From Nanobdellota archaeon (GTDB lineage: Archaea > Nanobdellota > Nanobdellia > Pacearchaeales > GW2011-AR1), in NCBI GenBank assembly GCA_038045825.1, contig JBBSXJ010000003.1, positions 75,437 to 139,436 on the forward strand: a stretch of DNA of 64,000 bases, written 5' to 3'. The position numbers were made by a program, and so were the translations under genes. Shown piece by piece: positions 1 to 64,000 of the stretch (position 1 is the first letter of the stretch; each line of letters starts with the position of its first letter). The notes beneath the pieces were generated by a model, which saw nothing but the letters and a program-made list of their open reading frames with translations, ran no database searches and was not told the origin of the DNA.

Positions 1-444
1 CATGTTTATGAGGCTCTTGGATGTATAAGTGATAAAAGAATAGAAATTGATTTGAATAATGGTGCTAAGGTATATTCTTCATCAAGAAATAAATTTTACA
101 ATGTAAATTTTGATTCTAAAACTAATTCAATTATGTGTAATGATAATACTTCTTACTACACAGATACTTTAAGTTATCCTTGTATTGCTTTGCTTTTGAC
201 TAATGGAATTATTAGTTACAATCCATTTTTTGCTCAATGGCTTAAAGGAATTAAGTGGAAAGATGTTAATCAGAAATTCAAGAATGATTATACAAAAACA
301 GAGGCATATGTTGGAGAATTAATAAAAGAAAGAGATTTGTCATTTGATGAATTGAACAAAGAAGTAGATAGTATAAATGAACAGTTATTCAAACTTAAAG
401 TTAAAATGCTTGGAAAGAAATTAAAACCACCTGTTGGGTATTAA
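1..444 (+). CDS. hypothetical protein, N-terminus outside window
   Basis: ORF track 52..444; reading the same frame upstream of 52 gives no stop back to nt 1, so the gene is 5'-truncated by the window. The Cys...PCIALLL pattern is only vaguely SWIM-like. Confidence 0.4.
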   Translation, partial: HVYEALGCISDKRIEIDLNNGAKVYSSSRNKFYNVNFDSKTNSIMCNDNTSYYTDTLSYPCIALLLTNGIISYNPFFAQWLKGIKWKDVNQKFKNDYTKTEAYVGELIKERDLSFDELNKEVDSINEQLFKLKVKMLGKKLKPPVGY

Positions 445-725
445 TTTCCGAATAGTCTTGAGAAAAAGCCTTTCTTCTTTTCTACTTCTGGCATAATAGG
501 TTCTATTTGAGGGGCAGGTTGCATTGATCTTAATCTATTCGCTTCCATTGCCGATTCATGAGTTATTTCTCTTTCTGCTTGTTGGAATGCCTTTTCAACT
601 TCAGATCTAGATGTGCCTTGGTTTACCAACATCCACTTTAGAGATTCTTTATTGTATCCTTTTCTAAGATTTCTTTTTATATAATTTACAGTATTTGATA
701 AATAAGTCTCATCTTTTTTCATCAT
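441..725 (-). CDS. hypothetical small protein
   Basis: 94-aa ORF whose 3' end overlaps the convergent neighbouring ORF's 3' end by 4 nt; no recognisable motif. Confidence 0.4.
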   Translation of the reverse strand: MMKKDETYLSNTVNYIKRNLRKGYNKESLKWMLVNQGTSRSEVEKAFQQAEREITHESAMEANRLRSMQPAPQIEPIMPEVEKKKGFFSRLFGN

Positions 726-783
726 AAATTTTATTGACTTATGTATAAAAAAGTTTCCTTTTTGATTTTGAAACTTTTGATGA

Positions 784-814
784 TCAAAGTTGTTACTATT
801 TAATACAACTTTGA
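784..814. repeat. 10-bp perfect inverted repeat TCAAAGTTGT / ACAACTTTGA with 11-nt loop
   Basis: Read directly in the intergenic space downstream of the AMP phosphorylase gene (minus strand). Possible terminator or operator. Confidence 0.25.
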
Positions 815-835
815 CATAAAAAGATTATGTGCTAT

Positions 836-2305
836 CTATTGAATGACAATTGGTCTCTGTTTATTGAAGAATTTTACTGCTTCGTCCAGTTTTGTCTTTG
901 ATTCTGAGAATATAGTTATTATTTTGTCTCCATTTGATATTTTCTCGCCAATATGTTTGTAAAGGTATACTCCTGATGCTTTATCTACAGGACAACCAGA
1001 TATTCTAGCGAGATAGTTTATGTTTTGATTGCTTATTTTTTGAACAATTCCTGAATGGCTTGATACTATTGTATGATGGAATTTCGATTCTTTGAGCCAT
1101 GCTTTAGCATCTCCTCCTTGTGCAGAGATTATATCTGAGAATTTTTTATATGCTTGTCCAGAGTAAAGAACTTCTTTTGCTTTGATTATGCCTTTTCCAG
1201 GCTTTGCTTTTCCAACCATTTCAATTATGTTCCCTGCTAGAAGTATAGCTTTGTCTTCCAAATCTTTTGGAGAATTATCTTGTTTCAGGACGCGAAGAAC
1301 ATCTTTCATTTCCAATATTGGACCTATTCCATTACCTATTGGTTGCTCTCCTTTTGTCATTATAGTTTTTATTTTTAGGCCTAACTTGCCCCCTATTAAA
1401 GTAAATAATTTTCCTAATTTCTCTCCTCTTTCTTTAGAAACTTTGGCACCTTCCCCGTAAGGGATATCTATCAGAACATGAGTGCTTCCTATAGAAATTT
1501 TCTTTGCTAATATTGAAGCTATTAATTGTGCTTCTGGATCAACTCGAAGTATTTTCTCTACTCTGATTAATTTATCATCTGCTGGAGCTAAACCTAATGA
1601 TCCTCCCCAGACCAAACATGCACCTGTTTTTTTAACAACCTTTTTTAAGTCATTTATAGATAAATTAACCGGGGCTATTGATTCTATAGCGTCTGCAGTT
1701 CCAGCTGCCGAGATAATTGCTCTCGAAGATGTCTTAGGCATTATTATTCCTAGGGCTGCACATATTGAAACAACTATAGGGGTTGTCCTATTTCCAGGTA
1801 TACCACCTATGCAATGTTTATCTGCGACTATTTTGTAATTCCAAGATATTTTATTCCCTGTATTTACTATTGCTTTTGTCAGATTTATTGCCTCTTCCAA
1901 AGAAGGATTGCAATGAACCATGGTTGATATGAAGTATGCTATCTCTGCTTCTGTAAGAAGATTATTTACTATGTCAAACATTATTTTCTCTAGCTCTTTC
2001 AAACTATACTCTCGACAGCCTTTCTGATTCTGTAATATAAATGAGCTTTCAGCAACTTCAGAAGGGAGTATTTCAACAAAACCATTGGTATGCTTTATTG
2101 ATAAGGCTAGTTCTTCAGATATTGCAGCTTCATCTCTCTTAATAAGACTTTGAACTAGGTCTGCTACTGCAACAAAAGTATCACCATTTCTCTTTATTGC
2201 AACTCTGTCTCCTGTATGTATCCCCATTTTCTTGGCAGTAGATTCATGCAAGAATATTACTGGCTTTCCAGCAGATATTTTTAGAAGTCTTAATTTTAGC
2301 CTCAT
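836..2305 (-). CDS. deoA: AMP phosphorylase (archaeal thymidine-phosphorylase family with N-terminal extension)
   Basis: 489 aa. N-terminal MRLKLR...SAGKPVIFLH...GIHTGDRV domain followed by a glycosyl-transferase family-3 core (DKHCIGGIPGNRTTPIVVSI, SSRAIISAAGTAD), as in archaeal DeoA/AMPpase. Confidence 0.8.
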   Translation of the reverse strand: MRLKLRLLKISAGKPVIFLHESTAKKMGIHTGDRVAIKRNGDTFVAVADLVQSLIKRDEAAISEELALSIKHTNGFVEILPSEVAESSFILQNQKGCREYSLKELEKIMFDIVNNLLTEAEIAYFISTMVHCNPSLEEAINLTKAIVNTGNKISWNYKIVADKHCIGGIPGNRTTPIVVSICAALGIIMPKTSSRAIISAAGTADAIESIAPVNLSINDLKKVVKKTGACLVWGGSLGLAPADDKLIRVEKILRVDPEAQLIASILAKKISIGSTHVLIDIPYGEGAKVSKERGEKLGKLFTLIGGKLGLKIKTIMTKGEQPIGNGIGPILEMKDVLRVLKQDNSPKDLEDKAILLAGNIIEMVGKAKPGKGIIKAKEVLYSGQAYKKFSDIISAQGGDAKAWLKESKFHHTIVSSHSGIVQKISNQNINYLARISGCPVDKASGVYLYKHIGEKISNGDKIITIFSESKTKLDEAVKFFNKQRPIVIQ

Positions 2306-2335
2306 TTAACTTCTTAGATTTGAGATGTTTAAAAA

Positions 2336-3370
2336 TTATTCCGATGGTGAGAACATATCTGAAAGAGTTCCGTCTTTGTATGCTTTTAGGAATAAAATCA
2401 AGTATGCAAGGATTAGAGGTCCTAGTATAAGTCCTATTATATTGAATACAAACAAACCACCTATCATTCCAACTAGAACTACTACTGAAGATACACCTGC
2501 TTTTCTTGATACTATATAAGGTCTAAGTATATTATCTATAGTTGATACGAAGAATCCGCAATAAACTGCAAAGGCTAGAGCTACTCCAACTTTTCCAGCT
2601 ATAAGCATAGTTATTGCAACAGGTATCCATATGAACCATGGGCCCACCATTGGAAGCATAGATGCAAAAACACCGAGTATTGTTAAGGTTAGAGCTTTAG
2701 GAACGCCGAATATTAATAATCCTAGACCTAGAGCAAGACCTTGGATAACTCCAACTATAATATAACCATAAATAATAGAGGAAGTTATATCTTTGAATCT
2801 TGTTACAAGAACGACTTCTTTATCTTTTCTGAATGGAGATATCCCTGCAATAAACTCTTTCAAGCCTTCTTGATCTCTTAGAGAAAAGAAAAATACAAAC
2901 AAAACAACCGCAAGATTCAACAATACTGTGGGAAGACTCTGAAGGAGACCTATGAAATAATCGAATATTGTTGAAGCTAAATTACCTGTAAACTGAATCA
3001 TTATTGTTGTTAGTTTTTCATTAAATTCTATACTTGCTGAAGGGAAAAGTTTTGATACGACTTGAGAATAATCGACGTTTTGGCTTAAATTGAACAAATC
3101 AAAGATCTGTTGGACTATGATGGGAATTGTAAACCATAATGGAACTATTATAATCAAAAGAACAAGAAGACACATTATTGTTGCAGAAGTATTTCTTGCG
3201 TGAATTGTTCTATAAACTATTTTATGAAGAGGAGAGAATATATAAGCTAAAATCAATCCACCGAATATAGAAAGAACAATTGGTCTTATTATTAGGAAAG
3301 CTGCTACTGCTAAAATCAATAAAACTGCTGAAACAAAAATACGCTTAATATCTTTATTTGATAAGGTCAT
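2336..3370 (-). CDS. AI-2E family transporter (PerM/UPF0118)
   Basis: 344 aa, multi-TM, C-terminal signature ILRPYIVSRKAGVSSVVVLVGMIGG. Confidence 0.75.
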   Translation of the reverse strand: MTLSNKDIKRIFVSAVLLILAVAAFLIIRPIVLSIFGGLILAYIFSPLHKIVYRTIHARNTSATIMCLLVLLIIIVPLWFTIPIIVQQIFDLFNLSQNVDYSQVVSKLFPSASIEFNEKLTTIMIQFTGNLASTIFDYFIGLLQSLPTVLLNLAVVLFVFFFSLRDQEGLKEFIAGISPFRKDKEVVLVTRFKDITSSIIYGYIIVGVIQGLALGLGLLIFGVPKALTLTILGVFASMLPMVGPWFIWIPVAITMLIAGKVGVALAFAVYCGFFVSTIDNILRPYIVSRKAGVSSVVVLVGMIGGLFVFNIIGLILGPLILAYLILFLKAYKDGTLSDMFSPSE

Positions 3371-3473
3371 ATTTTCTCGACGGTTTTTCTATATATAAAT
3401 TTTCGTAAGACTTCTGATTTAGTTGAAAAATAAAATTGTGATAATTTATAAAGTAATTTTTACAAACTAATTT

Positions 3474-4172
3474 ATGGATTTCTTCATTCACAAGCTTTGT
3501 TCTGGCAGGACTGACGAGCTTGCACACCTGCAATTTGAGAAATATAGTAGAGGATTATTCAAAGATAAAGCAATAGTTCAGGCTAAAAACTCTAAAGGAA
3601 ATTATTCTTTTGTAACAACAAGCGAATATGCTTCAGAGTTTGTAAGGGCGTGTGCTGAAGAATTGGGGAGTGATAAGACTAAAGTTGAAGGTGTTATAAT
3701 ATCTACAAAACCATTGCCTGGAAATATAAAATATGGAGGTATAAGTCAATTTATGGGTGTAAAGAAATATTCTATATCTGGAGAAATGACAGGTAATGAA
3801 ATAATCTCAATTTGCGACGCTGTTCCAAGAGCTTTCATTGCATTATCTTTCTCAACAAGTAAAAGTGAATTAAAAGTAAAACCTAAGGCTCCTAAATCTG
3901 CAAAACCTGGAACTGACTCAAGTCAAATTAAGGTTGATTTTTGCAAGCTTAAGACCACAAATCCTGAATTTGCTAAAAGATTATTTTTTGAAGGACATGA
4001 TTTCAAAAAAGCTCAAGCAAGACATGACTTTGATATTAATGACATTGAAGTCCCTAAAGATGAGAAAGATCCTATAAAAATGAGGGAGAGAGCTGTAAGA
4101 AAAGGAAAAATAGTCAGGAAATTAACAATTGATGATAAAGAAAGCAATAAAGAATATTCTTTTGCTGCTTAA
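3474..4172 (+). CDS. hypothetical protein
   Basis: 232-aa ORF with its own upstream AT-rich promoter-like region; no family recognised. Confidence 0.5.
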   Translation: MDFFIHKLCSGRTDELAHLQFEKYSRGLFKDKAIVQAKNSKGNYSFVTTSEYASEFVRACAEELGSDKTKVEGVIISTKPLPGNIKYGGISQFMGVKKYSISGEMTGNEIISICDAVPRAFIALSFSTSKSELKVKPKAPKSAKPGTDSSQIKVDFCKLKTTNPEFAKRLFFEGHDFKKAQARHDFDINDIEVPKDEKDPIKMRERAVRKGKIVRKLTIDDKESNKEYSFAA

Positions 4173-4219
4173 TTGAAAACTTTATATAGTTCTTTTAAGC
4201 CTTAGAGTTGGGAGGTTTT

Positions 4220-4558
4220 ATGAATCATAAAAATTTAGTTATTGGAAACCGTATTCTTCTTGGATTAATATTTCTCGTTGCTGGAGTAATGAAGATAACA
4301 AATTCAGAAGGAGTGGTAGAAATGTTAACAGGAAATGTTCTATTTTCATGGGCACCTGCTTTCTGGGCATGGGTTTTGATCCTCTCAGAAATTGTGTTCG
4401 GTATAGCGATTTTAGCTAGCTGGAGATTGAAATATACTGTTTGGCCACCTGTAGTAATAATGGTAGTTGCTGCTTTCACAGTTTATTGGGGTAACTGGTC
4501 ATCATTCTTAATACATTTGGCTATCGCATCAAACTTGTTGCTTCTGCATAAGAAGTAA
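4220..4558 (+). CDS. DoxX-like small membrane protein
   Basis: ORF track starts at TTG 4208. ATG at 4220 lies 5 nt after GGGAGG, so I prefer it. 4 TM segments; N-terminal RILLGLIFLVAGVMK is DoxX-like. Confidence 0.5.
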   Translation: MNHKNLVIGNRILLGLIFLVAGVMKITNSEGVVEMLTGNVLFSWAPAFWAWVLILSEIVFGIAILASWRLKYTVWPPVVIMVVAAFTVYWGNWSSFLIHLAIASNLLLLHKK

Positions 4559-4604
4559 TTGATATAGTTTTTTATTTTATTTTTGTATTTTATTTAGAGC
4601 AAGG

Positions 4605-4612
4605 TTTAAATA
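4605..4612 (+). promoter_or_regulatory. candidate archaeal TATA box (TTTAAATA) for the r-protein operon
   Basis: TTTAAATA lies about 100 nt upstream of the uL3 ATG in a 150-nt non-coding leader. No transcript data. Confidence 0.25.
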
Positions 4613-4712
4613 GTCCTTTTTTGAATTGGTTATCGTAGAAGTTGAACAAATGCAAGACGGTTGCTAACGTCAAGCATTAATCGGAAGAGTTGCTCCATAA
4701 ACACAATGGAAC

Positions 4713-5639
4713 ATGAAAATTTCAAGACCAAGATATGGAAGTTTGCAGTTTTGGCCACGTAAAAGGGCTGAACGTTTTTTACCTAGTGTTAACTGGGATG
4801 CAATAAAAGGAGAGGGTTTCTTAGGATTTATATCATATAAGGCTGGAATGGCTACTGCAATTGTTAAGGATTCTACTCCTAAGTCTATGACTCCTGGAAA
4901 GAAGATGGCTGTTCCAGTAACATTCTTGGAAATGCCTCCTATGAGAATTTACTCCGTTAGATTTTACAAGGATGGAAAGGTAATGACTGAAGTTGTTGTT
5001 TCAAATGATAGAGAATTAAAGAGAGTTGTTAAAGTCCCTAAAAATCCTTCTAAAGACCTCGACAATGTAAAAGATTTTGATGATATAAGAGTTATAGTAT
5101 ACTCCGTTCCTAAAGAAATTGGCCTTAAGAAAACCCCTGATATGACTGAAATTGGCGTTGGTGGAAAAGATAAGCTTAATTTTGTTAAAAATTATGTTGG
5201 AAAAGACATCAATGTTAATGATTTGAATGGGGATTTATTCGATGTTAGAGGATTGACTAAAGGTAAGGGATTATCTGGTCCAGTTCATAGATTTGGAATC
5301 AGTTTGAAACAGCACAAATCTGAAAAGGGAGTTAGAAAACCTGGTAGTTTAGGTCCATGGCATCCTGCTAGAGTTATATTCAGAGTTCCATTATCAGGAC
5401 AGCTAGGTATGTTCTCTAGACTTCATTATAACTTGAAAGTTCTGGCTTCTTCAGCAACAGCTGGAGATAAAGTAAAATTGAAACCATTTAAGAACTATGG
5501 AAATATAAAAACCAATTATGTTGTTCTTCACGGAAGTGTTCAAGGTCCTGCTAAAAGACAGATTTTATTGACTAGTCCATTAAGACCTTCATTAAAACAA
5601 ACTAGAAAGAAATTTGAAATGATTGAGGTACATATATGA
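4713..5639 (+). CDS. rpl3: 50S ribosomal protein uL3
   Basis: MKISRPRYGSLQFWPRKRA... and KGKGLSGPVHRFG motif; first gene of the conserved archaeal cluster. Confidence 0.95.
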   Translation: MKISRPRYGSLQFWPRKRAERFLPSVNWDAIKGEGFLGFISYKAGMATAIVKDSTPKSMTPGKKMAVPVTFLEMPPMRIYSVRFYKDGKVMTEVVVSNDRELKRVVKVPKNPSKDLDNVKDFDDIRVIVYSVPKEIGLKKTPDMTEIGVGGKDKLNFVKNYVGKDINVNDLNGDLFDVRGLTKGKGLSGPVHRFGISLKQHKSEKGVRKPGSLGPWHPARVIFRVPLSGQLGMFSRLHYNLKVLASSATAGDKVKLKPFKNYGNIKTNYVVLHGSVQGPAKRQILLTSPLRPSLKQTRKKFEMIEVHI

Positions 5640-5698
5640 AAGGACAAAAAATTGGTATTTTTAACATTTCATTTTCCATGGAGGAAAGAGTAAAATGA
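5636..5698 (+). repeat. inter-cistronic repeat element, copy 1 of 4 (uL3|uL4 junction)
   Basis: ATGAAAGGACAAAAAATTGGTATTTTTAACATTTCATTTTCCATGGAGGAAAGAGTAAAATGA; 58/63 identical to copy 2. Its ATG overlaps the uL3 TGA and its TGA overlaps the uL4 ATG. Confidence 0.9.
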
Positions 5699-6459
5699 AA
5701 GCAACAAACTACGACTTGAAAGGACAGAAGACTTCTGAAATTAATTTACCTGGAATATTTGCTACAAAAATAAGAGAAGATATTGCATTGAAATATTATG
5801 AAGCTGATAAGGAATTCCACCCTTATGCTCCCTCACCATTAGCTGGAAGAAAGCACTCTGCTTCTGGAACAATAAGTCACAGAAGACACGAATGGAAAGG
5901 ACATTATGGTAAAGGTATTTCTCGTGCTCCAAGAAAAGCAATGTGGAGAAGAGGAACTCAATTTTATTGGGTTGGCGCTGAAGTAAACTATGCAAGAGGC
6001 GGAAGAGCTGTTCATGCTCCAAAGATATTTTATAGACCTAGAAAGATAAATGATAATGAAATCAAGATAGCCATGCATTCTGCAATTGCTTCAACTGCTA
6101 AGAAAGAAATTGTTACAAAAAGATATACAAGATTGAATGATTTTGCAGGACAAGTTCCTTTTGTAATATCAAATGCTGAAAATATCAAAACAAAACAGTT
6201 AATTGAGATTTTGAAAAAAATGCTTGGAGACAAATATGAAGTTGCTCTGCAAGTAAAAAATGTAAGAAGTGGAAAAGGAAAGATGAGAAACAGAAAATAC
6301 AAGTCAACAGCTGGATTGTTATTTGTAAAAGCTAAGAATGAAAAAATAAATATTAAGGGAGTTGACGTCGTAAATGCTAACGAATTATCAATTGCTGATT
6401 TGTTCCCTTTGGGAAGACTTACTTTATATACTGAAAAATCCCTTGCGGAGTTGAAATAA
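5695..6459 (+). CDS. rpl4: 50S ribosomal protein uL4
   Basis: 254 aa, archaeal L4 N-terminus (MKATNYDLKGQKTSEINLP...) and operon position. Confidence 0.95.
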   Translation: MKATNYDLKGQKTSEINLPGIFATKIREDIALKYYEADKEFHPYAPSPLAGRKHSASGTISHRRHEWKGHYGKGISRAPRKAMWRRGTQFYWVGAEVNYARGGRAVHAPKIFYRPRKINDNEIKIAMHSAIASTAKKEIVTKRYTRLNDFAGQVPFVISNAENIKTKQLIEILKKMLGDKYEVALQVKNVRSGKGKMRNRKYKSTAGLLFVKAKNEKINIKGVDVVNANELSIADLFPLGRLTLYTEKSLAELK

Positions 6460-6460
6460 A

Positions 6461-6700
6461 ATGTTAAAACCTATTACATCTGAAAAAGCAGTAAAATTGA
6501 TTGATTTAGAGAATACTTTGTTGTTTGAAACAGACAGAAGAGAAACAAAAGATGTTATTGCAAAAGAAGTTGCTAACATGTTCAATGTTAAAGTTGAGAA
6601 AGTAAGAACATTAGTACGCGGAAATAAGAAATATGCGTATGTTAAACTAGCTAAACAAAATCCGGCAATTGATGTCGCGACTAAGTTGGGAATGATATGA
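6461..6700 (+). CDS. rpl23: 50S ribosomal protein uL23
   Basis: 79 aa, KKYAYVKL motif, operon position. Confidence 0.9.
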   Translation: MLKPITSEKAVKLIDLENTLLFETDRRETKDVIAKEVANMFNVKVEKVRTLVRGNKKYAYVKLAKQNPAIDVATKLGMI

Positions 6701-7056
6701 TGGTAACACAACAAACACCTCAATTAGAAGAAGGAAGAAAATATACTTTAATAGTTGGAAACAAAGGCGAAACACTAGAAGTTTTATATCTTGGAAAAGT
6801 TGTGAGACAACCGGTTTATTTTCCGCACGAATTTATTGGTAGGGCTCCTATTGGTGGCTCTGATAGTATTATTTCTTTTAGAATCAGAGAAGGAGGATTT
6901 AAAGTTAAAGCGGATTTGGTGGCACCTATTCCTGAAAAAGATGGAAGGGCATTTTTCACAAATATTTATAGTTCATCTTTTAGTCATGAAGTTGGACAAG
7001 TAGGTGTCGAAGAAAGAAGTAGATTGTTAGCTAAATTAAGGGGGGCTGGTTTGTAA
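6697..7056 (+). CDS. hypothetical protein embedded between uL23 and uL2
   Basis: 119-aa ORF. ATGA overlap with the uL23 stop and 1-nt spacer to the uL2 ATG; no family recognised. Confidence 0.6.
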   Translation: MMVTQQTPQLEEGRKYTLIVGNKGETLEVLYLGKVVRQPVYFPHEFIGRAPIGGSDSIISFRIREGGFKVKADLVAPIPEKDGRAFFTNIYSSSFSHEVGQVGVEERSRLLAKLRGAGL

Positions 7057-7057
7057 A

Positions 7058-7759
7058 ATGGGTAAGAGAATTATTTCACAGGCAAGAGGTAAGGGAAGTT
7101 TATCATACCAAGCAAGAAAACAAGCTTTCATTTATAGAATTGGATATCCAATTGGAAATGGAAAGGCAGAAGTCCTTAAGATATTGCACTCTGCTGCTCA
7201 CTCTGCTCCATTAATAAAATTGAAACTTGGTCACAGTATATTCTTCAATGTTGCATTTGATGGAGTAATGAGGGGGCAAAGTATTGTTATTGGTGGAACT
7301 GAAAATGCAATGGGAAATGTTATTGCTTTGAAAGACATTCCAGTATCAACAAGGATTTACAACATTGAACTTAACCCTGGAGACGGAGGAAAAATGATAA
7401 GAACATCTGGAAGCAGTGCTCAACTTTACAAAAGATATGATGATGGAAAAATAGGAATATTAATGCCTAATAGAAATGAATTGAAACTTGATGGAGAGTG
7501 CAGAGCAACTATAGGGATAATTGCTGGAGACGGAAGAAAACAGAAACCATTCATGAAAGCTGGAGTAGTACACTACAGAGCTAAGGCTAGAAACAAATTA
7601 TGGCCTAGAACTTCTGCTCTTAAGACTAACGCTGTAGATCATCCATTCGGTTCAGGAAGAGGAAAGAGACCTAAATCAAAGACTGCTAAGAGAAACGCTC
7701 CTCCAGGAAGAAGAGTAGGTCACTTAGCTCCTAGAAGAACAGGAAGGAAGAAACGATAA
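7058..7759 (+). CDS. rpl2: 50S ribosomal protein uL2
   Basis: C-terminal HPFGSGRG...APPGRRVGHLAPRRTGRKK signature. Confidence 0.95.
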   Translation: MGKRIISQARGKGSLSYQARKQAFIYRIGYPIGNGKAEVLKILHSAAHSAPLIKLKLGHSIFFNVAFDGVMRGQSIVIGGTENAMGNVIALKDIPVSTRIYNIELNPGDGGKMIRTSGSSAQLYKRYDDGKIGILMPNRNELKLDGECRATIGIIAGDGRKQKPFMKAGVVHYRAKARNKLWPRTSALKTNAVDHPFGSGRGKRPKSKTAKRNAPPGRRVGHLAPRRTGRKKR

Positions 7760-8163
7760 TGGCAAAAGAAATAGTAGCACTTAAGAGAGAAAAGAAATTC
7801 TGCGGTCTTACCATAGAGCAACTTAAAGCACTTTCACTAAAAGAAGCATCAGAATACATGCCTGCAAGAAGCAGACGTTCAGTGACTAGACATCCTGAAA
7901 TAATTGACAGATTTATCAAATCAGCTGAAGAGAAAATGTCAAGAAAGAAGAAAGTAAGAACACATTTAAGAGACTTGATTATAGTTCCTAAAATGGTTGG
8001 AATGAATGTTCAAATTTATAATGGAAAATCATTCGAAGAGCTTGCAGTTGATATTGAAATGATAGGTCATAGACTTGGAGAATTTGCATTAACAAGACAG
8101 AAAGTAAATCACTCTGCTGCTGGTATAGGAGCAACAAGAGGAAGTAAGGCAGCTAAGAAGTAA
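7759..8163 (+). CDS. rps19: 30S ribosomal protein uS19
   Basis: YNGKSFEEL...GHRLGEFALTR signature. Confidence 0.95.
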   Translation: MAKEIVALKREKKFCGLTIEQLKALSLKEASEYMPARSRRSVTRHPEIIDRFIKSAEEKMSRKKKVRTHLRDLIIVPKMVGMNVQIYNGKSFEELAVDIEMIGHRLGEFALTRQKVNHSAAGIGATRGSKAAKK

Positions 8164-8164
8164 A

Positions 8165-8761
8165 ATGGCAGAAACAAAAACAACAATGAATGAAGAAAAG
8201 CACACTCATACTGCTAAGACTGAAGAGAATAAACACAATCATGCCACTCATGAACATAAAGAAGGAGATAAACAAGATGAAAAAGCTCATGATCACAAAC
8301 ATGATTCAAAGACAGAACATAAACATGAAGAAAAGAAAGAAAAAATTGAAGTTAAAAAAGTAAAGAAAGATCATGCTATTGCTAGAAATGAAGGAGTTCA
8401 CATTTCAAAGAGACATGGAATATACATATGTTCATTCATTAAAGGAAAGACAATTGACAGAGCAATCAAAGAACTTGAGGAAGTAATAATTCTCAAGAGA
8501 GCTATTCCTTTCAAAGGAGAAATACCTCATAGAAAAGGAGACATGATGTCTGGTCGTTATCCCGTTGCTGCGTCTAAAATATTTATATCTATGCTTAAGA
8601 ACTTAAAGGGTGCTGTTTTGTACAACGGTATGGACATTACAAAAGCAAGAATATCTTCTGCATATACTAATTTCTCTCCTAGACCTCAAAGAAGAGGCGG
8701 AGCAAAAGGAAAGAGAGCATCTGTAACTATTGAAGCAAGAGAAATAGGGGTAAAGAAATAA
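8165..8761 (+). CDS. rpl22: 50S ribosomal protein uL22 with ~70-aa His/Lys/Glu-rich N-terminal extension
   Basis: The C-terminal ~125 aa match uL22 (ISKRHGIYICSFIKGKTIDRAIKELEEV). The N-terminus is low-complexity with repeated H-x-H. Confidence 0.9.
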   Translation: MAETKTTMNEEKHTHTAKTEENKHNHATHEHKEGDKQDEKAHDHKHDSKTEHKHEEKKEKIEVKKVKKDHAIARNEGVHISKRHGIYICSFIKGKTIDRAIKELEEVIILKRAIPFKGEIPHRKGDMMSGRYPVAASKIFISMLKNLKGAVLYNGMDITKARISSAYTNFSPRPQRRGGAKGKRASVTIEAREIGVKK

Positions 8762-9441
8762 TGGAAGAGAAAAAATTTGTAAAATTCAAACAAGATGAAC
8801 TTGGAATTAAAGAATATGTTAAACATTCTTTAGGAAAAGGAAGAATTAGCGATGTTTCAATTGAGTATACTCCAGTTGGAGAGAAGATAATTATTGCAAC
8901 AAACAGACCAGGTCTTGTTATCGGAAAGAGAGGAGAAAAAATAGAAGAACTAACAACTGTTTTAAGAAAGAGATTCCAACTTGACAACCCTCATATTGAT
9001 ATCAAAGAAATTTCTAATGAAGCTCTTGATGCACAACTTGTAGCTGACTCGATAGCTATACAGCTTGAAAGAAAAGGGTCTCTAAAATTCAAAATAATTG
9101 CTTACAAGGCTCTTGATAGTATAATGAAAGCTGGAGCTCTTGGTGTTGAATTAGCATTGTCTGGAAAACTCCCGAGTGAAAGAGCTAAGACATGGAGATT
9201 CCAACAAGGTTATTTGAAGAAAACAGGAGATCCTTCTAAAGTAGTTGAAAAGGCTATGGCTCAAGCAAGAACTCAAATGGGAGTTATAGGAATAAAAGTA
9301 AGTATACTTCCACCTAATGCCCATATACACGATCAGATCAAAGTTAATGATGCTTTAATGCATTTGATTCAGCAGAATAAAATTGCTATGAATGAAAAGC
9401 CAGTTAAGAAAGCAAAGAAGAAGAAGGGAGCTAGTGAATAA
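8761..9441 (+). CDS. rps3: 30S ribosomal protein uS3
   Basis: KH-domain motif VIGKRGEKIEELT; operon position. Confidence 0.95.
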   Translation: MEEKKFVKFKQDELGIKEYVKHSLGKGRISDVSIEYTPVGEKIIIATNRPGLVIGKRGEKIEELTTVLRKRFQLDNPHIDIKEISNEALDAQLVADSIAIQLERKGSLKFKIIAYKALDSIMKAGALGVELALSGKLPSERAKTWRFQQGYLKKTGDPSKVVEKAMAQARTQMGVIGIKVSILPPNAHIHDQIKVNDALMHLIQQNKIAMNEKPVKKAKKKKGASE

Positions 9442-9641
9442 TGGCAATTTTGAAAGCAAAAGAAGCTAGCAAGATGGATCAAAAAGCTAGAAATGAAAAG
9501 ATGAAGGAATTGAAGTTGGAATTAATGAAATCGCAAGCAGGAGCTCAGAAATCTTCAGGTAAAACCAAAGAGATAAAAAGGGCTATTGCACGCTTACTCA
9601 CATTCAACTCAGCCAACAAGGTTAAGGAGAAAAACAAGTAA
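9441..9641 (+). CDS. rpl29: 50S ribosomal protein uL29
   Basis: 66 aa, helical, ELKLELMKSQAG; operon position. Confidence 0.85.
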   Translation: MAILKAKEASKMDQKARNEKMKELKLELMKSQAGAQKSSGKTKEIKRAIARLLTFNSANKVKEKNK

Positions 9642-9941
9642 ATGGAAATAGACCCAAGAACAGGATTACCAATAGCTGGAATATCTTGGGAAGATTTGGC
9701 CAAAGGCCAACAGAAGATAAAGATAGCGACTGAAAAACGTCGTTATGGCAAGGTTATCACCCTTGTCTCAGGCTTTGACAAAGGCATTGATTTAAAAGCC
9801 ACTGCAAAGGCATTAAAGGAAGGACTCGCCTGTGGAGGGACAATAAAGGATCAGGTCATTGAACTTCAAGGAGATCACAAAAGACAAGCCAGAGTAATCT
9901 TAGTAAAAATAGGATTTTCTGATGAGTCAATTGAGGACTAA
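9642..9941 (+). CDS. sui1: translation initiation factor aIF1 / SUI1
   Basis: RRYGKVITLVSGF...ALKEGLACGGT... matches the SUI1 fold; commonly located here in archaea. Confidence 0.85.
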   Translation: MEIDPRTGLPIAGISWEDLAKGQQKIKIATEKRRYGKVITLVSGFDKGIDLKATAKALKEGLACGGTIKDQVIELQGDHKRQARVILVKIGFSDESIED

Positions 9942-9942
9942 T

Positions 9943-10263
9943 ATGGCAAAAACACAAAAAACAGAAATAAAAATTGAAAAGAAAACACCAGAAGTAGTTG
10001 GAACTAGAGGAAGAACATTTGAAGGAACAGTTGTAAAGAAATTTGACAAAAGAGCAGTTGTTGAATTTGATAGAACTGTAAAAGTTGCAAAGTATGAAAG
10101 ATTTATGAGAAAGACTACAAGAGTTCATTCTAGAATTCCTACAGGAATGAATGTTAATATTGGAGATTATGTTAAAGTTCAGGAATGCAGACCTTTGAGT
10201 AAAATGATTCACTCAGTTGTTATTGAAATAATGAGACCAGTATCTCAAGGAGTTGCAAAATGA
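9943..10263 (+). CDS. rps17: 30S ribosomal protein uS17
   Basis: ECRPLSK motif. I moved the start from the track's 9922 to ATG 9943, 1 nt after the SUI1 stop. Confidence 0.9.
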   Translation: MAKTQKTEIKIEKKTPEVVGTRGRTFEGTVVKKFDKRAVVEFDRTVKVAKYERFMRKTTRVHSRIPTGMNVNIGDYVKVQECRPLSKMIHSVVIEIMRPVSQGVAK

Positions 10264-10322
10264 AAGGACAAAAAATCTATATTTTTAACCTTTCATTTTC
10301 CCTGGAGGAAAGAGTAAAATGA
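10260..10322 (+). repeat. inter-cistronic repeat element, copy 2 of 4 (uS17|uL14 junction)
   Basis: ATGAAAGGACAAAAAATCTATATTTTTAACCTTTCATTTTCCCTGGAGGAAAGAGTAAAATGA; ATGA overlaps at both ends; GGAGG at 10304-10308. Confidence 0.9.
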
Positions 10323-10720
10323 AAGCTATACCTGCAAGAGCAACAAGAGGATTGAATATTGGAAGCGTAGTTGTAGCTAGTGATAATAGTGGAGCTAGAT
10401 TAGTTAGAATTGTTGGAGTTAAAAAAGGAAAAACAGGAAAAGGAACTCAACAGTATGCTAAAATGGCTGACTATGTTAAGGTTTCAGTTAGAGCTGGAAA
10501 GCCAGATATGAAGGGACAAGTTTTCGACGCTATCATTATCAGACAGAAAAAACCATACAGAAGAAATACTGGAGAAAGAGTAATGTTTGAAGATAATGCG
10601 GTATGTTTACTAAAAGACGAAAAAGGAAACCCTAAAGGTACATTCATTAAAGGACCAATAAGTAAAGAAGTTTTTGAAAGGTGGAAAGCTGTTGCAAAAA
10701 TAGCCCAATTCGTACTATGA
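10319..10720 (+). CDS. rpl14: 50S ribosomal protein uL14
   Basis: VVASDNSGARLVRIVGV motif. Confidence 0.95.
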   Translation: MKAIPARATRGLNIGSVVVASDNSGARLVRIVGVKKGKTGKGTQQYAKMADYVKVSVRAGKPDMKGQVFDAIIIRQKKPYRRNTGERVMFEDNAVCLLKDEKGNPKGTFIKGPISKEVFERWKAVAKIAQFVL

Positions 10721-11022
10721 CAAATGAAAAATTAATTAGTCTTGAAGGAAAAGTTGCAAACTTAGTCTACTGTAATTCAAGAGAACCAGATGCATCCGGT
10801 CTTCCTGAAAACTTTGTTTCACTTAAGATAAGAACTCGCAATGGGAGAGTCAATGTTTTGTTAACTGGTAAATATATCCCGCCTATACAAAATGAGACTT
10901 ATGTTGAAGTGATATTAGAAAAAGTTAGACTTAAACACAGGGAAACTGATGATTATGTAGTAAGATTTATGTGGGGAAAAGAATCTGAAAGTGGAAAAGA
11001 ATTCTGGGAGTATCAAGGTTAA
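10717..11022 (+). CDS. hypothetical protein embedded between uL14 and uL24
   Basis: 101 aa from ATG 10717 (the track starts at GTG 10681 inside uL14). ATGA overlap with the uL14 stop and 1-nt spacer to the uL24 ATG; no family recognised. Confidence 0.6.
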   Translation: MTNEKLISLEGKVANLVYCNSREPDASGLPENFVSLKIRTRNGRVNVLLTGKYIPPIQNETYVEVILEKVRLKHRETDDYVVRFMWGKESESGKEFWEYQG

Positions 11023-11023
11023 T

Positions 11024-11449
11024 ATGAGAACACAATTTTCTACATCATGGAAATCTAGTGAACAACCTAGAAAGCAAAGAAAATACAGATATGAAGCTCC
11101 TCTTCACATAAAGCATAAGTTTTTAAGCGCTCCATTATCAAAAGAATTACGCAAGAAGCACGGAATACGCTCATTGCCCGTTAGAACTGGCGACGAGGTT
11201 AACATTATGCGTGGAACATTTGCCGGCAAAAAAGCCAAAGTAATGAATGTTGAAGTCAATAAGTCAAGAGTAACTCTTGAAAACATTACAAGAAAAAAAG
11301 CAGATGGAACAAAGCTAAATGTGTATTTCAATCCAAGTAAATTGCAAATAATTGCGTTGAAGCTGGATGATTCGCGCAGATTGCCTTCAGGCAACACTGG
11401 CGGAACAAAGAAATCCGAGGAAAAAAACAATGCACCAAACACGAAGTGA
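11024..11449 (+). CDS. rpl24: 50S ribosomal protein uL24
   Basis: KOW motif VRTGDEVNIMRGTFAGKKAKV. Start moved to ATG 11024 (the track's 10991 overlaps the previous ORF). Confidence 0.9.
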   Translation: MRTQFSTSWKSSEQPRKQRKYRYEAPLHIKHKFLSAPLSKELRKKHGIRSLPVRTGDEVNIMRGTFAGKKAKVMNVEVNKSRVTLENITRKKADGTKLNVYFNPSKLQIIALKLDDSRRLPSGNTGGTKKSEEKNNAPNTK

Positions 11450-12047
11450 AGTCATTAAACAATTACCATTAGCAAGAAAAGGATCAAAATATGTAGCTCG
11501 CGCTATTAGGAATAGTTCTAATTCTGTACCTCTTATAGTTGCAGTAAGAGATATGCTTAAGCTTGCAAAAACAAGCAAGGAAGTTAAAGGAATGGTTCAT
11601 AACAAGAAACTTAAGATAAATGGTAAAGTTGCAAAGAACTTAACTGACCCTATATGCTTATTCTCAAGAATTGAAGCTGATAAAAATTATTTATTGACTA
11701 TGTTGCCTACAGGAAGATTCTCATTTGTTGAAACAAAAGACAATGAAAGAAAACTTAAGATTATGGGAAAAACAATGGTTAAGGGAAAGAAGCTTCAATA
11801 TTCTCTTCACGATGGAACAAGCATTGTATCTGACAAAGAATTCTCAGTTGGAGATACATTGATATTAAACAATGAAAATAAAGTCTCAAAACATATTGCA
11901 CTGGATAATGGAAAAGAAGTTTTTGCATTCTCTGGAAGTTATATTGGAAAACAAGGAAAAGTTCAGAATGTTTCGGGAAACAAAATAACTGTAAAGTTTG
12001 ACAAGGAGGAAGCTGTGATTGAAAAGTCACAAGTAATTGTAATATGA
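11430..12047 (+). CDS. rps4e: 30S ribosomal protein eS4
   Basis: MHQTRSEVIKQLPLARKGSKYV... typical S4e N-terminus; start moved to ATG 11430. Confidence 0.9.
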   Translation: MHQTRSEVIKQLPLARKGSKYVARAIRNSSNSVPLIVAVRDMLKLAKTSKEVKGMVHNKKLKINGKVAKNLTDPICLFSRIEADKNYLLTMLPTGRFSFVETKDNERKLKIMGKTMVKGKKLQYSLHDGTSIVSDKEFSVGDTLILNNENKVSKHIALDNGKEVFAFSGSYIGKQGKVQNVSGNKITVKFDKEEAVIEKSQVIVI

Positions 12048-12106
12048 AAGGACGAAAAATCTATATTTTTAACCTTTCATTTTCCCTGGAGGAAAGAGTA
12101 AAATGA
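12044..12106 (+). repeat. inter-cistronic repeat element, copy 3 of 4 (eS4|uL5 junction)
   Basis: 62/63 identical to copy 2 (single A to G change at element position 11); ATGA overlaps at both ends. Confidence 0.9.
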
Positions 12107-12624
12107 AAGCACAATTGGTTAATGTAATGAGAATTCCTAAAATAACAAGGGTTGTTCTTAGTGCTGGAGCTGTCGATAAAGATTTAGAAAAAGCAAAGAA
12201 ATTACTTGAAATGATTTCAGAGAAAAAAGCTCAAGTTACAAAATCTGGACCTAGAATGAGAATTCCTGCTTTTGGAGTTAAACCTAAAATGGAATTAGGC
12301 ACTAGTGTTACATTGAGGAAGAAAGAAGCTATTGAGGTATTAAAGAGACTACTAGGTGCTATTGATAACAAACTTAAGGTTTCTTCAATAGATAAAAATA
12401 ATTTTTCATTTGGCATACCTGAATACATTAACATACCTGGAGTAAAGTATCTTAGAGAAATAGGTATCAGAGGATTTAATGTAACTGTTGTATTTGAAAG
12501 ACCTGGATTAAGAGTAAAGAAAAGAAAAATTAAAACTGGTAAGGTTCCTAGCAGACAGCATGTGACTCAAGAAGAAATAATAGAATACATGAAAGATACT
12601 TTCAAAACGGAGATAATAGAATGA
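12103..12624 (+). CDS. rpl5: 50S ribosomal protein uL5
   Basis: MRIPKITRVVLSAGA... and operon position. Confidence 0.9.
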   Translation: MKAQLVNVMRIPKITRVVLSAGAVDKDLEKAKKLLEMISEKKAQVTKSGPRMRIPAFGVKPKMELGTSVTLRKKEAIEVLKRLLGAIDNKLKVSSIDKNNFSFGIPEYINIPGVKYLREIGIRGFNVTVVFERPGLRVKKRKIKTGKVPSRQHVTQEEIIEYMKDTFKTEIIE

Positions 12625-12851
12625 CCGCAAGCGATTGGAATAAAGTATTGAAACAGATCAGGAACAAACCAGCTATGGCTAAGAAATTCCTTAAATTTAA
12701 TAAGCCAAAGGATAGAAAAACAGGGGTAGCTGCGCAGAAATGTAAACGCTGCGGAAGATTTGGAGCTCACTTAAATCAATATGCTCTGCATTTATGCAGA
12801 CATTGCTTCAGAGAAATAGCTGAAGAAATAGGTTTCAAAAAATACTCATGA
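12621..12851 (+). CDS. rps14: 30S ribosomal protein uS14 (zinc type)
   Basis: CKRCGR...CRHCF zinc knuckles. The ATG at 12621 forms an ATGA overlap with uL5; an alternative internal start is 12675 (MAKKFLKF...). Confidence 0.85.
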   Translation: MTASDWNKVLKQIRNKPAMAKKFLKFNKPKDRKTGVAAQKCKRCGRFGAHLNQYALHLCRHCFREIAEEIGFKKYS

Positions 12852-13222
12852 GTCAAGACATTGTTTCAGACGGTTTAAATAGAATAATGAACGCAAAGTT
12901 AGCTGGGCAAACTAACATTACTTTGAAGCACCATTCAAAGTTCTTGCAAAATGTATTAGCAATAGGAAAATTAAAGAAATATATATCAGAATATTCAGTA
13001 ACTCCAAAGGGATTATATGTTGAGTTCAATACTCTTAACAGATGTAGAGCTGTAAAACCTAGATATATTGTAAAAGTAAAGGATATTGATAAGTATGTAA
13101 GAAGATACTTGCCTGCTAGAGGAATTGGAATCCTTGTTATATCAACAAGTAGGGGATTAGTTACTCACCAAACAGCTTTGGATAAAGGAATAGGAGGAAG
13201 CATTGTTGCTTATTTCTACTAA
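12848..13222 (+). CDS. rps8: 30S ribosomal protein uS8
   Basis: DGLNRIMNAKLAG N-terminus; operon position. Confidence 0.9.
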   Translation: MSQDIVSDGLNRIMNAKLAGQTNITLKHHSKFLQNVLAIGKLKKYISEYSVTPKGLYVEFNTLNRCRAVKPRYIVKVKDIDKYVRRYLPARGIGILVISTSRGLVTHQTALDKGIGGSIVAYFY

Positions 13223-13764
13223 TGAAAAACAACTATGAAACAACTGTTGAGATACCTGAAGGAATTAACTGCACTAGTTCAGGAACTACATTAAATTGTT
13301 CTAAAGGAAACACTCAATTAGTAAAGAAATTTGAGATTCACACAATTATTATATCTGTAAAGGGAAAGGAAATAGTTTTGACATGCAAGAAAGCAAATAA
13401 AAGAGGAGTTGCAAATGTTAATGCAATTGCTGCTCACATAAGAAACTTATTCCTTGGATTAAATGAGAGATTTGTATATGAAATGGAAATATGTAATGTA
13501 CACTTTCCTATGACTGTTAAAACGGATAAAGAAAATTTTATAATCACAAACTTTTTGGGAGAAAAGGTTCCTAGAAATGCAAAGATATTGTCTGGAGTTG
13601 AAGTAAAAGTTGCTGGAACTAAAGTTACTATTTCAAGCGCTGACATTGAGAAGGCTGGGCAAACAGCAGCTAATATTGAAAAAGCATCTAAAGTGACTAA
13701 GAAAGATAGAAGAATTTTCCAGGATGGAATATTTATCACTAAAAAACCAGGAGCTGAAAAATGA
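13222..13764 (+). CDS. rpl6: 50S ribosomal protein uL6
   Basis: 180 aa, two-domain beta-rich protein in the canonical position. Confidence 0.9.
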   Translation: MKNNYETTVEIPEGINCTSSGTTLNCSKGNTQLVKKFEIHTIIISVKGKEIVLTCKKANKRGVANVNAIAAHIRNLFLGLNERFVYEMEICNVHFPMTVKTDKENFIITNFLGEKVPRNAKILSGVEVKVAGTKVTISSADIEKAGQTAANIEKASKVTKKDRRIFQDGIFITKKPGAEK

Positions 13765-14117
13765 GTTTCTTAAGAAGAAGTACATTGAAACATTCAAGAA
13801 TGGGTCTTGGAAGACGTAAATTGCATAGATGGAGAAGGGCAGTTGGAAGACATAGCAAACTAAGAAAAAACAGATTTGGTTATACTAAGTCTCCTAGAAT
13901 AGGATTCAAATCCCCTAGATCTGAAAGTGGAAAAATAAATGGAAAAATACCTATCAGAGTAACAAACATGCAAGAAATGAATAAAGCAAACAAGGACAAC
14001 ATAATAATCATAGCTAGAACAATAGGTGTTAGAAAGAGAATTGAAATGATAAAAAAAGCAGATGAAATGAAAGTTGAAGTATTGAATATTAAGTCAAATT
14101 TTGGAGGAATTAAATAA
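13761..14117 (+). CDS. rpl32e: 50S ribosomal protein eL32
   Basis: HRWRRAVGRHSKLRKNRFGYTKSPRIGFKSP signature. Confidence 0.85.
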   Translation: MSFLRRSTLKHSRMGLGRRKLHRWRRAVGRHSKLRKNRFGYTKSPRIGFKSPRSESGKINGKIPIRVTNMQEMNKANKDNIIIIARTIGVRKRIEMIKKADEMKVEVLNIKSNFGGIK

Positions 14118-14530
14118 TGGATTTATATAAGAAAAAAGCTCTTGCGTCTAGAACTTTGAATGTTGGAATGGGAAGAATAAGATTTAACTCTAACAATATA
14201 AATGAAATCAAAGAAGCTATTACAAAGCAGGATATTCGTGACCTTGTAGCTGCTAAGGCAATATTTGTTAATCCAGTTAAGGGAAGAAAAGTAAATTCCC
14301 CTAGAAAGAGAAGAAGGGCTGGAAGCATAAGAATGAGACCTAACAGCAGAAAGAGAGATTATATAATATTAACGAGAAAGTTGAGAAGCTATTTAAGTGA
14401 AATAAGAAAACAAGGCAAAATTACAGATGAAGAATTTGCAACTCTTAGAAATGGAGTTAGAAGCAAGACTTTCAAGAATAAGAATAATCTAAAGGAGCAT
14501 ATACAAGTTATGCAGAAGGAGACTAAATAA
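14117..14530 (+). CDS. rpl19e: 50S ribosomal protein eL19
   Basis: LASRTLNVGMGRIRF N-terminus, basic C-terminus. Confidence 0.9.
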   Translation: MDLYKKKALASRTLNVGMGRIRFNSNNINEIKEAITKQDIRDLVAAKAIFVNPVKGRKVNSPRKRRRAGSIRMRPNSRKRDYIILTRKLRSYLSEIRKQGKITDEEFATLRNGVRSKTFKNKNNLKEHIQVMQKETK

Positions 14531-14531
14531 A

Positions 14532-14591
14532 ATGCAAGGACAAAAAATTGATATTTTTAACCTTTCATTTTATTCTGGAGGAGTAAAATAA
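14532..14591 (+). repeat. inter-cistronic repeat element, copy 4 of 4 (eL19|uL18 junction), diverged
   Basis: ATGCAAGGACAAAAAATTGATATTTTTAACCTTTCATTTTATTCTGGAGGAGTAAAATAA; 60 nt, same core, small indels near the 3' end. Confidence 0.85.
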
Positions 14592-14592
14592 A

Positions 14593-15075
14593 ATGCAAGG
14601 CGTACAAAAAACAGTAAGAAGAAGAAGACATGAAGGAAAAACTGATTACAAAGCTAGATTTTATCTTCTAAAATCTGGACAGGCTAGAGTTGTATTTAGA
14701 AAGACAAACAGATTTTTACAAGCTCAAATAGTTACTTCTGATATTGCTCAAGACAAAGTAATTATAACTGTAAGCACAAAAGACTTGCTTCAACACGGAT
14801 GGCCTGAAAAGCTTTCTGGAAGTTTAAAGAGTTTACCTGCAGCATATTTGATGGGATGCTTGCTTGCTAAGAAAACAAAGATTAAGAGTGGAGTTCTTGA
14901 TATAGGATTGCTTTCACACGTTCCAAAATCAAGAATATATGCATTCGTTAAAGGGATGAAAGACTCCGGATTTGAAATGCCTGTTAAAGAAGATGTTTTA
15001 CCTACTGATGAAATGATTAATCACAAAGAAGAAACAGCAAAGCTTATTAAACAACTTAAGGAGAAGCTGAAATGA
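14593..15075 (+). CDS. rpl18: 50S ribosomal protein uL18
   Basis: RRRRHEGKTDYKAR signature. Confidence 0.9.
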   Translation: MQGVQKTVRRRRHEGKTDYKARFYLLKSGQARVVFRKTNRFLQAQIVTSDIAQDKVIITVSTKDLLQHGWPEKLSGSLKSLPAAYLMGCLLAKKTKIKSGVLDIGLLSHVPKSRIYAFVKGMKDSGFEMPVKEDVLPTDEMINHKEETAKLIKQLKEKLK

Positions 15076-15809
15076 AAACTGAAGTAAAACAAGAAGAAAT
15101 TGGAATTGCACTAGAAGTTCCTAAGACTGAAGAGGAATTATTGGCTCAAGAAGTAAAAAAGGAAGAACAGACTCCTGTTTCTGCTTGGAATCCTAAAACT
15201 CAAATTGGTAAAGAAGTAAAGGCAGGAAGAATAAAAAATATTGATTCTATTCTTTTAAGTGGTAAGAAAATACTTGAGCCTGAAATTGTTGACAGTCTTA
15301 TTAGTTTAGAAAAAGATTTACTTTTAGTTGGACAATCAAAAGGTAAATTCGGAGGAGGAAAGAGAAGGGCTTGGAGACAGACTCAAAAGAAAACAATGGA
15401 AGGAAACGTACTTACATTCTCATCTATGGCTGTTGTTGGAGACAGAAATGGCCATGTTGGACTTGGACTTGGAAAATCAAAGGAAACATTACCTTCAAGA
15501 GAGAAAGCGGTTAGGCTTGCTAAACTTAATGTCATAAAAGTTACAAGAGGATGTGGAAACTTTGACTGTTCATGTTCTGAACCCCACAGCATACCATTCA
15601 TAGTTGAAGGAAAATGTGGAAGCGTTAAAGTTAAGTTGATTCCAGCACCTCAAGGAACTGGTCTTGTAATAGGCGATGAATGTAAGAAGATATTGAGATT
15701 AGCTGGAATAAGAGATGTTTATTCATATACTAAAGGATATGGAAGATCTACTATTAATTTCGCTAGCGCATGTATTGAAGCTCTAAAAAATACAAAGGTG
15801 TTAAAATGA
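15072..15809 (+). CDS. rps5: 30S ribosomal protein uS5
   Basis: VVGDRNGHVGLGLGKSKE signature. Confidence 0.95.
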   Translation: MKTEVKQEEIGIALEVPKTEEELLAQEVKKEEQTPVSAWNPKTQIGKEVKAGRIKNIDSILLSGKKILEPEIVDSLISLEKDLLLVGQSKGKFGGGKRRAWRQTQKKTMEGNVLTFSSMAVVGDRNGHVGLGLGKSKETLPSREKAVRLAKLNVIKVTRGCGNFDCSCSEPHSIPFIVEGKCGSVKVKLIPAPQGTGLVIGDECKKILRLAGIRDVYSYTKGYGRSTINFASACIEALKNTKVLK

Positions 15810-16222
15810 TAATTGTAATAAGAATATCTGGAATGGTTGACGTACCTGAAGATATAGATGCCGCATTGCATAGTATCAAACTTAGAAGAAAGTATTCTGC
15901 AATACTCATGCATGAAAGTCCTGAAAACTCCAAGTTGCTTAATAAAATAAGAAGTTTTGTTGCATTTGGAGAAGTATCAAATGAGAATCTTGTTAAACTA
16001 GTGTCTTTGAGAGGAGAATCAACAAAGAAAGGAAAAATAGATGCAGAATCAATTGTTAAAAATTTAGATAAAAAGTCATTAATTGAACAGGGAATGAAAC
16101 CATTCTTTAGATTGCACCCTCCTAGAAAAGGAATTGAAAGCAAGAAACACTTTGGAATTGGAAAAGGAGTTTTAGGAGATAATAAAGATCATATAAACGC
16201 GCTTCTGGAGAGAATGTTATGA
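15806..16222 (+). CDS. rpl30: 50S ribosomal protein uL30
   Basis: IIVIRISGMVDVPEDIDAALHSIKLRRKY; operon position. Confidence 0.85.
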   Translation: MIIVIRISGMVDVPEDIDAALHSIKLRRKYSAILMHESPENSKLLNKIRSFVAFGEVSNENLVKLVSLRGESTKKGKIDAESIVKNLDKKSLIEQGMKPFFRLHPPRKGIESKKHFGIGKGVLGDNKDHINALLERML

Positions 16223-16407
16223 GTAAAGTAAAATCAGCATGGGAATGTCAATGTGGGGCAATTGCTTATGGTAAATTACCTCCTGCTGAATGTAAAAGAT
16301 GCGGGGAAGAAGGCTCATATGCAGAAGCTGATGAAGATGATTTAGATGAATTAGCTGGAGAAAACTTAATGGAAGAAATAAGATCTAAAGATTGGGGGGA
16401 AGAATAA
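16219..16407 (+). CDS. zinc-ribbon protein with acidic C-terminal tail, embedded between uL30 and uL15
   Basis: 62 aa; C-x-C...C-x2-C (WECQCG...ECKRCG) followed by a D/E-rich tail. ATGA overlap with uL30 and TAATG overlap with uL15. Confidence 0.6.
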   Translation: MSKVKSAWECQCGAIAYGKLPPAECKRCGEEGSYAEADEDDLDELAGENLMEEIRSKDWGEE

Positions 16408-16802
16408 TGAAATACAAGAAAAGAAAAAAATCAGGAAGATTCAGAGGATCGCATACTCACGGTAGAGGTGGAAAAAAGAAAGCTAGAGGTAGTGGTCATA
16501 GAGGAGGATTTGGTATGGCTGGAACTGGTAAGAGAGGAGACCAAAAGAAAACTCAAATCTTAAAGCTAGGAATGGAAACTTACTTTGGCAAGAGAAAGAC
16601 AAATATGAGATTTGGTAAGCAGAAATTACAGACTCTTAACCTTGAAAGAATTTCAGATGTTAAAGATGGAGCAGACTTTTCAGATTACAAAGTTGTAGGC
16701 ACATTAAATAGAAACATCAAATTGAATATTACTGCAGGAGCTGCTAGTCCTGGAGCAATTAAGTCGGTTGAAAAACACGGCGGAAAAATCACAATAAAGT
16801 GA
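16407..16802 (+). CDS. rpl15: 50S ribosomal protein uL15
   Basis: GRFRGSHTHGRGGKKKARGSGHRGGFGMAGTGKR signature; start moved to ATG 16407. Confidence 0.9.
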   Translation: MKYKKRKKSGRFRGSHTHGRGGKKKARGSGHRGGFGMAGTGKRGDQKKTQILKLGMETYFGKRKTNMRFGKQKLQTLNLERISDVKDGADFSDYKVVGTLNRNIKLNITAGAASPGAIKSVEKHGGKITIK

Positions 16803-16805
16803 TTT

Positions 16806-17630
16806 TTAGATATCTTTTATTTTCTTAATATCTTTACCATCGAATAATATTTTATCAGAATATTTTTCTTTTAGAATAGATCTAAGTTTATGTTCAAGTT
16901 TACCATAAATGAAGAATCCTAAAAAATAAGGATTTTTTAGGATATTATTCTCTCTTTTACCAATCATTTCAGGAGCCTTCTCTTCTAAATAACAATCAAT
17001 TGCATCTTTTTCCGATGAGGGAAACTTCAAAAGATGTTTTTTACCAGTATCTTTTATTATCTTTATTAGTTCTTTTTTATTTTTGTAAGAATCTATATAC
17101 TCAAACAATTCTTTCTCTATTTTCCAAAAATCTAGTATCTTTCTTACTTTCCCGTTGTATGGTTCAGTTAAATATCTATTAATCACTTCTTTAGTTACAT
17201 TGTTAGTATTTGAGAACTTCTCAAAGTATTTGAAATCGTTTTCATACCAATAATTAACTATAGCTCTAGCTGCCTGAAAGTTTACAGAATTATTGTAGTA
17301 AACTAATATTTTAAGAAATTTAATATCAAAAATTAAATTATATTTCCATTTGTAAGAACTGTAATAAACAAATCCTAAACTGTAGTAAATGCAATTATCT
17401 ATTCCAAGAAACCTTTCTATGTATGGAGTTTTTTTAGGAGAAGTGTGAGTCCTTGGGATTTTCAACTTACCATCTTCTAGAATCTTATTGAAAACATTTT
17501 CATGATGCACCGAATGAACAATTATGGGATGCTTATGATATTTGAGAAATTTTAAGGATAGACTTTTTCTCTCTTTCATCTGCCTCTTGATAGAAGCTAC
17601 TTGCTTTTTGAAATGTTTTGCAACTGTCAT
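16806..17630 (-). CDS. hypothetical protein (orphan) interrupting uL15-SecY adjacency
   Basis: 274-aa Lys/Tyr/Asn-rich ORF on the opposite strand; no family recognised. Confidence 0.5.
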   Translation of the reverse strand: MTVAKHFKKQVASIKRQMKERKSLSLKFLKYHKHPIIVHSVHHENVFNKILEDGKLKIPRTHTSPKKTPYIERFLGIDNCIYYSLGFVYYSSYKWKYNLIFDIKFLKILVYYNNSVNFQAARAIVNYWYENDFKYFEKFSNTNNVTKEVINRYLTEPYNGKVRKILDFWKIEKELFEYIDSYKNKKELIKIIKDTGKKHLLKFPSSEKDAIDCYLEEKAPEMIGKRENNILKNPYFLGFFIYGKLEHKLRSILKEKYSDKILFDGKDIKKIKDI

Positions 17631-17631
17631 T

Positions 17632-18129
17632 TTAGATAAAGTTCTTTACAAGACTGCCAAACAAGAAGCTAATTACTGAAACACCTAGAGTTATTGTTAG
17701 CATGCTGAAGAACTTTGATTTAAAACTGATATTTTGTCGTTTGGAAACGTAACCTGTGTAACATGCAATTATTAATATTACTAATGCAAACATAACTGCT
17801 GTTGCATGAATGATATTTTGGAAGATAAAGTATGGGGCTACTAATGCTATGACTGCTATTAGATATGCAAGACCTGTATGTGTTGCTGCTTTTCCCGGTT
17901 GTTTTTGATTGTCTTCTTTTGCTGAAAGATATTCAGAAGCAGCCATGGACATTGCTGCTGCAAAACCAGTTATTAGACCAACAGTAGCAATAACTTGGGT
18001 TTCCATCAAAGCAAAGCTTAAACCGACAAGAGCACCTGATAATTCAACTAATGCGTCATTAAGACCAAGAACAATTGCACTGTTATAATTGCATTTGTCT
18101 TCATTAATAATAACTTGCTTCTTTTTCAT
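17632..18129 (-). CDS. VIT1/CCC1-family membrane domain protein (putative Fe/Mn transporter)
   Basis: NDALVELSGALVGLSFA and MAASEYLSAKED motifs, 5 TM segments, no N-terminal ferritin-like domain. Confidence 0.6.
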   Translation of the reverse strand: MKKKQVIINEDKCNYNSAIVLGLNDALVELSGALVGLSFALMETQVIATVGLITGFAAAMSMAASEYLSAKEDNQKQPGKAATHTGLAYLIAVIALVAPYFIFQNIIHATAVMFALVILIIACYTGYVSKRQNISFKSKFFSMLTITLGVSVISFLFGSLVKNFI

Positions 18130-18182
18130 AATACTCTCAAACAGTCAATCTTTAAAAAACAATGGGATTGTTTTTAGGATGA

Positions 18183-18213
18183 TTCAAGTTTAAAGGTTTT
18201 AGAGAAACTTGAA
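18183..18213. promoter_or_regulatory. 9-bp perfect inverted repeat TTCAAGTTT / AAACTTGAA in the VIT-SecY divergent intergenic region
   Basis: Read directly; flanked by TTTAAA TATA-like boxes. Confidence 0.25.
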
Positions 18214-18245
18214 CATTTAAAAACCTGTATTTTATGATATAGAAT

Positions 18246-19634
18246 ATGGTGCTTAAAGAGATTATTCAGTTTTTACCTGAAGTAAAAAAACCTGTTGAAA
18301 AAAAGACTTCTTTCAATAGCAAATTGAAATGGACTCTTGTTGTCCTGGGATTCTTTTTTGTTATGTATAACATTAAACTATATGGATTATCGAGAAACGC
18401 TCTCGAAAGATTTGATTTTCTTTCTACAATATTAGGAACTGATTTTGGAGCAATAATTAGTTTGGGTATTGGTCCTATTGTAACATCATCCATTATATTA
18501 CAGTTATTAGTTGGAAGCGGAATAATAAGTTTGAATACAAAGACTGAAGAAGGAAAGAGAATGTTTCAAGGAATACAGAAACTTGGAACTCTGTTCTTTA
18601 TAATATTTGAAGCATGTATCTTCGTATTGATGAAGGGTCTTGAAGCAGTCCCTGGATTTGAATCAATTGTAATATTCCAGTTAGTTCTCGGAGGACTTGC
18701 AATAATGTTCATGGATGAAGTTGTTGCTAAGTGGGGATTTGGTTCTGGAGTTTCATTATTTATTGTTGCAGGAGTAGCATTACAGTTATTCATAGGATTG
18801 TTCCAATTCATTGGGTCTGATGGAAGCAATTGTCTTGCAAACTTCGGAGAGACTCCTTGTTCAGGAAGAGTTTTAGTAATTATTCAGTCAATTATTAATG
18901 GTGACGCTACAGGGGCGTTGCTTTCCGCTGCTGTTATTGCCGTCACTGCATTGATATTTTTAGGAGTTGTTTTTGCTCAAAGCTTGAAAGTTGAGATTCC
19001 TTTGAGCTATGATAGATTAAGGGGGTATGGAGTTAAATGGCCTTTGCAATTCTTTTACGCTTCAACTCTTCCAGTAATTTTAGTTGCTGCATTGTCTGCG
19101 AATTTACAATTATTTGGAAGTTTATTTGAATCATGGTTGGGACATCCAACATTCTTGGGAGGATTTCAAAACGGACAACCTATTTCCGGTTTAGCTTTCT
19201 GGATTGGGGCACCTAACCTACTTCAGGCCATTTTAACTGGTAGTTTACTTACTTCTCAAATATTCCAAGCTATATTCCATGTATTGTTTTATCTAATATT
19301 TTCAGTAATATTCTCTATATTCTGGGTAAAGACTACTGGAATGGATCCGGCTGGACAAGCAAAGAATATAGCTAGTAGCGGACTGCAAGTTGCAGGATTT
19401 AGAAAAGATCCTAGGATAATTGAAAGCATTTTATCAAGATATATTTTCCCTCTTACTGTAATGGGTGGTTTTGCAATAGGGCTTCTTGCTTCTTTTGCAG
19501 ACTTATTAGGAGCTTTGACTAGTGGAGTTTCTATATTACTAGCTGTAATGATATTGTACCAATTGTACCAAAACATAGCACAACAACACTCATTAGATAT
19601 GCATCCTGCAATGCGTAAGATGATGGGTGGTTAA
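18246..19634 (+). CDS. secY: preprotein translocase subunit SecY
   Basis: 462 aa, 10 TM, LGIGPIVTSSIILQLL signature; canonical position after uL15. Confidence 0.95.
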   Translation: MVLKEIIQFLPEVKKPVEKKTSFNSKLKWTLVVLGFFFVMYNIKLYGLSRNALERFDFLSTILGTDFGAIISLGIGPIVTSSIILQLLVGSGIISLNTKTEEGKRMFQGIQKLGTLFFIIFEACIFVLMKGLEAVPGFESIVIFQLVLGGLAIMFMDEVVAKWGFGSGVSLFIVAGVALQLFIGLFQFIGSDGSNCLANFGETPCSGRVLVIIQSIINGDATGALLSAAVIAVTALIFLGVVFAQSLKVEIPLSYDRLRGYGVKWPLQFFYASTLPVILVAALSANLQLFGSLFESWLGHPTFLGGFQNGQPISGLAFWIGAPNLLQAILTGSLLTSQIFQAIFHVLFYLIFSVIFSIFWVKTTGMDPAGQAKNIASSGLQVAGFRKDPRIIESILSRYIFPLTVMGGFAIGLLASFADLLGALTSGVSILLAVMILYQLYQNIAQQHSLDMHPAMRKMMGG

Positions 19635-19637
19635 AAT

Positions 19638-20162
19638 ATGAAAGGTATGGGAATAATATTTTTGGTGATGATTGCTTCTTTAGCTGCAGCTACTCTTTGG
19701 GATAAAGTTCCAATAATAGGGGAAAGTGTTCATATTGCATTTGATCCTTCTCTTGGAAAAATGCTTGATTGGAATGTTACTATTGGTTTGATAATAATAA
19801 CTGCTGTTTTGAATTTGATCACTACTTTGATCCATAAGAAAGTAACTGATCAGGATATGTTGAAGACAATAAAGGAAGAACAAAAACTAGTGAATGAGGA
19901 AATGAAACTTTACAAAGATAATCCTGGTAAGACAATGGAATTGTCTAAGAAATCTATGGAGCTTGCATTCAAGACTTTTCCTATAACAATGAGACCTGTT
20001 GTTTATACTGCTATTCCATTCATATTACTTATTAGGTGGTTTGGAGATTATTTTAAAACAAATCCTGTTAAGATATTAGGATTTATGTCTGGATTCTGGG
20101 CATATATTGTATTCTTCGTTGTATTCTCTATAATCTGGAGAAAAATACTGAAAGTTCATTAA
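19638..20162 (+). CDS. DUF106 / EMC3-TMCO1-like membrane protein (archaeal YidC/Oxa1-like insertase)
   Basis: 174 aa; TM, then a coiled charged hairpin (KEEQKLVNEEMKLYKDNPGK...), then 2 TM; position downstream of secY is typical. Confidence 0.6.
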   Translation: MKGMGIIFLVMIASLAAATLWDKVPIIGESVHIAFDPSLGKMLDWNVTIGLIIITAVLNLITTLIHKKVTDQDMLKTIKEEQKLVNEEMKLYKDNPGKTMELSKKSMELAFKTFPITMRPVVYTAIPFILLIRWFGDYFKTNPVKILGFMSGFWAYIVFFVVFSIIWRKILKVH

Positions 20163-20198
20163 CGCAAGATTTTTATAGCATTCTTTAAGAGTTGGATA

Positions 20199-20567
20199 AT
20201 GAATAATGAAAATATAGAGATATTGAACGGCTTAAATGCTAGATATGAAATGCTTACTGAACAGCTTAAACTTGTTGAACAACAAATATCTGAATTGACT
20301 CTTTTTGGAGAGGAACTTGATGTAATAAAAGAAAATAAAAATGCAGAGATTCTTGCTCCAATAGGAAAGTCAGTTTATGCCTCTGTTATAGTAAACACAA
20401 GCAAAAAACTACTTGTTGAAATAGGGGCTGGATACATGGTTAACAAAGACATTAAAGAAACGAAGGAAGTAATAATTGAACAGAAGCATAGACTTGAATC
20501 TTTCAAGATACAAATATTATCTGAATTGGATAATCTGACTAATGAATTGCAGAGCCTTATAGTTTAA
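20199..20567 (+). CDS. pfdA: prefoldin subunit alpha
   Basis: Coiled coil, two beta hairpins (ILAPIGKSVYASVIV...LLVEIGAGYMV), coiled coil. Confidence 0.7.
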   Translation: MNNENIEILNGLNARYEMLTEQLKLVEQQISELTLFGEELDVIKENKNAEILAPIGKSVYASVIVNTSKKLLVEIGAGYMVNKDIKETKEVIIEQKHRLESFKIQILSELDNLTNELQSLIV

Positions 20568-20588
20568 AAGTTTTAATTAAAACTTTTA
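20565..20588. terminator. 24-nt perfect palindrome TAAAAGTTTTAATTAAAACTTTTA between convergent genes
   Basis: Read directly; includes the pfdA stop codon. Possible bidirectional terminator; AT-only stem, so weak. Confidence 0.3.
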
Positions 20589-20627
20589 GAATCCAAAAAT
20601 TTAAGAAAGACTCAAAAATTTTTTGAC

Positions 20628-21431
20628 TTAATAGTTTTTCATTGCTTTTTTGGCTTGCTTTACAAATTCTTTGTGCGTTAATATTCCCAATTCAGAGATT
20701 ACATAAGTTATTTGGTTTTTTGGAATAATCTCAAATGCTGGATTTTCTATGTTTACTTTTTTAGGAGATCTTAGCCATATCTCTTTCCAAGATCTTTTTT
20801 CTATAATGACTTTTTTTGATGAGAATTTCCATGAATCAGTAACAATGTAAAGGGGTTTTTTTAAATCGCTGGCTATTTTTGCTATTAATCCAGATCCTAT
20901 TTTGTTGATAACTCCTTTCTTTGTAACCGCATCTGCACCAATCATAATTATATCTGATTTTTTTATGTCTTCAAGCAATGCTGAGTCTACAGACATTGAA
21001 ACCTTTATTCCTGCTTTTGAAATTTGTTTTGAAGTTAAATGACCTTGATACAAAGGCCTTGTTTCTGTGTTTATTACAGAAAATCTTTTTTTATTTTTAT
21101 GAGCTTCAATCAATGCTTGAACAAGAGTGTTTGAATGGCAATGGGTGAATATTACCTGATTATTTTTTATTGTCTTTTGTAAATAATGATTTATAAATTC
21201 TTGAGCGTTTTCGAAATGATTCAAAACGTTTTCAACTGAGGACTTTCCAATTATATTTAGTGCATTAAATAGCATTGGTTCTGTTGGTCTCAATTTTGAT
21301 AAAATTTTTATTGAATTTTTATTTGGGCGGATGCAATAAGCTTGTATTCCTGCTTTTGCAACATTGGTAGCTCCTTGAATTTTTATTGATTTTATATCAT
21401 TGCAAATCTTTTCAAATCTATCCATTAACAT
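20628..21431 (-). CDS. eIF-2B alpha/beta/delta family protein, ribose-1,5-bisphosphate isomerase-like
   Basis: IQGATNVAKAG, RPTEPMLFNAL, THCHSNTL...INTETRPLYQGH...SVDSA and GADAV...GVINKIGS blocks align by eye with Thermococcus R15P isomerase. At 267 aa it is shorter than typical. Confidence 0.75.
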   Translation of the reverse strand: MLMDRFEKICNDIKSIKIQGATNVAKAGIQAYCIRPNKNSIKILSKLRPTEPMLFNALNIIGKSSVENVLNHFENAQEFINHYLQKTIKNNQVIFTHCHSNTLVQALIEAHKNKKRFSVINTETRPLYQGHLTSKQISKAGIKVSMSVDSALLEDIKKSDIIMIGADAVTKKGVINKIGSGLIAKIASDLKKPLYIVTDSWKFSSKKVIIEKRSWKEIWLRSPKKVNIENPAFEIIPKNQITYVISELGILTHKEFVKQAKKAMKNY

Positions 21432-21484
21432 ATACAGACAACATATATAAAAAGGTAGTTGATTTTTTCATTTTGTGATGAATT

Positions 21485-22348
21485 ATGTTTGAGATGTTGA
21501 TTAATCCAGCAAAGGCTGAGAGAAAACCATGGGAGATGTTTTTTGTTGGAGCATTTTACGCTAGCATATCAATTCTGCTTGTTGAATGGATATTCAAGAA
21601 CGATCCTGTTTTGAGTCAGACTGGAGGTATATTGGTTGTTACTTTCACAGTGATGTTTTCAATACCGTTCATGTTCTATATGTTTAGAATTGAAGAAACG
21701 AGATCATCTCAAGATGGGTCTAGCGCATTCCAAATGCTTAAAGATCATAGAAAAGCAATATGGGCATTTATGTGGTTGTTTGTTGGATTTGTTATAGGAT
21801 TCTCATTTTGGTACATACTTTTACCAACTACTGGAACTCTAGAACAGCAATTAGATACTTTCTGTAATATAAATAGACCTGGTGATGAGAATTGTAAAAA
21901 TACTGTTTTGGTTAGAGATCCAAACACAAGCCCTACAGCATTTGCTACAAATAAAGAAAGAATGTTTTTGATTTTTGCAAATAATACTTATGTTTTGATA
22001 TTTACCCTTATTTTCTCTCTTCTCTTTGGAGCGGGGGTTGTTTTCATACTTGCTTGGAATGCGAGCGTAATAGCTGCGGCTATAGCAATATTCACTCGAT
22101 CTGATTTGAGTTATCTACCAGTTGCAATGTTGAGGTATTTTGTACATGGATTACCTGAAATAGGAGCTTATTTTGTAGCTGCTTTAGCTGGAGGAATGAT
22201 TTCTTTTGCAGTAATAAGAAGAGAAATAGGAACAGAAAAATTCTGGAAAGTCTTACAGGATTCTCTTAACTTGATAATATTGGCAATAATAGTTCTGTTT
22301 TTGGCTGCTCTTCTTGAGGTATTTATTACACCTTTATTATTTGCTTGA
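21485..22348 (+). CDS. SpoIIM-like (DUF95) membrane protein
   Basis: FVHGLPEIGAYFVAALAGG motif, 6 TM. Confidence 0.6.
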   Translation: MFEMLINPAKAERKPWEMFFVGAFYASISILLVEWIFKNDPVLSQTGGILVVTFTVMFSIPFMFYMFRIEETRSSQDGSSAFQMLKDHRKAIWAFMWLFVGFVIGFSFWYILLPTTGTLEQQLDTFCNINRPGDENCKNTVLVRDPNTSPTAFATNKERMFLIFANNTYVLIFTLIFSLLFGAGVVFILAWNASVIAAAIAIFTRSDLSYLPVAMLRYFVHGLPEIGAYFVAALAGGMISFAVIRREIGTEKFWKVLQDSLNLIILAIIVLFLAALLEVFITPLLFA

Positions 22349-22387
22349 TAAATAAACATTTTTAAATCTTAATTTTAATAAATTATT

Positions 22388-22972
22388 ATGAGAGTAATTA
22401 TTCTGAGACATGGAGAGACTTTAGCAAACGCAACCAATATCATTGAAGGGCATAAACCTGGGAAATTATCTAAGAAGGGAATTGAGCAAGCAAAAAAAGT
22501 TGCTTTAAGATTGAAAAATGAGAGAATAGATTTAATATTATGCAGTGACCTTACAAGAGCTCTTGAAACGGCAAAACAAATAAGAAGCCATCATTTGCAA
22601 ACTCCTTTTCTTATTACTAAAAAATTGAGAGAAACTTACTTTGGTCGATGGGAAGGTAAGAGTAGAGAATATGCTGGTTTTAAAGATGGATATAAACCCC
22701 CATTGCCTGCAGATGCTGAAACTAGAGAAGAATCTTATAATAGAGCTAAAAAATTTTTAGAAGAAACAAGCCAAAAATTCCTAAATAAAACTGTATTAAT
22801 AGTAACACATAATGCTTTCTATAAATCAATCGTAGCAGTAATAACTGGAAAAACTCATGAAGAAATAGGAAACATGGAAACATATCATAACACAGGGTTA
22901 AGTATATTTACCTTGTCAGATAATAAATCATGGTACAATATTTTGCATAATTGTAGGAAACATTTAGATTGA
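22388..22972 (+). CDS. histidine phosphatase family protein (phosphoglycerate-mutase-like)
   Basis: N-terminal RHGET catalytic motif (ILRHGETLAN) and a later THNAF His. Confidence 0.8.
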   Translation: MRVIILRHGETLANATNIIEGHKPGKLSKKGIEQAKKVALRLKNERIDLILCSDLTRALETAKQIRSHHLQTPFLITKKLRETYFGRWEGKSREYAGFKDGYKPPLPADAETREESYNRAKKFLEETSQKFLNKTVLIVTHNAFYKSIVAVITGKTHEEIGNMETYHNTGLSIFTLSDNKSWYNILHNCRKHLD

Positions 22973-23031
22973 TTTAGTAAAGTTTAAGATTATTCAATAA
23001 CCTTTAAATAATGGTTTTTACCTTTTAGTTT

Positions 23032-25743
23032 ATGCAAGATTTAAAAGTTGAAGAAATTATAACAAAGCGTGCAGAAAATCTTTTTAATTTCGCTAAAAAT
23101 AAATCAAAATGGCTAATTTATGCTTGTCTAGTTGTTGTAATTTATTTAGCAGTTTGGATAAGAACTAGAAACCTGCCAGGTTTAAGAGATGTCACAACAG
23201 GTGGCTGGACATTAGGTCCTGATTTGGACCCTTTTCTTTTTTTGAGATATGCTAAATATATAGTTGAAAATGGAAGTTTGTTTGCAATAGACCATATGAG
23301 ATACGTCCCTTTGGGCATTGGAACTGGAGACTTTCCCCTTCATTACTATTCGATTGCATGGTTCCACAAGATTGCAGGAATATTTGGAAGTGGTTCTGTG
23401 GAACAATCAGCAGTTATATTTCCAGTATTCATGTTTGCTTTAACAACTATTGCTTTCTTCTTAATGTCTAGAAAAGTACTTAAAGTTTATTTTGATAGGA
23501 ATTATGCTAGTATTGGTGCATTAATCTCGACATTATTTTTTAGTTTACTCCCTATATTTATTCCTCGAACTATAGCTGGAATTCCTGAGAAAGAGGCGTC
23601 TGCTTTCTTCTTTATGTTTTTGGCATTTTATTTCTTAATGGAAGCTTGGGATAAAAACTCAAATTCTAAGAGGATAATCTTTGGGTTATTGGCTGGAATA
23701 TCTACTGGTCTTATGGCTCTGATATGGGGGGCTTATGCCTATATTTTCTTTATGATCATTCCTGCTGTATTTGTTGCTTTCCTTTTCAACAACTTTGGAA
23801 AAGAGCAAATTATTAGTTATTCTGCTTGGATTACTTCTGCAATAATCATTATGATTTATTTTTCAGATAGATATGAACTTAATACAATATTTACCTCTTT
23901 AGATAGGGGTCTCAGCATTGCTATTTTGTTTGCAGTTTGCATTTACCAATTTTGGTATAGTCCTAAAATTGAAAAAAAGATTTCAAATATCCCTTATTTA
24001 AACAGGCTGCCTCCAAAAATTGTATGGGCTTTAATATTTTTAGCCATTTTATTTTTATTAGCTTTTATAATAATTGGACCTAAATTTGTTATCGGAAGGT
24101 TGGACAATATATACACAAGTTTTGTCAAACCAGCACCGTCAAGACTTATTCAGACTGTTGCTGAAAACAGACAGCCTTATTTGACTGAGTGGATGGGCAA
24201 CTTCGGACCTGGTATAAAGAATATATTTGTTTCATTCTGGCTTTTCCTTATAGGATCTGTCGTTATGTTTTGGAAATCATTTTCCAAGATAGGAAGAAAA
24301 GATAGAGCTATTCTAACAACGTCCTTTGGGTTAATGATATTTTTAGTAATATTTACAAGATATTCTCCTAACTCTATATTTAATGGGCAGAGTTTTATTA
24401 GCCTGTTATTTTATGGTGGGGGAATTTTAGCGTTCCTAATATCTTTCATTGGTATTTATTCAAAATATAGCAAAAACAATGAATTGCATAAATTTGATTC
24501 TCTTAAGATTGAGGCATTGATATTCTTCTCTTTCTTATTTATGTCATTAATTTCTGCAAGAGGTTTCATAAGACTTGTAATGATTGTTGTAATTCCTATG
24601 TCAATTTCTATGGGATATTTAGGGGCAAGTTCATTATATACATTAAGAGAGAAATTTAGAGATAAGGAAAAATATGTAAGTATAATTATTGCAGTTTTAG
24701 TAATATTACTTCTAATATTTGCGGGCTATAACTTTTTCTTAGATAGCAGAGCTATGGCATCAAGCTACGTTCCTTCAGCGTATACACAACAATGGCAAAA
24801 AGCTATGGGTTGGGTTAGAGATAATACTCACACTAGTGCAGTATTTGGACATTGGTGGGATTATGGTTACTGGGTTCAAACTATGGGTGAAAGAGCTACC
24901 GCGTTAGATGGTGGAAACAGCATAGCTTATTGGAATCACTTAATGGGAAGATACGCTTTAACTGAAACTAACTTTGAGAAGACAATTGCATTTCTTTATG
25001 CCCATAATGTTAGCCATTTCTTAATTGATTCGACAGATATTGGAAAATATTCAGCATTCTCCACAATAGGATCTGATGAAACATATGATAGGAGAAGTTG
25101 GATACCTACACTTCTTAGAGATAATTCTCAGACTACTGAAAAAAAGAGCACTACTTTATTTGTTTATCCTGGAGGTACTGCGCTCGACCAAGACATAAGA
25201 TATGTAATGAATGGAACCGAGTTATTCTTCCCTGAAGGAAGAGCGTATGTTGCTGCTATAGTAATATCTGTAAATAATGATAATAATCAAATATCTGAGG
25301 TTTATGGAGTCTACTATTTGAATGAGAAAACATACCAGATACCTATAAGATATTATATTGAAAGTGGAGAGAATATTGTTGATACAGGAAAGGGTATTGA
25401 TGCTGGAGTTTTCATATATCCGAGAGTAGTTCAGAATTCAGCTGGTGGAGGGGATGTTGAGCCTAGAGGGGCAGTTCTTTACCTTAGTTCAAAAATTGTA
25501 CATAATAATTTGGCTAAATATTATCTTTTTGGAGAAGAAAATGATAACTTCAAGGTTGTTCATTCCGAATCTGATGCGATAGTTAGTATATTAACATCTC
25601 AAGGAATAAGTGTTGGAGATTTTGTATATTTTAATGAATTTAGAGGACCTATTAAGATATGGGAAATCAAATATCCTAGGAATATGGAAGTTGACCAATT
25701 CTATCTTGAAACTGAATATCCTGACTCAATCAGATTAGCATGA
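23032..25743 (+). CDS. aglB: archaeal oligosaccharyltransferase AglB (STT3 family)
   Basis: 903 aa, 13-TM N-terminal half, WWDYG motif encoded at 24853-24867. Confidence 0.9.
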   Translation: MQDLKVEEIITKRAENLFNFAKNKSKWLIYACLVVVIYLAVWIRTRNLPGLRDVTTGGWTLGPDLDPFLFLRYAKYIVENGSLFAIDHMRYVPLGIGTGDFPLHYYSIAWFHKIAGIFGSGSVEQSAVIFPVFMFALTTIAFFLMSRKVLKVYFDRNYASIGALISTLFFSLLPIFIPRTIAGIPEKEASAFFFMFLAFYFLMEAWDKNSNSKRIIFGLLAGISTGLMALIWGAYAYIFFMIIPAVFVAFLFNNFGKEQIISYSAWITSAIIIMIYFSDRYELNTIFTSLDRGLSIAILFAVCIYQFWYSPKIEKKISNIPYLNRLPPKIVWALIFLAILFLLAFIIIGPKFVIGRLDNIYTSFVKPAPSRLIQTVAENRQPYLTEWMGNFGPGIKNIFVSFWLFLIGSVVMFWKSFSKIGRKDRAILTTSFGLMIFLVIFTRYSPNSIFNGQSFISLLFYGGGILAFLISFIGIYSKYSKNNELHKFDSLKIEALIFFSFLFMSLISARGFIRLVMIVVIPMSISMGYLGASSLYTLREKFRDKEKYVSIIIAVLVILLLIFAGYNFFLDSRAMASSYVPSAYTQQWQKAMGWVRDNTHTSAVFGHWWDYGYWVQTMGERATALDGGNSIAYWNHLMGRYALTETNFEKTIAFLYAHNVSHFLIDSTDIGKYSAFSTIGSDETYDRRSWIPTLLRDNSQTTEKKSTTLFVYPGGTALDQDIRYVMNGTELFFPEGRAYVAAIVISVNNDNNQISEVYGVYYLNEKTYQIPIRYYIESGENIVDTGKGIDAGVFIYPRVVQNSAGGGDVEPRGAVLYLSSKIVHNNLAKYYLFGEENDNFKVVHSESDAIVSILTSQGISVGDFVYFNEFRGPIKIWEIKYPRNMEVDQFYLETEYPDSIRLA

Positions 25744-26951
25744 TAAATCTCAAGAACAAACTTGTTAGAGGAAGTTTAATGCTTCTATTTTTAGTTGGTA
25801 TTTTTAATATACTTAATTTTCTATACCATCTAATAATGGCAAGGATAATGCCTATAGAGGATTTTGGAATGCTTAAAAGAGTCTTTGCATTTTTGTATAT
25901 AGGGGCAATATTCATGGAATCTGTTCAGACTGTCGTTGTAAAATACGCTTCTAACTATAAACAAAACAATGGGAAACTTAAGAGTATATTTTTAAGAGTA
26001 AATAAGGAAATTATTCCTACAGCTATAGTTGTTGCTGTGATTTTCCTTATTTTATCTATATTTTTATCACCATTATTTAACATTGCATATTCTCTTCTTT
26101 TCGCTACATCAATATTTATAATATTTTCAATTTTTGTTCCAATAGCTAGAGGTATACTTCAAGGACAACAGAGGTTTCTAGCACTTGGATTGTCTATGTT
26201 AGGAGAAGCTTTTCTAAAAATAGGAGTTTCATTCTTTTTAGTGTATATTGGACTTGGAGTTCTTGGTGCTGTATGGGGTGTTGTAATAAGTCTTGTGTTA
26301 TCTCTAGGGATATCTCTTATTTTCATAAATAAAGTATTGTCTAGTAAAACAGAAAATGCTCCTCTCGAAGGAATAAGATCTTATAGCAAACCCGTGTTCT
26401 TAATAACATCTGCACTAATATTATTCATCAATATAGACATACTTATTGCAGGAAATATCTTTAGCGACTTTGATGCAGGAGTTTATGCAATAGCTTCTAC
26501 AATAGCTTTGATAATATTTATAGCAGTACAGCCTATAAACAAAGTATTATTCCCTATTACGGCTGTAGATTCTGCAAATAACAAACCATCAAGAAATAAT
26601 TTTGTACGTGCAATGATTCTAGTTTCTATAATATGCTTTGGAGCATTAATAATAATAATATTTTTTACAGAACAGATAATTTACTTAATATCTGGAAAGA
26701 TGTTACCTGAAGCAAAGATCCCTGCAGTGTTGCTTTCAGCTGGGACGACTCTTCTTTCTTTATCAAGCACCATATTATATTATAAATTATCATTAGGAAG
26801 AACAAGATATTATTTATGGTCTATGTTATTTTTATTAATTGAAATTGTTCTTTTGACTTTGATGAGTACAAGTCTTATTAATTACTCTTTAGGATTCTTG
26901 ATATCTAATGCTATATTCTTTATAGGCTCACTAATCTTACTTAGAAAATGA
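25740..26951 (+). CDS. oligosaccharide flippase (MOP/Wzx-like)
   Basis: 403 aa, ~12 TM, 4-nt overlap with aglB. Confidence 0.7.
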   Translation: MINLKNKLVRGSLMLLFLVGIFNILNFLYHLIMARIMPIEDFGMLKRVFAFLYIGAIFMESVQTVVVKYASNYKQNNGKLKSIFLRVNKEIIPTAIVVAVIFLILSIFLSPLFNIAYSLLFATSIFIIFSIFVPIARGILQGQQRFLALGLSMLGEAFLKIGVSFFLVYIGLGVLGAVWGVVISLVLSLGISLIFINKVLSSKTENAPLEGIRSYSKPVFLITSALILFINIDILIAGNIFSDFDAGVYAIASTIALIIFIAVQPINKVLFPITAVDSANNKPSRNNFVRAMILVSIICFGALIIIIFFTEQIIYLISGKMLPEAKIPAVLLSAGTTLLSLSSTILYYKLSLGRTRYYLWSMLFLLIEIVLLTLMSTSLINYSLGFLISNAIFFIGSLILLRK

Positions 26952-27739
26952 AAATAGGCATAATTATTCCGGCTCATAATGAAGAGAAAAGAATAGAAAA
27001 GAAACTTGAGAGTTATTCCCCATATTTTGCTAAAAAGAATAGAACTGATAATAATAATTATTCAATTTTGGTGGTTATAAATAAAACAGAGGATGGTACT
27101 GAACAAATAGTAAAGAATTTTATGAAAAAAGTAAGGAATGTGAGTTATATAAAATTTAAGAAGGGTGGAAAAGGTTTTGCAGTAACTGAGGGTTTCAAGC
27201 ATTTTATATCTAAAAAATTTGATATGGTTGGTTTTGTAGATGCGGATTTGGCAACATCTCCCGATGCATTTTATGATTTAGTTGAGAACATTAATGGTTA
27301 CTCAGGTATAATTGGGAATAGATGGTCTAAAAAATCTAAAATTTACAAGAAACAAGGCATGCTCAGAAGATCTGCAAGCAGAATATACAACTTTTTGATA
27401 AGAATAATGTTCTTCATGAAATACAGTGACACTCAATGTGGGGCAAAGCTGTTTAAAATAGAAGAATTAAAGAAAATAATAAACAAGATATTCATAACTC
27501 AATGGGCATTTGATATAAACATACTATATCTTTGTAAGCTAAATGGGCTTAGAATACTAGAATTTCCAACAGCATGGGCTGATGATGGGAACACAACAGT
27601 TGATACTATAAGAGCTTCGATAAAGATGTTTTCTGGAACTTTGAGATTAAGGCTTATTTATTCGCCTTTCAGCTTCGTTGTAAGAGCTTATGATAAACTA
27701 CCAAGAATATTAAAACTAAATCACACAATCATAGAATAA
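26948..27739 (+). CDS. GT2 glycosyltransferase, dolichyl-phosphate hexose synthase-like
   Basis: IIIPAHNEE...FVDADLATSP...DTQCGAKLF blocks typical of DPM1/AglD-like GT2. Confidence 0.8.
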   Translation: MKIGIIIPAHNEEKRIEKKLESYSPYFAKKNRTDNNNYSILVVINKTEDGTEQIVKNFMKKVRNVSYIKFKKGGKGFAVTEGFKHFISKKFDMVGFVDADLATSPDAFYDLVENINGYSGIIGNRWSKKSKIYKKQGMLRRSASRIYNFLIRIMFFMKYSDTQCGAKLFKIEELKKIINKIFITQWAFDINILYLCKLNGLRILEFPTAWADDGNTTVDTIRASIKMFSGTLRLRLIYSPFSFVVRAYDKLPRILKLNHTIIE

Positions 27740-28746
27740 TGGAAGAACCAGAAATTCTTATCATCCATTTGAATGGAGAAAAAGTAATAGATAACTGCTT
27801 AAATTCTATATATAAAGATGACAGAATGGCAAATGTAAGCTTGCTTTTTAATCAAACTACCGATAATTCAATTGAAGTTGTTAAAAAGAAGTATACTGAT
27901 GCAAAAATTCATATAACTGATAAGAGAATGGGTTTTGCAGAAGCATCAAACTACTTAGCTAAAAAATCAAAGTCAAAATATGTCATATTTCTTAACAATG
28001 ATACAATTGTAGGAAAAGGATGGAAGTCTGAAATGTTAAAAACATTAAAAAAAAATAAAAAATGCATAGCAGTTCAATCAAAAATAAGATCTTATTATCA
28101 AAAAGATCATTTTGAAAATGCGGGTGCTGCAGGGGGGTTTATTGATAAATATGGATATCCTTTCTGCAGAGGTAGAATTTTTGAAAGTGTTGAAAAAGAT
28201 AAAGGACAGTATAATGATGAAATAAGAATATTCTGGGGTTGCGGTGTATCTCTTCTTGTTGATAGGAAAGAGTTTGTTAGGTTAGGAATGTTCGATGAGT
28301 CATTTTTTATGTATGCTGAAGAACTTGATTTTTGCTGGAGAGCTAATAACAAAGAAAAAGAAATATGGTATTCTCCAAAATCAGTTATTTATCATATGGG
28401 GAGCTTTAGTGTGAAAGAAGAGAAAATAAACTTTAAGAAAGAATATCTTATTTCAAGAAACCATTACCTTGCTTTAATGAAAAATAACCCTTTTCCAGCA
28501 CGTTTATGGCTTTTATTAGGAAAGACTATGCTTGAATTAATATCATTAGCTAGATTTCCAATAAAGAGAGGGTTACCTTTTTTGATGAGTTTCCCATATC
28601 TAATATATTATTTAATTTCAAATCATAACAAGATGCACCACCATAAAATAACCGCAGATGTAAAGAAGATGATTTATCCAAGAAGTATAGCATTAAACCA
28701 TTTTATACGCAATAAAAAGACATTTAAAGATCTATATTTTGCGTGA
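27739..28746 (+). CDS. GT2 glycosyltransferase
   Basis: FLNNDT and EELDFCWR blocks. Confidence 0.8.
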   Translation: MEEPEILIIHLNGEKVIDNCLNSIYKDDRMANVSLLFNQTTDNSIEVVKKKYTDAKIHITDKRMGFAEASNYLAKKSKSKYVIFLNNDTIVGKGWKSEMLKTLKKNKKCIAVQSKIRSYYQKDHFENAGAAGGFIDKYGYPFCRGRIFESVEKDKGQYNDEIRIFWGCGVSLLVDRKEFVRLGMFDESFFMYAEELDFCWRANNKEKEIWYSPKSVIYHMGSFSVKEEKINFKKEYLISRNHYLALMKNNPFPARLWLLLGKTMLELISLARFPIKRGLPFLMSFPYLIYYLISNHNKMHHHKITADVKKMIYPRSIALNHFIRNKKTFKDLYFA

Positions 28747-28749
28747 TTT

Positions 28750-29712
28750 ATGGCAAAACAATTTACCATAGTAATTCCTACTTACAATGAGTCTAGAGAT
28801 ATAAAAGAATGTCTTGAATCTATTTCAAAGCAGACTTATGATAAGAAGAACTTTGAAGTAATAATAGTGGATAATTATTCTACTGATGATACTGTAAAGA
28901 TAGCAAAAAGTTATTCTAAAAGAATAGACATAAAAGTAATTTTCAATAAAATAAAAGATGCTGAGGTAAGCAAAATGAAGGGCTTTAGAGAGGCTAAAGG
29001 CGAGTATTTTATGTATATGGATGCTGATATGGCCTTTAGCGATAAACAATTTATAGAAAAAATGACTTTTCCACTGAGAGAAGACAAGAAAATATCAGGA
29101 GTTTTTGTTAGATTTCTGGTAAATCCAAAACATCCTCCATTAACAAGAACGCTTTCTTATGATCCTTGGCAAAGAGATCCTATATTCAGATTTTTCACAG
29201 CATCACCTAATGATATAATAGTTCAAAAGAATAAAGATTACTTTATATGTAAGGTCACTAAAGAAAAAATGCCTCCGCAAGGTTTAATGATATACAGGAA
29301 GAAAATAATAGAGAATTATGCAAAAGACAAAAGACAATTGATAGATAATGATATACCTGTAGCTATATTCAATGAGGGTTATGACAAGTTTGCTTATGTT
29401 CCTCAAACAGGAATTTATCATAAATTATTAAGAACTTTGAAAGAGCTATCAAGGAAAAGAATAAGAAACCTTAGAAGAACATATTTTCCAAATCAAGAAA
29501 AAAGATTGTTTAAATGGATTGACTGGAAAAAAGACTGGCCAAGAATTGGAATATGGTTAATTTACACTGCTTCTTTTGCATTACCAATTATTAATTCAAT
29601 ATATAAAACCTTAAAATACAAAGATTCCTGCTTCTTAAACGAGCCTGCAATAAACATAGTTTCAACAGGGTCTATAGTCTATAGTGTACTCAAAAATGCA
29701 AAAACAAGATAA
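28750..29712 (+). CDS. GT2 glycosyltransferase
   Basis: IVIPTYNESRDIKECLESISKQTY...IIVDNYSTDDT, MDADM. Confidence 0.8.
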   Translation: MAKQFTIVIPTYNESRDIKECLESISKQTYDKKNFEVIIVDNYSTDDTVKIAKSYSKRIDIKVIFNKIKDAEVSKMKGFREAKGEYFMYMDADMAFSDKQFIEKMTFPLREDKKISGVFVRFLVNPKHPPLTRTLSYDPWQRDPIFRFFTASPNDIIVQKNKDYFICKVTKEKMPPQGLMIYRKKIIENYAKDKRQLIDNDIPVAIFNEGYDKFAYVPQTGIYHKLLRTLKELSRKRIRNLRRTYFPNQEKRLFKWIDWKKDWPRIGIWLIYTASFALPIINSIYKTLKYKDSCFLNEPAINIVSTGSIVYSVLKNAKTR

Positions 29713-30340
29713 AATTAGACTATATGGAAGAGAAAGAGTTTGTTCATCTATAATAGATACAAAAATTAAAGGAAAAACTCTCAATATAGGCGCAGGTGAA
29801 ATGCAATGGATTGAAAATCAACTATTCTTAAATAATAAAGACTTTATTTCTTCTGATCTTGATAAAAAGAATCTTGGTACAAGCAATAAGTCAATTAACA
29901 AAGTCCAGTGCGATGCAACAAAATTACCTTTCAAAAATAATTACTTTTCGCAAATTATAATCCTTGATGTTCTTGAACATATAAAAGATCATGAGAAAGC
30001 TCTTGAAGAAATAAATAGAGTTCTAAAAAAGGGAGGAAGATTAGCAATATGTGTCCCTAATGACACAACATTAAGCTACTTTAACCCTGTTCGTTATGTT
30101 CAACATGAAAGGCACTATACAATAGACAAAATTACCTCTTTTCTTAAGAAAAAAGGCTTTGGTGTAAGAAACATCTTCGCTGGAGGGGGAATATTTGAGC
30201 TTGTGGCACTTTATCTTCACTTCTTTACAAAATACATTCTTGGGAGAAAGATTGAATTTTTTAACAATCTTAGAGACAAAGAATATATTAAGCATAAAAA
30301 AAACGGGAATGAGATAGCTATTTTAGCAACTAAACTTTAA
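29684..30340 (+). CDS. class I SAM-dependent methyltransferase
   Basis: LNIGAGE (motif I) and ILDVLEHI...VLKKGGRLAICVPN. An alternative start at 29696 would shorten the overlap. Confidence 0.75.
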   Translation: MYSKMQKQDKIRLYGRERVCSSIIDTKIKGKTLNIGAGEMQWIENQLFLNNKDFISSDLDKKNLGTSNKSINKVQCDATKLPFKNNYFSQIIILDVLEHIKDHEKALEEINRVLKKGGRLAICVPNDTTLSYFNPVRYVQHERHYTIDKITSFLKKKGFGVRNIFAGGGIFELVALYLHFFTKYILGRKIEFFNNLRDKEYIKHKKNGNEIAILATKL

Positions 30341-31812
30341 ACTCTTTTGTAGATTATAACTGCTGGCTGCTTCTGTTCGGCATCGAAGAAAAATACTTTT
30401 ACTGGAACTAATTTGCCATCCGCTACAATAGAGTTCACGTAGTTTACTACTTTTTCGTTTGGTTGGTGTATTCCATTAAGGACAACATAATCAGCTTCTA
30501 AGCTAAAGTTTGTAAAATCTAAATCTTGAGGTAATACTTGAAATCTTCTATTTGCATAATATATAGTATATGGTTCTGCCCAGTCTCCTGTAATTATGCT
30601 ATTTTCGGGAGTGTTGTAATTTATCCATTCATATGCTTCTTTCATTTGTTTATATGACTCTTTTTTGTCTAATATCATGCTATTTGCAAAAGTTATATTG
30701 GCATATGCTGACCAAATTATTAAAATTAAACAAACTATGGCTGCAAATTCTTTTCTATATTTTGAAAGAGTGTTATAAACATAAGATAATGTTAAAGCTG
30801 GTAGAATAAACAATATGCTTGACAGACCAAACAGATACCTATCTTCTGCAGCTTTTATAACAAATATAAAGAATGATAAAACTAAAACAAATAATATTAA
30901 GTTAAATAAGTGCATCTTTGATTCTTTGTTCTTTGATATAAATCCATAACTAATTGAAAGTTTTGTCACAACTAAAATTAAACCTGCATAAAATAAATAA
31001 ACTAATGGTGAACGCAGGATATGTTTTATGAATCCAAGAGTATACCATGCAAAAACTGCTTTTTCTCCAGCGCTTGAAGCATAAGTCGCACTTGCAGGTA
31101 AAAGTGAACCATGATTAATCAAATTAATTATTATAAATAAGATTAATGGTATTGCTCCGATCACCCCACCAATAAAGAACTTCTTATTTTTAAATAGGCT
31201 AGTTTTATGGATGAATATTAAGAATAAAACATATGCAAAAGCAATAACTGCATGAGAATATCTGAAAAGAACAGCCAATGCTAGAAATAATACTGAAAGT
31301 GTCCAATTTTTAATTGATAGTGAATCATGTGATTTGATAAAGAAGTATATGCTTGCTAAAATAAGACACATTGATGGGATATCAGTCATAGCTCTTACAG
31401 CATAGAATAAGTGAATCCAACATGCTGATGCGAAAATAGAAGCAATTATTCCAACCTTAGCACCATACATTTCTTTACCAATTAAATAAACTAAGAATAT
31501 TGAAATTATCGAAGGGATTATATTTGTAATAAGTATTACTGAATAGTCTGAACCACCAAGCCTAAGAATGAAGCTCCAAATTAAAGGAAATAATGGAGGG
31601 CGTATGATTGATTCATTCACAATAAAAGGCAAATTATCCCACATATGATATATTATATTCTTGGCCAAACTTCCATAGGCTAGTGAGTCCCACCAATGAG
31701 CTTGGTTTTTAGCTATGTTAAGAAAATAGAATCTAAGTGTTGCTCCAAATATTACTATTGCATATAAAATGTAATTTATATTTTTTTCAATAATATTCTT
31801 TATTTCTTTCAT
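30337..31812 (-). CDS. GT-C membrane glycosyltransferase (GT39 / ArnT-PMT-like)
   Basis: 491 aa, >10 TM, N-terminal AHWWDSLAYG loop, soluble C-terminal domain. Confidence 0.6.
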   Translation of the reverse strand: MKEIKNIIEKNINYILYAIVIFGATLRFYFLNIAKNQAHWWDSLAYGSLAKNIIYHMWDNLPFIVNESIIRPPLFPLIWSFILRLGGSDYSVILITNIIPSIISIFLVYLIGKEMYGAKVGIIASIFASACWIHLFYAVRAMTDIPSMCLILASIYFFIKSHDSLSIKNWTLSVLFLALAVLFRYSHAVIAFAYVLFLIFIHKTSLFKNKKFFIGGVIGAIPLILFIIINLINHGSLLPASATYASSAGEKAVFAWYTLGFIKHILRSPLVYLFYAGLILVVTKLSISYGFISKNKESKMHLFNLILFVLVLSFFIFVIKAAEDRYLFGLSSILFILPALTLSYVYNTLSKYRKEFAAIVCLILIIWSAYANITFANSMILDKKESYKQMKEAYEWINYNTPENSIITGDWAEPYTIYYANRRFQVLPQDLDFTNFSLEADYVVLNGIHQPNEKVVNYVNSIVADGKLVPVKVFFFDAEQKQPAVIIYKRV

Positions 31813-32969
31813 CGTCTTTTGTGTAATTCTTCATTCATAAGTTTATCTAGTTTTAATATAATCATATTCCAATTAAATTTAGATGCAAATTCTATTGAAT
31901 TTTTCATTACAAGTTTTAGATCTGATTTGCTAAGACCGCTAATGTAATTTAACAAATTTGGTAAAGATTCTTTATTTTTAAGGCTAAAAATAAATCCGTT
32001 TGATTTATTTTTTATTAAATCAGATATTCCTTCTACATCAGATCCAATACATACTCTTCCGCGGGCCATTGCTTCTATAAGAGACTGAGGCATACCTTCT
32101 CTTTTACTTGGAAGAATGAATAACATTGCTGAATCTATTTTTTTAATTTTCTTAGTTAAATCGTAAACTGGGTCAGAGAAAGATACTCTTTTGTTTAACC
32201 ATTCAGATTTTACTAGACTTTCAAGTTCTTTCTTGTAGTTTCCTTCTGAAGGACCTGTAATATCTAAAGAATAATTTTTTGTTTTACTTAATGATAATAT
32301 TACTAAACTTAGATTCTTTACAGGAGATATTCTTCCAAGAAATAAAATCTTGTTGTTTTCGTTATGAGGTGGACTTGACTTGAAGAACGCTTCTGGTACT
32401 CCATTGGGAAGGTAGAATAGTTTACTTCTTTTTAGCCCTAGTTTGAGTAAATAAGGAATTTCCCAATTTGAAATATTTATTACTTTATCAAACTTGTTTA
32501 TTGTTTTTCTACCTATAAAGAAATCATATAATTTTACAGCAGTTTTTGCAATAATTCCACTTTCAGAGTTATCATTATTAAATGGAGCGTGTGTTACTAA
32601 TAAAACTGTACAATTCTTTCCTTTTTTTTCAAGAATTTTTCTTATTTTTAATGCAGATGTTGTATGTGGATGTCTATATACATGAGCTATTATTATATCA
32701 GGAGCATATTCTAATGCCTCTTTAATAAAATCCCAATACATGAATGATTCTCCTCCTAATTTCACATAAGGAAAGCGTTTTACTCTGACTTTATTGATTG
32801 TTTCGCTAGATTTGGCTTTTCCCTTACTTCCTTTTATTGCGTTTGAAGAAAAAACTCTAACTTCGTAACCTAAATCTGATAATCTAGACGATTCTTCCTT
32901 AACCCTATTCCAGACTCCACAAATTCCTTCAGAAAAGTGACACAACTCAAGAATCTTGATTTTACCCAT
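31809..32969 (-). CDS. GT4 (GT-B) glycosyltransferase
   Basis: EGMPQSLIEAMARGRVCIGSDVEGISDLI (E-x7-E region). Confidence 0.8.
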   Translation of the reverse strand: MGKIKILELCHFSEGICGVWNRVKEESSRLSDLGYEVRVFSSNAIKGSKGKAKSSETINKVRVKRFPYVKLGGESFMYWDFIKEALEYAPDIIIAHVYRHPHTTSALKIRKILEKKGKNCTVLLVTHAPFNNDNSESGIIAKTAVKLYDFFIGRKTINKFDKVINISNWEIPYLLKLGLKRSKLFYLPNGVPEAFFKSSPPHNENNKILFLGRISPVKNLSLVILSLSKTKNYSLDITGPSEGNYKKELESLVKSEWLNKRVSFSDPVYDLTKKIKKIDSAMLFILPSKREGMPQSLIEAMARGRVCIGSDVEGISDLIKNKSNGFIFSLKNKESLPNLLNYISGLSKSDLKLVMKNSIEFASKFNWNMIILKLDKLMNEELHKRR

Positions 32970-33028
32970 GTTATTTTGAGGAAAACCGGTTTAAAAAGCT
33001 TTTAAACATCAGCAAATCTAACATATTA

Positions 33029-33886
33029 ATGGTTGAAGGACTTGTTTCTGTGATAATTCCAATGTATAATGAAGAAAAAGACATAGTTTCCTGTCTTTCA
33101 AGCCTAAAAAAGCAATCACATAAGAATATCGAGATTATTTTAGTTGATGATGGTAGTACTGATAGGACAGTTGAGGTAGCAAAACAACAAGCTATTAAAG
33201 ATAAGATTAAAATAACAATATTAAACCAAAAACATGGGGGGCCAGGCAAAGCCAGAAATCTTGGAGCTTCTAAAGCAAATGGAGAGATATTAGTTTTTGT
33301 TGATTCGGATATGACTTTTGATAAAGATTATATAAAAAACCTAATCAAACCAATTAATAGAAAAGTCATTGGGACAACTCATGACTTTGAAATTGTAAGA
33401 AATACTAAAAATATATGGAGTAAATGTTGGGGCAGGGTAAGAGTATCTCCCAAGAATGCTTATGAAGTAAAGATATTCAGAGCAATTAATAGAAAGAAAT
33501 TTCTAGAATTGGGAGGGTTTGACCCTAAATATGGGTATGCTGATGATCAGACATTTTGGTTCAAAAATGAAATTAGACCAAATGTTGCCTCAAATACAAA
33601 GTGTTACCATAAAAATCCTGAAAGACTGAAACAAGTATATTCTCAAAGTCGCTGGATTGGAGCTTCTACTAAGACTCCTCTTGAAAATACAAGTCTTAGA
33701 AAAATTGAACCATTCATGATGATTCTTATTTCCCCTATATTAATAGTATTCTTTTCTATAAAAAAATGTTTTACTATTAAAAAGATATCCATTTTCCCAG
33801 TTATGCTTATATTTATGACTGCTAGATACCTTGGTACAATAGCTGGTTTATTTAGAGCACGTTATATACAAATTAACTACAGATAA
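33029..33886 (+). CDS. GT2 glycosyltransferase
   Basis: VSVIIPMYNEEKDI...ILVDDGSTDRT, VDSDM. Confidence 0.8.
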   Translation: MVEGLVSVIIPMYNEEKDIVSCLSSLKKQSHKNIEIILVDDGSTDRTVEVAKQQAIKDKIKITILNQKHGGPGKARNLGASKANGEILVFVDSDMTFDKDYIKNLIKPINRKVIGTTHDFEIVRNTKNIWSKCWGRVRVSPKNAYEVKIFRAINRKKFLELGGFDPKYGYADDQTFWFKNEIRPNVASNTKCYHKNPERLKQVYSQSRWIGASTKTPLENTSLRKIEPFMMILISPILIVFFSIKKCFTIKKISIFPVMLIFMTARYLGTIAGLFRARYIQINYR

Positions 33887-33916
33887 TCTTATATATCGAT
33901 CTGGAATATTCGGATT

Positions 33917-35653
33917 ATGCGTATTCTTGGGTTAAATATAGGTCATGGATCTAGTGTAGCTTTACTTGAGAATGGTCAAATAATTAAAGCTGTTTCTGAA
34001 GAGAGGTTCTCAAGAATAAAAAATCACTCTGGTCTCCCCGTCCAATCTATAAAGTGGATTTTGGAAAGCGAAAAAATAAAAATAAAAGATATTGATTTGA
34101 TAGTTTTAGATGATCATTACTCTTTAAATAATAACCCTTATTTTAGCCAAAATTTTATTGAATCTTATAAAAATAAGAGTTTAAGTAAAAAAATAATTTC
34201 CAACATAGCTTACAATTTTCCAAAATTTTATAGTAAGCTGAGCACGATAAAAAATAATTTATCTAAAAGAGGAAGAGAAATGAAAGAGTTGAGAAATGGA
34301 GTTGCTAATATGCTCAACTACCCTTTAAATAAAATAATATTATTGGACCATCATCGGGCTCATGCTTTTTCTACAGTATCTAATTTAGGAGAAAAAGATT
34401 GGTTAGTTCTAACTTTAGATGGGGAAGGTTCTGGTTTTTGTGCTAGTGTAAATATTTTTAAAAATGGGCAAATTAAAACAATTTCAAAGACTCCTAAATC
34501 TGCTTCTCTAGGTTATTTTTATGCTTTGGCTACAATGCATATGGGCCTTAAGCCTTTAGAACATGAATTCAAAGTGATGGGTCTTGCACCATATGCTAAA
34601 AAAGAACATATTAATAATAATTACCATCTAGTAGATAACTTGTTTAAGATAGATGATAATCTTTCATTTAATTCGAAGTTTAGTATGCAGTTTGCAGATA
34701 TTTTCTTTAAGAAAGAAATGCAAGGAATAAGATTTGATACTTTTGCTGGCATAGTTCAAAAGCTTACCGAGGACAAGATAATAGAGTGGGTAAAAACTGC
34801 TATTAAAAGAACAGGCATAAAGAGAATTGCGCTTTCAGGAGGAGTTTTCATGAATGTTAAAGTTAATCAAAAGATAGCCGAATTACCAGAGGTGAAGGAG
34901 ATATTCATCACTCCAAGTTGCGGGGATGAATCAAATGCTATGGGGTCTTGTTGGTATGGATATTATGTATATTGCAATAAAAATAATTTAGAATTTTCTC
35001 CTAAAAGACTAAATGGATTATATCTTGGACCAGAATATGAAGAAGAATACATTAAAACAATGATAAAAAGGGATAAATTAGAAGATAAATATATTATAAC
35101 TAAGCCAAAGGATATTGAAAAGAAGATTGCTCAGCTACTTGCTAATGGACAAATTGTTGCTAGGCTTGCTGGAAAGAGTGAATGGGGAGCTAGGGCACTC
35201 GGAAACAGATCAATTTTAGCAAACCCCTCTGATCCAGGCACAATTAGAATTCTTAATGAAACAATAAAAGATAGAGATTTCTGGATGCCCTTTACCCCAA
35301 GCTTAATAGAGGAATATTCTGAAAAATATATATCTAACCAAAAAAAAATTGATGCTCCTTATATGGTAATTACTTTTGACTCTTTAAAGGATGCAAAAGC
35401 TGATCTTCCTGCTGCAATACACCCTTATGATCTGACAGTTAGACCACAAATAGTATATAAATTGATGAATCCCTCATATCATAAAATAATATCTGAATTC
35501 GCAAAACTTACTGGAAAGGGAGCTATACTCAATACTTCTTTCAACCTTCATGGACAACCTAATGTCCTTACTCCAGAAGATGCTGTATATACAGTGGACA
35601 ATTCTTCACTAAAATTTGTTATAATTAATGATTATTTATTTAAAAAAATTTAG
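33917..35653 (+). CDS. carbamoyltransferase (NodU/CmcH family), copy 1
   Basis: MRILGLNIGHGSSVALLENGQIIKAVSEERFSRIKNH N-terminus and C-terminal GAILNTSFNLHGQP. Confidence 0.85.
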   Translation: MRILGLNIGHGSSVALLENGQIIKAVSEERFSRIKNHSGLPVQSIKWILESEKIKIKDIDLIVLDDHYSLNNNPYFSQNFIESYKNKSLSKKIISNIAYNFPKFYSKLSTIKNNLSKRGREMKELRNGVANMLNYPLNKIILLDHHRAHAFSTVSNLGEKDWLVLTLDGEGSGFCASVNIFKNGQIKTISKTPKSASLGYFYALATMHMGLKPLEHEFKVMGLAPYAKKEHINNNYHLVDNLFKIDDNLSFNSKFSMQFADIFFKKEMQGIRFDTFAGIVQKLTEDKIIEWVKTAIKRTGIKRIALSGGVFMNVKVNQKIAELPEVKEIFITPSCGDESNAMGSCWYGYYVYCNKNNLEFSPKRLNGLYLGPEYEEEYIKTMIKRDKLEDKYIITKPKDIEKKIAQLLANGQIVARLAGKSEWGARALGNRSILANPSDPGTIRILNETIKDRDFWMPFTPSLIEEYSEKYISNQKKIDAPYMVITFDSLKDAKADLPAAIHPYDLTVRPQIVYKLMNPSYHKIISEFAKLTGKGAILNTSFNLHGQPNVLTPEDAVYTVDNSSLKFVIINDYLFKKI

Positions 35654-36027
35654 GCTGACTTTTTGATATTGTTTATGCTATCCACAATAGCCCTTAGATT
35701 CTTATCCCTAACATCATTCTCTTTTTCTTCAGTTTTAATATCCCACTCTGCTACAATTGAATCTTCAAGACCTATAAATGCGTGAGGAACTAATTTTGGT
35801 AATTTTCCCGCATATCCTTTGTTACAAATCTGTTCTTTATCTCCGAGAATTAATTTTATTTTACCATTTATAACTACAAGCCATTCATCTTCTGTATGGA
35901 AACAACCTCCACGAGCAAAACCCTCTTTTAACTCAAGAAAAGTAAATTCTCTATTTTCTTGTAAAAGCCCCTTAACTGCTTTTATATATCCTCTTTCATC
36001 GTTGTGTATATGAACTATTTCTACCAT
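35650..36027 (-). CDS. cupin-fold sugar isomerase/epimerase-like protein (WxcM/FdtA- or RmlC-like)
   Basis: 125 aa; NDERGYI and ARGGCFHTEDEWLVVINGKIKL resemble D-x-RG / RG-x-H-x-H cupin sugar enzymes. Confidence 0.55.
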   Translation of the reverse strand: MVEIVHIHNDERGYIKAVKGLLQENREFTFLELKEGFARGGCFHTEDEWLVVINGKIKLILGDKEQICNKGYAGKLPKLVPHAFIGLEDSIVAEWDIKTEEKENDVRDKNLRAIVDSINNIKKSA

Positions 36028-36075
36028 AAAATTTTATTATTTTTAGGTAATTAAACTTATCTATTATTTAGTGTG

Positions 36076-37209
36076 CTAAATTTTTAATTGGTCTTTTCCT
36101 ATTTCCATAAACATAAAACCATTGGGATTTTCTGGTCTTTTCTTAAAGCCGAAAGAGGAATAAAATTCAACAGCTACTTTGCTAGGGCATGTTCCTAATA
36201 GATATCCTTTTTTGTTTTGAATATTCTTTAGAATTATTTGCATTAATTTCCTACCTACACCCTTACCTTGAAATTCTGGTAAAACTATTGTGTCTTGGAT
36301 ATAACCATACATTCCTTGATCTCCTGACATTCTTACCATTCCTATTATTTTATTTCCAGAATATGCACAAACACAATATGGAGCTACGTCAAGAGATTTT
36401 TGAGCGCTTTCATTTGAAATCCCCCTTTCAGCGAGATTCCAGTCAACAGAGTCTCTTAATTGATTGAATTCAACTAATGTTGGTTTCTTTTCAACATACC
36501 TTATATCCATACTATCGGACGAATTACTTCGTTTTTTAAATTTATCGTTTTCTTTAGAAACAAGATTAGCTAGATATATAGCAGTTGAATATATTTCTTC
36601 TTTAGATGCGCCTCTTGACAGGTCACTTATGTGATATCCTGTGCCTAACAAAATAGGGCCTATATGTTCATAATCCCCTAGCCTTTGAACAAGTTTGTAA
36701 GAGATATTTGCAGAATTCAAATCTGGGAATATAAATGAATTATGTTTAATTGAGTTTTTTATCCCTTTTTTCAGAGCTATTTCTGGAAGAAGAGCTGCAT
36801 CTACCTGCATGCCTTTTTCATCTGTCTTAAATGAAAGGTTTGTAATTTTCAATTCAAAGATATTTCCTACTTCTTTTTGTAAAAGATCATTCAGTTCTTT
36901 CTTTTGTTCTTCAGATAATGAAATATTAACTGCTGTGTCTGCAAAAAAATACATAGAGTCATTTTTTCTTAAAACGCTATAAGAATACACTCTGTTCTTT
37001 GGTTTTATTAATTGAAATATTATCTTAAGATAATCTGATGTCGAAATATCATGGCCCCCAACAAGGCAATCTATTTCTTTTGATATCAAAGCTTTTAATG
37101 CAGATTCGACAGAATCGTAAATTATCAGTTTGAAAATATTTTCTTTTTCTATTCTTTCTTTAACATACATTATATCGCTGTTATTATCAGAGAAACCTAT
37201 TTTTATCAT
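36076..37209 (-). CDS. fusion protein: phosphate acetyl/butyryltransferase (PTA_PTB)-like domain + GNAT N-acetyltransferase
   Basis: Residues ~1-225 contain QVDAALLPEIALKKG...FIFPDLNSANISYKLVQRL...IGPILLG...ISDLSRGAS (Pta signature). Residues ~240-377 contain GNAT motif A QGKGVGRKLM. Confidence 0.7.
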   Translation of the reverse strand: MIKIGFSDNNSDIMYVKERIEKENIFKLIIYDSVESALKALISKEIDCLVGGHDISTSDYLKIIFQLIKPKNRVYSYSVLRKNDSMYFFADTAVNISLSEEQKKELNDLLQKEVGNIFELKITNLSFKTDEKGMQVDAALLPEIALKKGIKNSIKHNSFIFPDLNSANISYKLVQRLGDYEHIGPILLGTGYHISDLSRGASKEEIYSTAIYLANLVSKENDKFKKRSNSSDSMDIRYVEKKPTLVEFNQLRDSVDWNLAERGISNESAQKSLDVAPYCVCAYSGNKIIGMVRMSGDQGMYGYIQDTIVLPEFQGKGVGRKLMQIILKNIQNKKGYLLGTCPSKVAVEFYSSFGFKKRPENPNGFMFMEIGKDQLKI

Positions 37210-38309
37210 TTGTAGAATTCCTTTATTCTTTCACAAATTCCAATAATATCTTTTTCACTTAAATGTGGGCCATTTGGAAGCCAAAGACAATTATCTGCAA
37301 TATAAGATGCATTTGGAAAATCTTTGTCAGAACCTAAATGGCTGTAAGGAGGATTTCTATGTACTGCAGGCCAACAATCTCTTGCAAAAATATTATTTGT
37401 TTTTAGATAATCCACTAAAGCTTGTCTATTTTCTATATGTACATCAATCCAAAGAGGTATCTCTCCTTTTGATATATCTATCTTTGCAAAGTGTATCTGC
37501 TTTACGCTTGACAACTCTCTTTCGTATATATTTCTCTGCTCTACCAAAAGCTTTTTGCGAGAATCTATCTTTTTTAGTTGGCTAAGAACTAGCGCTGCTG
37601 CTAAGTCGCTAAATTTTAAGTTGTACCCTTCTTTTTCGTGTATGGACTCTTTGTTGCTGAATCTTCCAAAATCTCTTATTCTTCTCATAATTTCATGGTA
37701 TTTGTCATCATCTGTTGAAACAAATCCACCTTGGCCACAAGTTATTATCTTATTTGACTGAAGAGAATAACAACCAACCTCGCCAAATGTGCCTAAGAAT
37801 TTATCCCCTTCTTTTGATCCTAGAGCCCCAGCAGCATCTTCTATAATAGAAATATTCTTTTCAGATGCAATTTTCTTTATTTCATTATAATCTGGGGATC
37901 TTCCCAATATATCTACTACAATTATTGCTGTTGTCTTATTTGTTATTTTATTTTTTAGATCTTTTATACTAATAAGACCCGTTTCTTTATCTACATCTGC
38001 TAAAATTACTTTGCCTCCAGCCCATCCAACTGCGGTTGCTGAAGCGATCATAGTCATGTCAGGAACAATTACTTCAAAATCTTGAATGTTTTTTATTATT
38101 GAATCTGCTTTTATTGCCATGAAAAGAGAAGCAGTGCAATTAGCAGTCATTGTGACATGTTTAACACCAAGATATTTTTGTAATTCTTCTTCAAGTAGCT
38201 TTGTTTTTGGACCTTCATTTACATAATTATTTCTTAATACTTCTGTTACAGAATCTATATCTTCTTGGTCAAATCTTGGTTCGTTCCAATTAATTCGTTG
38301 GTTGTTCAT
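37206..38309 (-). CDS. DegT/DnrJ/EryC1/StrS-family sugar aminotransferase (perosamine-synthase-like)
   Basis: 367 aa with family-typical length and blocks; overlaps gmd by 20 nt and the Pta-GNAT gene by 4 nt. Confidence 0.85.
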   Translation of the reverse strand: MNNQRINWNEPRFDQEDIDSVTEVLRNNYVNEGPKTKLLEEELQKYLGVKHVTMTANCTASLFMAIKADSIIKNIQDFEVIVPDMTMIASATAVGWAGGKVILADVDKETGLISIKDLKNKITNKTTAIIVVDILGRSPDYNEIKKIASEKNISIIEDAAGALGSKEGDKFLGTFGEVGCYSLQSNKIITCGQGGFVSTDDDKYHEIMRRIRDFGRFSNKESIHEKEGYNLKFSDLAAALVLSQLKKIDSRKKLLVEQRNIYERELSSVKQIHFAKIDISKGEIPLWIDVHIENRQALVDYLKTNNIFARDCWPAVHRNPPYSHLGSDKDFPNASYIADNCLWLPNGPHLSEKDIIGICERIKEFYK

Positions 38310-39354
38310 CTTTCTGAGCGCTTAGTATCTTCATTCTCTCTCTAGCTTGCTCTAGTGTCAAACCTTTTTCATGAAGATCATGCTCAAGCATCATCTTCGC
38401 TAACTCTTTGAATTTTACTTTAGGTTCCCATTTTAGAATATTCTTTGCTTTTGTTGAATCTCCAAGTAATGCTGGTACTTCAGCAGGTCTCAAGTAACGA
38501 TCACTTGTTCTTACAAACTTCTTGTAATCTGTGCCCAACAAATTAAAGCATTCTTCTAGGAATTCTCTTACCGTATGAGTTTCTTCTGTAGCAATTACAA
38601 AATCATCAGGTTTATCGTGTTGTAAAATTCTCCACATTGCTTCCACATATTCTTTGGAGAATCCCCAGTCTCTTTTAGCATCCAAGTTTCCCAAAACTAT
38701 TTCATTCTTTTCTGCATTTACAATTTTAACTATATCTCCAGTTATCTTTTTAGTTACAAAATTTAGACCCCTTCTAGGAGATTCATGATTGAAAAGTATA
38801 CCGTTTGCTGCAAATAATTTGTAAGCATCTCTGTAAAGCCTTGTTAAGTGGAAAGCTCCTACTTTTGCAATACCATAAGGACTTTGAGGCTTAAAATGAG
38901 TTGTTTCATTTTGTGGGGGTGGAGTTGCTCCGAACATCTCCGAAGATGAGGCCTGATAATATTTAACCGGGTAATTCATTTGACGAATTGCTTCTAGTAA
39001 TCTTAGGGGGCCAAGTGTGTTAATATTAATTGTAGATTCTGCATTTTCAAAACTGATTCCTACATGGCTCTGCGCTCCCAAATTATATATTTCATCAGGT
39101 CTAAATTTTTCCAAAACATTTCTTAAACTTTGAGAATCTGTTAAATCTGCATAAACAACTGTGAAAGGATTATTTGGATCGTGGTCATCTGAATATTTGC
39201 TAAGTAAATGATCTATTCTTTTTGTATTTGGAGAACTTGCTCTTCTAACAATCCCCCTTACTAAATAACCTTTTTCAAGTAGAAGTTCAGCGAGATAAGA
39301 ACCGTCCTGTCCTCCAATGCCTGTAATTAAAGCAACCTTTTTTCCATCTTGCAT
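38290..39354 (-). CDS. gmd: GDP-mannose 4,6-dehydratase
   Basis: ALITGIGGQDGSYLAELLLEKGY, SPYGIAKV, NHESPRRG blocks. Confidence 0.9.
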   Translation of the reverse strand: MQDGKKVALITGIGGQDGSYLAELLLEKGYLVRGIVRRASSPNTKRIDHLLSKYSDDHDPNNPFTVVYADLTDSQSLRNVLEKFRPDEIYNLGAQSHVGISFENAESTININTLGPLRLLEAIRQMNYPVKYYQASSSEMFGATPPPQNETTHFKPQSPYGIAKVGAFHLTRLYRDAYKLFAANGILFNHESPRRGLNFVTKKITGDIVKIVNAEKNEIVLGNLDAKRDWGFSKEYVEAMWRILQHDKPDDFVIATEETHTVREFLEECFNLLGTDYKKFVRTSDRYLRPAEVPALLGDSTKAKNILKWEPKVKFKELAKMMLEHDLHEKGLTLEQARERMKILSAQKDEQPTN

Positions 39355-39391
39355 ATTTGATAGGTCAAATATAATTATATAAAGATTATGC

Positions 39392-40579
39392 TTATTGAAG
39401 AGCGTTTTCCACTATCTTAATTATAGCATCATTTCTTCTTCTTAAATTATATTTACCATCTTTTGATATCATACCTTTTGCAAATTTACCCATTTTGTCT
39501 CTTGAATTAGAACTCTTAATTAACATTTCAGTCTTATTCACATATTCCTCAAGTAAATCTTTATCAATATTCTTTGAATAAAGCCTCATCCATCTTAAAT
39601 TCAGATTTCTTAAATAATCTTTAGTTTCAAGAGGGTTCCCTAAAATGCTGTTTGCGTCCGTAACCATTCCACTTTTTCCATCAATTACCATTTCAGGGAT
39701 CATCCAAAAATTGAAAACTGATGCAGGTATAGCATAATTCATACAGTCAAGAAGGAGATTTATTCCTGGAACTGGTTCTATCAGGAGATCAGAGTCTAAA
39801 AAGAGGTCTCTCATTTCATTGTTGGAAAGAAATTCTTCCAAGAATTTTATCCCTTTTATATTACCGTATTTTATTTTTACCCAGCTTGGTACGTGTGCCC
39901 TTACTGATAGGTTTATATTATTATATTTCTCAGACAGAATTTTATAAGATTCTAAAGCATAGATTCCCCCCTTAAGTTCAAAGTCATAAACATTGTTAAC
40001 CGATGACACAAAGAGCATATTAACCCTGTTATTTTTATTCTTTCTTTCTATTTTTTCCTGCTCTGTTGCAAAAGGAAGAACATGTATCTTTTTAGAAAAT
40101 CCTGAACAATCCAATGTTTTTGTTAGTGACATCTTAGCAATATCATTCCAACAGATTATTGCAATACATCTTTTAGATGAGAATTCACGCTCTATTTCTT
40201 TTACATTTAATCTATTGTAGTCATAACCGCCTAGGGCAGTTATATTCTCTATATCTATGATATATTTATGTGGTTCTGGAGGTATTAGATTTGAAGCATA
40301 AACCAAATCGCAACTGGGTACCTCTTCTTTAGATGGTATTACTAGATTTTTTAGTTCTTTTAATGATACCATAGGCCTCATAAGTTTATAGTATAAATAT
40401 CTAACCCATGGGTTTCTTGAAAGCTTAGAAAATTTATTTGTAGAGTTTACCTGTTTAGGATTATATATAACTTGATATTTTTCAGACAATAATTTTATTG
40501 TTGGATTATATACGCTATGCCACTTTTCACTAGGGTATAAGAGAATTTTCTTTTTCACTGATTTTGTAGAGATTTTCAT
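39392..40579 (-). CDS. putative GT-B glycosyltransferase
   Basis: The C-terminal EPVPG...LLDCMNYAIPA...IPEMVIDGKSGMV resembles the GT4 E-x7-E region; otherwise unrecognised. Confidence 0.45.
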   Translation of the reverse strand: MKISTKSVKKKILLYPSEKWHSVYNPTIKLLSEKYQVIYNPKQVNSTNKFSKLSRNPWVRYLYYKLMRPMVSLKELKNLVIPSKEEVPSCDLVYASNLIPPEPHKYIIDIENITALGGYDYNRLNVKEIEREFSSKRCIAIICWNDIAKMSLTKTLDCSGFSKKIHVLPFATEQEKIERKNKNNRVNMLFVSSVNNVYDFELKGGIYALESYKILSEKYNNINLSVRAHVPSWVKIKYGNIKGIKFLEEFLSNNEMRDLFLDSDLLIEPVPGINLLLDCMNYAIPASVFNFWMIPEMVIDGKSGMVTDANSILGNPLETKDYLRNLNLRWMRLYSKNIDKDLLEEYVNKTEMLIKSSNSRDKMGKFAKGMISKDGKYNLRRRNDAIIKIVENALQ

Positions 40580-40705
40580 TGAAAATATATTTATCCTTTA
40601 GCAGATACAATCTTTATAAAACCTTTCAAGATTTTAGGCTATATAAAAGTGAATTTGGCTACAAAAAAGACAAAATATTATAAACCTGACTTATTAGGGT
40701 AAAAC

Positions 40706-40909
40706 ATGCGTTTTAAAACTACAAATATTTCAAGAACAATTGGAGAAAAAACTGGTTATGTCACTGCATATATAATATTTAGTACTATTTTATATTTTAT
40801 TCTAAAATTATTTAATAAAATTCCAGATGATTGGAACTTTGTTTATATATTACCCTTTACTTATACAGTGGTTCTTTTAGGGAGCATAACCACATTATTA
40901 TTAAAATGA
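40706..40909 (+). CDS. small 2-TM membrane protein
   Basis: 67-aa ORF; ATGA overlap with the next gene. Confidence 0.35.
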   Translation: MRFKTTNISRTIGEKTGYVTAYIIFSTILYFILKLFNKIPDDWNFVYILPFTYTVVLLGSITTLLLK

Positions 40910-41151
40910 AGATAAAAGAATTTGTTATTGGATTTGGAAATGGACAGAAAGAATTTGGACATACTATTTCTATAATAGTAAACTCCTTATTGTTAACTTT
41001 TGTGTATTTTATTGGTGTTGGTATTACTTCTATTTTGGCAAAAGCAAGCAATAAGAAATTTTTAACATTGAGTTATGACAATTCCGAGTCTTATTGGACC
41101 CCACTTAATCTAGATAAAAAAGAAATCAAGGAGTATTATAAACAATTCTAA
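40906..41151 (+). CDS. SxtJ-like small membrane protein
   Basis: 81 aa from ATG 40906 (the track starts at 40831). FGHTISIIVNSLLLTFVYFIGVGITSILAK...SYW resembles the SxtJ family that accompanies carbamoyltransferases. Confidence 0.45.
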   Translation: MKIKEFVIGFGNGQKEFGHTISIIVNSLLLTFVYFIGVGITSILAKASNKKFLTLSYDNSESYWTPLNLDKKEIKEYYKQF

Positions 41152-41152
41152 A

Positions 41153-42910
41153 ATGAAAATTCTTGGATTAAGTTGTTTTTATCATGACTCGTCTGCGACA
41201 TTATTAATAGATGGAAAAATAGTTGCTGCTGCCCAAGAAGAAAGATTTACAAGGAAGAAGCATGATTCTTCTTTTCCAATTAATTCAATAAATTATTGTC
41301 TGAATAGCCAGAATCTAAAAATAGATGATATAGATTTTATTGGTTTTTATGAAAAGCCACTTATTAAATTTGAACGCGGACTATCACAACACATACAGAT
41401 GTTTCCGCATAGTTATAAAACATTTATCGCCTCATTACCTTCTTGGTTTACTGAAAAACTTAGAGTAACAAAAACAATAAAGAATAAACTGAAATACAAG
41501 AAACCAGTTCTTTTTGTTGATCATCATCTAACTCACGCTGCGTCTTTTTTATTAAGCCCTTTTAAAAGAGCAGCTATTCTAACTGTTGATGGTGTTGGTG
41601 AATGGACTACTACTGCTTATGGAATAGGAGATAAAAATAATATAAATTTAATAAAAGAAATAAAATTTCCGCATTCCTTGGGCCTTCTTTATTCAACAAT
41701 AACTGCCTACTTGGGGTTTTCTGTTAATAACTCTGAATATAAGGTAATGGGTTTGAGTCCATATGGAAATATGGATAAAGATACAAACCCTTATTATAAT
41801 AAAATCAAGCAGATTATAGATGTAAAAAAAGACGGAAGCTACAGACTGAATATGTCTTATTTTAGATATCATTGTAAGGACAGGATGCCGTCCAGAAAAT
41901 TGTGTGTACTTCTTGGCGGGCCTATAAGAAGAAAAGAATCTTCTATAGATCAAAGACACAAAGACATTGCAGCAGCTGTGCAGCTTATCGTCGAGGAAAC
42001 AATTTTTACTATATTAAATCATATACATAAAGAAACAAAGTGCGACTCGTTAGTCATATCTGGTGGAGTTGCTCTAAATAGTGTTTGCAATGGAAAAATA
42101 TTGAAAAATACGGGATTCAAGAATATCTGGGCTCAACCAGATCCAGGAGATGGTGGAACAAGCGCAGGAGTTGCTTCTTATATTTACAACACTATTCTTG
42201 GAAAGAAAAGGAACTATATTTTAAATAATGCGTACCTTGGTCCATCTTTTAGTGAAGAAAATATAAGAGAGTTTCTTAAAGAGAATAATATTTCTTATAG
42301 TGAATTTACAAATAAAGAAGAATTGATAAAAAAAACTGCTTCTCTTATATATCAAAATAAAGTGATTGGGTGGTTCCAAGAAGGCATGGAATGGGGTCCA
42401 CGTGGATTAGGTGCAAGAAGCATTTTATCAAATGCCTGCAACCCTGAAATGAAGGAGATTTTGAATACAAAAGTAAAACATCGCGAGAAATTTAGGCCGT
42501 TTGCTCCAGTAGTGTGTTATGATGATGCTCAAAAATACTTTGAATGTGATAAGCCAATACCTGACCCAACAGATTTTATGCTAATGGTATATCCAATAAA
42601 AAAGAAATGGAGAAAAAAGATACCTGCTGTAGCACATGTTGATGGAAGTGGAAGATTGCAAACCATTAAGAAAGACCAGAACCCACTTTACTATGGAGTC
42701 ATTAAAGAGTTTGGAAAACTTTCAGGAATACCTATTTTAATAAACACATCTTTTAATATAAGAGGAGAGCCAATTGTATGCACTCCAAAAGATGCTTATA
42801 GATGTATGATGGGGACTGGAATTGACTATCTTATCATAGATAGATTTTTGATTAACCGTGATGAGAACGCCAAGGATATCTGGGACAGTGAAAAATATGC
42901 AAATGACTAA
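41153..42910 (+). CDS. carbamoyltransferase (NodU/CmcH family), copy 2
   Basis: MKILGLSCFYHDSSATLLIDGKIVAAAQEERFTRKKHD, GPRGLGARSIL, HVDGSGRLQT, ILINTSFNIRGEPIV. Confidence 0.9.
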   Translation: MKILGLSCFYHDSSATLLIDGKIVAAAQEERFTRKKHDSSFPINSINYCLNSQNLKIDDIDFIGFYEKPLIKFERGLSQHIQMFPHSYKTFIASLPSWFTEKLRVTKTIKNKLKYKKPVLFVDHHLTHAASFLLSPFKRAAILTVDGVGEWTTTAYGIGDKNNINLIKEIKFPHSLGLLYSTITAYLGFSVNNSEYKVMGLSPYGNMDKDTNPYYNKIKQIIDVKKDGSYRLNMSYFRYHCKDRMPSRKLCVLLGGPIRRKESSIDQRHKDIAAAVQLIVEETIFTILNHIHKETKCDSLVISGGVALNSVCNGKILKNTGFKNIWAQPDPGDGGTSAGVASYIYNTILGKKRNYILNNAYLGPSFSEENIREFLKENNISYSEFTNKEELIKKTASLIYQNKVIGWFQEGMEWGPRGLGARSILSNACNPEMKEILNTKVKHREKFRPFAPVVCYDDAQKYFECDKPIPDPTDFMLMVYPIKKKWRKKIPAVAHVDGSGRLQTIKKDQNPLYYGVIKEFGKLSGIPILINTSFNIRGEPIVCTPKDAYRCMMGTGIDYLIIDRFLINRDENAKDIWDSEKYAND

Positions 42911-42950
42911 ATATCAAAACATATTTAAAACCATTAAATTATAAGTTTTT

Positions 42951-43112
42951 ATGGAAGGCAATAGGTCTTTTGTTAAAGAAATGTGGTTCTTTATAAAAGA
43001 GAGGAAGGTCTGGTGGATAGCGCCAATAATAGTTCTTCTACTTATAGTTGGAGGACTTATAATACTTGGGCAAAGTAGCGCACTATCACCATTTATTTAT
43101 TCCCTTTTCTAG
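42951..43112 (+). CDS. DUF5989 / SxtK-like 53-aa membrane protein (not in supplied ORF track)
   Basis: My translation: MEGNRSFVKEMWFFIKERKVWWIAPIIVLLLIVGGLIILGQSSALSPFIYSLF. It matches the KE-W-F-x3-RKKWWL-PII...APFIYTLF pattern I recall for DUF5989. Confidence 0.55.
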   Translation: MEGNRSFVKEMWFFIKERKVWWIAPIIVLLLIVGGLIILGQSSALSPFIYSLF

Positions 43113-43146
43113 TTGGTTTTTTAAACCTTAAATAATACATATATAG

Positions 43147-44307
43147 ATGGGAATTAAAGGGTCTAGGATAGATAATCTTAAAACTTTAAGAAAAATATAT
43201 ATTGGGGTTGCAATTGTTATTTTGAACACAATCGTTCTAATCTTATTACTTAACACATTCTTTCACTTTGCAAATCCCACTTTAAGAAAGGTGTTTGTTT
43301 TTAGCGAGAGCAGTTTTAATGAGAATATTCTGAATGATGCTTATCCTCATATAGAATCAAGCGAAATAAGAAAAGAGATAATAAAGGAAAATGACAAATA
43401 TTCCTTGCCTTTCGTATATGATTCTTTTACTGGTTTCAGGACCAAAGCATATAATGGAAAATTTGTAAATGTAGATGATGCTGGATTCAGATACATAAAG
43501 GATCAATGTACTTATCCTCCAAAAAATACTAATTTTAATGTTTTTGTCTTTGGAGGTTCTACAACTTTTGGCTCCGGAGTTATAGATAACGAAACGATCC
43601 CTTCAAAGATTCAAGAGAAACTTAGGAGCGAGTATAATAGGAAAAATATATGTGTATATAACTTTGCTAGGCCACATTATTACAGTACTATAGAAAGGGA
43701 GCTTTTCGTTAAGCTAATAGTTGAAGAAAATTATATACCTGATATTGCAATTTTTATTGATGGACTTAATGATCATAATGGAAAGAAGATACCTTATGAA
43801 GACAAACTTGCAGCATATACTGAAGGAAAAGATAAACTTGGATACGTTTTTTCTGGTACAGCCACATCAACTGTCATCAGCCATTTATACAGGCGCTTCA
43901 TAAATAACAGCGCTCTTGAAAATGTAGAAACTAATGAAAGTAGAATATTTGAGAGATACATAAGTAATCAAAAAGTAATACGTAGCGTTGGAAATACTTA
44001 CAATGTTACCACATATTTTATTATACAACCTGTACCTGCGTATAATTATGATTGTGCTTACCATTTATTATGTAAAAGAGGGTTATTAGATTTTAAAGGC
44101 ACTAAATGGGATAAAACTCGTGGTTTCTATTCTATTGTTGCAAACTCAACTCAAACAAGAAATGATGAAATCATATGGCTTGGAGATATACAAAAAGAAA
44201 GAAAAGAGAACTTTTATGTTGATTATGGACATTATACTGCTAAATTCAGTGATGAAATTGCTAACCATATAATATTAAGAATGGCTCCTATTAACTTTAG
44301 TTCATAA
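43147..44307 (+). CDS. membrane-anchored SGNH-hydrolase-like protein
   Basis: N-terminal TM; blocks VFVFGGSTTFG (I), IDGLNDHN (III), DYGHY (V). Confidence 0.5.
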   Translation: MGIKGSRIDNLKTLRKIYIGVAIVILNTIVLILLLNTFFHFANPTLRKVFVFSESSFNENILNDAYPHIESSEIRKEIIKENDKYSLPFVYDSFTGFRTKAYNGKFVNVDDAGFRYIKDQCTYPPKNTNFNVFVFGGSTTFGSGVIDNETIPSKIQEKLRSEYNRKNICVYNFARPHYYSTIERELFVKLIVEENYIPDIAIFIDGLNDHNGKKIPYEDKLAAYTEGKDKLGYVFSGTATSTVISHLYRRFINNSALENVETNESRIFERYISNQKVIRSVGNTYNVTTYFIIQPVPAYNYDCAYHLLCKRGLLDFKGTKWDKTRGFYSIVANSTQTRNDEIIWLGDIQKERKENFYVDYGHYTAKFSDEIANHIILRMAPINFSS

Positions 44308-44423
44308 ACTAAAAGTTAAAAATTAATATAGAGTGTATCTAAAACAATTTTATAGATAGGCTTGCGATATAACATACATTAAAACAACCAAATCTTTAAT
44401 AACCTTCATAATGCAACTTTTTT

Positions 44424-46112
44424 ATGACTAAAAAGTTCAATGGAAATAATGAAATATTAGGTAATAAGATAATTATATCTTTTCCAGATGATTATTCATA
44501 CCAAAATTGGCAAGACCCTTTAAGCAGATTATTTCATAAAGTCATATCATTCAACCCAAGAAAAGAGCGCATTTTGCATGGCCAAGAAGAAATGAACAGT
44601 AGATTTTTGCGCTTAGTTGAAAAAGAAAAACCAGATTATATTTTATTCAACTTAATTAGTGATGAATTTTCCTTGAGAGTCTTTGAACAAATAAGAGAGA
44701 TATCTAATAAAACAAAGATATTAAATTTTGCTGGAGACGATGATTATCAATTTGAATCTTTCACGCGCTACTTGTCAATTTTCCTTGATGCTCAAATCAT
44801 ATATCAAAGGGACTTTTTAAAAAATTACCAAGATGGAGGATTCAAGAACACTTTTGTTTCCATTGGGACAAATATGGAGCACTATAAGCCTCTAAATCTC
44901 CCGAAAAGATATGAAGTGACTTTTGTAGGGGTTCCGAGAAATGATAGAGTAGATTTCATCAGATATCTGGTGAAAAATAAAGTTAATATAAAAATATGGG
45001 GTGCTGGATGGGAAAAATACCCTGACTTAAAAAGTATATGGGGTGGTTACTTAAAGCCAGAAGATTTTGTCAAAGTCATTAACGAGTCTAAAATAAACCT
45101 AAGCTTTAGCAAAGGAGGAGTTGGCAATAAAACTTACCATTTCACAGGAAGGGTCTTTGAAATAGCAGCATGTAAATCTTTCCAGCTAGTTGAATTCTAT
45201 GAAGGATATTTAGGCATGTATAAGAATAATGAAGAAATATCTATGTTCAGAGATGAAAAAGAGCTTGTTAAAAAAGTCAAGTATTACTTGGGAAATGAAA
45301 AAGAAAGGGAAAAAATGGCAGAAAGAGCCTATAGAAAGACGGTTAAAAATTATGATAGGAAGAAAGAGTTGTTAAAAATATTCAAGGTGTTATCAAGAGT
45401 TAAAGCGAAACAGCAGCAAGATTACAAAAATCTTGGATATAAAATAGTCCTTATTAAAGAAGACGACTTCAATGAAGGAGCTGAGTATCTTAAAGAAAAA
45501 ACAAAGGATTCAGATTTTATACAATTTAATTTAGGAAATGCAAAATTTTCTAAATACAAGTCCTTCTTGCAGATTCATTCTCTTTCAACATCTAAAAAAG
45601 ACATAAGCCTTTGTGATTACTACATAAATGAAAGTTTACTTGGGAACTATCTGCTCTTTAAAGCTAAAAATTCTTTTTATAACTTAGATAAGGGGGATTT
45701 TGATGAGTTAACCAGTCTTTCCCAAATTATGGTTACTAAAGACTATTTCTTAGATAATATACAAAATTTCATCAATGCTTTTGAAGAAGGAGTAATGGAA
45801 TTCGTAAGCCAAAAAAATACAATATTCTTATCATTTCCATTAGTTAGTATTAACGAGAAAAAGAGAATAAGTAGAAAGTTAATAAGTAAGTCGTTTGAGC
45901 CAAAATTTATTCATTCCCTAAGCGCAAACTTAAATAACAGCAAACCGCATTTTGTTTTATATTTGGGCTATTTAATAGCATATGCACTTTTGCATAGGAA
46001 CTGGTTCATCTTGCATTCGTTACTAGAATATTCGAAAATGGCAAGTTCAAATCTTGTTCAATCTAGCTTAATTAAAGAAAAATTTAATAAATTAAAGTTC
46101 CTTTTTTCATGA
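44424..46112 (+). CDS. CgeB-family glycosyltransferase-like protein with unknown C-terminal domain (paralog A)
   Basis: RVFEIAACKSFQLVE and MFRDEKELVKKVKYYLGNEKEREKMAERAYRK are typical of the CgeB / Glyco_trans_1_2 C-terminal region. Confidence 0.6.
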   Translation: MTKKFNGNNEILGNKIIISFPDDYSYQNWQDPLSRLFHKVISFNPRKERILHGQEEMNSRFLRLVEKEKPDYILFNLISDEFSLRVFEQIREISNKTKILNFAGDDDYQFESFTRYLSIFLDAQIIYQRDFLKNYQDGGFKNTFVSIGTNMEHYKPLNLPKRYEVTFVGVPRNDRVDFIRYLVKNKVNIKIWGAGWEKYPDLKSIWGGYLKPEDFVKVINESKINLSFSKGGVGNKTYHFTGRVFEIAACKSFQLVEFYEGYLGMYKNNEEISMFRDEKELVKKVKYYLGNEKEREKMAERAYRKTVKNYDRKKELLKIFKVLSRVKAKQQQDYKNLGYKIVLIKEDDFNEGAEYLKEKTKDSDFIQFNLGNAKFSKYKSFLQIHSLSTSKKDISLCDYYINESLLGNYLLFKAKNSFYNLDKGDFDELTSLSQIMVTKDYFLDNIQNFINAFEEGVMEFVSQKNTIFLSFPLVSINEKKRISRKLISKSFEPKFIHSLSANLNNSKPHFVLYLGYLIAYALLHRNWFILHSLLEYSKMASSNLVQSSLIKEKFNKLKFLFS

Positions 46113-47749
46113 ATAAAATTGATAAGAAATTATTGTTTGCAGCATGGTCTTGCCATGATAAATTCTACGCTCTAAACCAATGGCTTGGTCCAATAGAAAA
46201 TGTTTTCAGAGAAACTTTATCCTTTGATCCTAAAGAGATTCTTTATAAACATGGCCAAGAAGAAATGAACAGTAGATTTTTGCGCTTAGTTGAAAAAGAA
46301 AAACCAGATTATATATTGTTCTGGATAATTTATGATGAGTTTTATTTGAACACTTTTGAGAAAATAAGAGAAATGTCGCCTAAAACAATGCTTTTGAACT
46401 TCTTCGGAGACGATGATGTAGCATTTCGTAACTCTTCAAGATTTTATTCTCTTTTTTTTGACTATTGCCTAATCTTCCAAATGAATTACCTTGATTTATA
46501 CAAAAAAGAAGGCATAAAAGATATATATCCTTTTTTTGGAGCAAATGTAGATGTATTTAAGAATAAAAAATACGCGAAAGAATTTGATGTTAGCTTTATT
46601 GGGACACCAAAAGCAAACAGATATTCGGCAATAAAATACCTTATATCTAAAGGAATAAATCTCAAAATCGCTGGTGCTGGATGGGAAAAATACCCTGACT
46701 TAAAGGACTTTTGTATTGGAAAACTGAGCACAGAAGAAAGTGTTGACTTAATTAATAAAAGCAGAATAAGTCTCTCTTTTACAAGAAATCATCTTGGGAA
46801 CTTACACTTCAACAGTAGGTTGTTTGAAATAATGGCGTGTAAATCATTTGCCCTGGGCGAGCATTTCAATGGTTATGAAGAGCTATATAGCAAGAAAGAA
46901 CTAGATATGTTTAGGGATGAAAAAGAGCTTGTTAAAAAAGTCAAGTATTACTTGGGAAATGAAAAAGAAAGGGAAAAAATGGCAGAAAGAGCCTATAGAA
47001 AGACAATAAATAACTTTTCATATGAAAACCAGCTAAAAAAAATATTCTCATCTATTTTAAAGAACGATAAAAAGAACAAGCCCTTACCAAGACTAAATGT
47101 AAATGTAAAATATCTTCGTTTGAATGATTTGAATAAAACCCCTCAACATATTATAGATATATCAAGGAACTTTGATTACATATCGTTCCATGATAAAACC
47201 AACATTATCTCTAGATACAAAGAATATTTGCAAGTCTATTCTTTATTAAAATCAAATAAGAACATTAGCTGTTGTGATTATTATTTATATAATAAGAACA
47301 TCGGAGATTATCTTTGTTTTGCCTCTTTTTCATCTTATGTAGACTCCAGCCATTATTTTCATAAATTGGTAAGCCCTTACCAGCTTGTCATAAAGAAAGA
47401 TTACTTTATTAATAATCTTGATAAATTTAAAGATTATTTACTAAAAAGAGAGGGTGCATTGATTAATAAGACTAATACTGAAATAGTATCTCTGCCTTTG
47501 ATAAAGATTACAAATAATGAAAACCCATTCATTGGAAATATAAATCAATATATCTTAAAGTTTGAAAATGAACTTAGATGCACCTATAACACCAATAAAC
47601 ATCTTATGCTAAAATATATTTATAAATTAATTCTATATTCGGGAAGGCATAGAAGCCTTATTTTAAACCAAATAATAAGACGCTCTTTGACATCTTTAAA
47701 TAATTCTCATCAGACTAAGATTGTTTCTAGTCTGCTAAGAAACATTTAG
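46109..47749 (+). CDS. CgeB-family glycosyltransferase-like protein (paralog B, tandem)
   Basis: Same architecture; 4-nt overlap with paralog A; three 100%-identical nucleotide patches shared with A. Confidence 0.6.
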   Translation: MNKIDKKLLFAAWSCHDKFYALNQWLGPIENVFRETLSFDPKEILYKHGQEEMNSRFLRLVEKEKPDYILFWIIYDEFYLNTFEKIREMSPKTMLLNFFGDDDVAFRNSSRFYSLFFDYCLIFQMNYLDLYKKEGIKDIYPFFGANVDVFKNKKYAKEFDVSFIGTPKANRYSAIKYLISKGINLKIAGAGWEKYPDLKDFCIGKLSTEESVDLINKSRISLSFTRNHLGNLHFNSRLFEIMACKSFALGEHFNGYEELYSKKELDMFRDEKELVKKVKYYLGNEKEREKMAERAYRKTINNFSYENQLKKIFSSILKNDKKNKPLPRLNVNVKYLRLNDLNKTPQHIIDISRNFDYISFHDKTNIISRYKEYLQVYSLLKSNKNISCCDYYLYNKNIGDYLCFASFSSYVDSSHYFHKLVSPYQLVIKKDYFINNLDKFKDYLLKREGALINKTNTEIVSLPLIKITNNENPFIGNINQYILKFENELRCTYNTNKHLMLKYIYKLILYSGRHRSLILNQIIRRSLTSLNNSHQTKIVSSLLRNI

Positions 47750-47810
47750 GTTTTAAGTATATTTTCAATGTTAGTAAACTTTAAAAGAAGATTATAGCTC
47801 TCAAAAATAG

Positions 47811-48491
47811 ATGGAATCTGTATTAATCACTGGCTCATCAAGAGGTCTAGGAAAGCAATTAGCATTGGTTTTCGGCTCCGCTGGATACAAAGTGATAATA
47901 CACGGTAGGGAAGAGACTGAAATAAATAAGACAAGAGATGAGCTTGAGAAATTGAATATAAACTACGATTTAGTGTTAGGGGATTTGACAAAAGGGAGTA
48001 CAATGCTTTCTCTTGAGCGCGCTGCAATTGATAACAAAATCTCTGTTTTGATAAATAACGCAGCTGTTTTATGCTCTGGCTTGGCCTTTGAAGAACTATC
48101 AGAGATGCAACAAGATGAAATATTACAGACAAATTTAATTGCACCAATTAAACTGACTGGAAGAATTTACAAGCTCTTTCTACAAAAAGGAAAGGGTAGT
48201 ATAATAAATATATCTTCATTGTCTGCTCTGGAGCCACAAAAGAAGAGAACGCTTTATTCAGCTTCTAAGTGGGGTTTACGCGGTTTTACAGATGTCTTGA
48301 GACTAGAAGCGGAAGAGCGAGGTATAACTGTAATTGGTGTTTATGCTAGCAGAATAAAGACAAGACCTGAGCATAGTTATGGTATCGAAGCAGAATATGT
48401 TGCGAAAAAAATCTATGAACATTTTGCCTCTGGAAAAAAAGATAATTTAATACTAGATGAAAGACCCCCAGAGTTCAGGAGAAAGATATGA
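47811..48491 (+). CDS. short-chain dehydrogenase/reductase (classical SDR)
   Basis: ITGSSRGLG, NNAA, YSASK motifs. Confidence 0.8.
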   Translation: MESVLITGSSRGLGKQLALVFGSAGYKVIIHGREETEINKTRDELEKLNINYDLVLGDLTKGSTMLSLERAAIDNKISVLINNAAVLCSGLAFEELSEMQQDEILQTNLIAPIKLTGRIYKLFLQKGKGSIINISSLSALEPQKKRTLYSASKWGLRGFTDVLRLEAEERGITVIGVYASRIKTRPEHSYGIEAEYVAKKIYEHFASGKKDNLILDERPPEFRRKI

Positions 48492-49495
48492 AAAAAGCCA
48501 TTATTACAGGAGTCACTGGTATGGTTGGGTCTCATTTGGCAGATTATTTGATGGCAAACACAGATTGGAAAATATATGGTTTTTGCCGCTGGAATGATCC
48601 TCTTGATAATATTGAGCATTTGTCACCTGAAATCAATAAAGGAAATAGAGTTAAGTTGGTTTATGGAGATTTGAATGATTCTGCTTCATTAGATGAATTA
48701 GTTAGATTTTCAGAGCCTGATTTTGTTTTTCATCTTGCTGCACAATCTTATCCAAAAACCAGTTTCAGCGCACCATTTGAAACATTGGAGACAAATATTA
48801 TAGGTACAGCTAGATTACTAGAGGCAATAAGAAAGTCCAAGTATGAACCTGCAATTCATGTATGTGCCTCATCTGAAGTATTTGGTAGAGTACCTAAAGA
48901 AGAATTACCTATAAATGAAAATTGCAGATTCCATCCAGCTTCTCCGTATGCTATTTCCAAAGTAGGCACTGATTTAGTAGGGAGATTTTATGCAGAGGCA
49001 TATAAAATGAAAGTAATGACTACAAGAATGTTTACCCATACTGGACCAAGAAGAGGAGACGTATTTGCCGAATCTTCATTTGCTAAACAGATAGCCATGA
49101 TAGAAAGAGAATCAATTCCTCCAATTTTATATACGGGCAACTTGGAATCACTTCGTACATGGGCTGATGTTCGAGATGCTGTAAGAGCGTATCATATGCT
49201 ACTGACAGTTAACCCTATACCTGGGGAATATTATAACATTGGTGGTGATTTTTCTTGTACTGTAAGAGATATGCTTTCACATCTTCTAAGTAAATCAACA
49301 AGGAAAGACATTAGGGTATTGACAGACCAAGAGCGCTTAAGACCTATTGATGCAGACTTGCAAGTCCCAGACACTAGAAAGTTTACAGAGCACACAGGAT
49401 GGAGACCGGAAATAAAATTTGAACAAACCATGGATGATTTGCTTGGATATTGGAGAGATAGAGTAAACTCAGGCAGACAATTCTTGAATAGATAA
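48488..49495 (+). CDS. NAD-dependent epimerase/dehydratase (GDP-mannose-4,6-dehydratase-like extended SDR)
   Basis: ITGVTGMVGSHLADYL, SPYAISKV (Y-x3-K), THTGPRRG. Confidence 0.8.
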   Translation: MKKAIITGVTGMVGSHLADYLMANTDWKIYGFCRWNDPLDNIEHLSPEINKGNRVKLVYGDLNDSASLDELVRFSEPDFVFHLAAQSYPKTSFSAPFETLETNIIGTARLLEAIRKSKYEPAIHVCASSEVFGRVPKEELPINENCRFHPASPYAISKVGTDLVGRFYAEAYKMKVMTTRMFTHTGPRRGDVFAESSFAKQIAMIERESIPPILYTGNLESLRTWADVRDAVRAYHMLLTVNPIPGEYYNIGGDFSCTVRDMLSHLLSKSTRKDIRVLTDQERLRPIDADLQVPDTRKFTEHTGWRPEIKFEQTMDDLLGYWRDRVNSGRQFLNR

Positions 49496-49509
49496 AATAT
49501 TGTTTCTTG

Positions 49510-50016
49510 CTAGGAATTTTTTATCTTTTCAACGATTCTTGATGTAGAGATATTATCAAACTCTTTAGGACATGTGCGTTTAAGAACTTCAACTTGAACA
49601 TTATATTTTTTTGCTATCTCTTTTCTTAGATCTATATCAAATGCATCATCATTCATTGCCCAAATATCTGGTTTTAATGATTCAAATACTGGAAAAAGCA
49701 CGGAAAGTATGCTTCCATTATATTTACCATCTTTGGGGGGAATATCCAGCATCGTATAATCTACATACTTTAGAGAATCAACAGTCTTTAATCTTACATT
49801 CTCATTTAATATAGGTCTATTTTCTCCCTTATATTTTTTAGTAGTCTTATCATCACCAATAGAAACGAAAACAATATCTCCTAATTTCTTACAATCTTCA
49901 AAGAATAATATATGACCTGCATGCATCAAGTCAAATGTACCTGAGCAAAATACTATTTTCTCATTTTTATGCTTTTCTCTTATTTCTGGAAGTTTGGATA
50001 GATCTATTATAACCAT
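49510..50016 (-). CDS. cytidylyl/adenylyltransferase (TagD / RfaE-domain-II family)
   Basis: CSGTFDLMHAGHILFF (H-x-G-H nucleotidyltransferase motif), 168 aa. Confidence 0.7.
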   Translation of the reverse strand: MVIIDLSKLPEIREKHKNEKIVFCSGTFDLMHAGHILFFEDCKKLGDIVFVSIGDDKTTKKYKGENRPILNENVRLKTVDSLKYVDYTMLDIPPKDGKYNGSILSVLFPVFESLKPDIWAMNDDAFDIDLRKEIAKKYNVQVEVLKRTCPKEFDNISTSRIVEKIKNS

Positions 50017-50229
50017 AAAAACTTTTTATTTATATGGTATTTAAAGTTTGCTAGATATGTAAAGTAAACAAATTTAGAGGATCAAAAGCTCTTTGGTCTG
50101 CTCCGATTATGATGACAGGGATAGCAACTCAATATAATTTCATTGAAGCTCACGGGACAATAGATAAAGTTCCGCGTGATTGTGCGGGCGTTAATTTAGC
50201 TCTCTGATGAAATAAATGGTTAGATTTGA

Positions 50230-50541
50230 TTAGACTTTCTGTCTTGAATAATCCATCCTTAAGGAAAGAGCTAATATAAAAACTAAAAATATTGTTGTAT
50301 TCAAGGAGATAAAATAGGATAATCTCAAATCTTCCCTATCTTGAGAACAAAATCCAAGTGATAAATATGTGTTTAAACTATCCAAGAAGTTAATCTCCTC
50401 TTGGCAAGTGGCATAATCGAATTCATCTAAATCTTTCCTATCTGGATAAGTAAAGATAATGAAATGAAGAATAATAATAACCGATAGAATTTTTGAGAAG
50501 ATGCTTACATTAAAATTCATAAAGAGGGAAGAGCTATCCAA
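50230..50541 (-). CDS. questionable small membrane ORF
   Basis: 103-aa ORF in a 600-nt gap; low complexity, no support other than its length. Confidence 0.25.
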   Translation of the reverse strand: MDSSSLFMNFNVSIFSKILSVIIILHFIIFTYPDRKDLDEFDYATCQEEINFLDSLNTYLSLGFCSQDREDLRLSYFISLNTTIFLVFILALSLRMDYSRQKV

Positions 50542-50626
50542 CTTAAAAATCTGTCGATTAGGTGATGTTAACTTTACCGCTTACTAAATCCAAAAATATA
50601 TATAGCTTATCTAAGCCCCTTGATTG

Positions 50627-52720
50627 ATGGGAACAGATGTAAAGAAGGTAAAGCTTGTTCAGATTAATGGTGGACCAAGCGGGCAGAACTATTTACCACT
50701 TTCTGCTGCATATATGCAGACTCATGCACAAAAAAACCTTCCTTCTTCAGATAAGTTTGATTTTTCACTTCCAATTTATACAAGAATGCCTGTCGATGAT
50801 GCAGTTGAGAGATTAGTGGATGCTGATATTGCTGGATTTAGCACTTATGTATGGAATTTTAATCTTTCGGTACAAATAGCTAAAAAACTTAAACAAGCAA
50901 ACCCTGATACTTTGATTGTTTTTGGAGGACCACATGTTCCGGAGAGAAACACTTGGGAATTTTTTAAAGAACACCCTTATGTTGATGTTGCAGTTGCAGG
51001 AGAAGGAGAACTAGCTTTTACTTCCATTTTAGAAAATTATCCTGGTGTTGTTCCATCTGATGTTCCCAACATTAGAGACATTGTTGCAATTAGAAGATAT
51101 CTTCAAGAAAAAGTATTTGTCGGGGTAGATGATAAAATTGCACGGAGAAGAATTGATAAAACAATTGATAGCTTAGTTAGGTCTGGTTCGTGGGGAGAGG
51201 TATCTACTGTAAACTTCCAAAAAGATGGAGGGGTTTTTGTCCATCCAACTTCAAGAAGGATATCTGATTTAAATGAGGTACCATCGCCTTATTTGAATGG
51301 AGCGTTTAGAGATTTAATGGAGGCACACCCCGAAGAAAATTGGACAGCTATATGGGAGACAAACAGAGGATGTCCGTTCGATTGTTCTTTCTGTGATTGG
51401 GGATCAATGGCAAAAGATAAGATGGTTAAAATAGAAGATGATCGTCTTGCAGCTGAGCAGGACTGGTTTAGCCGAAACAAGATTGAAGTTGTATGGTGTG
51501 CTGATTCAAATTTTGGAATGTATGGTAAGAGAGATCTTGTTATTGCTCAAAGAATGGCAGAAAATAATAGAAAACATGGGTATCCTAAATTTTTCACTGT
51601 ACAGGGAACTAAAAATCCAAACGAAGAAGCATATCAGACTCAGAAAGTTTTAGATGAATCTGGTCTTAGCAGAGGAGTTCTAATTGCATTTCAATCTCTG
51701 CATCCACCGACACTTGAAGCAGTTCATAGAAGCAATATAAGTCTCGAGAGATTCTTTGAATTTCAAAGAAGATATGCGAAAGAGGGAGTAGACACTTTCT
51801 CAGATCTTATAATTCCGCTACCTGAGGAAACTTATGAAAGCTTTACAACAGGTATCTCTAAGTTGATTGAAAGCGGACAACATGGAAGAATTCAATTCAA
51901 CAATTTGTCTATTTTACCAAATCCTCCGATGGCTGATCCAGCTTATATTGCAAAGTATCAACTTGATATAGTTGAGACTCCTACGGTAAATATTCATGGT
52001 CCGATAAAAACTGATAATGATGATGTTCAGGAAACACAAGAATTAGTAGTTGCTACGAGCACAATGTCGAGAAAAGAATATGTTGATGCTAAATCTTTTG
52101 CTTGCATGACTTCATTGCTTCATTTTGATAAGCTATTACAGATACCATCTATCCTTGCACATAGTACTTATGGTTTAAGTTATAAACAAATTTTTGATGC
52201 ATTTAGAGCACAGAAAGGTTCTGAAAACCCTGTAATATCTGGAATTAACCGTGCATTTGAGGAAAAAGCTAGAGCTATTCAAGGTGGATCTCCTGAATTT
52301 TGCCCTTCTGAAGAATGGCTTGGAGTATATTGGTATCCTGATGAGCATGCGTTTATTGATTTAGTTGCTAATAGAAAACTAGATCAATTCTACCGAGAAG
52401 CAAGAGGACTTATGGGCAAACTTATAGGAGAGGAAATTTTAGGTGGGACTATTATGGATGATGCATTAAGACTAAACAGTCAATTGCTTAGACTGCCTAG
52501 TCCTCCGAGCTCTCTGGAAATAGAAACCGCTCATAATGTATGGGAATTGTATAAATCAATGTTAGCAAGTGATCCTGTTGAGCCTTCAAATAAAGGTTTC
52601 AAGTATAGAATCGATGTTGATGATCAATGGGGTTCTATGGATGAATGGCTAAAGAAAATGGTATGGCAACAAAACAAGAAAGGAGCTTATATTTATTCTT
52701 GTTCTCCAATTTCAGATTAG
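50627..52720 (+). CDS. B12-binding-domain radical SAM enzyme
   Basis: N-terminal cobalamin-binding-like Rossmann domain (IAGFSTYVWNFNLSV...IVFGGPHV). C-x3-C-x2-C (CPFDCSFC) is encoded at 51371-51394. The ~250-aa C-terminal extension is unassigned. Start taken as ATG 50627. Confidence 0.8.
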   Translation: MGTDVKKVKLVQINGGPSGQNYLPLSAAYMQTHAQKNLPSSDKFDFSLPIYTRMPVDDAVERLVDADIAGFSTYVWNFNLSVQIAKKLKQANPDTLIVFGGPHVPERNTWEFFKEHPYVDVAVAGEGELAFTSILENYPGVVPSDVPNIRDIVAIRRYLQEKVFVGVDDKIARRRIDKTIDSLVRSGSWGEVSTVNFQKDGGVFVHPTSRRISDLNEVPSPYLNGAFRDLMEAHPEENWTAIWETNRGCPFDCSFCDWGSMAKDKMVKIEDDRLAAEQDWFSRNKIEVVWCADSNFGMYGKRDLVIAQRMAENNRKHGYPKFFTVQGTKNPNEEAYQTQKVLDESGLSRGVLIAFQSLHPPTLEAVHRSNISLERFFEFQRRYAKEGVDTFSDLIIPLPEETYESFTTGISKLIESGQHGRIQFNNLSILPNPPMADPAYIAKYQLDIVETPTVNIHGPIKTDNDDVQETQELVVATSTMSRKEYVDAKSFACMTSLLHFDKLLQIPSILAHSTYGLSYKQIFDAFRAQKGSENPVISGINRAFEEKARAIQGGSPEFCPSEEWLGVYWYPDEHAFIDLVANRKLDQFYREARGLMGKLIGEEILGGTIMDDALRLNSQLLRLPSPPSSLEIETAHNVWELYKSMLASDPVEPSNKGFKYRIDVDDQWGSMDEWLKKMVWQQNKKGAYIYSCSPISD

Positions 52721-52792
52721 ATTTATATTAAGTTCTTTAAAATATAAAAACTTAAAAAGGTAGTTTTTAGCCAAGGATGGTGGCTGATTAGA

Positions 52793-54760
52793 ATGAATAT
52801 ATACAAAGACAAAAAGATTCTTGTAACCGGTGGTACTGGGATGATTGGTATTCCTTTGGTAAAACTCTTAATAGCACATGGTGCTAAGGTTAGAATTGTT
52901 TCTCTTGATGATGGTACTCTTGCGCATCCTGAGGCTGAATTTCTCAAATTAGACCTTACTGAATATGATAATTGCCTGAAGGCATGTGAAGGTATGGATT
53001 ATATATTTCACTTAGCTGGAATAAAAGGCTCACCAAAAATAATCCAAGAGAAGCCTGCAACTTTTTACGAAGCAATGATATTATTCAACACTAATATGCT
53101 TAGAGCTGCTAGAAAAACACCTACAATTGAAAGATATCTTTATACTAGTAGCGTTGGAGTATATTCTCCATTTATGGCTGATGGCTCAAATGCAGAAGTT
53201 TTTTATGAAGATGAAGTCTGGAAAACATTCCCTTCTGAAAACGACAAAGCTCCTGGATGGGCAAAAAGAATGGGGGAAATGCAATGCGAATCTGTAGAGA
53301 GAGAAAATCCCAAGATAAAATTCTCAATAGTAAGACCTGCAAATGTTTACGGACCTTACGATAATTTTGATCCAAAGAACTCAATGGTTGTTCCTGCGAA
53401 CATCAAAAGAGCAGTGGATGGAGAAAATCCTTTTGTTGCATGGGGAGATGGTAGCCCTATAAGAGATTTCATTCATGCAAAAGACGTTGCACTTGGAATG
53501 ATTGCTGCGATGGAAAAATCTCCTGGTGCAAAACACCCAATAAACCTAGGAAGTGGAACAGGTTATAGAATTAAAGATCTTGTTGAAACCATAGTAAATA
53601 ATTTAGAAAATAAACCTCAAATTCACTGGGACACAACTAAACCTAGTGGAGATAAAAAAAGACTTTTTGATATTAAACGCGCGAAAGAGACCATTAATTG
53701 GTCGCCTACAATAAGCCTGAATGATGGTATCAAAGAAACCATGGAATGGTACCAGAAAAACAAAGATATAGTAAATAAAAGATATAATGTTTTTACAGAC
53801 AATAAAAAAGAAAAAAAGAAGGTTCTTGTTTGTGGCGCGACTGGATTTATTGGAAGAAATATAGCAGAAAGCTTGTGTGAAAATGAAGAATATGAAGTTT
53901 ACGGAACATATCTTAAGTCTGAACCATTGACTAATCCTAAAATAAAAATGATTAAAATTGAATTAACAAATAAAGAAGAAGTTGACAAAATAATGCAAGG
54001 CAAAGATATTATAATTCAAGCTGCTGCAACTACTTCTGGCTCAAAAGATATTCTTACTAGACCTTACATTCATGTAGCAGATAATGCAATTATGAATTCA
54101 GTCATCTTTAGGTCCGCTCACGATCATAAAGTTGGACATGTTGTATTCTTTAGTTGCTCTGTGATGTACCAATCTTCTCCTATTCCTTTAAAGGAAAGTG
54201 ACTTTGATGCTAGCAAAGAAATATTCAAGAGTTACTTTGGAGTTGGGTGGACTAAAGTTTACATTGAAAAGATGTGTGAGTTTTATTCCAGACTTGGAAA
54301 CACCAAATATACTACAATAAGGCACACAAATGTTTATGGACCGCATGATAAATATGACCTTGAAAAATCTCATGTATTCGGAGCAACTATGACAAAGGTT
54401 CTTACATCTAAAGACAATAAACTCAGAGTTTGGGGAACAGGAGAAGAAGAAAGGGATTTAATTTATGTTGCAGATTTGGTTGATTTTGTAGAAAAAGCGA
54501 TTAAAATGCAAACCACTCCTTTTGAATTAGTGAATGTTGGAGCTGGAAAAGCTGTTTCAATAAGAAACTTGGCTGAAAGAATCATAAATCACTCACGCTT
54601 GCCTATTGAAATGGAATTTGATACTTCTAAACCAACAATTAAAACTTCATTATCATTGAACTGCGAGAAAGCGAAGAACGTGTTTGGATGGGAATGTAAA
54701 ACACCGCTAGATGAAGGCATCAGACAAACAATGGACTGGTACAGAAAAAATCTTCTTTAA
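52793..54760 (+). CDS. tandem double extended-SDR (two NAD-dependent epimerase/dehydratase domains in one polypeptide)
   Basis: Two Rossmann starts (ILVTGGTGMIG at residue ~9, VLVCGATGFIG at ~345). Each is followed by a (R/H)-x-x-NVYGP-x-D block (RPANVYGPYD, HTNVYGPHD). Confidence 0.75.
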   Translation: MNIYKDKKILVTGGTGMIGIPLVKLLIAHGAKVRIVSLDDGTLAHPEAEFLKLDLTEYDNCLKACEGMDYIFHLAGIKGSPKIIQEKPATFYEAMILFNTNMLRAARKTPTIERYLYTSSVGVYSPFMADGSNAEVFYEDEVWKTFPSENDKAPGWAKRMGEMQCESVERENPKIKFSIVRPANVYGPYDNFDPKNSMVVPANIKRAVDGENPFVAWGDGSPIRDFIHAKDVALGMIAAMEKSPGAKHPINLGSGTGYRIKDLVETIVNNLENKPQIHWDTTKPSGDKKRLFDIKRAKETINWSPTISLNDGIKETMEWYQKNKDIVNKRYNVFTDNKKEKKKVLVCGATGFIGRNIAESLCENEEYEVYGTYLKSEPLTNPKIKMIKIELTNKEEVDKIMQGKDIIIQAAATTSGSKDILTRPYIHVADNAIMNSVIFRSAHDHKVGHVVFFSCSVMYQSSPIPLKESDFDASKEIFKSYFGVGWTKVYIEKMCEFYSRLGNTKYTTIRHTNVYGPHDKYDLEKSHVFGATMTKVLTSKDNKLRVWGTGEEERDLIYVADLVDFVEKAIKMQTTPFELVNVGAGKAVSIRNLAERIINHSRLPIEMEFDTSKPTIKTSLSLNCEKAKNVFGWECKTPLDEGIRQTMDWYRKNLL

Positions 54761-54782
54761 AATTTTAATAAAAATTACTAAA

Positions 54783-55634
54783 TTACTTGCGAGCAGGTTT
54801 ATAGTCTAACGTTGGGTCTGACTCATAAGCTGCGTATGATTCTCTAACAGGAGTTGAAAGTTTTAACGCTCTGTCTCTAGGAGCATGCATTAAAGGCTCT
54901 GGCAATCCAAGAATTTCTCCAAGTATGAACGGCGTGCAGTGAGCTGTCAAATAAGCTTTATTTATTGCTATTTCTCCATCTATTCCTTTAACTAATTGAT
55001 CTCTTGTAAGAATTCTTAATCCCCCCTCTGTTACTAATCTAAATCCTCTGTGCATCCAATGCGTAGTTCTATCCATCATGTCTTGAGGTATTTCAGAATA
55101 ATATACGCTAAAAATAGCTCCATGTGCTCTTGTTATCAATCCTTTTGAAATAGCTTCTTCTCTTTTCTTTGGAGGTAGTAAGTCTAAAACTCCGGCTTCT
55201 GTCAAACCATTTCCTACTCCTGCTAAATAATCCCTCATAGTAATCCCTTCTGTCAATAAATGAAAGTCGGCGTAAGGTCTTGCACCATCTAAAATTGCGT
55301 CTCTTATTTTATGTATTTCATCTAATGGTGCAAAAGGAGTAGTTGTATCTCTCAAGGGTTCCCCATGTGGGGCTTCATTATTGAATTCTTCTATTACTTC
55401 TCTCTCCCATGTTTCCCATGGACTAGAATCTTTAGGAATAGGATTTCCCCCAATAGTATTTGAAGACAATCTATAAGGAAGTGCAGGATAAGTAGAATCA
55501 TATCTTGTAAACATGAATTCATCTGATTCACGAGATTTTACAACTGCAACACTTGGGTGGTGGTTAACTATTTTGCTCATTCGTCTAGTCAAATAAGCTG
55601 ATTTATAATCTTTGTGCAAGGCCTGAATGAACAA
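54783..55634 (-). CDS. hypothetical protein
   Basis: 283 aa. Composition is richer in R/P/G/A/H than most of the window; no family recognised. Confidence 0.5.
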   Translation of the reverse strand: MFIQALHKDYKSAYLTRRMSKIVNHHPSVAVVKSRESDEFMFTRYDSTYPALPYRLSSNTIGGNPIPKDSSPWETWEREVIEEFNNEAPHGEPLRDTTTPFAPLDEIHKIRDAILDGARPYADFHLLTEGITMRDYLAGVGNGLTEAGVLDLLPPKKREEAISKGLITRAHGAIFSVYYSEIPQDMMDRTTHWMHRGFRLVTEGGLRILTRDQLVKGIDGEIAINKAYLTAHCTPFILGEILGLPEPLMHAPRDRALKLSTPVRESYAAYESDPTLDYKPARK

Positions 55635-55671
55635 TAAACTATTTATATTGTAAATAAAAACATTTCTGATT

Positions 55672-57705
55672 ATGAAAGCAGTGATTCTAGCAGGAGGATT
55701 TGGAAAGAGATTAAGAATAGCCCTCGGGGAAACTCCAAAACCAATGGCTCCTATCGCAGGAAAGCCATTTTTAGAGCATCAGATACGCCTTTTGAAAGAG
55801 CAAGGAATAACTGAAATTGTTCTTTGTGTATATCATATGGCTGACAAAATAAAATCCTATTTTGATGACGGAAAAAAGTTAGGGGTTGAGATAACCTATT
55901 CTGATGAAGAAACTCCAATGGGAACAGGCGGGGCAATAAAGAAAGCAGAAAAATATCTCAAAAATGATACTTTCCTGGTTCTAAACGGAGATACTTATTC
56001 CCAGGTGAACATCAAAGATCTTAAGGAGTTTCATGATTCAAAAGGCGGATTAGGTACTATGTGTCTGACAAAAGCTAATAATGCTTTGGTTTCGGGAAAT
56101 GTTGTAGTAAAAGATGACAAAGTAATTTCTTTTGCCGAAAAAGAGGACATTGGTGCTGAATTAATTAACAGCGGAGTTTATATTTTTAGCCCAGACATTT
56201 TCAAGTACATCCCTGAAAATAAAAACGTCTCGCTAGAAAGAGAAACTTTTGTTCAATTAACTAATCAGAAACTTTTGAATGGCTACCAATATAAAGGATA
56301 TTTTATAGATATTGGCCTTCCCGAAACTTATTATCAATTCAAGAACGACGTTTTGAATCTGTTATATATTGGAGCAAGGGTTAGTTTGAGAGAAGTTATG
56401 CAAAAAATGGAACTTTTAGGCATTCCCGTTCTGCTCGTAGTTGATGAACAAAAAAAACTTCTTGGGACCATTACAGAAAAAGACATAAAAAAAATGATCA
56501 TAACTGGTAGGGATATTAATCTAGACGTTGGTAATGTCATGAACAAGGAGCCAATAACAGCAAAAATGGTTGCAACAAAAGAACATTTTGCAACTTTGTT
56601 TGAGCTAGGAGCAGACCATATCCCTGTGATTGACGAAGATGGTGTTGTAAAAGATTTAATATTTTATATCGAAGAGCTAAAAGAAAAACAATATCCTGTT
56701 GTTAGGGGAATGGCTCCTCTAAGAATAAGCTTCTCCGGTGGTGGTACAGATTTGCCTTATTTTTTTGATAAGTATGGCGGGGCAGTAATAAATTCAACAA
56801 TTGACAAATACTGCTATGCAACTATTGTCAAGAGAGCTGATAAGAAATTAATTATAGACTCTGACCTGACTCCTGAGAGAGATGTCGTAGTAAAATCTAT
56901 TAATGAACTAAATTATGATGGTAATCTTGATTTGATAAAGGCAGTTATAAAATTAATGAAGCCAGAATTCGGTTTTGAACTTTATTTACATAATGATATT
57001 CCTCCTGGAAGAGGATTAGGATCTTCTGCTAGCTTCGCAGTTTTAGTTTGTAGCCTTCTAAATCACTTACAAGAGACAAATTATGATGTTTACAAACTTG
57101 CTGAAATAGCTTACAAAGCGGAAAGGGAAGAACTAAAGATAAAGGGAGGTTGGCAGGACCAATATGCAGCACTGACTGGAGGATTTAGCTTTATGGAATT
57201 CAATGGAGAGAAGAATATAATTTATCCATTAAGACTTAAGGAAGATATTATTAATGAACTAAATAATAGGACTCTCCTATGTTATGTTGGAAAACATCAT
57301 TCTTCTGGAGAGGCACATTCAAAACAAGAAGAATCTTTCAAGAAAAATGAGGATGAGTCTGTAAGAATTTTGCAGACCATGAAAAGAATAGCTATAGATA
57401 TGAAAGATGCTTTGCTGACCAACAAACTAGATACATTTGGGAAATTACTTCATGAAAGCTGGGAATATAAGAAACTGCTCTCTCCAAATATTTCAAATGA
57501 ATTTGTAAATAAATTATATCAGGTAGGTTTAGATAACGGAGCTGACGGAGGTAAATTACTAGGTGCTGGAGATGGAGGATACCTTTTATTTTATTATAAT
57601 CCTAAAAAGAGAAATCAATTAGTTAGAGAACTTAAAAGATCTGGAGGGGAGATCATGGACTTTAACTTTGACTTTTCAGGTACTAAAGTATGGGCAGTCA
57701 AATAA
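55672..57705 (+). CDS. trifunctional-architecture protein: sugar-1-phosphate nucleotidyltransferase (HddC-like) + CBS pair + GHMP sugar kinase (HddA-like)
   Basis: ILAGGFGKRLR (NTP-transferase) at the N-terminus. Two CBS repeats lie at about residues 235-335. The C-terminal half has APLRISFSGGGTDLPYFFDKYGGAVINSTIDKYCY and PPGRGLGSSASFAVL (GHMP motif). Confidence 0.75.
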   Translation: MKAVILAGGFGKRLRIALGETPKPMAPIAGKPFLEHQIRLLKEQGITEIVLCVYHMADKIKSYFDDGKKLGVEITYSDEETPMGTGGAIKKAEKYLKNDTFLVLNGDTYSQVNIKDLKEFHDSKGGLGTMCLTKANNALVSGNVVVKDDKVISFAEKEDIGAELINSGVYIFSPDIFKYIPENKNVSLERETFVQLTNQKLLNGYQYKGYFIDIGLPETYYQFKNDVLNLLYIGARVSLREVMQKMELLGIPVLLVVDEQKKLLGTITEKDIKKMIITGRDINLDVGNVMNKEPITAKMVATKEHFATLFELGADHIPVIDEDGVVKDLIFYIEELKEKQYPVVRGMAPLRISFSGGGTDLPYFFDKYGGAVINSTIDKYCYATIVKRADKKLIIDSDLTPERDVVVKSINELNYDGNLDLIKAVIKLMKPEFGFELYLHNDIPPGRGLGSSASFAVLVCSLLNHLQETNYDVYKLAEIAYKAEREELKIKGGWQDQYAALTGGFSFMEFNGEKNIIYPLRLKEDIINELNNRTLLCYVGKHHSSGEAHSKQEESFKKNEDESVRILQTMKRIAIDMKDALLTNKLDTFGKLLHESWEYKKLLSPNISNEFVNKLYQVGLDNGADGGKLLGAGDGGYLLFYYNPKKRNQLVRELKRSGGEIMDFNFDFSGTKVWAVK

Positions 57706-57765
57706 ACTGAGCGATCATCACAGCGATGAATAAATTTATAAACTGCATCCAAAGATTTTGTTATT

Positions 57766-58701
57766 ATGAATTTAGATGGGCGCATTTATATTGCAGGGAA
57801 TACTGGATTGGTTGGATCTGCTTTGGAAAGAACTTTGCACAGAGAAGGTTATAAAAATGTAATTGGTACAAGCTCAAAGGATTTTGATTTGCGTGATTTT
57901 CAAGCTACGAATGATTTCTTTTTAAGTAGTTCTCCTGAATATGTTTTTTTTGTAGCTGCGCGCGTTGGTGGCATTAAAGCAAATATGACTTATCCCGCTG
58001 AATTCATATTTGACAATCTGCAGATGCAGAATAATGTCATACATACTGCGATGAGGCATAAAGTAAAGAAATTAATGTTTTTTGGAAGTAATTGTATGTA
58101 TCCTCGCGAATGCGAGCAACCTATGAGAGAAGACAGCCTTCTTACAGGAATTCTTGAACCAACAAACCAAGCATATGCTCTAGCGAAACTTGCTGGGATG
58201 GAGATGTGCAAAGCATATAGAAAACAGCATGGAGCAGATTTCATAACTGTGATTCCTGCAAATTTATATGGACCACAGGATACTTATAATCAAGAGCGGT
58301 CGCACTTCATACCTGCTTTGCTTGAACGATTTGATTTGGCAAGACTAAATAGTTCACCAAATGTGGTTATGTGGGGCACTGGGACACCAAGAAGAGATGT
58401 CTTATATGTTGATGATTTGGCAGAAGCGTGCTTATTGTTAATGAAAGATTATAGTGGTGAAAGACCAATTAATGTGGGAACAGGGAGAGACCATAGCATA
58501 CTAGAAGTAGCAGAAACAATCAAAGATGTAGTTGGTTTCAGGGGAAAGATATTATTTGATGCAAGCAAACCTGATGGAATGCCACGTAAAATGCTTGATG
58601 CCTCGCGTCTGCAACAGTTAGGATGGCAGGCCAAAACAGAATTGCGTGATGGACTTGCCTTGACTTACGAATCTTTTTTGAAAGGTAAAATTCGCACATA
58701 A
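57766..58701 (+). CDS. fcl: GDP-L-fucose synthase-like epimerase/reductase
   Basis: IYIAGNTGLVGSAL, YALAKLAGMEMCKAY (Y-x3-K), typical 311-aa length. Confidence 0.85.
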   Translation: MNLDGRIYIAGNTGLVGSALERTLHREGYKNVIGTSSKDFDLRDFQATNDFFLSSSPEYVFFVAARVGGIKANMTYPAEFIFDNLQMQNNVIHTAMRHKVKKLMFFGSNCMYPRECEQPMREDSLLTGILEPTNQAYALAKLAGMEMCKAYRKQHGADFITVIPANLYGPQDTYNQERSHFIPALLERFDLARLNSSPNVVMWGTGTPRRDVLYVDDLAEACLLLMKDYSGERPINVGTGRDHSILEVAETIKDVVGFRGKILFDASKPDGMPRKMLDASRLQQLGWQAKTELRDGLALTYESFLKGKIRT

Positions 58702-58713
58702 ATTAGTTTAAAC

Positions 58714-59286
58714 TTAAAGATTAAGAGCTACCAACTCTTTCTCCACAATTTCACACATTATGTGCATTATAAGAGTATGGCTCTCCTGAATCCTAGGGGT
58801 ATCTCTTGAGTCGACTATAATTGATAAGTCGCATAACTTTCCCAAATGTCCGCCATTATTCCCTAAAAATCCTATAGAGACCATTTTTTTCTTTTTAGCA
58901 AATTCCACTGCTTTTATTACATTTTTTGAATTTCCCGAGGTGCTTATGCCAATTAATATATCTCCCTCTTTCCCATGAGCCTCCACTTGTTTAGAAAATA
59001 TTTCATCAAAACTATAGTCATTTCCTATTGCAGTTATTGTAGATGTATCTGTTGTTAAAGCAATACAAGGCCAAGGATTTCTTTCTATCTTGAACCTGTT
59101 TAAAAATTCACCAGACATATGTTGTGCATCTGCAGCACTACCCCCATTACCACACACAAGTATCTTTCCGCCTTTTTTATAACATCTTATAATTGTTTCA
59201 ATTAGTTTTTGAATATCTTGGATTGGCAGATTTTCTTTAACTTTAATCGACTCTATTATTAAATCTTTTATTTTTTCTGAATACAT
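58714..59286 (-). CDS. gmhA: phosphoheptose (sedoheptulose-7-phosphate) isomerase, SIS domain
   Basis: ILVCGNGGSAADAQHMSGEFLNRF and ISTSGNS blocks. Confidence 0.85.
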   Translation of the reverse strand: MYSEKIKDLIIESIKVKENLPIQDIQKLIETIIRCYKKGGKILVCGNGGSAADAQHMSGEFLNRFKIERNPWPCIALTTDTSTITAIGNDYSFDEIFSKQVEAHGKEGDILIGISTSGNSKNVIKAVEFAKKKKMVSIGFLGNNGGHLGKLCDLSIIVDSRDTPRIQESHTLIMHIMCEIVEKELVALNL

Positions 59287-59314
59287 ATTTAAATTAATAA
59301 ATGGGGCTATTTAA

Positions 59315-59869
59315 TTATTTTTGAGTTGAATTAGGATATTGGTGATGAAGATTTCCTAATTCTATAAGAAGAGTTGGTCTGCTACTATCTAAGGCACTCT
59401 TATATGCAGGAACGATTTGTTCTGCCATTTCCAATCTTATTATATCTATATTGGTTAAGAGACTTCTGAATGCTGTGTAGTGATCTTGTGAATGCTGTGG
59501 TCCTGGGTCTATTGGCTGAGTGCCTCCAACAATCGTTCTGATTATTACTTTAGGTTTAAACTGCCCTCTGGACATCATCTCAACTTTATCTAGGTGGTTA
59601 ACTAATTGATCTGTTGCAAGAGGTAGAAAATCAAATCTTGGATAAATAGAAACAGGAATATATCCTCTTAAGGCTAATCCTGTAGAGATTCCCATTTGTA
59701 AATCTTCAATTATCGGGAGCTCTACTCTTTTTTCAAGAGGTACATCTTTTAGAGTAGAAGTTGTATACCTGCTACCTCCAAAAACTACTGTTTGACCAAG
59801 AAATAAAGTTCTTTCGTCTTTTGCAAGCAAATCCATTGCTTGTTTAAGTGCCTCAACATATGGATTCAT
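59315..59869 (-). CDS. TPP-enzyme E1 beta-like (pyrimidine-binding domain only)
   Basis: 185 aa from ATG 59869 (the track's 60001 start overlaps the upstream gene). LPIIEDLQMGISTGLALRGYIPV; lacks the usual C-terminal domain. Confidence 0.7.
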   Translation of the reverse strand: MNPYVEALKQAMDLLAKDERTLFLGQTVVFGGSRYTTSTLKDVPLEKRVELPIIEDLQMGISTGLALRGYIPVSIYPRFDFLPLATDQLVNHLDKVEMMSRGQFKPKVIIRTIVGGTQPIDPGPQHSQDHYTAFRSLLTNIDIIRLEMAEQIVPAYKSALDSSRPTLLIELGNLHHQYPNSTQK

Positions 59870-59870
59870 G

Positions 59871-60602
59871 TTAAAACCCTGCCTCCTTTCCTGCTCCTTG
59901 ATGTTTGAAAGAATTTTTATAAGCATAATAAATTGTGTTAGGTAGAAGTTGAGGAATTCTATTTTTATCCATTCCCCAAACCTCTCTTGTAGGAGTATCA
60001 ACGCTCATTCCATTATCTTCTATTACAAAAATAATTGGGAGCTCGTGATTGGATGCATAATTAGTAGCTTCATGAAATGCTCCTGTTTGCGCAGCCATAT
60101 CTCCGCAGAAAGCCCAAACATGTCCTTTAGAGCCAGATAATTTATAAGCCATTGCCAAACCTACTGCTGGTTTTAGATGCCCTGGAACTATAGCTGAAGA
60201 GAAAACTCCATACTCCTTATCCATTGGATACATGCTTCTTCCTTCAATAATATCCTGCCTTACTCTTTCTTGAGGCATTCCTTTTAGAAGAATATGAGCA
60301 TGATTTCTATAAGAAACAAAAATAAAGTCTTCTTTTTTTATTCCTTTGAGATAATCTGCATCCTGATTATCTTCTGGAACAACCACTAATTTTGCATCTA
60401 ATACTTCCTGGCGTGTTAAGGGAGGAAGCTGTTTAATATATTCTCCTTCTCTAAGACCCCTAAATATCTTGATTATTTGTTCTTCATTTCCTTTTGCGAA
60501 ATGAACGGGTCCATTAATTTCTCCTCTTGACCAAAGTGCAGCAAGTTCATCTTCAAATTCCATTAAAGATTTTGACGTTCCTGCAATATTTTCTAAGTTC
60601 AT
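59871..60602 (-). CDS. TPP-enzyme E1 alpha-like (pyrophosphate-binding domain)
   Basis: CGDMAAQTGAFHEATNYASNHELPIIFVIEDNG matches the GD-x(24-27)-N TPP-binding motif. At 243 aa it is shorter than canonical E1 alpha. Confidence 0.7.
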   Translation of the reverse strand: MNLENIAGTSKSLMEFEDELAALWSRGEINGPVHFAKGNEEQIIKIFRGLREGEYIKQLPPLTRQEVLDAKLVVVPEDNQDADYLKGIKKEDFIFVSYRNHAHILLKGMPQERVRQDIIEGRSMYPMDKEYGVFSSAIVPGHLKPAVGLAMAYKLSGSKGHVWAFCGDMAAQTGAFHEATNYASNHELPIIFVIEDNGMSVDTPTREVWGMDKNRIPQLLPNTIYYAYKNSFKHQGAGKEAGF

Positions 60603-60659
60603 TATTTTTCACATAATAATTAGTTTTTAAACATTTATGCAATTTAGAGAAATACAATC

Positions 60660-61784
60660 TTAAGTCTTAAAAAAATCATGTAGTGCTTCTGAAGCATAAT
60701 CTAAATTATCTTTTGTAAGTTTTTGATGTATTCCAAAGTGAACACCTTTATCACCCACATATTCTGCTTCTGGGAAATCTCCTAATCTATGACCTATGAA
60801 AGCAAAAGCTCCTTGTTGCGTAGGCATGCTTCTGAAATTAACTTTGGATTTTATTCCTCTTTCTTCAAGAAAAACATAAAGATCTTTTGCGCCTCTTCTA
60901 TCTCCTTCCTTTAATGTTACACTGAATGCATGAGGACAAATATCTTCGCCTTTTTCTTCATTATTAAAGTAAGCTCTATCTTGAAGGTCTTTTGTTTGAC
61001 CCAATAGATAAACTAAGTTGTCTTTTCTAGTCCTATAAACTCTCCAGAAATCGTCCAATTGGTCTAATCCTATTGTTGCGGCCATATCAGTCATTTTTGC
61101 ATTGACGCCTAACCTTTCGTGGTCAAAATATACAGTCCCAGGTTTTCTTCCGTGAGTTTTTACAGACCTTAGCACATGAGCCATTTGGTCATCTTTTGTA
61201 GAAACCATTCCACCCTCTCCTGCAAAAACTAAATGAGCTGCATAGAAACTAAATGCTGCTGCATCTCCCCATAGACCGATATGTCTTCCTTGATACTTAG
61301 CACCGTGAGCTTCACAGGCATCCTCAATTACTTTAAGATTATGGGCTCTTGCAATATCTGTAATTACATCCATTTTTGCTGGTTTGCCCATTGTATGGAC
61401 TGGCATAATTGCTCTTGTTCTTGATGTAATTGCTTGTTCTATCTTTGTTTCATCAATATTAAGAGTATCTCTTTTTATGTCTATAAAAACTGGATTTAGC
61501 CCTGCTGCAAGAACAGCTTCTCCTACCGCTGCAAAGGCTAATGCAGGAACTATAACTTCATCTCCCCTTTTAGCGCCAAAATCATATAAAGACATGCAAG
61601 CTATTGTATCTGCTGCTGTTCCTGAAGGAGTAGCTATACTATGGGGATAACCAAATAAATCCCCCCATCTTTCTTCAAATTTCTTAACTCTAGAACCTTC
61701 AGTTATTCTGTTTGATTTTAATAACTCGACCATAGAATCTATCGTTCTTGAAGGAATCTCAGGATCGCCAAATTCTATATTCAT
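60660..61784 (-). CDS. DegT/DnrJ/EryC1/StrS-family sugar aminotransferase, second copy
   Basis: 374 aa; ITEGSRVKKFEERWGDLFG...ATPSGTAAD and later blocks typical of the family. Confidence 0.85.
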   Translation of the reverse strand: MNIEFGDPEIPSRTIDSMVELLKSNRITEGSRVKKFEERWGDLFGYPHSIATPSGTAADTIACMSLYDFGAKRGDEVIVPALAFAAVGEAVLAAGLNPVFIDIKRDTLNIDETKIEQAITSRTRAIMPVHTMGKPAKMDVITDIARAHNLKVIEDACEAHGAKYQGRHIGLWGDAAAFSFYAAHLVFAGEGGMVSTKDDQMAHVLRSVKTHGRKPGTVYFDHERLGVNAKMTDMAATIGLDQLDDFWRVYRTRKDNLVYLLGQTKDLQDRAYFNNEEKGEDICPHAFSVTLKEGDRRGAKDLYVFLEERGIKSKVNFRSMPTQQGAFAFIGHRLGDFPEAEYVGDKGVHFGIHQKLTKDNLDYASEALHDFFKT

Positions 61785-61881
61785 AACAACATTTTATAGA
61801 TATTACTTATAAATATAACTACATTAGAAAACACATAAAGGTTTTCTACCTGGACATCGCAATTCTAAAAATAACTAAATC

Positions 61882-63459
61882 TTAATGACTGATTTCATCA
61901 TTAACTCTTAAAGGATGATTTTTATATAATATATTTTTATATACATAAGACCTTATATTATTTAAAATTTCTAAATCATTCTTATCTAGACAGCCCATCT
62001 TAAATATTAGAACTAGATATAGAAAAACGAATAATAATGTTAAAATTATTAGAGTAAATAGATTGACAGAAATATAATATTTAATAACAGTCAACAATAT
62101 AGTTGGTATAATTGATGCTATTGCAATTTTAAGCATTTTTCTTCTTAAAGGGATTATTGAAACTTGCCGTTTTACTTCCACAAATAGCATTAAATTTAAT
62201 ATTATCCAGGATATTGAAGTGCCTATTGCTGCTCCAACAATACCGTAACTTGGAACTAAAATAATATTCAAGACAAGATTTATTATGGAAGTTACTATTA
62301 TATTCATAAGTATGGTTTTAGATTTTCCTTTCATTGAAAGGAGATTATTCATTAGAGTACTAAATGAAGAAAATGCTCCCGCTACTGCTAGTATTCTTAG
62401 TGATGATTCTGCAGCTAAAAATTCCTGGCCAAATAAAATGTTTATTACGGCACCTGGAAAGATAAACATTATTATTAAGAGCGGGAGGTTTAAGATAAAG
62501 ATCCACTTAACAACCTGCTTGCTTAGTTCCCTTATCATCTCGATTCTCTTTTTTGAATATTCCCTTACTATAATTGGGAAAAATAACTGCATAAAGAGTT
62601 CAGGTGCTATGCCGAATAGAGCAACTAAAGTAAATGAGACATTATAAAATCCAACATCTGTGGCTGTTTTAAAGTACCCTATGACAAACGAATCTATCCA
62701 GTAGAATAAAATATTTATTGCTCCCAAAAAAAGTATAGGCCATGAATAAGAAAAGAATTCCCTGTTCAATCTTTTCTTCTCATTAGATGCAATATCTTTT
62801 TCATATAATAATCTTACCAACACCTTTTTGCATCCAATATAGGATAAAATAGCCACTCCAAGAATGCTAATAAAATAAGATGAAAGAATTGCATTTTCCT
62901 TTAAGCCAACCAAAATAAATATTATCAGAAGCAACACCTTGATTCCATTTGAGAATATGTTTACTATGAATGTGTATAGTGTAACTTTTTCGTATGCTTT
63001 CAATATTGAAAGGAAGATGTTTGATAAAATTGAAATTGGGATAGCAATGCTAAATACTTTTAGAAATAAAGTCATATTATAACTATTGAATAAATTAACA
63101 GATATTGTTTCAGCAAAAATAAATAAAATTGTTGCTCCAATTAGCCCCGAAAATAAAGATATTATTATTGAAAACTTTATCAAATGCTTAACTTTGCTTC
63201 CGCCTATTCCTTTGTATAATGCAATATAACGAAGAAGCCCTTCAGATAGACCAAGAGATCCAAGAGTAATGAAAATGCTAAAAACTGTTAGAGAAAGAGA
63301 GAATACTCCAAAAATCTCTGGGCCAAATGTTCTTGCTATTACAATCTTATATAAATAAGTAAGAATTTTAGATATCAATACACCTATAAGTACTATTAGT
63401 GAGCCTCTTGCAAGCATTTTAAGAGATTTATTTAAATCTTTATTGTTGTTTTTATCCAT
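61882..63459 (-). CDS. oligosaccharide flippase (MOP superfamily, Wzx-like)
   Basis: 525 aa, ~14 TM. Confidence 0.75.
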   Translation of the reverse strand: MDKNNNKDLNKSLKMLARGSLIVLIGVLISKILTYLYKIVIARTFGPEIFGVFSLSLTVFSIFITLGSLGLSEGLLRYIALYKGIGGSKVKHLIKFSIIISLFSGLIGATILFIFAETISVNLFNSYNMTLFLKVFSIAIPISILSNIFLSILKAYEKVTLYTFIVNIFSNGIKVLLLIIFILVGLKENAILSSYFISILGVAILSYIGCKKVLVRLLYEKDIASNEKKRLNREFFSYSWPILFLGAINILFYWIDSFVIGYFKTATDVGFYNVSFTLVALFGIAPELFMQLFFPIIVREYSKKRIEMIRELSKQVVKWIFILNLPLLIIMFIFPGAVINILFGQEFLAAESSLRILAVAGAFSSFSTLMNNLLSMKGKSKTILMNIIVTSIINLVLNIILVPSYGIVGAAIGTSISWIILNLMLFVEVKRQVSIIPLRRKMLKIAIASIIPTILLTVIKYYISVNLFTLIILTLLFVFLYLVLIFKMGCLDKNDLEILNNIRSYVYKNILYKNHPLRVNDEISH

Positions 63460-63499
63460 AATTTAGAAAGTTAAACTCTTTATTTAAACTCTTTACACC

Positions 63500-64000
63500 T
63501 TAATTTAAAGGTTCTTTTATCAACATAAAAATAACAAGAAATAAAGATAGTATTGATAATACTATAGATATCAATATAATTAAGTATGAAGATTTATCTA
63601 AAAGTTTTGCAAATGGATCTATTGTCTTATAATCAAATAAGTAATCTTTCATATTTTTATACAAATAAGGAACGAAGTAAAAGCTTTGAGACTGTTTAAT
63701 TTGCTCTAGGGCTTGTTCAGGTATTCTAAATTCTGCTGAGTAGACTTTGTAATATTGCTGCGGAATAATATTAAATAATTCGTTCCCCTTGAAGCGAGGT
63801 GATTCTATTATTTTAACTATATCTGCTGTTTGTGCAATCGATTGAATAAAAGACTCTGATGAGCTGTTTAGATTTTGATTATTGGCAACCCAACCCCATC
63901 CACAATCATCTACAACACACTCTACGAAATAGACTTTCATCGGAGGAACAGATGACATATTCTGTGCAAAAACCTGCTGCAGTATCGGCAATGATTGTTC
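63500..64000 (-). CDS. C-terminal part of a membrane protein; gene continues beyond window end
   Basis: The track's start at 63991 is a TTG; the three codons between it and nt 64000 are also open. C-terminal TM anchor. Confidence 0.4.
   Translation of the reverse strand, partial: EQSLPILQQVFAQNMSSVPPMKVYFVECVVDDCGWGWVANNQNLNSSSESFIQSIAQTADIVKIIESPRFKGNELFNIIPQQYYKVYSAEFRIPEQALEQIKQSQSFYFVPYLYKNMKDYLFDYKTIDPFAKLLDKSSYLIILISIVLSILSLFLVIFMLIKEPLN

Follow-up and report, generated by a model that had tools for sequence, protein, structure and literature searches.

Results

The window analysed in this study is a 64,000-nucleotide stretch of DNA carrying a glycan island, which is internal to a contig of 188,701 b in the assembly of a Nanobdellota archaeon (GCA_038045825.1; 836,590 b in 16 contigs, 89.6% complete). 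The whole assembly was searched. An earlier note on this DNA described a three-module fusion protein beside an Fcl-like reductase gene and gmhA. All three open reading frames were recovered at the coordinates claimed, the quoted motifs were present in their translations, and Pfam identified the nucleotidyltransferase, the CBS pair and the GHMP kinase on the 677-aa ORF. The features are collected in Table 1.

Table 1. Features of the glycan island and candidate phosphatases elsewhere in the assembly (positions in the window unless a contig is given)
Feature	Position	Strand	Remarks
Histidine-phosphatase-superfamily protein (P0125)	22388..22972	+	Pfam His_Phos_1, 133 bits
PTA/GNAT acetyltransferase	36076-37209		In Gmd neighbourhood
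DegT aminotransferase	37206-38309		Adjoins Gmd
Canonical GDP-mannose 4,6-dehydratase (Gmd)	38290..39354	-	TIGR01472, 435 bits, above the 415 cut-off
DmhA-type GDP-D-glycero-D-manno-heptose 4,6-dehydratase	48488..49495	+	PDB 7us5, 353.8 bits
rfaE-domain-II-like transferase	49510-50016		Separate gene; 83 bits, cut-off 181.5
B12-binding radical SAM enzyme, KedN5-type C-methyltransferase-like	50624..52720	+	NF033712, 227 bits, cut-off 700
Double SDR fusion	52793..54760	+	655 aa; two epimerase/reductase-type halves; Pfam Epimerase, two stretches
Pfam-less protein, divergent Nudix-like	54783..55634	-	283 aa (Atlas record from residue 19); divergent to the fusion
Fusion ORF	55672-57705	+	677 aa; NTP-transferase, CBS pair, GHMP kinase
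Sugar-1-phosphate nucleotidyltransferase domain, HddC/ManC-like	55672..56355	+	Residues 1-228 (N-terminal)
CBS pair	56359..56691	+	Fusion residues ~230-340
GHMP kinase domain, HddA/WcbL type	56698..57705	+	Residues 343-677 (C-terminal), plus stop
Fcl-like SDR ORF (P0002)	57766-58701	+	311 aa; GDP-4-keto-6-deoxy sugar epimerase/reductase type; adjoins the fusion
GmhA ORF (P0003)	58714-59286	-	190 aa; sedoheptulose-7-phosphate isomerase; closes the minus-strand gene run
Short ThDP-enzyme pair	59315..60602	-	E1-alpha-like 59871-60602; E1-beta-like 59315-60001
DegT-family protein, His at PLP-lysine position	60660..61784	-	Predicted ColD/E1-type C3-dehydratase
HxpB-like HAD-IA	C4:158587-159249		Candidate 7-phosphatase
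PpaX-like HAD	C5:61287-61982		Candidate 7-phosphatase

The N-terminal domain matched the Pfam family NTP_transferase over residues 2-227 (116 bits). Its top NCBIfam model was mannose-1-phosphate guanylyltransferase (180.2 bits, cut-off 440), above the HddC model NF049965, which gave 166.2 bits and stayed under its cut-off of 300. Against PDB sequences, the domain scored 122 bits with HddC (5xhw/6jq8) versus 131 bits with the Leishmania GDP-mannose pyrophosphorylase, and its AF2 model matched the same HddC structures with a TM-score by target of 0.88-0.89. GDP-mannose and GDP-heptose enzymes were its closest solved relatives. The fusion was the sole PF00483 nucleotidyltransferase and the sole GHMP kinase found in the assembly.

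In the kinase half, Pfam placed GHMP_kinases_N at residues 421-504 (72 bits) and GHMP_kinases_C at residues 577-657. The top NCBIfam model was HddA (NF049969), which aligned over residues 343-676, full-length against the 338-position model, with 274.1 bits, short of the equivalog cut-off of 600. Other kinase families trailed HddA (fucokinase/Fkp 103.7, mevalonate kinase 82 and galactokinase 65 bits), and the identity of a fucokinase or another GHMP kinase was rejected at 104 bits or less against 274. The best PDB sequences were Campylobacter jejuni HddA (4n3o, 237 bits) and WcbL (197-200 bits). Foldseek ranks 1-5 were occupied by WcbL, C. jejuni 4n3o and Bacteroides thetaiotaomicron 3k85 (TM-score by target 0.82-0.90), with WcbL at the top (0.88-0.90). 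The catalytic and sugar-site residues R13, D22, S118-S120, Q162 and D163 of WcbL, which were mutated in a previous study (PMC4691232), are conserved in the fusion and aligned with R351, D360, the serines of GLGSSAS, Q495 and D496; R351, D360, S451, S452, Q495 and D496 were invariant in 28 homologs. Family models, PDB matches, residues, fold and the tree described below all group this half with the HddA/WcbL heptose kinases, in agreement with the resemblance to HddA that had been proposed. Homology, together with linkage to GmhA, GmhB and DmhA, suggests that the kinase acts on heptose 7-phosphate.

The isolated CBS region (residues 225-345) gave two CBS stretches with 48.6 bits, the second alone with 23.8 bits (E 5.6e-5), and the AF2 model (pLDDT 87.4, pTM 0.79) contained two beta-alpha-beta-beta-alpha units at residues 239-331. 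The region has the two motifs and the two modelled units of a tandem-CBS (Bateman) module. Because the CBS pair of the bacterial relatives is fused to the kinase alone, it is assigned to the kinase rather than to the transferase; by evolution it is a module of the kinase, which it probably regulates. The earlier note had suggested that the insert may sense adenine nucleotides. Some relatives (L077, G272) do without the pair.

Orthologous fusions were 47-58% identical, and the fusion is widespread, as metagenomes held more than 120 clusters with 51-74% identity. In the kinase tree, the fusions formed a DPANN clade that was sister to bacterial CBS-kinases with a separate upstream nucleotidyltransferase gene (SH-aLRT support of 80 where they join and of 96 and 94 for the clades themselves), and the sequence from the window was nested within the DPANN clade, which also holds GmhB-linked members. 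The bacterial sister genes lie in cassettes of the order GmhB-nucleotidyltransferase-CBS-kinase-X-GmhA. GmhA lies near the orthologous fusion at three loci, at one of which (L089) a GmhA ortholog (365 bits) is convergent to it; GmhA was not seen in three fusion-bearing genomes of uncertain completeness. A literature search found no paper on the fusion. Since 101 of 401 genomes of the archaeal phylum had GmhA-like genes and 94 had GmhB-type genes, the heptose pathway is not rare in this phylum.

GmhA of the island scored 206.9 bits with TIGR00441 (207.1 in the genome search), marginally under the cut-off of 209.45, and 219 bits with PRK13936. The Fcl-like SDR gave 424 bits with NF047922 (cut-off 500), 329 bits with the Escherichia coli GDP-fucose synthetase and 244-277 bits with C. 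jejuni chains titled 'GDP-L-fucose synthase'. The gene is not necessarily fucose-making, and the C4-reductase or epimerase steps of deoxy-heptose pathways suit it equally well. The DmhA-type protein reached 148 bits or less with GDP-mannose 4,6-dehydratase chains and 177 bits with the gmd model TIGR01472 (cut-off 415), and its identity as a GDP-mannose dehydratase was rejected against the score with the heptose enzyme 7us5. DmhA-type homologs stand beside the kinase or the fusion at eight further loci. The predicted C3-dehydratase had RfbH as its top NCBIfam model (226 bits) and, aligned with perosamine synthetase 3bn1, presented 'aaHlv' opposite 'gnKii' of that enzyme. The island enzymes match the published enzyme order of the C. 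jejuni 3,6-dideoxy-heptose route (PMC10440746).

Among the remaining island genes, the halves of the double SDR match separate genes of ~316-336 aa at four loci, and the radical SAM enzyme has orthologs at three. The protein upstream of the fusion had no Pfam and no NCBIfam match; Atlas features and structure led to NUDIX clusters (score 0.93, TM-score by target up to 0.83). It carries the conserved motif GGN..SP.E...RE..EEF (in A2), and homologs occur at three loci, one of which has three copies. The ThDP pair matched Pfam E1_dh / DXP_synthase_N and Transket_pyr; pairs of equal shortness exist at three other loci, and the true start of the E1-beta-like ORF is probably later. The canonical Gmd requires GDP-mannose, yet the assembly search found no second nucleotidyltransferase and no PGM/PMM.

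The earlier note saw no GmhB in the cassette, which was correct, and the check run on the whole 89.6%-complete assembly also found none. Six-frame searches with TIGR00213 and TIGR01656 gave at best 14.3 and 22.4 bits, where DPANN GmhBs score 101-187 and 105-139 bits, and a local HMM built from 22 GmhBs reached no more than 25.6 bits, where true GmhBs score 160-256. The flanks of the island on its contig also contained no GmhB. As a property of the fusion, however, the lack did not hold up: orthologous fusions adjoin GmhB at five loci, GmhB lies 5.3 kb from the fusion at another, and where present it usually adjoins the fusion. In the phylum, 37 of 46 genomes with the kinase had a GmhB-type gene; of the genomes or contigs with the fusion, 11 were examined and 8 had one. 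Kinase and GmhA co-occurred in 39 genomes of the phylum, five of which had no such gene, including G157 and G029, which are ~100% complete. Within the window's own family, just 2 of the 27 genomes sampled had a GmhB-type gene, and G272, the only other genome of the family with kinase and GmhA, was likewise without one. In G157, a Cof-type HAD adjoins the GmhA-kinase gene, with a HAD-IA two genes beyond.

Apart from P0125, no gene of a phosphatase family was seen in the glycan island. The top NCBIfam model of P0125 was alpha-ribazole phosphatase (93 bits, cut-off 163), His_Phos_1 homologs were equally common in GmhB-less (3/5) and GmhB-positive (3/5) genomes, and none was found near a fusion in ~90 fetched loci; P0125 may be a weak candidate for the 7-phosphatase step. 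Each phosphatase candidate, whether HxpB-like, PpaX-like or His_Phos_1, is known by presence alone.

Discussion

The island shares its enzyme families with the bacterial GDP-heptose and C. jejuni deoxy-heptose routes, namely an isomerase, a kinase, a transferase, a 4,6-dehydratase, a His-type C3-dehydratase and an Fcl-like reductase. It differs from the bacterial GDP-heptose route in that kinase and transferase share one polypeptide, separated by a CBS pair, both halves score under the equivalog cut-offs, the assembly search found no GmhB, and the genes belong to a DPANN-type archaeon whose glycosylation is of the AglB type. The closest bacterial counterpart is a two-gene form, seen in Leptospira, Pseudomonas, SAR86 and Bradyrhizobium loci, in which a nucleotidyltransferase gene (~235 aa) precedes a CBS-kinase gene (~455-462 aa). 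This form, often grouped with GmhB and GmhA genes, has the same domains, the same domain order and the same CBS-kinase junction and falls as sister to the fusions in the kinase tree; unlike the fusion, it consists of two separate, often overlapping genes, with 31-43% identity. A literature search found no experimental study of it. In HldE, a kinase and a nucleotidyltransferase are likewise combined, with GmhB acting in between, and its folds, a PfkB kinase and a cytidylyltransferase-type domain, are unrelated to those of the fusion. HldE also differs in using an ADP nucleotide and the beta anomer and in having no CBS module. This bifunctional enzyme (RfaE) performs two of the four steps that make up the ADP-heptose route (PMC4691232).

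Taken together, the homologies and the gene context make it fairly probable that a GDP-heptose route runs through the fusion and feeds the deoxy-heptose branch of the island, with a 7-phosphatase that is not a GmhB ortholog of this assembly. The GDP-heptose reading of the earlier note is strengthened because a DmhA-type dehydratase is present in the island. In the proposed route, every step of which is drawn from homology and gene context, the HddA/WcbL-type kinase would phosphorylate O1 to give the alpha-1,7-bisphosphate, a phosphatase would remove the 7-phosphate, and the HddC-type domain would then couple heptose 1-phosphate with GTP. The product would pass to the DmhA-type 4,6-dehydratase, the His-type C3-dehydratase and the Fcl-like and other SDR epimerases/reductases, possibly followed by radical-SAM methylation or ThDP-dependent branching, and the end sugar would enter AglB-dependent surface glycosylation. 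The scores of both halves relative to the NCBI equivalog cut-offs (274 of 600; 166 of 300), the slightly better match of the transferase half to the mannose-1-phosphate guanylyltransferase model and the fusion-bearing genomes in which GmhA was not seen count against this route. Moreover, neither a transketolase N-domain nor a transaldolase was found in the 89.6%-complete assembly, which leaves sedoheptulose 7-phosphate with no explained origin.

For the missing phosphatase, the counts in the phylum (37/46 with GmhB; 5/39 without, two of them ~100% complete) make replacement by a non-orthologous enzyme, for example an HxpB-like, PpaX-like or His_Phos_1 protein, the likeliest answer, and an assembly gap the second; replacement itself is proposed tentatively, with a likelihood somewhat below even. 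In one study, the partial requirement for GmhB in E. coli and Klebsiella pneumoniae was put down to an uncharacterised redundant enzyme (PMC9302095). An ordinary four-enzyme pathway, with a normal GmhB in the unassembled ~10% of the genome and the fusion as the only oddity, would agree with 89.6% completeness, 16 contigs and the frequency of GmhB in kinase-bearing and fusion-bearing genomes. This explanation is rather unlikely, as the island is internal to its contig with flanks free of GmhB, GmhB usually sits beside the fusion where it exists, and GmhB-type genes are scarce in the window's own family and absent from G272 and from the ~100% complete G157 and G029.

The earlier note also considered that the fusion mirrors Fkp, the Bacteroides L-fucokinase / GDP-fucose pyrophosphorylase, which salvages a free sugar with no need for an isomerase or a phosphatase. 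The likeness stood for the domain order, since both place an N-terminal pyrophosphorylase and a C-terminal GHMP anomeric kinase in one chain, and the kinase parts are related (104 bits; 9iip, TM-score by target 0.78). It did not extend to the full length: the Fkp model PRK13412 (103.7 bits, cut-off 721) covered residues 434-640 only, leaving the N-domain unmatched, and the full chains superposed poorly (rmsd 28). In a salvage of this kind, the kinase would act on O1 of a sugar without a 7-phosphate, such as free mannose or a host heptose, the transferase would make the GDP-sugar directly with no phosphatase, and the fusion would perhaps be the only GDP-mannose source of the cell. Several observations point this way: the assembly search found no PF00483 transferase and no GHMP kinase besides those of the fusion; its transferase half scores best on the mannose-1-phosphate guanylyltransferase model; Gmd, above its cut-off and accompanied by DegT and acetyltransferase genes, needs GDP-mannose where no PGM/PMM was found; the search for a transketolase or transaldolase that could supply sedoheptulose 7-phosphate came up empty; and the WcbL sugar pocket binds D-mannose (PMC4691232). 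Nevertheless, salvage appears improbable, given a near-cut-off GmhA 1 kb away, the sole known product of which is a heptose 7-phosphate, the physical linkage of GmhB to orthologous fusions, a dedicated GDP-heptose dehydratase, and the conservation of Q495, the equivalent of the WcbL glutamine tied to fitting the extra carbon of heptose (PMC4691232); ManB/ManC, in addition, could sit in the missing 10% of the genome. It is very improbable that the transferase half uses a nucleotide other than GTP, or another sugar 1-phosphate, so that the product is not GDP-heptose. The sub-cut-off scores of both halves, the matches of MurU, archaeal GlmU-type and cytidylyltransferase models to the N-domain (115-144 bits) and the separate rfaE-domain-II-like transferase in the island would allow it, but the dehydratase scores 354 bits with 7us5, which acts on GDP-heptose, the partners of Fcl-like and Gmd-like type belong to the GDP-sugar enzymes, and the closest solved relatives of the N-domain belong to GDP-mannose and GDP-heptose metabolism.

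In conclusion, the fusion varies a known bacterial pathway only modestly, and the usual phosphatase gene of that pathway was not found in the 89.6%-complete assembly. The GmhB gap is a smaller puzzle, which echoes the GmhB-redundant activity of E. coli and Klebsiella (PMC9302095), and a replacement phosphatase could be easier to find in a minimal genome than in a large one. A more speculative and, in our judgement, unlikely possibility is that the fusion alone opens the way to all GDP-sugars in this reduced genome and runs without GmhB, either with a kinase that takes host sugars lacking a 7-phosphate (mannose or heptose, as in Fkp) or with an unrelated phosphatase, for which the His_Phos_1 protein of the island is a candidate, in place of GmhB; if true, a GmhB-independent heptose route would exist in a DPANN subset (G000, G272, G157, G029 and G302). 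The lack of transketolase, transaldolase, PMM and a second nucleotidyltransferase in the assembly search bears on the reliance of such symbionts on host sugar phosphates. Work on heptose surface glycans has centred on bacterial pathogens, with hardly any in archaea; the fusion would be a compact handle for the in vitro production of GDP-heptose and would permit a test of CBS gating of nucleotide-sugar flux.

The fusion protein

The three open reading frames named in the earlier note (the fusion, the Fcl-like reductase and GmhA) were found in the window, and the quoted motifs were present in their translations. The proposed three-module architecture was also borne out. In the 677-aa product, Pfam placed NTP_transferase at residues 2-227, followed by a CBS region and both GHMP-kinase domains, and two CBS stretches were detected when residues 225-345 were scanned alone. 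In an AlphaFold2 model built with 28 homologs (pLDDT 87.4, pTM 0.79), two CBS-type units lay between two well-folded catalytic domains; a fold search with the whole 677-aa model confirmed the domain identities, but among solved proteins it returned none that combines the three domains in this way.

The question of kinase placement raised by the earlier note was answered by models, structures and residues: the kinase half groups with HddA/WcbL rather than with fucokinase or other GHMP kinases. Its best NCBIfam model was the HddA equivalog (274 bits over the full length, below the 600-bit cut-off), and fucokinase/Fkp, mevalonate kinase and galactokinase models scored 104, 82 and 65 bits. Its closest solved relatives by sequence were all heptose kinases (4n3o, 3k85 and WcbL 4usk/4usm), and solved heptose kinases were closest by fold as well (TM by target 0.82-0.90). 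According to PMC4691232, R13 and D163 are central to catalysis in WcbL; the paper also lists mutants of D22, S118-120 and Q162, and ties position 162 to fitting the extra carbon of the heptose. In the alignment, the R13, D22, S118-120, Q162 and D163 positions were kept in the window protein, except that the S120 position is Ala; apart from S120, these positions were invariant across 28 homologs.

The transferase half is less diagnostic than the kinase half: it scored alike with the mannose-1-P guanylyltransferase (180 bits) and HddC (166 bits, cut-off 300) models, and the solved Yersinia HddC matched it with 122 bits by sequence and a TM of 0.88-0.89 by fold. The fusion scored below the NCBI equivalog cut-off for HddA as well as that for HddC and was therefore classed as working like HddA plus HddC, not as a curated member.

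The earlier note held that the fusion mirrors Fkp; the domain order is indeed alike, and the resemblance goes no further. The two steps of the bifunctional enzyme HldE are non-adjacent, with GmhB acting between them. In function the fusion parallels HldE, to which PMC4691232 assigns two of the four steps that lead to ADP-heptose. In the literature, no study was found of the fusion, of the bacterial CBS-kinase or of heptose synthesis in DPANN; judged by term counts, papers that bring up both heptose and DPANN do so only in passing, and a search on GHMP kinase, CBS, nucleotidyltransferase and heptose returned only the Fkp structure paper.

Location of the features discussed (window coordinates unless a fetched locus, L, genome, G, or contig, C, is named)
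Feature	Location	Strand	Remarks
P0125, His_Phos_1 protein	22388-22972		beside AglB
STT3/AglB gene	23032-25743		
Carbamoyltransferase genes (Carbam_trans_N/C)	33917-35653; 41153-42910	+	homolog L006:5148-6911
Gmd, DegT aminotransferase, PTA/GNAT acetyltransferase fusion	36076-39354	-	canonical Gmd 435 bits, cut-off 415
DmhA-type dehydratase	48488-49495	+	354 bits to 7us5 (GDP-D-glycero-D-manno-heptose 4,6-dehydratase) versus at most 148 for GDP-mannose dehydratases
Small cytidylyltransferase-like protein	49510-50016	-	homologs L006:16356-16841, L006:21648-22034, L007:18355-18873, L087:13628-14128, L088:17694-18224
Double-SDR fusion	52793-54760	+	655 aa; two epimerase/reductase-type halves
P0124, Nudix-like protein	54783-55634	-	family also at L015:359-1153; L007:18920-19606; L006:7996-8721, 19054-19854, 20915-21616
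Fusion	55672-57705	+	677 aa
Fcl-like SDR	57766-58701	+	
GmhA	58714-59286	-	
Short E1-alpha-like/E1-beta-like ThDP pair	59315-60602	-	directly upstream of GmhA; equivalent pairs adjoining fusion L087:16407-17538, L088:12342-13594, L092:3106-4321
DegT-family protein	60660-61784	-	His replaces PLP-binding Lys (alignment to perosamine synthetase 3bn1)
HxpB/beta-PGM-like HAD-IA	C4:158587-159249		
PpaX-like HAD	C5:61287-61982		
CMP-sugar-type cytidylyltransferase	G022 (L010/L085) 3403-4128		near fusion
Radical-SAM/DegT fusion	G022 (L010/L085) 5705-7930		near fusion
Formyltransferase-NeuB fusion	G022 (L010/L085) 8010-10004		immediately upstream of fusion
IMPase-family gene	L082:11721-12608		HisN 66 bits, CysQ 57 bits; both far below cut-offs
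NTase-kinase fusion without CBS	L082:14542-16332		596 aa
GmhA-kinase fusion	L083:9137-10792		G157
Further heptose-gene fusion sites	G403:C17:8411-9313; G315:C37		

Occurrence and origin of the fusion

More than 120 clusters of full-length fusion homologs were found at 51-74% identity, and those with a named source came from Nanoarchaeota, Pacearchaeota or Woesearchaeota MAGs. In bacteria these modules are encoded by two genes side by side, one for an NTase of ~235 aa and one for a CBS-kinase of ~455-462 aa, whereas the window has one open reading frame; a frequent bacterial order is GmhB-NTase-CBS-kinase-X-GmhA (Leptospira, SAR86 and others). In a tree of 109 kinase domains (maximum likelihood, quick method, LG+G4; outgroup not cleanly monophyletic), the DPANN fusions formed one clade (SH-aLRT 96), whose sister group (80) was that of the bacterial CBS-kinases (94); the stand-alone HddA genes of Actinomycetota sited with GmhB and GmhA lay apart from both clades. 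By the bacterial CBS-kinase genes and the tree, the CBS pair thus goes with the kinase, and it was in the archaeal line that the transferase became joined to them.

In an even sample of 400 phylum genomes, the full form was found only in G022 and G285 among the best 150 of 343 matches, so its distribution is patchy, as is usual for glycan genes. A metagenome scan gave only 7 loci, too few for statistics. Other heptose-gene fusions also occur in the phylum, namely a separate NTase-kinase fusion in G272, of the window's own family, GmhA-kinase fusions (551-568 aa) and a GmhA-GmhB fusion (411-aa frame).

The surface-glycan island

The fusion lies in a surface-glycan island of ~45 kb, which runs from the STT3/AglB gene to a GT2 gene just beyond the window end. 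The earlier claim of a heptose-type pathway was made specific by three island genes: those of the DmhA-type dehydratase, the His-type DegT protein and the Fcl-like protein. His at the PLP-lysine position is a mark of C3-dehydratases of the ColD/E1 type, and the DegT-family protein is predicted to be such an enzyme rather than an aminotransferase. The Fcl-like protein scored 329 bits against E. coli GDP-fucose synthetase and 244-277 bits against C. jejuni chains named GDP-L-fucose synthase. According to PMC10440746, the GDP-3,6-dideoxy-heptose route of C. jejuni proceeds from a 4,6-dehydratase through a PLP-dependent C3-dehydratase and an epimerase to a C4-reductase.

Other genes of the region were also recorded. 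The halves of the double-SDR fusion are separate genes (~316-336 aa) in L004, L006, L008 and L009. The two carbamoyltransferase genes suggest carbamoylated sugars. The small cytidylyltransferase-like protein scored best with the model of rfaE domain II, the adenylyltransferase for heptose 1-phosphate, at 83 bits against a cut-off of 181.5. In the fusion-bearing genome G022, the genes near the fusion hint that the heptose module may be connected with nonulosonic-acid-like chemistry.

The GmhB gap

The earlier note could find no GmhB in the cassette, and the genome-wide search returned none elsewhere in the 89.6%-complete window assembly (836,590 b, 16 contigs). Six-frame searches of this assembly gave at best 14 bits with TIGR00213 and 22 bits with TIGR01656, and a local HMM made from 22 fetched-locus GmhBs peaked at 25.6 bits, where true members score 160-256; the two weak matches were generic HADs, the HxpB/beta-PGM-like HAD-IA on C4 and the PpaX-like one on C5. 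The fusion as such does not entail a lack of GmhB. GmhB directly adjoins orthologous fusions in L007, L008, L015, L092 and L090, lies 5.3 kb from one in L010, and sits elsewhere in the L004, L005 and L009 genomes, being fused to GmhA in the last. Neither G402 (L006) nor G405 (L014) yielded a GmhB.

A phylum survey, counted by hand from listings, took its kinase genomes from the best 150 of 343 matches. Because the surveyed genomes are related and not independent, its figures are counts, not statistics. Within these matches, a kinase domain was found in 46 genomes including the window's; TIGR01656 was above cut-off in 37 of the 46, G095 was just below (81.9 bits), and eight had no match at E <= 1e-12 (G000, which is the window's own genome, and G272, G157, G029, G038, G085, G375 and G302), half of these eight belonging to the window's own family. 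GmhA was present at E <= 1e-25 in 39 of the same 46, of which 34 had GmhB and five did not (G000, G272, G157, G029 and G302). Both G157 and G029 are listed as ~100% complete, and in G157 a Cof-type HAD adjoins the GmhA-kinase gene, with a HAD-IA two genes beyond. Of the 27 genomes sampled from the window's own family, only 2 showed GmhB-type genes.

Several genes were considered as substitutes. The only phosphatase-family gene in the island is P0125, whose homologs occurred in 3/5 GmhB-less versus 3/5 GmhB-positive genomes and in none of the fetched loci; it is kept as a location-based candidate only. P0124, the divergently transcribed neighbor of the fusion, was rejected as a hidden 7-phosphatase, since it resembles a divergent Nudix hydrolase and is more likely a putative NDP-sugar hydrolase, a role known from Gmm/WcaH of colanic-acid clusters. 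The P0124 family had no Pfam or NCBIfam hits, a conserved Nudix-box-like motif and NUDIX clusters as Atlas neighbors. The IMPase-family gene of the G272 cluster sits with ATP sulfurylase and sulfotransferase genes, and is probably a CysQ-type PAP phosphatase and no GmhB substitute.

The gap is real as far as the assembly goes, and it recurs in a minority of relatives. GmhB is described as partly redundant in E. coli and Klebsiella in PMC9302095. From this redundancy and the survey counts, non-orthologous replacement is ranked above an assembly gap as a candidate explanation.

Sugar supply and substrate

The Gmd, aminotransferase and acetyltransferase genes look like a GDP-N-acetylperosamine-type module. 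This module needs GDP-mannose, yet the supply genes were not found in the window assembly, which had no PF00483 transferase besides the fusion, no second GHMP kinase (phmmer) and no PGM/PMM domain. Either the supply genes lie in the unassembled tenth of the genome, or sugar phosphates come from a host and the fusion also serves mannose. This leaves the salvage alternative of the earlier note with a low probability. Heptose 7-phosphate is favored as the main substrate by GmhA, by the Gln conserved at the position of WcbL Q162, by the dehydratase for GDP-heptose and by the linkage to GmhB in orthologs.

Regarding the supply of sedoheptulose 7-phosphate, the assembly had neither a transketolase N-domain nor a transaldolase. 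The short ThDP pair could provide this compound as a minimal transketolase-like enzyme, or could add a two-carbon branch to a keto-sugar. Such short pairs (~200-243 and 176-228 aa) fall far short of the length of PDH E1, and of that of the pairs of 303-332 aa in L006, L007 and L015. The reading of the window's genes as truncated pseudogenes was rejected, since L087, L088 and L092 have pairs that are just as short.

Besides the deoxy-heptose genes, the island holds genes for a B12-radical-SAM methyltransferase-like protein, the double-SDR fusion, the ThDP pair and a flippase. The end product is therefore probably a deoxy-heptose that carries further modifications. In conclusion, the fusion is a real, conserved variant of a known pathway.
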